Source of the DNA: Fibrobacteria bacterium
GTDB lineage: Bacteria; Fibrobacterota; Fibrobacteria; UBA11236
Reading direction: 5' to 3'
Assembly (NCBI GenBank): GCA_043745805.1
Contig: JAYTSD010000022.1
Coordinates: 1-22,028, forward strand
Length of the DNA: 22,028 bases
Shown here: positions 1-22,028 of the stretch, in pieces
Numbering within the stretch: the stretch's first letter is position 1
Layout of the letters: each line of letters starts with the position of its first letter
Made by a program: the position numbers and the translations under genes
The notes under the pieces: model-generated
What the model was told of the DNA's origin: nothing
Seen by the model: only the letters and a program-made list of their open reading frames with translations
Databases searched by the model: none

Positions 1-324
1 GAGCCTGGTTGGCTTAAACGATGAACTATTATTTCTCTATTATGATATTTCTTTTTCATTTTGTCTGTTTCTTCGCCCATGATTAATGGTTAGAAAACGA
101 ACATTTTGACCTGAGCCATGGGGACTGGGAATGCCAAATAAAATAGTGAATTTGCTTTGATTGTATAAGACCCCATACAAAAGAAGATTTATCTAGCCCA
201 AATTGGGAATAGCCGAAATATGAAAATCCTCTAAATTTGATTTACTGCCCCATTTATTTAACAGGTCACTATAAATTAAATTCTGTACCCCAAACCAACC
301 TAAATACTACACCAAAAAAAACAC

Positions 325-385
325 TTGTAATCCTCCATAAGTCATTGTATATTATAATTGTTCGCTGTTCGCAAACAAGAAACAA
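325..385 (+). promoter_or_regulatory. Putative sigma70-type promoter and operator of the HTH-nucleotidyltransferase operon
   Basis: TTGTAA (325-330), 17 nt, then TATATT (348-353), with an overlapping TATAAT at 353-358. This is followed by TGTTCGC-TGTTCGC-AAACA-AGAAACA (359-384), a tandem repeat plus imperfect inverted copy just before ATG 390. Confidence 0.5.
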
Positions 386-389
386 AACT

Positions 390-929
390 ATGGAACTAAA
401 ACCTCAAGACTTAGTAGTAGCCATAAAGATCTTAACCAAAGGAAAGATCAAATGGAATCAACGGGAATTAGCCCAAAGCTTAGGAATGAGTCTTTCCGAA
501 GTGAATGGAGCCATTAAACGTGCTATACAAGCCCATCTTTTGATTGGGCCTTCTAAAAATCAAGCTCCACAAGCCGTCCCCTTTGCTCTTCAAGAATTTA
601 TAAAGCATGGTGTTCGATATGCTTTTCCTATACAAAAGAGCTCCATGGTCAGAGGAATTCCCAGCGGTATGGTAGGTGCAAAAATAGAAGATGAAATTGC
701 AAAATTGAAAGAGAATGAAGTTCCAGTTTGGCCTTCAGCACATGGTAAAGTGCGAGGCGTGGGAATAAAACCTCTTTATCGATCTATTCCAGACATCATA
801 GAAAAAGCCGAAAATAAAGAACTTTATGTCTTACTCTCATTGGTGGATATAATACGTGAAGGAAGAGCTCGGGAAAGAAATTTAGCTTCCGATCTCCTTA
901 CGAAAAAAATAAATGGCATTTCCGCATGA
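390..929 (+). CDS. HTH (MarR/winged-helix-like) protein, putative type IV TA (AbiEi-like) antitoxin/regulator, 179 aa
   Basis: Start moved from the ORF-track 237 to ATG 390 (MELKPQDLVV), because the upstream part is promoter-like DNA. N-terminal HTH (QRELAQSLGMSLSEVNGAIKR). C-terminal motifs EFIKHGVRYAFP, RGIP, VWP..G..RG....PLY and GRARER, which I recognise from a family usually encoded upstream of nucleotidyltransferases. ATGA overlap with the next gene. Confidence 0.7.
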   Translation: MELKPQDLVVAIKILTKGKIKWNQRELAQSLGMSLSEVNGAIKRAIQAHLLIGPSKNQAPQAVPFALQEFIKHGVRYAFPIQKSSMVRGIPSGMVGAKIEDEIAKLKENEVPVWPSAHGKVRGVGIKPLYRSIPDIIEKAENKELYVLLSLVDIIREGRARERNLASDLLTKKINGISA

Positions 930-1609
930 CTGAAATTGAATTAAGGTTGCAAGCAGTAGCAGAATCGTTACCTAGTATTTTAGATCGACTAGTCTTTGTG
1001 GGTGGCGGTGTAACCGAAATACTTATTTCGGATTCCGCAGGCCGCAAACCAAGGCCGACGGAAGATTTAGACTGCATCATTGAGGTCGCTTCAAGAGTTG
1101 AATATTATAAGCTCGAAGATCATCTTAGAAGCGCGGGTTATTGTAACGATCCTAATATTCCTTCCATTATATGCAGATGGATAAAAGGCTCCTTAATTCT
1201 CGATATTATGCCAACGCTAGAGGGGATTCTTGGGTTTACCAATATTTGGTATAAGGATGCGGTAGCAAATCCTTTGCCCCGTCTACTACCAAATGGGATA
1301 AATGTGAACATCATCCACCCAGTTTATTATATAGCCACAAAAACCGAAGCCTTTCGTAGTCGAGGGAAAAATGATTTTCGTGCTAGCCATGATTTTGAGG
1401 ATATAATTGCACTAATTAATGGAAGAGCTGAACTTGTCTCAGAAATGAAAAGCGCTAAGCAAGATGTTTTGCAAGCTATGCGAGATTTTTGGTTACCCCA
1501 AATAGATTCGGCAAATATGATAGCCTCTATAAAAGAGCATCTGGATGCTTATGAGGATGTTGAAAATACTTCTTTAGTGATTGAGCGATTTAAGCAAATA
1601 CTAATGTGA
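926..1609 (+). CDS. Nucleotidyltransferase, AbiEii/AbiGii-like putative type IV toxin, 227 aa
   Basis: Pol-beta-type NTase signature FVGGG...RPTEDLD, plus C-terminal K.EAF..RG..D...SHDFEDI. Translationally coupled (ATGA, 926-929) to the HTH gene. Confidence 0.72.
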   Translation: MTEIELRLQAVAESLPSILDRLVFVGGGVTEILISDSAGRKPRPTEDLDCIIEVASRVEYYKLEDHLRSAGYCNDPNIPSIICRWIKGSLILDIMPTLEGILGFTNIWYKDAVANPLPRLLPNGINVNIIHPVYYIATKTEAFRSRGKNDFRASHDFEDIIALINGRAELVSEMKSAKQDVLQAMRDFWLPQIDSANMIASIKEHLDAYEDVENTSLVIERFKQILM

Positions 1610-1623
1610 TGATAGTGGAAAAA

Positions 1624-2193
1624 TCATCTCAATTCCTTTTTCAAAATCCCTGTCAAATCAATCAAAGCAATGCCTAAGTCATCATTCACCACAGTATATT
1701 CGTACTTCCCACGCGTTCTCCCAAACTCCAATTCTGCCGTAGCGTTCAGGAGACGTAATTTCAAAGTTTCATCATCCTCGGTACCACGCATGCGCAAACG
1801 CTTTTCAAGCTCACCTAAGCTGGGAGGCACAATAAAAATCCCAATTGCTTCGGGATAAATTTTATCGAAATTTGCTTTTCCATACACATCCAAATCAAAA
1901 ATCAAGCTGCGACCTTCTGCTAAAGCCTGATCCACCGCTTGTCTTGGAGTACCATAGAAGTTACCGTGTACTTCGTTGTATTCCACCAATTCCCCATGTT
2001 CAATCATGGAACGGAATTGTTCAGGAGTTTTAAAAAAATAGTGTACACCTTCGTGTTCACCCACTCTAGGTTTACGAGTAGTTGCGGAAATTGAGTATCC
2101 CAATGCAGGGAATCGAACCATCAATTGGTCTTTTAATGTACTTTTCCCTGCTCCCGATGGAGCAGAAAACACAATCAATTTCCCTCTTGTCAT
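1624..2193 (-). CDS. gmk: Guanylate kinase
   Basis: P-loop SAPSGAGKST, SISATTRKPRVGEHEGVHYFF, EVHGNFYGT, IFIVPPSLGELEKRLRMRGTE and YEYTVVNDDL are all canonical Gmk motifs. Confidence 0.97.
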   Translation of the reverse strand: MTRGKLIVFSAPSGAGKSTLKDQLMVRFPALGYSISATTRKPRVGEHEGVHYFFKTPEQFRSMIEHGELVEYNEVHGNFYGTPRQAVDQALAEGRSLIFDLDVYGKANFDKIYPEAIGIFIVPPSLGELEKRLRMRGTEDDETLKLRLLNATAELEFGRTRGKYEYTVVNDDLGIALIDLTGILKKELR

Positions 2194-2489
2194 TATTTCG
2201 AACCTTCTTTTTTCTTTTCCTTACTCAAACGTTCCATAAAAGGAATATTGAGTAAAAGTTCATTTCGCTTAGCTCTATCTTTCGCCAAACCTTCACTTTT
2301 TTCCTGTGAACGGCCCGTTTGTTCTAAATACTTTTTGGATAAAAATACTTCCTTCTTAAGTAACTCTTCCACTCTATCCAAGGCAAATTCCATAGTAGCT
2401 ATGGTGCGAATGATTATCATATATAAAAGTAAAAGAACCACGGCGAAAAGTACTGCAAAAAAAAGCGTTGCTTTAATTTCTGTTGTCAT
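2193..2489 (-). CDS. Small single-pass membrane protein of unknown function (about 98 aa)
   Basis: Hydrophobic N-terminal helix (ATLFFAVLFAVVLLLLYMIII) followed by a charged helical region. TAATG overlap with gmk at 2191-2195. Start is ATG 2489 (TTG 2495 is an alternative). Confidence 0.7.
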   Translation of the reverse strand: MTTEIKATLFFAVLFAVVLLLLYMIIIRTIATMEFALDRVEELLKKEVFLSKKYLEQTGRSQEKSEGLAKDRAKRNELLLNIPFMERLSKEKKKEGSK

Positions 2490-2544
2490 TTCCAAAAAGT
2501 TAATCCCCTTGCTAATAAACGACTAATAATCGAGTTCTCATTAT

Positions 2545-3459
2545 ATGAATTTTAGTACATATATTCCAAGCATGGAATATACAGAACAAAACTTCTTTAA
2601 ACCTATTTCATCTGTTTTTCAAGAACCGACTATACCGTTATCTTTACAACATAAGTATAAAGCGCTTTGCCAAAGGTTGCAAGAATTTGAATTTGTTATA
2701 ATTGGCTTTTCCGGTGGAGTGGATTCAGTTTTTCTATCCGCTATAGCCAGAATGATTCTCGGTAAAGAAAAAGTCTTAGCCTGCACCGCTATTAGTCCGT
2801 CATTACCAGAACGCGAGCTCCTAGAGGCAAATTCGCTTACGAAATTATTGGATTTAAATTGGCAGCCCTTCGACTCTACCGAATTTGCAAACGACCTATA
2901 TTTGCAAAATACTGCCGAAAGATGCTATCACTGTAAAAGTGATCTCTACAAGCATTTAAAGCGTTTTGCACAAAACTATCCTCAGGCAACTTTACTTTAT
3001 GGTGGAAATTTAGACGATCAAAGCGATTACCGACCCGGCCAAAAAGCCGCATTAGAAAACGGAGCTATTGCTCCACTTGCGGAAGCAAAACTGAGCAAGG
3101 CGGAAATTCGTCAACTCTCTAAACTTTGGGGTTTGCCCACCCATGATAAACCGGCCATGCCTTGCTTAAGTAGTAGAATTCCGTATGGAAGTAAGGTCAC
3201 TCGCGAAAAACTATCCGCTATCGAGCAGGGCGAAAATTGGTTAAGAGAAAAAGGATTTAAAAATTATCGCCTACGCCATGAAGGGGATATCGCACGTATT
3301 GAGATTCCATTAAATCAAATGGCTTTGTGGAATAATATTCAAAGCATTCAAGAATTTGTGATCTTATTAAAATCCTTGGGGTTCAAAAAAATATTATTGG
3401 ACTTGGAAGGCTTTCGTAGTGGAAATTTAAACGAAGCTTTGGGGCTAACGGCTTTATAG
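2545..3459 (+). CDS. larE: ATP-dependent sulfur transferase LarE (PP-loop; TIGR00268-like)
   Basis: PP-loop FSGGVDS, RCYHCK, GNLDD..DYRPG, DKPAMPCLSSRIPYG, YRLRHEGDIARIE and LDLEGFRSG. The start may be ATG 2572 instead. Confidence 0.92.
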   Translation: MNFSTYIPSMEYTEQNFFKPISSVFQEPTIPLSLQHKYKALCQRLQEFEFVIIGFSGGVDSVFLSAIARMILGKEKVLACTAISPSLPERELLEANSLTKLLDLNWQPFDSTEFANDLYLQNTAERCYHCKSDLYKHLKRFAQNYPQATLLYGGNLDDQSDYRPGQKAALENGAIAPLAEAKLSKAEIRQLSKLWGLPTHDKPAMPCLSSRIPYGSKVTREKLSAIEQGENWLREKGFKNYRLRHEGDIARIEIPLNQMALWNNIQSIQEFVILLKSLGFKKILLDLEGFRSGNLNEALGLTAL

Positions 3460-3590
3460 GCTTTATGCTTAAAATTTCAAACATAGTGGCAATATTATAA
3501 CCAATATCGCACCTCAATAGTGCCAAAAAGCTGTATTATAATAATGGGGATTTCATCAGGATAATTCAATCATTAAATTAACGGGGATAA

Positions 3591-4712
3591 ATGTTATTAA
3601 ACAACCCACTTCAAAAAATAATTTTCACTTTTCTGTTCATCCTAATTTTGCTTTCACGACTATCTGCTCAAGTCTTTTTAGAACCCGATCAAGCCGGCAT
3701 CGACTATAAAATTCAAGGTGAATATAGTGGTCAGGTGACGCATTTAAATACTTCAAAAGAAACCTTTGCTCTGCAAATCGTCGCCTTAGGCTTGGGAAGT
3801 TTTCAAGGCGTGATCTTCCATGGAGGATTACCAGGCGCAGGATGGACGGGCGGATCGCGATTAACTCTCAGTGGAATATTAACTAATGATAAAGTAGTAC
3901 TAAGTGGGCAAGGCTATAGCTTAAATATAAATGGAGATTCCGCAGTAGGGCAAAATAATCTCGGTGAAAAAATTCGTTTGTTAAAAATTTTTCGCCAAAG
4001 CCCTACTTTAAATGCCAATGCTCCCACCGGATCGAAAATCCTTTTTGATGGCAGTAATACGGAAGCTTGGGTAAATGGCAAAATCGATGCGCGGCATTTT
4101 TTAATGTGTGGAACCGAAACCAAAGATCATTTCACCAGTTTCACCTTACATGGAGAATTTCGTGTACCCTTTAAGCCTCAAGCAAGAGATCAAGAACGAG
4201 GGAATAGTGGAATTTTTATTTTCGATCAAGGAGGTGTCTTTGAAATACAAATTCTCGATTCTTTTGGAAAAGACACGGCAGCCAATGAATGTGGATCGCT
4301 CTATTTAATTAACACGGCTTTGTTACCCATGTCTTTCCCACCTTTAGCTTGGCAAACTTATGATATTTATTATCAAGCTGCGAAGTATAATCTTGCGGGA
4401 CAAAAAACCGATAGCGCGTACGTTACGGTACTTTTGAACGGGGTAATAATTCACAATCATCGCCTTGCTAAAATTTATCGCTCTGAACCCGCAGGCACCG
4501 CCAGTATTTCTTTACAAGACCATAGTAATCCTATTTTTTTTCGTAATATTTGGATTTTATCCGGTGAACCACTTTTTCCTTCAGTCATATATCACTCACA
4601 AAAGCAAAAAGCAAAAACATCTTTATCCAAAGCAAACTTTACTATAGATGGAAAAATTAATTTTTCGGAAAAAAAACATTCGGCATTACGTTTTTTATTT
4701 CAGGCACCGTAG
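3591..4712 (+). CDS. Secreted DUF1080 (3-keto-disaccharide hydrolase / GH16-like) protein with basic C-terminal extension
   Basis: Signal peptide (…IIFTFLFILILLSRLSA/Q). DUF1080 motifs ILFDG, LHGEFRVP, RGNSGIF, EIQILDSFG, WQTYDI, VLLNGVIIH and LQDHSNPIFFRNIWI. Lys-rich tail containing FTIDGK. Confidence 0.85.
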   Translation: MLLNNPLQKIIFTFLFILILLSRLSAQVFLEPDQAGIDYKIQGEYSGQVTHLNTSKETFALQIVALGLGSFQGVIFHGGLPGAGWTGGSRLTLSGILTNDKVVLSGQGYSLNINGDSAVGQNNLGEKIRLLKIFRQSPTLNANAPTGSKILFDGSNTEAWVNGKIDARHFLMCGTETKDHFTSFTLHGEFRVPFKPQARDQERGNSGIFIFDQGGVFEIQILDSFGKDTAANECGSLYLINTALLPMSFPPLAWQTYDIYYQAAKYNLAGQKTDSAYVTVLLNGVIIHNHRLAKIYRSEPAGTASISLQDHSNPIFFRNIWILSGEPLFPSVIYHSQKQKAKTSLSKANFTIDGKINFSEKKHSALRFLFQAP

Positions 4713-4847
4713 ATAAGCGATCCCATATAAATATTTTCTGTACTATCCCAAACCAAGGAATTAATAAATGGCGCATAGTGCTTAGATCCCAAATGAAACT
4801 CTGTGAGCTAAAAATCAAATCCTCTTCTCCACAGGTAAATTAAAATA

Positions 4848-5609
4848 ATGAATGGAATCAGTTTAAGAGATGATTTTTTCAAACAAATATCCAATCAACC
4901 TACCGCCATGGGATTATTCGAATATATTCCCGATACTTATTTTTTTATAAAGGACACTGCGGGGCGATTTATCACCGCAAATAAAATGTTCCTCGAATTT
5001 TCGGGATTAGCAAACGAAAAAGAAATTTTAGGGAAAACTGATTTAGAACTTTTCCCGCGACATTTAGCGGAAAGTTATTTGCGCGATGATTTACAAATTA
5101 TGACTACCGGTGAACCAATAATCAATCGTCTTGAAATTAGTCGTAATACCATGGGTGAAATAAATTGGTATTGCACTACCAAAATCCCCTTATATAACGA
5201 GACGGGCGCCATTATTGGCCTTGTGGGTTTTTCGCGTGATATTAAAAAATCCAATAGTTCCTTCAAACCTTTTGAAGAAATGTCGATAGTCATTGATTAT
5301 ATCATGGCTAATTATCATGAAGCGATTAACTTAAAGAAATTAGCCGCCTTATCTTCGCTTTCCACAAGCCAATTTGAGCGTCGTTTTAAAAAGAACTTTC
5401 AAGTTACCCCCACTGAATATATTCAAAACGTGAGGGTACAAGCTGCTTGCCAATATTTAAGAGAGAATGAGCAACCTATTGCTTGGATTGGAATGAAAAC
5501 GGGTCATTACGATCATAGTCATTTCACCCGTTACTTTACCAAAGCCATGGGAATGTCACCCAAACAATATCGCGAAAAAAATAGCATAGTAAATAAAAAG
5601 ACTATGTGA
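4848..5609 (+). CDS. AraC-family transcriptional regulator with N-terminal PAS domain
   Basis: PAS-like FFIKDTAGRFITAN…ILGKTDLELFP…TTKIPLY…IIGLVG. AraC double HTH LAALSSLSTSQFERRFKK…TPTEYI…R…A…L…GHYDHSHFTRYF…GMSPKQYR. Confidence 0.93.
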   Translation: MNGISLRDDFFKQISNQPTAMGLFEYIPDTYFFIKDTAGRFITANKMFLEFSGLANEKEILGKTDLELFPRHLAESYLRDDLQIMTTGEPIINRLEISRNTMGEINWYCTTKIPLYNETGAIIGLVGFSRDIKKSNSSFKPFEEMSIVIDYIMANYHEAINLKKLAALSSLSTSQFERRFKKNFQVTPTEYIQNVRVQAACQYLRENEQPIAWIGMKTGHYDHSHFTRYFTKAMGMSPKQYREKNSIVNKKTM

Positions 5610-5635
5610 TGCAATCCATCACCAATAAAGCTTGA

Positions 5636-6718
5636 TTAAGCGTTACAAGCAATTGAAATAGCTTCCCTAGCATTTTCACCCAGCCAAGTACATCCCAATC
5701 TACTTTCGACGTTTCCCAAGCTAGGAGATTCTATACCCTCCGTATCCAGAAGAATACGAATTTGATAGTCCAAAGAGTCTAATAAAAAATCATCGATTAA
5801 AGCGCGTACTTTTTTCTCTATTTCACTTCGCTCTTCTGAAGAGTGAGTCACAAAACGAGTGAATTTATTTTGGGGTAAAGGACCAATGATAATTTCAAAA
5901 CGCGAAGCATCGTCGCGCATTTTCTCCCCTAAGAGTACCGTTTCGCCCAGTTTATTACGCGTTACCCCTAAATAAGTTTTAGCAGGTATCTCCACCCAAA
6001 CCCCTCGAAATTGCACAACTTCCACGCGAGGAAAACCAAAATAATCTTGCAATAATTGCTTTAAGCTTTGCGCGGACCGCACGCGATGACCCAAAAACCG
6101 CCCGTAAGGTAACCTTTGTAAATCAGGTTTAATTTCCTCGGAGCCATCTGACTTGCGCGGCAAAACCCATTGGCCAGTTAAGGCTAATAAACACTGCGTA
6201 TAGGGATCGGAACCATCGGCCTTGAACTCCACATAGTGGCGATATTTTTTCCAAGAACGATAAAATAATGAATGCAGGCGATGACCAAACATATCGAGGA
6301 ATTTTTTTAATTCAAAATATTCTCTTTTATGCAAAGTAATGGGATCGACAAAATAAGAGGGTAACGGAGAGGATACCCCATACAGTCCCATAAATGTTAC
6401 CGCCATGCGCAAGGGACCCTCTGGACTATCTAGCCATTCCTGAAAAGTATTATGTCCTTCTCCAGGTTTCATGGCTTTGTTAAGTTCTAATTCATCGGCT
6501 TGTGCTTCAAAATTTGCAGGAAGTTTAAGGTTGGCAATTTCGGCGGCCGGAAAAGAAATAGAATTCGAGACTTCTATGCGAATGGCCTCGCTTTGCAAAT
6601 CATCACCCGTGCCGATTTGACCTGGTCGAGCCTTTAATCTCTCAGTTAAATAAATAGCCTGAAAGAAATTGAGATCCTGCGCTTCTTTTAAAAAGAACTT
6701 GTCTAAATTGAGTGACAT
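5636..6718 (-). CDS. tssG: T6SS baseplate subunit TssG (VasB)
   Basis: FFQAIYLTE, SISFPAAEI, VTFMGLYGVSSPLPSYF, FLDMFGHRLHSLFYRSWKKYR and FEIIIGPL. Likely start is ATG 6718 after GGAGG, overlapping the tssF 3' end by 16 nt. Confidence 0.93.
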   Translation of the reverse strand: MSLNLDKFFLKEAQDLNFFQAIYLTERLKARPGQIGTGDDLQSEAIRIEVSNSISFPAAEIANLKLPANFEAQADELELNKAMKPGEGHNTFQEWLDSPEGPLRMAVTFMGLYGVSSPLPSYFVDPITLHKREYFELKKFLDMFGHRLHSLFYRSWKKYRHYVEFKADGSDPYTQCLLALTGQWVLPRKSDGSEEIKPDLQRLPYGRFLGHRVRSAQSLKQLLQDYFGFPRVEVVQFRGVWVEIPAKTYLGVTRNKLGETVLLGEKMRDDASRFEIIIGPLPQNKFTRFVTHSSEERSEIEKKVRALIDDFLLDSLDYQIRILLDTEGIESPSLGNVESRLGCTWLGENAREAISIACNA

Positions 6719-8451
6719 GTTCCCTCCAGCGCATCCAGCGCTAGAACTTTTCCCGAAGGCACACATTCCAATCGTAAAGCGACCAAATGGTTAATGGAAG
6801 TGTATTGCGTAAAAAATGAAAGTAATACGCGCGCAAAAATAAAAAGCTCACCTGTTTCGGCAAAAGTTCCATCTTTAATTTGCACATTGATTTCTGTACC
6901 TCGCACTAATTGTGTGCCCTGTAAAAAATCTTTTTTCTTGGCTTCCGCATCAAAAATGCCTTCTAATATTTTTCGATTGATGGGGCTATGTGTCCAATCG
7001 TAAAGCGATAGGGTTTCACGCAAATTCCCCTTTTCACAAAGAGAGCGATAATTCATATTCATATGCGAAAGCACATACCATAAATAATGATCAGCCTTAG
7101 GCGGATAAATAGGAGGTGTAGGACGCGTGAAATTCGTGAAACTACAAACATTGGGGAAATCCGCCGAGGGCACGGTTATGCTATCTTCCAGCATGCTCTC
7201 ACGCGGTAAGCCCGAGTCCGAGGCGAGTATGGTTACCGACAAAACTTCTTCGCTCAATGCGGTCACTGCATCCGTATTTCCAATGGCTATATAAGTACTC
7301 CAATTTTTTCCACCACGCAATTCTTGGCGAATTTGATAATAAGGCTCGCGACCTTTTTCTCCCGTCGTAAAAACACCATGACGAAAATCTTGAAAGCGTT
7401 GATAGTTGCGGCGTTTTCCAGTTACCTTATCTATGCCTATCACTTCGGTTACTTCATAAGCGTCCAAAGTTCTTTGACTACTTGGCCTTAATGAGTATTC
7501 AAAATGTTTATGATTTAAATTTACCGGCTCGGTTTGCGTTTCAAATAAATTAACCAAAGGCACAGCATACAATTTAAAGTTTTCCACTTTAATTCTTTTG
7601 CCTTCGGGTAAAGGCTCTTCAAAATAAATGCAAAGCGAAAAACGTCCTTTTGGAAATTTAGATAATTTATCCAAACCTTGAAAACGGATATAGCGAAATT
7701 TTTCTTCGAAACAAAAAAATTCTTGTAATAAACGGCTTCCTTCAAATGAATTTCCAGGATTCGGCCATAAATTTTCGGTTTCCAAAAACCCACCCGTTAA
7801 AATCGTTTCCTGTCCACCTAATTCAATTTGTTTACCCTCAAATTCAATCATGGTTTTTTTAACTCGGGCCGTGAGAAAATAATAAAGGAAATAAACCAAA
7901 GGTCGCTCGCCATGCAAGTACATGGGTAATTCGGCTATGGATAAAGTTTCAGTTTCCGCCGTAGGATCGACCGTAAAATGAAATTGAAAACCTTCTCCAT
8001 AAACTGGATGATAATTGCGTTCAAAGTTTTCCAGTTGAATGGGATAAAGTAAAGTGTCCTGCGTGGTTTGAAAACGACACACCGCATTTTGCAGCCCCAC
8101 ACTACGCGACAAAACTTGGGTTCCCTTTGGAATTTTTTTTTCGCCAGTAAGTGCACCCACTTTAACTTGAAATTGTAGCATGGCAAAAGAAGGGATGCAG
8201 CGTAAAAAAGAAGGGGCTACCATTTCCAATAAATTTTGAGTGAACTCGGGAAAATCATCATCTAATTTTTGGCGAATACGCGCACATAAAAAAGCAAAAC
8301 CTTCAAATAAGCGCTCTACATAAGGATCGCGATCTTCCACTGCATGGATATTGAGGTAACGTGCACGTTCTGGGAACGCCTCAGAAAACTCCTTGCCCCC
8401 TTCTTGTAAATAGCGTAGTTCTTCTTCATAATATTGTTCAAAAGCAGCCAT
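6703..8451 (-). CDS. tssF: T6SS baseplate subunit TssF (VasA)
   Basis: YYEEELRYLQEGGKEFSEAFPERA, DPYVERLFEGFAFL.ARIRQKLDDDFPE, LLQEFFCF, VPLVNLF and FFTQYTSIN. Confidence 0.96.
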   Translation of the reverse strand: MAAFEQYYEEELRYLQEGGKEFSEAFPERARYLNIHAVEDRDPYVERLFEGFAFLCARIRQKLDDDFPEFTQNLLEMVAPSFLRCIPSFAMLQFQVKVGALTGEKKIPKGTQVLSRSVGLQNAVCRFQTTQDTLLYPIQLENFERNYHPVYGEGFQFHFTVDPTAETETLSIAELPMYLHGERPLVYFLYYFLTARVKKTMIEFEGKQIELGGQETILTGGFLETENLWPNPGNSFEGSRLLQEFFCFEEKFRYIRFQGLDKLSKFPKGRFSLCIYFEEPLPEGKRIKVENFKLYAVPLVNLFETQTEPVNLNHKHFEYSLRPSSQRTLDAYEVTEVIGIDKVTGKRRNYQRFQDFRHGVFTTGEKGREPYYQIRQELRGGKNWSTYIAIGNTDAVTALSEEVLSVTILASDSGLPRESMLEDSITVPSADFPNVCSFTNFTRPTPPIYPPKADHYLWYVLSHMNMNYRSLCEKGNLRETLSLYDWTHSPINRKILEGIFDAEAKKKDFLQGTQLVRGTEINVQIKDGTFAETGELFIFARVLLSFFTQYTSINHLVALRLECVPSGKVLALDALEGTCHSI

Positions 8452-8474
8452 GCGAAATCCTTTATTTCTTTACC

Positions 8475-8915
8475 TTAAGCCCGTGAGCTTTGTGGCGATA
8501 CCGAGGTTTTTCCCGATGATTCAAAACTAGTTTTAAGACGAATTCTTTCTCCGCCTATTATAGTGGCGCTTAATTCGAAGGAAAGTCTAAATTCCAAAGG
8601 GTCCACGGGAATAGGACGCACCACCACTTTTTCTAAACGCGGTTCATATTTATTAGTGAGCTTTAAAATACTTTTTTCTAATTGCAATAAACTATCGGGT
8701 AAATTACGGTACACTTCCGTAATATCCGGTAAACCATAATCATCAAGATGCGGAACCGATCCTTGGCGTGTATTAAACATTCGCCATAAATGTTCTGCAA
8801 TACTTTTGATGCGTCTCTCACGAGCTGGAACACTTTCGGTTTTTGTGCCATCTACGTATTGACCTGATATTTTTTCAAAAAGGCTTTCGCCCGTGAATTG
8901 TTGGGATGCTGCCAT
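8475..8915 (-). CDS. tssE: T6SS baseplate subunit TssE (gp25-like)
   Basis: SLFEKI…HLWRMFNTRQGSVPHLDDYGLPDI…YEPRL, the gp25/TssE signature. Lies between hcp and tssF. Confidence 0.93.
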   Translation of the reverse strand: MAASQQFTGESLFEKISGQYVDGTKTESVPARERRIKSIAEHLWRMFNTRQGSVPHLDDYGLPDITEVYRNLPDSLLQLEKSILKLTNKYEPRLEKVVVRPIPVDPLEFRLSFELSATIIGGERIRLKTSFESSGKTSVSPQSSRA

Positions 8916-8927
8916 AAAATTAAAGAT

Positions 8928-8957
8928 AAAAAAAGGGCCGGTGATAAACCGACCCTT
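8928..8957 (-). terminator. Rho-independent terminator downstream of hcp
   Basis: Minus strand reads AAGGGTCGGT-TTATC-ACCGGCCC followed by a run of 7 T, starting 21 nt after the hcp stop. Confidence 0.8.
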
Positions 8958-8978
8958 AACTAATACTTTCGCAAGTAA

Positions 8979-9470
8979 TTAGGCGTGAGTACGATCTTCC
9001 CAATCGTCAGATGCCATAATACCACCTTCTTCAATACTCCAAGTAATTTTTGAATAGGTGAAAGAAATATTTTCCATGTGAGGAAGATATTCAAAATTCT
9101 TGTCTTTTACGCTCTTCATATCCGTTTCGATATTAACGATATGCACGCCTTCGAGAAGATAGGTGAAAAACAATTCTTCGCCACCTTTTGGGTTTACGCG
9201 ATTGATTTTAATTTCAGCCGTTTTAATGGTCTCATTGGTGCAAAGCATATGAAATAATAAAGGGGAACTTTTGTCCAAAGCCTTACAAATAATCATAGGC
9301 TTATGCATACGACGACCAGTTGCTTGGCCGGTATGTGCATCACGAGGAACAGAAACATCATGGGAAATAGAAAGCACTTCAATCGTGTCTTCATGTCCTT
9401 TTTGTTTTACAGCGCCTTTAATTTCACCCGATTTGGTGCCAACGATTTTGAGGTATCCTGATCTAGCCAT
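8979..9470 (-). CDS. hcp: T6SS inner tube protein Hcp (TssD)
   Basis: YLKIVG..SGEIKG, HDVSVPRDAHTGQATGRRMHKP, KALDKSSPLL and ENISFTYSKITW. Strong RBS AAGGAG upstream. Confidence 0.97.
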   Translation of the reverse strand: MARSGYLKIVGTKSGEIKGAVKQKGHEDTIEVLSISHDVSVPRDAHTGQATGRRMHKPMIICKALDKSSPLLFHMLCTNETIKTAEIKINRVNPKGGEELFFTYLLEGVHIVNIETDMKSVKDKNFEYLPHMENISFTYSKITWSIEEGGIMASDDWEDRTHA

Positions 9471-9552
9471 TTTATATCTCCTTAATTTGGTGTTCTTTTC
9501 TAAAGTCCGGTGTTACTCTCACCTTGAAGTATAATATCGTATTTATTTTTGC

Positions 9553-9582
9553 CCCTTTCTGTGACCACCGTCACATAAAGGG
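9553..9582. other. Intergenic stem-loop between tssC and hcp
   Basis: CCCTTTCTGTGAC-CACC-GTCACATAAAGGG, a 13-bp stem with 1 mismatch. There is no U-tract on the coding (minus) strand, so it is more likely a stability or processing hairpin than an intrinsic terminator. Confidence 0.55.
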
Positions 9583-9604
9583 AAACTTTTTTAAAAGTTC
9601 TTGC

Positions 9605-11095
9605 TTAACCTTTGCCCTTAGGCATTTGTGAAACAAGTTGCAAGTTCACATCGATACCTTCGACTTGAAAATGCGGTTGTACAGCCATAGCCACTGAGAA
9701 GAAACCAGGATTATCAGCCTTTTCAGAAACCGTAATCTTAGCAGCGCTTAATGGACGTAAAGCCGCTAATTCTGGACTAGGATTTTTCATTTCCGTTACT
9801 AAACTCTTGATCCAAGTATTCAACTCCGCTTCCAATACCGCAGCGCTCTTAGTGGCTCCAATATTTTCACGTTGAATCACCTTGAGATAATGTGCTAAAC
9901 GAGAAGTAAGCATGATATAAGGCAAGCGAGAGTTAACTCTTGCATTGGCAGATACCGCTGGATCATCATACGCTTGAGCTTTCTGAGCAGAGTTTGCCGA
10001 GAAAAAGCAAGCATAATTACGATTTTTATAAAAGCTTAAGGGAATAAATCCTTGATTGGCAAATTCAAATTCCCGAGTTTCAGGAATTAAAATTTCCGTA
10101 GGAATTTTCATTTGATTGCCACGACCCACATCATATAAGTGAATGGGTAAATCTTCAACCTTACCACCACTTTCAGGACCGCGAATTTGTACACACCAGC
10201 CATTATCTTGGAAAGAGCGCATCATATTAGCCGCGAATGAAAAGGAAGCGTTACCCCAGCAATATTTTTCATGCTCATCGCCGGTAACTCGCTCGGTATA
10301 ATTAAACTCTTTAATTGGTGCCGTTTCTTGGCTATAGGGTAAGCGCAAAAGAAAACGAGGTAATACTAAACCAGTATAACGTGCATTTTCACTTTCACGG
10401 AAAGCTTTCCATTTCAAGAATTCAGCACGATCCATATAATTAGCCAAATCTTCAATGGCTGGTAAATCACGAATATCTTTCTTTAAAAAGAATTCACTAT
10501 TGGCCGCACCGATGAACGGGCAATGCGCCGAAGCAGCAATTTTGGAAAGATTTTGCAATAAAGCCACATCTTGAGGTTTCGAATTAAATTCATAATTAGA
10601 AATAATAGCCCCGATAGGTTCGCCACCTGGAGTGTCATATTCTTGTGTATAAACATGCTTGTAAAGACCACTCTGAATAGTTTCTGGAGAGTCTTCAAAA
10701 TCTTGTTGTACGGCATCTTTAGAGACATCCAACATTTCAATTTTTGCATTCTTACGAAAATCAGTGCGATCCACTAAGAACTTTAATCCGCGCCATGAGC
10801 TTTCCAATTTTTGAAATTGATCGCTATGCATAATGGCATCGAGCTGGCGAGACATTTTTTCATCAATTAAAGCAATATGCTGATCGAGTAAAGCTTTGTC
10901 GATTTTATCAACTGAGCTACTGCTCTCCACTACACTTTGTACAAACACGCGTAGGGCCGCGCCAATACGTTCATTCGCTTTATGATCAAATAGCGAATCC
11001 GCATCGCGATAACTGGCCAAATCAACTGGGGCAGTTGGTGCCTCCAAGTTCATGGTTTCTAAAATATATTCGAGATTTTGTTTTTGTTCTGCCAT
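9605..11095 (-). CDS. tssC: T6SS contractile sheath large subunit TssC (VipB)
   Basis: QLDAIMHS..FQKLESSWRGLKFLV, EYDTPGGEP, AASAHCPFI, PRFLLRLPY, VQIRGPESGG, REFEFANQGFIPL and RLAHYLKVIQRENIG. Confidence 0.98.
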   Translation of the reverse strand: MAEQKQNLEYILETMNLEAPTAPVDLASYRDADSLFDHKANERIGAALRVFVQSVVESSSSVDKIDKALLDQHIALIDEKMSRQLDAIMHSDQFQKLESSWRGLKFLVDRTDFRKNAKIEMLDVSKDAVQQDFEDSPETIQSGLYKHVYTQEYDTPGGEPIGAIISNYEFNSKPQDVALLQNLSKIAASAHCPFIGAANSEFFLKKDIRDLPAIEDLANYMDRAEFLKWKAFRESENARYTGLVLPRFLLRLPYSQETAPIKEFNYTERVTGDEHEKYCWGNASFSFAANMMRSFQDNGWCVQIRGPESGGKVEDLPIHLYDVGRGNQMKIPTEILIPETREFEFANQGFIPLSFYKNRNYACFFSANSAQKAQAYDDPAVSANARVNSRLPYIMLTSRLAHYLKVIQRENIGATKSAAVLEAELNTWIKSLVTEMKNPSPELAALRPLSAAKITVSEKADNPGFFSVAMAVQPHFQVEGIDVNLQLVSQMPKGKG

Positions 11096-11097
11096 AA

Positions 11098-11607
11098 TTA
11101 CTCCTTACTACCACCATCCGAAGGGACCACGTTTTCAAGCTCTGCAAGAATTCCATCCATTGCGGTTTTATCTTTGATAATACCTTCTAAGCGCTTACGG
11201 AACTCACGATTATCCAATAAGTTCGATCGCAAGTCCTTTAATAAGTTACGTGCGCCTAGCAATTTGCTGAGCTCAGGAACTTGTTTTACAACTTCTTGTG
11301 GTTCAAAGGATTTCATATCCTTGAATTTTAAATTCACTTTTAAATCGCCGCCGTCGGGATTGATTTTGTTCTCTACCGAGAAATCCAATTTCAAATCTAA
11401 GCTATCCATTACTTGATTAAAATTATCTTTATTTACACTGATTTTTTCTTTATCAGCAAGACGAGTGGTATCGCCCTTTTGGGAAAAGTCACCCATCACT
11501 AACATTTTTAAGGGTAATTCTACTTTTTTTTGAGCGCCGCCTTTATCAACATTCAATTGAATGTTAACGCGAGCTGGCGGGATTTCATTTTGAAAATTTC
11601 CGGACAT
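11098..11607 (-). CDS. tssB: T6SS contractile sheath small subunit TssB (VipA)
   Basis: FQNEIPPARVNI…GAQKKVELPLKMLVMGDFS…F.PQEVVKQVPEL..LL.ARNLLKDL. RBS GAGGAG. Confidence 0.98.
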   Translation of the reverse strand: MSGNFQNEIPPARVNIQLNVDKGGAQKKVELPLKMLVMGDFSQKGDTTRLADKEKISVNKDNFNQVMDSLDLKLDFSVENKINPDGGDLKVNLKFKDMKSFEPQEVVKQVPELSKLLGARNLLKDLRSNLLDNREFRKRLEGIIKDKTAMDGILAELENVVPSDGGSKE

Positions 11608-11639
11608 AAAGACTCCTCGGGATGAGTGAAAGGTGAAAA

Positions 11640-11667
11640 ATTATAAAATCTCTGAGCATTAAAACAA
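11640..11667 (-). promoter_or_regulatory. Putative internal promoter for tssB-tssC-hcp
   Basis: Minus strand TTGTTT (11667-11662), 16 nt, then TATAAT (11645-11640), within the 103-nt AT-rich tssA-tssB gap. Confidence 0.45.
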
Positions 11668-11710
11668 ATAATAATGACCTTTTTAAAAGAAATATTGAAA
11701 TGATCGGCAA

Positions 11711-13240
11711 CTAAACCGACAATTGCATTGCCTTTACCGGATCCAAACGACCTACTTTTTGCAAAAACTGTTCCGCTTTTGCTTTGAGCTGAGGTTTTTC
11801 GATTTCATCTGCCGCATCGGCGATAGCATTATACACTTTAAACAATAAGATATAGGCATTCAAACATATTTCGCCGTCCCAATTTTCTAGATCATGCCTT
11901 TGCATTAAATCCAACAATTCCTGCAAAATGAATTGGGCCATGCGCAGTTTTTTGCTGTGATAGAAAAGCTCGGCAATTAAATAGCGGCGGTCAAAATTGC
12001 GAAGAGCGCTGGAATCATTGACTATACCGGTGCGGTAAACGGCTACGGCCTCTTCCAATTTATTTTCGCTCATTAATTCATTGGCCTGCTTGGCTTCTTC
12101 CGCAATATCCCCTTTGCGCTTTATAGCAAATCCGCCTCCACCACCGCCTAATGCGGCTTTCACCGTATCATTTAACCAATCGCGAGTGAGCGCATCGGCA
12201 AATGGTGTTCCATCGGAGTATTGCAGATTAGGAAGATTAGGAAGCCTTTGTAAAAGCAAAGCGATTTCCAACATAATAGCTTTTGCACAGGTGGCATACT
12301 CCCCGCCCATTCCTTGTAAGGCTAAACAGGCATAGCGTTGTAAATCAAACCAGAATAACATATCATCGCGTGTGAAAGCATTTTCCACCCCAGACGATAA
12401 ATTAGCCCAATCCTGACTTTCGACGAGATTAGCAAATACCTGAACAATTTCAGCATCCGGAGGTGGAATTTCGGTTAAGCCATTTTGATTGGGAGGCATA
12501 GAAAGAATATCCGTCCATTTAGTCATACGCAAGAGACGGTAACCTAGAGGAGACTGCACTTGATTTTCCAAATAATAACCGGCTACTTTTTGCAATAAAA
12601 CTTCCGCATCGGAAACGGAGTCTAATGTGCCAGCGCTAGAGGAATTATTGTTTCCAGCATTTCCACCCGATGCCGATGAACTACTGGCTTCCGCTTCAGC
12701 CTTAGGTTCTTCGGGCTTATAACGCTCCGCAAATCCGCGAATCACCTTGAAAAAATTAAGGTAAGCCGTCGATCCTTCGGGTGATTTTTCTTGTAGAAAA
12801 GTTCCTAATTCGCTGAATGCTTTTTGGGCAGCTAAAAGTGCTGGATAATCCGAGGTGCTGCCATTTAAGGCTTCAAGTAAGAAGATGACCCTTTCCCCAT
12901 TTAACCATTTCAAGGCATTTAAACGTGCCGCTGGACGTAAGGGATGGATTTTTTCCCAATGTTCTTTAGTTAATTCGGCATACGCCTGAGCCGCTTCACC
13001 CAAGGCCGTTAAGCCACGATTGATGCCTACTGAAAGACAGAGGAAACCTAAAGATCGCATATCCTTGGCTTTGGCGGTCAAAAGTTTTTTACTCTCGGCT
13101 TCAATTAAATTAAAATCATTGCCCGAGTTTTTTTCCATTTCCAATTTGGCTGCTTCAAATTCGGCTTCATATTGAGGATCTTCACCGCAAAAATTGTCGG
13201 CCTGAATGGGGGCAATTAATTCTTCATAAAGTGTGACCAT
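11711..13240 (-). CDS. tssA: T6SS protein TssA (ImpA_N + VasJ-type C-terminal region)
   Basis: ImpA_N start LIAPI….CGEDPQYE.EF, KAKDMR and W..IHPLRPAARLNAL.W. Low-complexity S/A/G/N linker. VasJ-like YRLLR..KW, FWFDLQRY and LQYSDGTPFAD..TRDWL. Confidence 0.92.
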   Translation of the reverse strand: MVTLYEELIAPIQADNFCGEDPQYEAEFEAAKLEMEKNSGNDFNLIEAESKKLLTAKAKDMRSLGFLCLSVGINRGLTALGEAAQAYAELTKEHWEKIHPLRPAARLNALKWLNGERVIFLLEALNGSTSDYPALLAAQKAFSELGTFLQEKSPEGSTAYLNFFKVIRGFAERYKPEEPKAEAEASSSSASGGNAGNNNSSSAGTLDSVSDAEVLLQKVAGYYLENQVQSPLGYRLLRMTKWTDILSMPPNQNGLTEIPPPDAEIVQVFANLVESQDWANLSSGVENAFTRDDMLFWFDLQRYACLALQGMGGEYATCAKAIMLEIALLLQRLPNLPNLQYSDGTPFADALTRDWLNDTVKAALGGGGGGFAIKRKGDIAEEAKQANELMSENKLEEAVAVYRTGIVNDSSALRNFDRRYLIAELFYHSKKLRMAQFILQELLDLMQRHDLENWDGEICLNAYILLFKVYNAIADAADEIEKPQLKAKAEQFLQKVGRLDPVKAMQLSV

Positions 13241-13279
13241 TATTTCCTCCGAACAAAGTTCACTGGTACTACAAGTCTA

Positions 13280-16200
13280 TTAATGTTGACTAAACTGTTG
13301 TTGTGCATTGTTATCGATTAAAGTTGGCGAACATTCGAATTTGAAAAAATCAGGATTCACAAAAGGATGTTCCGCTTCTTGCACATCGCCATCCAATTTC
13401 ACATCAATATCATATTTTTGTGCCACGCGAAAGCGCCATTTGGCTGTAAAACCGCTAGCTTGTGGACTAAATGCGCGTGCAGCATCAAGTAATTTAAACA
13501 TGCCGAAAGGACCATCGAAGCGTTTAATTTCGGATCCACCACCAATATAATTCACAGCCAATTCCGCACCATCTTGCACATTTTCACCTGGCCAACGAAT
13601 ACGTTGTTTCGCTTGGCCTTCTTTGTTTTTGACCTGAATTTTATCCGCCCCTAAACGAAAGCTTACACTGGCTGTATTGGGAGATTCCGCTAAGATAAAA
13701 CCCGTACTATACAAACGGGGCGTGGCAGAATTATCCATGTAAAGGCGTCCAGAAATTTGTAAACCTTGTTCTAAAGTTTTTACCGCTTCGGGACGAATAC
13801 GAATTTTTAATCCATTCCAATGTTTAACCGTTAATGCGCCGTCTGCGTATTTCACCACCGGCCCTAAACGCGCTTGCATAAACTTCGCTAATTTTCCATC
13901 CGCTGAATTAAAGAACACTTTCAGATCTTCCAAATTAGTTTCTTGACCCGCCCCTTTTACAAAGGGATAGCGGCCTTGAAATTTTTGCGTGTAAAAATTG
14001 ACCACATTGTCCTTATACATTTCTTCCAATTTTTTTTCGGAAAAACCAATGAGAATCGAAACGGCATCGCGTATGGGATTTTCTAATAATGGTGTAAGCC
14101 AAGCCTTGGCATCGTCGGGAGCTTGATCTAATGAGGCACGAGCTTCACGCCACGCTATGGAAACAGGATTTTGGGGCTTGCCTGCAAAAATATCTTGCGT
14201 GAATTCCAGAGCCGCCGTTCCGCCATCATCATTAATAGCCAATTGCCCCATCACATCGCCCAAACTTTTAAGCGCATTAAAATAACTTTGCAATTCCCCA
14301 TTACCCGCATTGCCATTGAGTTTATCAATGAATGCAAATTTTTGTTTTAACTCTTTCTTCGGATCGCGACCCCCTTCAAAAAGTAAAGCTTTGAGCCTTC
14401 CCAACTTACTGTTATTTAATTTTGCGTCCGTGGCTTTTTCCATTTTAGTGGGTGCTTTATCCAAATCCACTTCTTCTTGCAATTTACCCAGCACCGCGGG
14501 CAAGCCTTGATTGGTAGAGGCATAAGCAATAATTTTTGCGGAAGCGAGCGAAAGCTCACCAGGCATCGACAAGGTTAGCCCTTGCAAATATTGCACCCAT
14601 TCTTGTGCATATGCTTGATAATAACGTTCCACTAAAGCTTTATGTAATTGCCTTTCATCTTTCATATCTTCCGGCAAAGCCATTTCTTGTCCGATCACCC
14701 AATCTTTTTGATGAGGCTCTTGTGCGCCATGTTCCAAGGCATCCATTGCTGTTCCATCATAAGCCGCATGGGTATAAATCCCTCGTATACGCCCACTATG
14801 CCGCAATAAAGCATCCGCTGGAACACCCATATCATTTAAGGCTATATCCGGCGCGTCGCTAAAACGATTCACTACCGAAGAAAACAAACCTTCGATACTT
14901 GGTGAGCCTAATAAAGCTTGGCGTGCATCCGCTATGACTTTAGGATCTCCTATCGAGGGAGGCCTAATTTTTTTGTCTACGATGGCATGGGCATAAAGCT
15001 TCGCATGTTTATCTAAACTATTAGCCATATTGCTTACAGCATTTTCAGCCCCGATTTTACTTAATAATTGATCCGTCCAAATAGCCGAAAGCTGAGTGCC
15101 TATGACGTCTGCATCTACATTCTCTAAATTTTCTTGACCTTTTTCAGAAAGCACTAAATACAACTTAAGCTTGTCGTATAAAACACTGCGATCATTAGGA
15201 TTAAAATACTGTGAAGATATTTGTAGCGAGGCTTCTAATTGGCGAAGAGCATCGCGAGCCACCATATTCTCGACTTGAAAAGCATGCATTTTAATAGCAG
15301 CCTCTAAGGCCGAGGAGGCGTGCAGGTAACCCGGAGGATACATCCACGAACTACCCTCTGTACGAATTTGTTGCAGTTTTTGAATCGCCTCATAAAGCTT
15401 TTCTAAACTTGAAAATTCTTTAGCGAAAGCGGCAGGTTCACGCCACTTTAAATGGCTAGCGACTAAAGCTACATCGGCCGTTTCACTAGAAAAACGATAG
15501 CTTTGTATAAAACCAATGGAGGAATAACATAGTAACAAGAAAGCTACCGTACCGACAATAATCGAGCCCCATAAGGATCGCTTCGACAAGCTACCCAAAC
15601 GATAGGCGGAAATACGCGCTAAGCTTTTGTCATTTTTCAAAACACCACTAAAAAATAGTTTGGTGAAATAAGTCACGACCTTGGGACCGGCACCAGGTTG
15701 GGCAAATACCGGCGCTTTTTGTGCCGCGCGAGGATTAAGCACATGACCTATTATGGTATCGCCACTTTGTGGTGAGGAAGCAAAAGCCGCACCGGCATCA
15801 GGTAACGTAGAAGTTATGCTGGTTAAAAAGAATCCGCGGAATAAAGCGCTTTCTTTGCGAAGATTTGTTTTGAATAAAAATTCTACAAAGCTGGCTAACT
15901 TTTCTTGCGCCGCGCCTAATTCATTATGGAAAAGAAAAACTTTGGGCTTAGTGGCTCCTTGCGTTTGGGCAAGACGGGCATAGGTTTTACGAATAACCCC
16001 TTCCCAAATCTTTTTGAATTCCCGTTCAAAGCGCTGTTTAGCTGGCGCTAAATTGCCACTCAAAGAAAAAGTCGCGCCTAAAATTTGTTCGGCTTCAAGG
16101 CCTTGTAAATTATCAAAGAACTCCGCAAAGCCCGGAATCAAATCCGCATGTGTAAACATTAAATAAACGGGCAATTCCAATTTCAAAGTGGTTTGAATCA

Positions 16201-16906
16201 AACCGATACGATCGCGAAATTTTGCGGCGAAGTCTTCGATATTATCATTGCCCAATAAATCTTTAAGGCTCACCACCAATAAAAGTCCATCTAGCGCTTT
16301 CGACTTGCCTTCTTTTTCAATGATGGAAAGCCATGCTTGAAATTCATCATCCCCTTCGAGGCCACTTAAATAACGCGCCGGAGTCTCAATAAAAATCCCT
16401 TGATTGGAAAAATTCCATTGGGAAAAATGTTGGGTTTGCGCCGCTCTTTGTCGCTCTTCAGGATATACTCTCGGAAAATGCACACCACCATTTTCTAATA
16501 AGGACGATTTACCCGAACCTTCTGCGCCGATCATTAAATAAAACAAAAAAAGATCGAGGGGGTTTTGTCCCACTTTTACTTTACTTTTGCCGCTTTGTTT
16601 TAAAATACTTAAAGCCGCCAAAGTCTCTTCGCGTAACGGTTCCAGCCAAGTATTGGCCATTAAGCTCTTATCGGAAAACCCCGCAAAAGATTGCGTGGAA
16701 TCTTTTTGTTTTAAAGCTTTTTGCATGCGCACAAATTGCACAATTAAAATAACAATGAGCCCAATAATCAAAGGAATGGCTGCACCTAATAAACGTGACC
16801 CAATGCCTTGCGCTCCCATAAGAGGTAAGAGAAAGAATAATATTAATGCTAATAATAAACTACTGAGCGAAACCCAAAACCAAACCGATTTAAATACCTT
16901 ACCCAT
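13280..16906 (-). CDS. tssM: T6SS membrane complex subunit TssM (IcmF)
   Basis: Two N-terminal TM helices, Walker A GAEGSGKS, LPVYLMFTHADLIPGF.EFF, FRGFFLTS, a third TM helix, and periplasmic GRYPF, FDGPFGMFKLL and HPF…FKFECS. TAATG overlap with tssL. Confidence 0.95.
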   Translation of the reverse strand: MGKVFKSVWFWVSLSSLLLALILFFLLPLMGAQGIGSRLLGAAIPLIIGLIVILIVQFVRMQKALKQKDSTQSFAGFSDKSLMANTWLEPLREETLAALSILKQSGKSKVKVGQNPLDLFLFYLMIGAEGSGKSSLLENGGVHFPRVYPEERQRAAQTQHFSQWNFSNQGIFIETPARYLSGLEGDDEFQAWLSIIEKEGKSKALDGLLLVVSLKDLLGNDNIEDFAAKFRDRIGLIQTTLKLELPVYLMFTHADLIPGFAEFFDNLQGLEAEQILGATFSLSGNLAPAKQRFEREFKKIWEGVIRKTYARLAQTQGATKPKVFLFHNELGAAQEKLASFVEFLFKTNLRKESALFRGFFLTSITSTLPDAGAAFASSPQSGDTIIGHVLNPRAAQKAPVFAQPGAGPKVVTYFTKLFFSGVLKNDKSLARISAYRLGSLSKRSLWGSIIVGTVAFLLLCYSSIGFIQSYRFSSETADVALVASHLKWREPAAFAKEFSSLEKLYEAIQKLQQIRTEGSSWMYPPGYLHASSALEAAIKMHAFQVENMVARDALRQLEASLQISSQYFNPNDRSVLYDKLKLYLVLSEKGQENLENVDADVIGTQLSAIWTDQLLSKIGAENAVSNMANSLDKHAKLYAHAIVDKKIRPPSIGDPKVIADARQALLGSPSIEGLFSSVVNRFSDAPDIALNDMGVPADALLRHSGRIRGIYTHAAYDGTAMDALEHGAQEPHQKDWVIGQEMALPEDMKDERQLHKALVERYYQAYAQEWVQYLQGLTLSMPGELSLASAKIIAYASTNQGLPAVLGKLQEEVDLDKAPTKMEKATDAKLNNSKLGRLKALLFEGGRDPKKELKQKFAFIDKLNGNAGNGELQSYFNALKSLGDVMGQLAINDDGGTAALEFTQDIFAGKPQNPVSIAWREARASLDQAPDDAKAWLTPLLENPIRDAVSILIGFSEKKLEEMYKDNVVNFYTQKFQGRYPFVKGAGQETNLEDLKVFFNSADGKLAKFMQARLGPVVKYADGALTVKHWNGLKIRIRPEAVKTLEQGLQISGRLYMDNSATPRLYSTGFILAESPNTASVSFRLGADKIQVKNKEGQAKQRIRWPGENVQDGAELAVNYIGGGSEIKRFDGPFGMFKLLDAARAFSPQASGFTAKWRFRVAQKYDIDVKLDGDVQEAEHPFVNPDFFKFECSPTLIDNNAQQQFSQH

Positions 16907-17748
16907 TAATGCGCACCTGCGTTAAGTTTTTCTAATAAATCGGATACCGAATCCAAGGGTGCCGCGCTAAAATGCATGAGCACAAAATACAGAATTATTG
17001 CCAAAGCTAAAAAGCCAAAAGAAAGTATCCATAATAAACGTCCAGTATTTTCTTTACTGGCTTTACCCGGATGCACATTGGCGGAAGGCGATAAAGCTTT
17101 GGGAGCCGCACCGCGCACCGCATCGATTTTCTTCAACATGTTACTTACAACCACGGGAAGCTTTTCGGTATTGTGTAGACGGTAACGTCCTTGGAACCCT
17201 AAGGCTAGGCATAAATAATAGACTTCTACCGATTCAATATTGCCGCGTAAATCGGCTAACATTTCTTCGAGACGTACAAAAAAATTCTCGCCCGCATTGG
17301 GATCTTTAAAAAATTTATCCTGCAAAGGCGCTTCTATCCATTGCTGACGACAAGCATGATGGGAATTAATCACCGCTTCATCAAGAAATGCTGTCAATGC
17401 ATATTTAGCCTGCTCCACTTGATCCGAAGGCTTGCGCGCTAAAGCACAGCTCCGTTCAAATTCTTTGAAATAAGAAAGCAAAAGTTTTTGCAAAGCTTCA
17501 GCAGGACCGATATCCGAAACTTCAGCTATCTTAATTCCAATCAATAATAAATCCATCGCATAAGTCGCTAGATTCGGTTGATCTTTTTGCTCCGCACTCG
17601 CTCCAAAAAGCGTTTGTCCTGCACTGGCCCCTTGGCTGCCGAACATGGTTTGCACTGCGCCATCTACCCAGTTCAAAGTTCCTTCGGATGGAGCCCGCTG
17701 CGAACGAATGGGCTGGGCCAAGCTTTTTTTTTGTCCGGGTTGCATCAT
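16906..17748 (-). CDS. tssL: T6SS membrane complex subunit TssL (DotU family) with N-terminal extension and no OmpA domain
   Basis: AKYALTAFLDEAV, W…PLQ..FF….AGENFF.RLE and EVYYLCLALGFQGRY. Single C-terminal TM helix and a short tail. Confidence 0.95.
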   Translation of the reverse strand: MMQPGQKKSLAQPIRSQRAPSEGTLNWVDGAVQTMFGSQGASAGQTLFGASAEQKDQPNLATYAMDLLLIGIKIAEVSDIGPAEALQKLLLSYFKEFERSCALARKPSDQVEQAKYALTAFLDEAVINSHHACRQQWIEAPLQDKFFKDPNAGENFFVRLEEMLADLRGNIESVEVYYLCLALGFQGRYRLHNTEKLPVVVSNMLKKIDAVRGAAPKALSPSANVHPGKASKENTGRLLWILSFGFLALAIILYFVLMHFSAAPLDSVSDLLEKLNAGAH

Positions 17749-17752
17749 AGTT

Positions 17753-19096
17753 TTAGTCCAATACAGCTATCAATTCAAGTTTAGTAGAAGGCATATCCGA
17801 AGGCAAATGAATAGCCAAGGCTTTACCCTGCCTCACCTGATCCCAAAGTTCACCTGCTTGTTGTAAACGGAAATATTTATAACCTGCTTTAGCCGGAATG
17901 GATGAAGGTGGATTCGCCTCTGGAACCAAAGGTATGCCTGGTAAAGCCGAATTGACAATCGCTTCGAGGCGACCCACGGGGCCGACCTTAGATTTACGCT
18001 GGACATGCGTGAGTATATCCACTTCTGAAGCTTGCGCGGTCACACCCAAATAGAATTGGCCAATATGAGCAAAGTCCGCTTCACGTAGATTTGCCAAGTA
18101 TTGAATAGGACTGGTTTTTGTCAAGGCAAAAATACGGTAACCTGTAGGTACCGTAGCTCCCAAGAGACTTTCAATCAATTGAAATAAAGGCAAAAAACTT
18201 TGTTGTAAATCGCCATGGCGATAGGCGGGCAAATTGTCTAATTTGGTTTCCGAACCAAAGCTGAGTAAAGAACCCGCAAAACCGACAAGCTTTTGAAATA
18301 AGGCTTCGGGATGTGCATGCGGATGATTGTAATTATGTAATAAACCTGGCGCAGCGGTTTGAATAGCCGACAACAACAAATAACTAGTTAAAGTTTCCGC
18401 CGTAAATTGCGCAATGCCTGTGGCCTTTTGCGCACGTTGGCTCATTAGATAATTGCTTTTTTGTACACAAGATTCAGCTAATTTTTTATAACGAGTCATT
18501 AATGAAGTGCTTGCTCCAATTTGTAATAAAGGCGGAATATAATTCTCTTCGAGAATAATTTTGCCTTGCGCATCACGCGTTAATTCCGCAATTTTCAAAG
18601 TTTGAAAACCCGCTATGGACTCTCCTTCAAACAAAAGGCTCAAAGCCATACGACCAAAAACCAAAGGCTTTGCATTAAGGCCTGTATTCAAATCCAAAAC
18701 TTCACGGCGGCTTTCTTGATAGCGCGCCGTTTTACTGCCTTTATTCTCAAATGCGAAATTGGGATTATTTTGGCCCACCGAAGGCGCCGCCACATAAACA
18801 CCCAAACGTTCTTTAGCAGCAGGGAAAGCCTCTTCAAATGGCCGTGCATCGAGCCAAGTATCGCGCAAGGGAAATGCGAAATAGGAACCATCAGGCAAAA
18901 TACCAGTACATTGTTTGGCTGAAAAATATCCGCGCGCCAAAGCTTCTTTATCGATTTCCAAGGCCGCCAGCCCAAAGTTAAAGGGCGACAAGGCATTCAG
19001 CTTGTCATTTAAAACTAAGTCCTGTAGCCAATCGGCTTGTTGAAAATGATGGGGAGATAAGGCCATGCCCTCGGACCAAATTATTTTTTCACTCAT
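17753..19096 (-). CDS. tssK: T6SS baseplate subunit TssK (VasE)
   Basis: KIIWSEGMALSPHHFQQ, GILPDG, YIPPLL, HPEALF..L..FAGSL, YRHGDL, ALPGIPL…PP..IP…G..YF and LELIAV. Confidence 0.96.
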   Translation of the reverse strand: MSEKIIWSEGMALSPHHFQQADWLQDLVLNDKLNALSPFNFGLAALEIDKEALARGYFSAKQCTGILPDGSYFAFPLRDTWLDARPFEEAFPAAKERLGVYVAAPSVGQNNPNFAFENKGSKTARYQESRREVLDLNTGLNAKPLVFGRMALSLLFEGESIAGFQTLKIAELTRDAQGKIILEENYIPPLLQIGASTSLMTRYKKLAESCVQKSNYLMSQRAQKATGIAQFTAETLTSYLLLSAIQTAAPGLLHNYNHPHAHPEALFQKLVGFAGSLLSFGSETKLDNLPAYRHGDLQQSFLPLFQLIESLLGATVPTGYRIFALTKTSPIQYLANLREADFAHIGQFYLGVTAQASEVDILTHVQRKSKVGPVGRLEAIVNSALPGIPLVPEANPPSSIPAKAGYKYFRLQQAGELWDQVRQGKALAIHLPSDMPSTKLELIAVLD

Positions 19097-19268
19097 ATTT
19101 TATCCGGCATTAAATGTGAAACAGTTTGCAAATTTAGCTTAATATCTAAATTACAGAAGCAAAATCTATATTACTGGTTAATCCAATTTTCGGTGTATTT
19201 TCGTCCGGTAAAAATCCAAAGGCGATCCACCGAGCAAACGGCAAAAAATTAGGAAAAGGGAGCCTGAA

Positions 19269-20591
19269 GTGAAGCTGCAAAAAATGATATTGAATAAAAA
19301 TTATCTATTCCTTTTTCTCGCTATAGGTTTATTCGGCAAAGGCCTATGCCTAGCTGCCGACGGGCAATTAAGCCTCGAAACCACCCCATCCGGTGCGGAA
19401 ATTTGGTATGCAAAAAGCGGCAGCGCCGATAAAAAATACTTAGGTGACTCGCCCTTATTGCATCGCAATCTCCCCACAGGGAAATACGATCTTTTACTCA
19501 TCAGCGCCGATCATGACTCCCTTTTGGTAGACGATGTGGAAATTTTGCCCGGGCAACAAACGGAAATACGCAGGGAAATGAACTCCCGCTATGGTACTTT
19601 GGAATTGCAGTCTTGGCCGGATAGTTTAACGATTTGGTTGGATGGCACCAATATTGGCCAAACACCCTACACACATACCTTGATGTTACCTGGCACCTAT
19701 GCTTTAAAACTTTCCTCTCCCCGTCCTTTATTCAAACCCAGCATTTCCTCAGTGACCATGGGCAAAGGAGATACTATACATTTGAAAAAAAGATTGGCTT
19801 ATCGGGATAAAAACTTCTTAAAAGAAAATTTGGGCATATTGCCTTGGCATTTGCAATTAGAAGGAGGCTTAAAGTATAGCAGCATTTCGGGTGCCTATGA
19901 CACGGCTGGTAAAGTTTCCAACTTTGCCACCAGTGATAAGTTAACGCAATGGGATTATCCCGTTACGCTTCGTTTGGGCTTACCTTATGATATAGAAACA
20001 CATTTATTGGTACCGTTTAATTCGTTTGCAGCCAAAGATTCCGCGGCTCCGCATTATAGAGATTTAAAAATCGGTGCTAAATACACTTTGCGCGAATATA
20101 ATGTAGGCTTTGACGCGAGTTATAGTTTCGGTTTAGGCGATACATCGTCTACCAAAAAAACTAGCGGCCATAATGCTTTATCCCTTTCGCTAATAGCTTT
20201 AGCGAACAAGGATAAAATTATGGGCTTTGCCAATGCAGGCTATACTTTTAATTTCAATGACAAACTGAAAACCAAACTCGACCCAGGTGATGAAATTTTT
20301 CTTTATGCTCAGGTCGGTTATCTATTAGACTCTTTTATGCCTTATCTGGGAATTAATGGAAATTATGATCTTGTCAGTTCCTTTGATGGGAAATCCGGAA
20401 ATGATGCGAGTTATGTTGTCACACCTGAAGTCGGTTTCACCTTAGATTTTCCCAGCTATACTTCAGTGCAACTAGGAATTCCATTTACAGTAATTGGAAA
20501 ATCAGGGTCTAATGAATCAGGTATTGGAAAAAGAGTATCAAATGAATGGGGTATGCATTTTTCCTTAAGCGTTAATTTTGGAATTGATTAA
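19269..20591 (+). CDS. Outer-membrane protein: signal peptide + two PEGA domains + C-terminal beta-barrel (Phenol_MetA_deg-like by pattern)
   Basis: GTG start after GGAG (ATG 19284 is an alternative). Signal peptide ending …GLCLA. PEGA repeats GQLSLETTPSGAEIW…YLGDSPL…LPTGKYDL and YGTLELQSWPDSLTIWLDG.NIGQTP…PGTYAL. Amphipathic beta-strands (LRLGLPYDIETHLLVPF, DLKIGAKY, FANAGYTF, LYAQVGY) ending in MHFSLSVNFGID. Confidence 0.75.
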   Translation: MKLQKMILNKNYLFLFLAIGLFGKGLCLAADGQLSLETTPSGAEIWYAKSGSADKKYLGDSPLLHRNLPTGKYDLLLISADHDSLLVDDVEILPGQQTEIRREMNSRYGTLELQSWPDSLTIWLDGTNIGQTPYTHTLMLPGTYALKLSSPRPLFKPSISSVTMGKGDTIHLKKRLAYRDKNFLKENLGILPWHLQLEGGLKYSSISGAYDTAGKVSNFATSDKLTQWDYPVTLRLGLPYDIETHLLVPFNSFAAKDSAAPHYRDLKIGAKYTLREYNVGFDASYSFGLGDTSSTKKTSGHNALSLSLIALANKDKIMGFANAGYTFNFNDKLKTKLDPGDEIFLYAQVGYLLDSFMPYLGINGNYDLVSSFDGKSGNDASYVVTPEVGFTLDFPSYTSVQLGIPFTVIGKSGSNESGIGKRVSNEWGMHFSLSVNFGID

Positions 20592-20768
20592 AGCTTAGTT
20601 CTAGCGCAACCGCAAATAGCGCCTTGCAGAACGTTTCCCTTTGTCCCAGCCAGATTAGGCTGCCCCCGCCTAATCATGGATTGAATAATGCCCCGCTCGA
20701 TCTGTCCTTACATCCAGGATTGTCTTTTTTTGTTTGGCTTAAAAAAATGACCTAGCGTGAGTTTCAAA

Positions 20769-20797
20769 TTGACAATATGAATACAAATGAATACAAT
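20769..20797 (+). promoter_or_regulatory. Sigma70 promoter of the TA operon with overlapping tandem operator
   Basis: TTGACA (20769-20774), 17 nt, then TACAAT (20792-20797). A perfect tandem repeat ATGAATACAA x2 (20777-20796) fills the spacer and the -10 box. Confidence 0.85.
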
Positions 20798-20829
20798 GTA
20801 GTGAAATAGTCATTGAAAGGAATTGAACC

Positions 20830-21072
20830 ATGGTTACGAAAACAGTTACAATGCGATTACCGTTAAACTTGTACAATCAAATCTCCACTTTGGCGAAAGA
20901 AGATAATAGGCCCATTTCAAATTTTCTCGAAACTATAGCCCTGCGTTATATGGAACAGTCGTCCCTCATGGATGAATTCGAAATAAAAGAGATTAGAGAA
21001 AATAAACAACTGACGGATAGAATTAAAAAAGGTCATGAAAGTGCTAAAAAGGGCCGAGGCCGTTTTGTCTGA
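20830..21072 (+). CDS. Ribbon-helix-helix (CopG-like) antitoxin
   Basis: KTVTMRLP…Y..I..LA..DNRPISNF is an RHH pattern. Small protein with C-terminal …AKKGRGRFV, overlapping the downstream toxin gene. Confidence 0.85.
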   Translation: MVTKTVTMRLPLNLYNQISTLAKEDNRPISNFLETIALRYMEQSSLMDEFEIKEIRENKQLTDRIKKGHESAKKGRGRFV

Positions 21073-21346
21073 AGGTTATAAAGTTTTTGAGACGGATATT
21101 ATTCTTGAAGACCTAGAAGATTTTCCAAAATCAATCCTCGAAAGATTGAAACTTAAAATTAAAAATCAGGTATACCCTACTCTGAAACAGCAGCCTTATT
21201 TTGGGAAAAACATTAAAAAATTAGTGAATTATGATCCAGAAACGTGGCGATATAGAATTGGTGATTTTAGATTATTTTACGTGATTGATGAGAAACGCAA
21301 AGTCATATCTATGCTAACTATTTCGGCAAGAAAAGATGCTTATTGA
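21065..21346 (+). CDS. relE: RelE/ParE-family type II toxin (about 93 aa)
   Basis: IKKL…WRYRIGDFRLFYVID…I..RKDAY, a RelE-type motif. Likely start is TTG 21065 (TTGTCTGA overlap with the antitoxin stop, GAGG upstream) rather than ATG 21035. Confidence 0.88.
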   Translation: MSEGYKVFETDIILEDLEDFPKSILERLKLKIKNQVYPTLKQQPYFGKNIKKLVNYDPETWRYRIGDFRLFYVIDEKRKVISMLTISARKDAY

Positions 21347-21579
21347 GATTGCATTGTAGGAGCATAACCCACACCGCAAAATCCGGTCTATCGTCCCCAG
21401 CCGCATTGGAGGCAGGACGGCTTACCTAATGTATTTTTGAAAACCTGCGCGTAGCAACATATAATTGCCGATATCATCGAAAAATATGGATTTACTTATA
21501 TGTTACCCTCAATTAAACTTATTATGTTATGACGGGAGGGGTTCTCCAATATACAGTCTTATCGTGGGAATCAGCCGAA

Positions 21580-21828
21580 TTAGCACTGTTTTGCGGACCA
21601 GTTTAATTCGGTTCGGTGTATTATATTATTTCGGACGGGAACAACTCGGTGTATGATAAGAAATTGGCCGGGGACAACTTCATGGTCTCGTTGATCGCCG
21701 ATGTACCTAAGCTGGCACCGATAGTCTGATCGAAATGGACCCGAATGACCACCTTCTACAGCTAAGTTGAAACGAACCTTGCATAGGGGAACAAATGAAA
21801 AAGCCGGCTTACTAAAATCAGGTTGCAT
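21580..21828 (-). pseudogene. Stand-alone EF-Tu domain III-like small protein, probably degenerate or truncated
   Basis: AGAGGT RBS before ATG 21828. VRF..VEGGHSGPFRSDYRCQLRY aligns by eye with EF-Tu EGGRHTPFFKGYRPQFYF. The similarity is lost after about residue 50. Confidence 0.4.
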
Positions 21829-21908
21829 TGTTTTACCTCTTTATTCTGGGATAGGCATGTAGTTCCAAATCTTCGCGGGCGAGAGTCCTGGCAAATATGA
21901 ATTTGGTA

Positions 21909-22028
21909 GCATAACTCTGCTACAGGCAGACCATTTTCTGCCTGCTTCAATATCGCCATTATTTGGCCATCGGTGAATCGTGATTTTTTCATAAGAACTT
22001 CCTTCATTCTATAAATGGAAATTCTACT
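21909..22028 (-). mobile_element. IS3-family (IS407-like) left-end remnant with truncated orfA transposase
   Basis: From ATG 21992, MKKSRFTDGQIMAILKQAENGLPVAELC is the typical IS3-family OrfA N-terminus. Similarity stops after 28 codons (21909), where REHG would be expected. The terminal inverted repeat would lie beyond the window end. Confidence 0.85.

Follow-up and report, generated by a model that had tools for sequence, protein, structure and literature searches.

Gene content of the window

The window, which is the whole stretch of DNA analysed here, is one entire 22-kb contig of an uncultured Fibrobacterota MAG (99.2% complete, 50 contigs). Its minus strand carries, in order, tssK-L-M-A-B-C-hcp-E-F-G (table 1); every frame is open and each of these ten core genes scores over its Pfam cut-off. 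The window has tssL, tssM and tssA, and the system is therefore a T6SS-i and not a T6SS-iii. The preliminary description referred to these genes as the operon, which holds for the ten core genes from tssK onwards but not for clpV/tssH (C15:4892-7429; TIGR03345, 1067 bits, over cut-off) or vgrG (C37; TIGR03361, E 1.7e-106), both of which are on other contigs. Because the window is a whole contig and these two genes lie elsewhere, the cluster seen here is only part of the T6SS.

Upstream of tssK and divergent from it is a gene here termed P0001, which starts with GTG preceded by AAGGGAG. It had been described as lying 172 nt from the tssK start at 19096 and as encoding a signal peptide followed by a pair of PEGA domains and a barrel, all of which is confirmed. 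Co-regulation of the two genes from the shared intergenic region had also been proposed and is not supported; a promoter scan places no sigma-70-like site in the 172 nt. A literature search found no published description of the protein family, and current annotations of its genes range from 'hypothetical' and 'PEGA domain-containing protein' to 'amylopullulanase'.

Table 1. Features of the T6SS cluster and of P0001, in window coordinates.
Feature	Position	Strand	Evidence
tssG, last gene of operon	5636..6766	-	Pfam match
tssF	6703..8451	-	Pfam match
tssE (gp25-like)	8475..8915	-	Pfam match
hcp	8979..9470	-	PF05638, E 1.1e-35
tssC (VipB)	9605..11095	-	Pfam match
tssB (VipA)	11098..11607	-	Pfam match
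tssA	11711..13240	-	ImpA_N + VasJ
tssM, 1208 aa	13280..16906	-	four IcmF domains: IcmF-related_N, IcmF-related, IcmF_helical, IcmF_C
tssL (DotU family)	16906..17748	-	PF09850, E 7.5e-45
tssK, first gene of operon	17753..19096	-	PF05936, E 9.9e-111
tssK/P0001 divergent intergenic region, 172 nt	19097..19268	.	coordinates of both starts
P0001, PEGA-PEGA-barrel gene, 440 aa	19269..20591	+	ORF, Pfam, AF2 model
signal peptide type I, residues 1-30, no lipobox	19269..19358	+	sequence, alignment of relatives; model helix 10-25
PEGA domain 1, residues 32-103	19362..19577	+	AF2 model; motif P-S-G-A-E (P-x-G-A-E)
PEGA domain 2, residues 109-175	19593..19793	+	PF08308, alignment; retained in all family forms
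conserved linker, residues 176-193, YRDK.F..ENL	19794..19847	+	alignment; R179 invariant in 39 rows
outer-membrane beta-barrel, ~12 strands, residues 194-438, COG4313/FapF-like	19848..20582	+	AF2 model, fold search

Architecture of P0001

The AF2 model of P0001 (mean pLDDT 90.3, pTM 0.75) contains two similar beta-sandwiches (residues 32-103 and 109-175). Pfam finds a single PEGA domain in the protein (PF08308, residues 109-176, E 2.8e-11, 43.6 bits where the cut-off is 20.8) and matches PEGA in 39 of 39 family members. The number of barrel strands (~12) was counted by eye from the DSSP string of the model. By fold, the barrel matches the COG4313 channel (4rl8_C; E 9.8e-12, TMt 0.74, rmsd 3.7) and chains of FapF (E ~1e-9, TMt 0.57-0.66), a protein in which an N-terminal periplasmic domain precedes a 12-strand barrel. 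P0001 itself has no barrel-family match in Pfam; among its relatives, PF13557 (Phenol_MetA_deg) is matched by 3/39, with a best E of 1.2e-7, and OMP_b-brl by 2/39. Beyond the signal peptide, a hydropathy scan detects no segment hydrophobic enough for a transmembrane helix. Cys27 has Leu before it and Cys is missing at the same site in 14 relatives, so the Sec signal peptide has no lipobox.

Absence of tssJ

The channel formed by TssL and TssM is held at the outer membrane, in the canonical T6SS-i, by the lipoprotein TssJ. The window had been said to lack a lipobox-containing tssJ, and TssJ profiles together with a regular expression for lipobox ORFs indeed find none there. The same is true genome-wide: neither PF12790 nor TIGR03352 has a match in the MAG, searched less 1113 withheld bases, and an HMM of the phylum's own four TssJ proteins reaches a best E of only 0.29 over 14,143 frames.

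Distribution in the Fibrobacterota

A profile of the P0001 family was compared with tssK matches, and with the distances between them, in 296 Fibrobacterota genomes. The expectation that the gene stays adjacent to tssK in relatives and is missing from T6SS-negative ones receives very strong support. A tssK match lies 158-887 bp away for 89 of the 120 family matches, divergently in all 89, and these fall in 82 genomes, counts that overstate the number of independent events because related genomes are not independent. The divergent pairing spans two classes and many families, at protein identities of 22-45%. By genome, a tally made by hand from the lists of family and tssK matches gives 89 with both, 25 with tssK alone, 7 with a PEGA match alone and 175 with neither (n=296). 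Genus g6 belongs to the same family as the window's genome; ten of its 12 genomes are without tssK, and a full-length PEGA gene is present in 0/10. One of these ten has a weak barrel-only match.

Rearrangement leaves the gene beside T6SS genes, next to clpV in one closed genome (G274) and after tssG in another genome (G278). TssJ (PF12790) is found in just 4/296 genomes, each time directly before tssK; none of these four loci has a PEGA neighbour, and none is among the 85 tssK rows that do. One genome (G070) holds a tssJ-type and a PEGA-type cluster on the same contig. The PEGA gene lies at the cluster edge; in G000 and the g3 relatives it is followed by non-T6SS genes. In G244, which is 66% complete, a full-length PEGA gene follows TamB/Omp85 on an 8.9-kb contig that has no T6SS gene, and the genome has no tssK or tssM match. 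Barrel-only paralogues also occur away from the T6SS (G000:C1:126603-127283 and similar).

Synteny, linkage that withstands rearrangement, exclusion of tssJ and the complex prediction described below make the P0001 family almost certainly a lineage-specific T6SS component, found in this analysis only in Fibrobacterota.

Other forms of the family

Orthologues in Chitinivibrionia occupy the same slot and have no barrel. Their C-terminus holds two segments with Kyte-Doolittle values of 1.5-2.4, which mark transmembrane helices and hence a probable inner-membrane anchor. The next gene in the same-strand operon encodes a PpkA-like Ser/Thr kinase (649-696 aa) that combines its kinase domain with TPR repeats and a single transmembrane segment. 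Forms termed f7/f8 bear an extra C-terminal FGE-sulfatase-like domain, and g40 clusters have a kinase beside tssK and no PEGA gene at all. In the alignment, the part common to every form of the family is PEGA domain 2 and not the barrel. Outer-membrane anchoring is not the conserved feature, because the Chitinivibrionia orthologues use transmembrane helices in place of a barrel; what is conserved is a membrane-tethered periplasmic PEGA module.

Relation to TssJ and predicted contact with TssM

The likeness of fold between PEGA domains and TssJ, put forward in the preliminary description, extends at most to the general beta-sandwich class. In two fold searches the PEGA model hits generic sandwiches of the transthyretin-like and CnaB kinds (Z 8-9), and TssJ is missing among the 50 matches that each search listed. 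No homology is detected when PEGA is aligned to the phylum's TssJ by hhalign (probability 0.2%), and 0/39 family members match T6SS-SciN (PF12790) at E <= 0.1.

The suggested contact with TssM was modelled from PEGA residues 31-186 and TssM residues 880-1208, the periplasmic C-terminal part (window 13283-14269). The pair scores 0.51 against 0.01 for the best of three controls, which is graded 'weak support' and falls in a band with wrong calls commoner than right ones, barring a guess that was likely beforehand. Across runs at least 87% of contacts agree, and partner pLDDT is at least 84. The mark set for this score is passed by 116/157 solved complexes and 2/215 mismatched pairs; passing scores of 0.60 or less come from just 18 of the 157 solved complexes, yet from both of the passing mismatches.

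Comparison with known systems

P0001 resembles TssJ (SciN; PF12790/TIGR03352) in its slot beside tssK, which the phylum's four tssJ genes directly precede, and, as modelled, in being a periplasmic beta-sandwich tethered to the outer membrane with the TssM C-terminal domain as its proposed partner. It differs in having no sequence likeness to TssJ and no lipobox, an integral barrel instead of a lipid anchor, two domains rather than one, and a gene on the opposite strand to tssK. By distribution it can be likened to TsmK (AsaB) of Acinetobacter, which like TagV is an accessory protein that makes up for TssJ, as none of the phylum's four tssJ-bearing tssK loci has a P0001-family neighbour. TagV, a lipoprotein, is found alongside TssJ. 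By their descriptions, both TsmK and TagV are set apart from P0001 by family, architecture and phylum. In Serratia, TagV is an outer-membrane protein that gives some activity without TssJ (PMC13584744).

The COG4313 channel (4rl8; PF13557) and FapF (5o65) share the barrel fold, but have no T6SS link and no PEGA domains. RtkS/TagR, of the PpkA threonine-phosphorylation pathway, is likewise a periplasmic T6SS accessory, with a weak fold match (9k1u_B); a co-operonic kinase is shared only with the Chitinivibrionia orthologues, whereas in the window and at examined loci of its class no kinase lies by the P0001 gene. TssNQOPR of the Bacteroidota T6SS-iii is a further non-canonical membrane complex within the FCB group of phyla, and is distinguished by the tssL, tssM and tssA of the window. 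The outer-membrane partner in T6SS-iii, TssR, is a lipoprotein, according to PMC10781749, in which neither 'barrel' nor 'PEGA' occurs.

The role of P0001

We propose a model in which the barrel of P0001 would sit in the outer membrane with the PEGA domains hanging from it into the periplasm, the side expected because the strand number is even. There the PEGA domains would grip the C-terminal periplasmic domain of TssM and so fasten the channel of TssL and TssM to the outer membrane, and the barrel would replace the lipid anchor of TssJ. The barrel would serve as an anchor and would not let the Hcp tube through; with ~12 strands it is unlikely to be a portal. That P0001 substitutes for TssJ, its PEGA domains holding TssM at the outer membrane, we put at an even chance. 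Weighing against it, T6SSs without TssJ can function by other means, as stated in the abstract of PMC10564176. The fuller reading, somewhat short of evens, is that P0001 is a true T6SS-i membrane-complex subunit that grips TssM in place of TssJ, with PEGA as a portable TssM adaptor on differing anchors: Fibrobacteria would use an outer-membrane barrel, and Chitinivibrionia a pair of transmembrane helices beside a kinase. The preliminary interpretation as a whole is partly supported; an anchor is plausible and a portal unlikely.

A regulatory or sensory role is a live rival because the barrel-less Chitinivibrionia orthologues are encoded in one operon with a PpkA-like kinase. On this view the periplasmic PEGA module would pass a signal to a membrane-bound Ser/Thr kinase such as those of threonine-phosphorylation pathways and so gate T6SS assembly, and the barrel form would report the state of the outer membrane. 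TagR and RtkS act on PpkA in this manner; PMC6082577 and the review PMC13584744 describe RtkS as a periplasmic activator that binds the PpkA periplasmic domain. In the structure of the RtkS-PpkA complex (9k1u), chain B aligns with PEGA domain 2 over 68 residues (Z 7.7, rmsd 2.6); a Z of 7.7 is nevertheless in the range given for arrangements that are common, and similar scores are reached by dozens of unrelated sandwiches. Moreover, kinases are absent beside P0001 in the window and at the examined loci of its class, none of the ~15 kinase-like frames of the MAG is in the cluster, the g40 clusters keep a kinase at tssK without a PEGA gene, and the mutual exclusion of tssJ and PEGA is left unexplained. 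We judge this role improbable.

About equally improbable is another envelope job within the T6SS, with no stable TssJ-like tether: P0001 would help TssM to traverse, or to settle in, the cell wall and outer membrane during assembly, or would be a COG4313/FapF-type channel for small molecules or peptides that is used with the system. True channels (COG4313 4rl8 and the amyloid exporter FapF) are the best fold matches of the barrel, and the PF13557 matches in 3/39 relatives, the G000 barrel-only paralogue outside the T6SS, the FGE-sulfatase-like domain of f7/f8 and the G244 gene after TamB/Omp85 point the same way. However, it is PEGA domain 2 that all forms keep, the barrel being dispensable in a whole class, and the complex prediction points, weakly, at TssM. 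An unrelated outer-membrane protein that neighbours the T6SS by chance would suit the cluster-edge position in G000 and its g3 relatives, with non-T6SS genes beyond, and the G244 exception. It is highly improbable given the divergent pairing with tssK in 82 genomes of two classes at 22-45% identity, the persistence beside clpV or tssG after rearrangement and the absence from T6SS-negative relatives.

Implications

No part of the T6SS is less conserved or less well understood than its fastening to the outer membrane and its passage through it. Several lineages have no TssJ; to our knowledge the solution has been worked out only for Acinetobacter (TsmK) and Bacteroidota (TssNQOPR). The Fibrobacterota offer a phylum-wide natural replacement, in which a single family, linked to tssK in 82 genomes and excluding tssJ, comes with a structural model of high confidence and a partner that can be tested. 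The P0001-type envelope protein is, as far as the literature search shows, undescribed and may perform the T6SS anchoring job of TssJ. If the fuller reading is true, P0001 would be the first T6SS subunit of barrel type on record, and the outer portion of the membrane complex would be shown to be interchangeable. Should PEGA bind TssM, this would be a third solution for outer-membrane anchoring of the T6SS and the first in which an integral barrel serves as the anchor, and the P0001-type gene would become a marker for T6SS annotation in Fibrobacterota.

The T6SS locus

The window is the entire contig C22 of a 3.95 Mb genome (G000; 50 contigs, 99.2% complete) and carries an uninterrupted ten-gene T6SS operon, each gene of which has a Pfam match far above its cut-off. 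TssL, TssM and TssA are all encoded in the operon, and the system is therefore a T6SS-i; clpV and vgrG lie outside the window, on contigs C15 and C37, respectively. The preliminary description of the locus was correct, since the operon running from tssK and, 172 nt away, the divergent gene for the 440-aa PEGA-PEGA-barrel protein (P0001) were both found again (table). A promoter scan covering the sigma-70-like type found no such site in the spacer between the two genes. The sequencing runs listed are four of DNA, all from one sediment study, and none of RNA.

Several other frames were noted. Just 3′ of the PEGA-barrel gene, two overlapping small ORFs (20830–21346, plus strand) resemble a type II toxin–antitoxin pair, with a weak RHH_5 match below its cut-off (E 3.2e-4) and a ParE_toxin match above it (E 1e-6). 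An open-ended frame running off the contig end (21762–22028, minus strand) has a weak match to a transposase HTH (E 2.4e-4) and may be the cause of the assembly break there. A PAS and AraC-type regulator (4848–5609, plus strand) converges on tssG and stops 27 nt short of it; a tblastn search recovered no copy next to the T6SS clusters of relatives, and this gene is therefore unlikely to be a conserved regulator of the T6SS. A frame of 341 aa lying two genes upstream of clpV (G000:C15:8452–9477, minus strand) starts with a signal-like segment and has Asp-rich repeats that, by eye, look like the thrombospondin-type-3 repeats of OmpA-like proteins.

Features of the T6SS locus, of the PEGA-barrel protein and of its variants (window positions unless a locus or protein is named)
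Feature	Location	Strand	Basis or remark
tssK-tssL-tssM-tssA-tssB-tssC-hcp-tssE-tssF-tssG, uninterrupted operon	19096 down to 5636	minus	Pfam
PEGA-barrel gene	19269–20591	plus	divergent from tssK, start 172 nt away
Signal helix	residues 10–25		AlphaFold2 model of P0001
Two beta-sandwiches	residues 32–103, 109–175		AlphaFold2 model of P0001
Linker, well ordered	residues 176–193		AlphaFold2 model of P0001
Barrel, ~12 strands (counted by hand)	residues 194–438		AlphaFold2 model of P0001
G244 PEGA-barrel/TamB/Omp85 locus	L109:1016–6336, G244:C223	plus	
Chitinivibrionia orthologues	L031–L040, e.g. L039:1093–1875	minus	
f7/f8 forms, 569–586 aa	L041:1403–3163, L042:1307–3016	minus	

Linkage to the T6SS across the phylum

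Relatives found by name come without exception from uncultured 'Fibrobacteria/Fibrobacterota bacterium' MAGs. A contig search with P0001 alone returned no locus, and one with a family alignment (A1) returned 14, every one in a Fibrobacteria/Fibrobacterota MAG. A profile of 15 full-length homologues (40–45% identity) was then run against 296 genomes of the phylum, as was the TssK family. The gene proved to stay beside tssK, as the preliminary description would lead one to expect: 89 of 120 profile matches, in 82 genomes, lie 158–887 bp from tssK and all 89 are divergent from it, with G254 (unpublished) and G000 included in these figures. Relatedness among the genomes makes the pairing counts larger than the number of independent events. 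By hand tally, 89 genomes have both genes, 25 have tssK alone, seven have a profile match alone and 175 have neither.

Among the 25 genomes with tssK alone, 12 belong to family f6 and have a much more distant tssK. Six more are in genus g40, where the single locus examined has a kinase adjoining tssK and lacks the PEGA gene. The remaining seven are known by coordinates alone, and in at least two of them the tssK match starts within ~40 bases of the contig's first base. Five of the seven genomes with a profile match alone have weak partial matches. The other two are G278, in which one contig carries tssM to tssG followed by the PEGA-barrel gene, and G244. In the closed genome G274 the PEGA gene is ~1 Mb from tssK, yet lies beside clpV and divergent from it.

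The expected absence of the gene from relatives without a T6SS holds for three genera and has one exception. Ten of the 12 genomes of g6, a genus in the window's own family, lack tssK, and a full-length copy of the gene is missing from all ten; no profile match occurs in g21 (tssK in 0/101) or g22 (0/19), both large genera free of the T6SS. G244 is a true exception: here the full-length gene directly follows TamB-like and Omp85/POTRA genes on an 8.9-kb contig devoid of T6SS genes, and searches of this genome, which is 66% complete, found no tssK or tssM.

In f6, the distant tssK occurs in 12 of 14 genomes of genus g19 (E 1e-24 to 1e-49; e.g. L046, G093:C222). In front of it, on the same strand, are small ORFs whose N-termini are hydrophobic and signal-like. 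Neither tssJ nor the PEGA gene was found in these genomes, and their clusters may be another kind of T6SS within the phylum.

Absence of TssJ

No tssJ was found in the genome of the window with PF12790 (E ≤ 0.001) or TIGR03352 (E ≤ 1), models whose controls passed the cut-off in only E. coli among 14 named genomes. Because of this, a TssJ HMM was built from the phylum's own four TssJ proteins; against 14,143 six-frame ORFs of G000 its best match reached only E 0.29. A regular-expression scan found no lipobox candidate in the window or adjoining clpV. The claim that the locus lacks tssJ thus extends to the genome, as searched with all three models.

Just four of the 296 genomes have a TssJ match (PF12790), which shows that this model is able to detect TssJ in the phylum. 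The four proteins (195–204 aa) have a Cys-bearing signal, their genes lie immediately before, and overlap, a tssK, and none of these four tssK copies has a PEGA neighbour. One contig holds both cluster types ~7 kb apart (L106; G070:C4:67500–78500): a cluster beginning tssJ-tssK and, further on, a kinase-PEGA pair divergent from tssK. Since tssJ and the PEGA gene accompany different tssK copies, they take up one slot in clusters of alternative types. The same exclusion argument is used for TsmK in the Acinetobacter literature (PMC13584744; PMC10564176). The PEGA protein as a divergent TssJ was considered and rejected: the hhalign probability is 0.2%, there is no lipobox, and TssJ is missing among the fold matches listed.

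Structure and variant forms of the PEGA-barrel protein

The N-terminus of P0001 is a hydrophobic signal without a lipobox; outside it, no stretch is as hydrophobic as a transmembrane helix. Residues 109–176 match Pfam PEGA. An AlphaFold2 model built from a 39-row alignment is confident (mean pLDDT 90.3, pTM 0.75), as is the PEGA pair modelled alone (pLDDT 92.2), which resembles transthyretin-like, carboxypeptidase-D regulatory and CnaB domains at Z 8–9, a generic sandwich class. Matches in the ESM Atlas are generic PEGA/CarboxypepD_reg clusters only, and a PDB sequence search gave nothing useful. Among 39 relatives, the barrel matches Phenol_MetA_deg in three and OMP_b-brl in two. One 427-aa homologue (P0005) is publicly named 'amylopullulanase', a name to which its domain content gives no support.

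A barrel-only paralogue is also encoded in G000 (C1:126603–127283, plus strand; 297-aa frame, E 4.3e-14, profile positions 190–414). Barrel-only frames of ~294 aa occur in g3 genomes too, and none of these frames, that of G000 included, has a tssK match within 2 kb on its contig. The existence of such paralogues without a nearby tssK suggests that the T6SS protein arose via fusion of a PEGA pair to a barrel-only family.

In the sister class, Chitinivibrionia (families f11–f18; Chitinivibrionales or Chitinispirillaceae by protein-record names), the orthologue in this slot has a different form: it is 230–300 aa long and comprises a signal peptide, both PEGA domains and then two strongly hydrophobic segments (Kyte–Doolittle 1.5–2.4 over 19 residues), ending ...VAFF in all ten examined. 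These segments fit a putative helical hairpin in the inner membrane; an oligomeric beta-hairpin barrel, prompted by the ...VAFF ends, was set aside, the hydrophobicity being that of transmembrane helices. A T6SS has been reported for Chitinispirillum alkaliphilum ACht6-1, a cultured relative (PMC4814513). The f7/f8 forms retain just PEGA domain 2 plus the barrel, to which a C-terminal FGE-sulfatase-like domain is added (6/39 members, best E 2.6e-17); in G281 a gene of this type lies within a cluster containing clpV and vgrG. Since the variant forms differ in their anchor, the conserved core is a membrane-tethered periplasmic PEGA domain rather than an outer-membrane anchor as such.

Proposed role in the T6SS membrane complex

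The PEGA–tssK pairing spans two classes at 22–45% protein identity and is kept through three different rearrangements. The PEGA-barrel gene is very probably a dedicated T6SS component, and a mere chance neighbour is highly improbable, G244 notwithstanding. Given a T6SS component, the best-supported role, at about even odds, is that of TssJ: the PEGA module would grip the periplasmic end of TssM, and the barrel would tie it to the outer membrane in the present lineage, replacing TssJ's function. The proposed TssM interaction found weak support in a complex prediction of PEGA residues 31–186 with TssM 880–1208, for which separate alignments of 37 rows (PEGA) and 29 rows (TssM) were used. It passes, scoring 0.51 (runs 0.45, 0.51 and 0.53) against 0.01 for the best of three controls, with contact agreement between runs of at least 87% and partner pLDDT of at least 84. 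Of 157 solved complexes, 116 attain the pass mark, as do two of 215 mismatched pairs; passes at ≤0.60 comprise just 18 of the 157, yet both passing mismatches, and are more often wrong unless the pairing is likely beforehand. On account of the synteny that prior chance is fairly good in this case, and the prediction is taken as modest support.

Other roles were weighed against that of a TssM anchor. In f11–f18 the operon gene after the PEGA gene encodes a PpkA-like kinase-TM-TPR protein, and a regulatory role together with such a kinase is conceivable if unlikely. A different envelope or channel role, to which we would give a similarly low chance, has the setting in G244 and the fold of the barrel on its side; the top Foldseek match is the Pseudomonas putida COG4313 outer-membrane channel (4rl8; E 9.8e-12, TMt 0.74), followed by the amyloid exporter FapF (E about 1e-9). 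The barrel had also been suggested as a portal, which is unlikely because it has ~12 strands, like small channels, and the width of the Hcp tube is several times greater. A reading in which the PEGA domains are displayed at the cell surface, as in an autotransporter, is not favoured: PEGA domain 2 is joined to the barrel in the model without an intervening helix, and the sister-class forms put the PEGA module in the periplasm.

No paper in the literature searched connects the T6SS membrane complex with PEGA domains, with an outer-membrane barrel or with Fibrobacterota, and papers dealing with the loss of TssJ, with barrels or with non-canonical complexes yielded no description of a PEGA-barrel case. 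The words 'PEGA', 'barrel' and 'Fibrobacter' are absent from the accessible text of a 2026 review of T6SS accessory factors (PMC13584744). In the Bacteroidota complex the outer partner is described as the lipoprotein TssR (PMC10781749), whereas the Fibrobacteria candidate is a PEGA-barrel protein with no lipobox. The finding is a variant of a known system in which the accessory family is new, and the role of this protein in the T6SS is open to direct experimental test.
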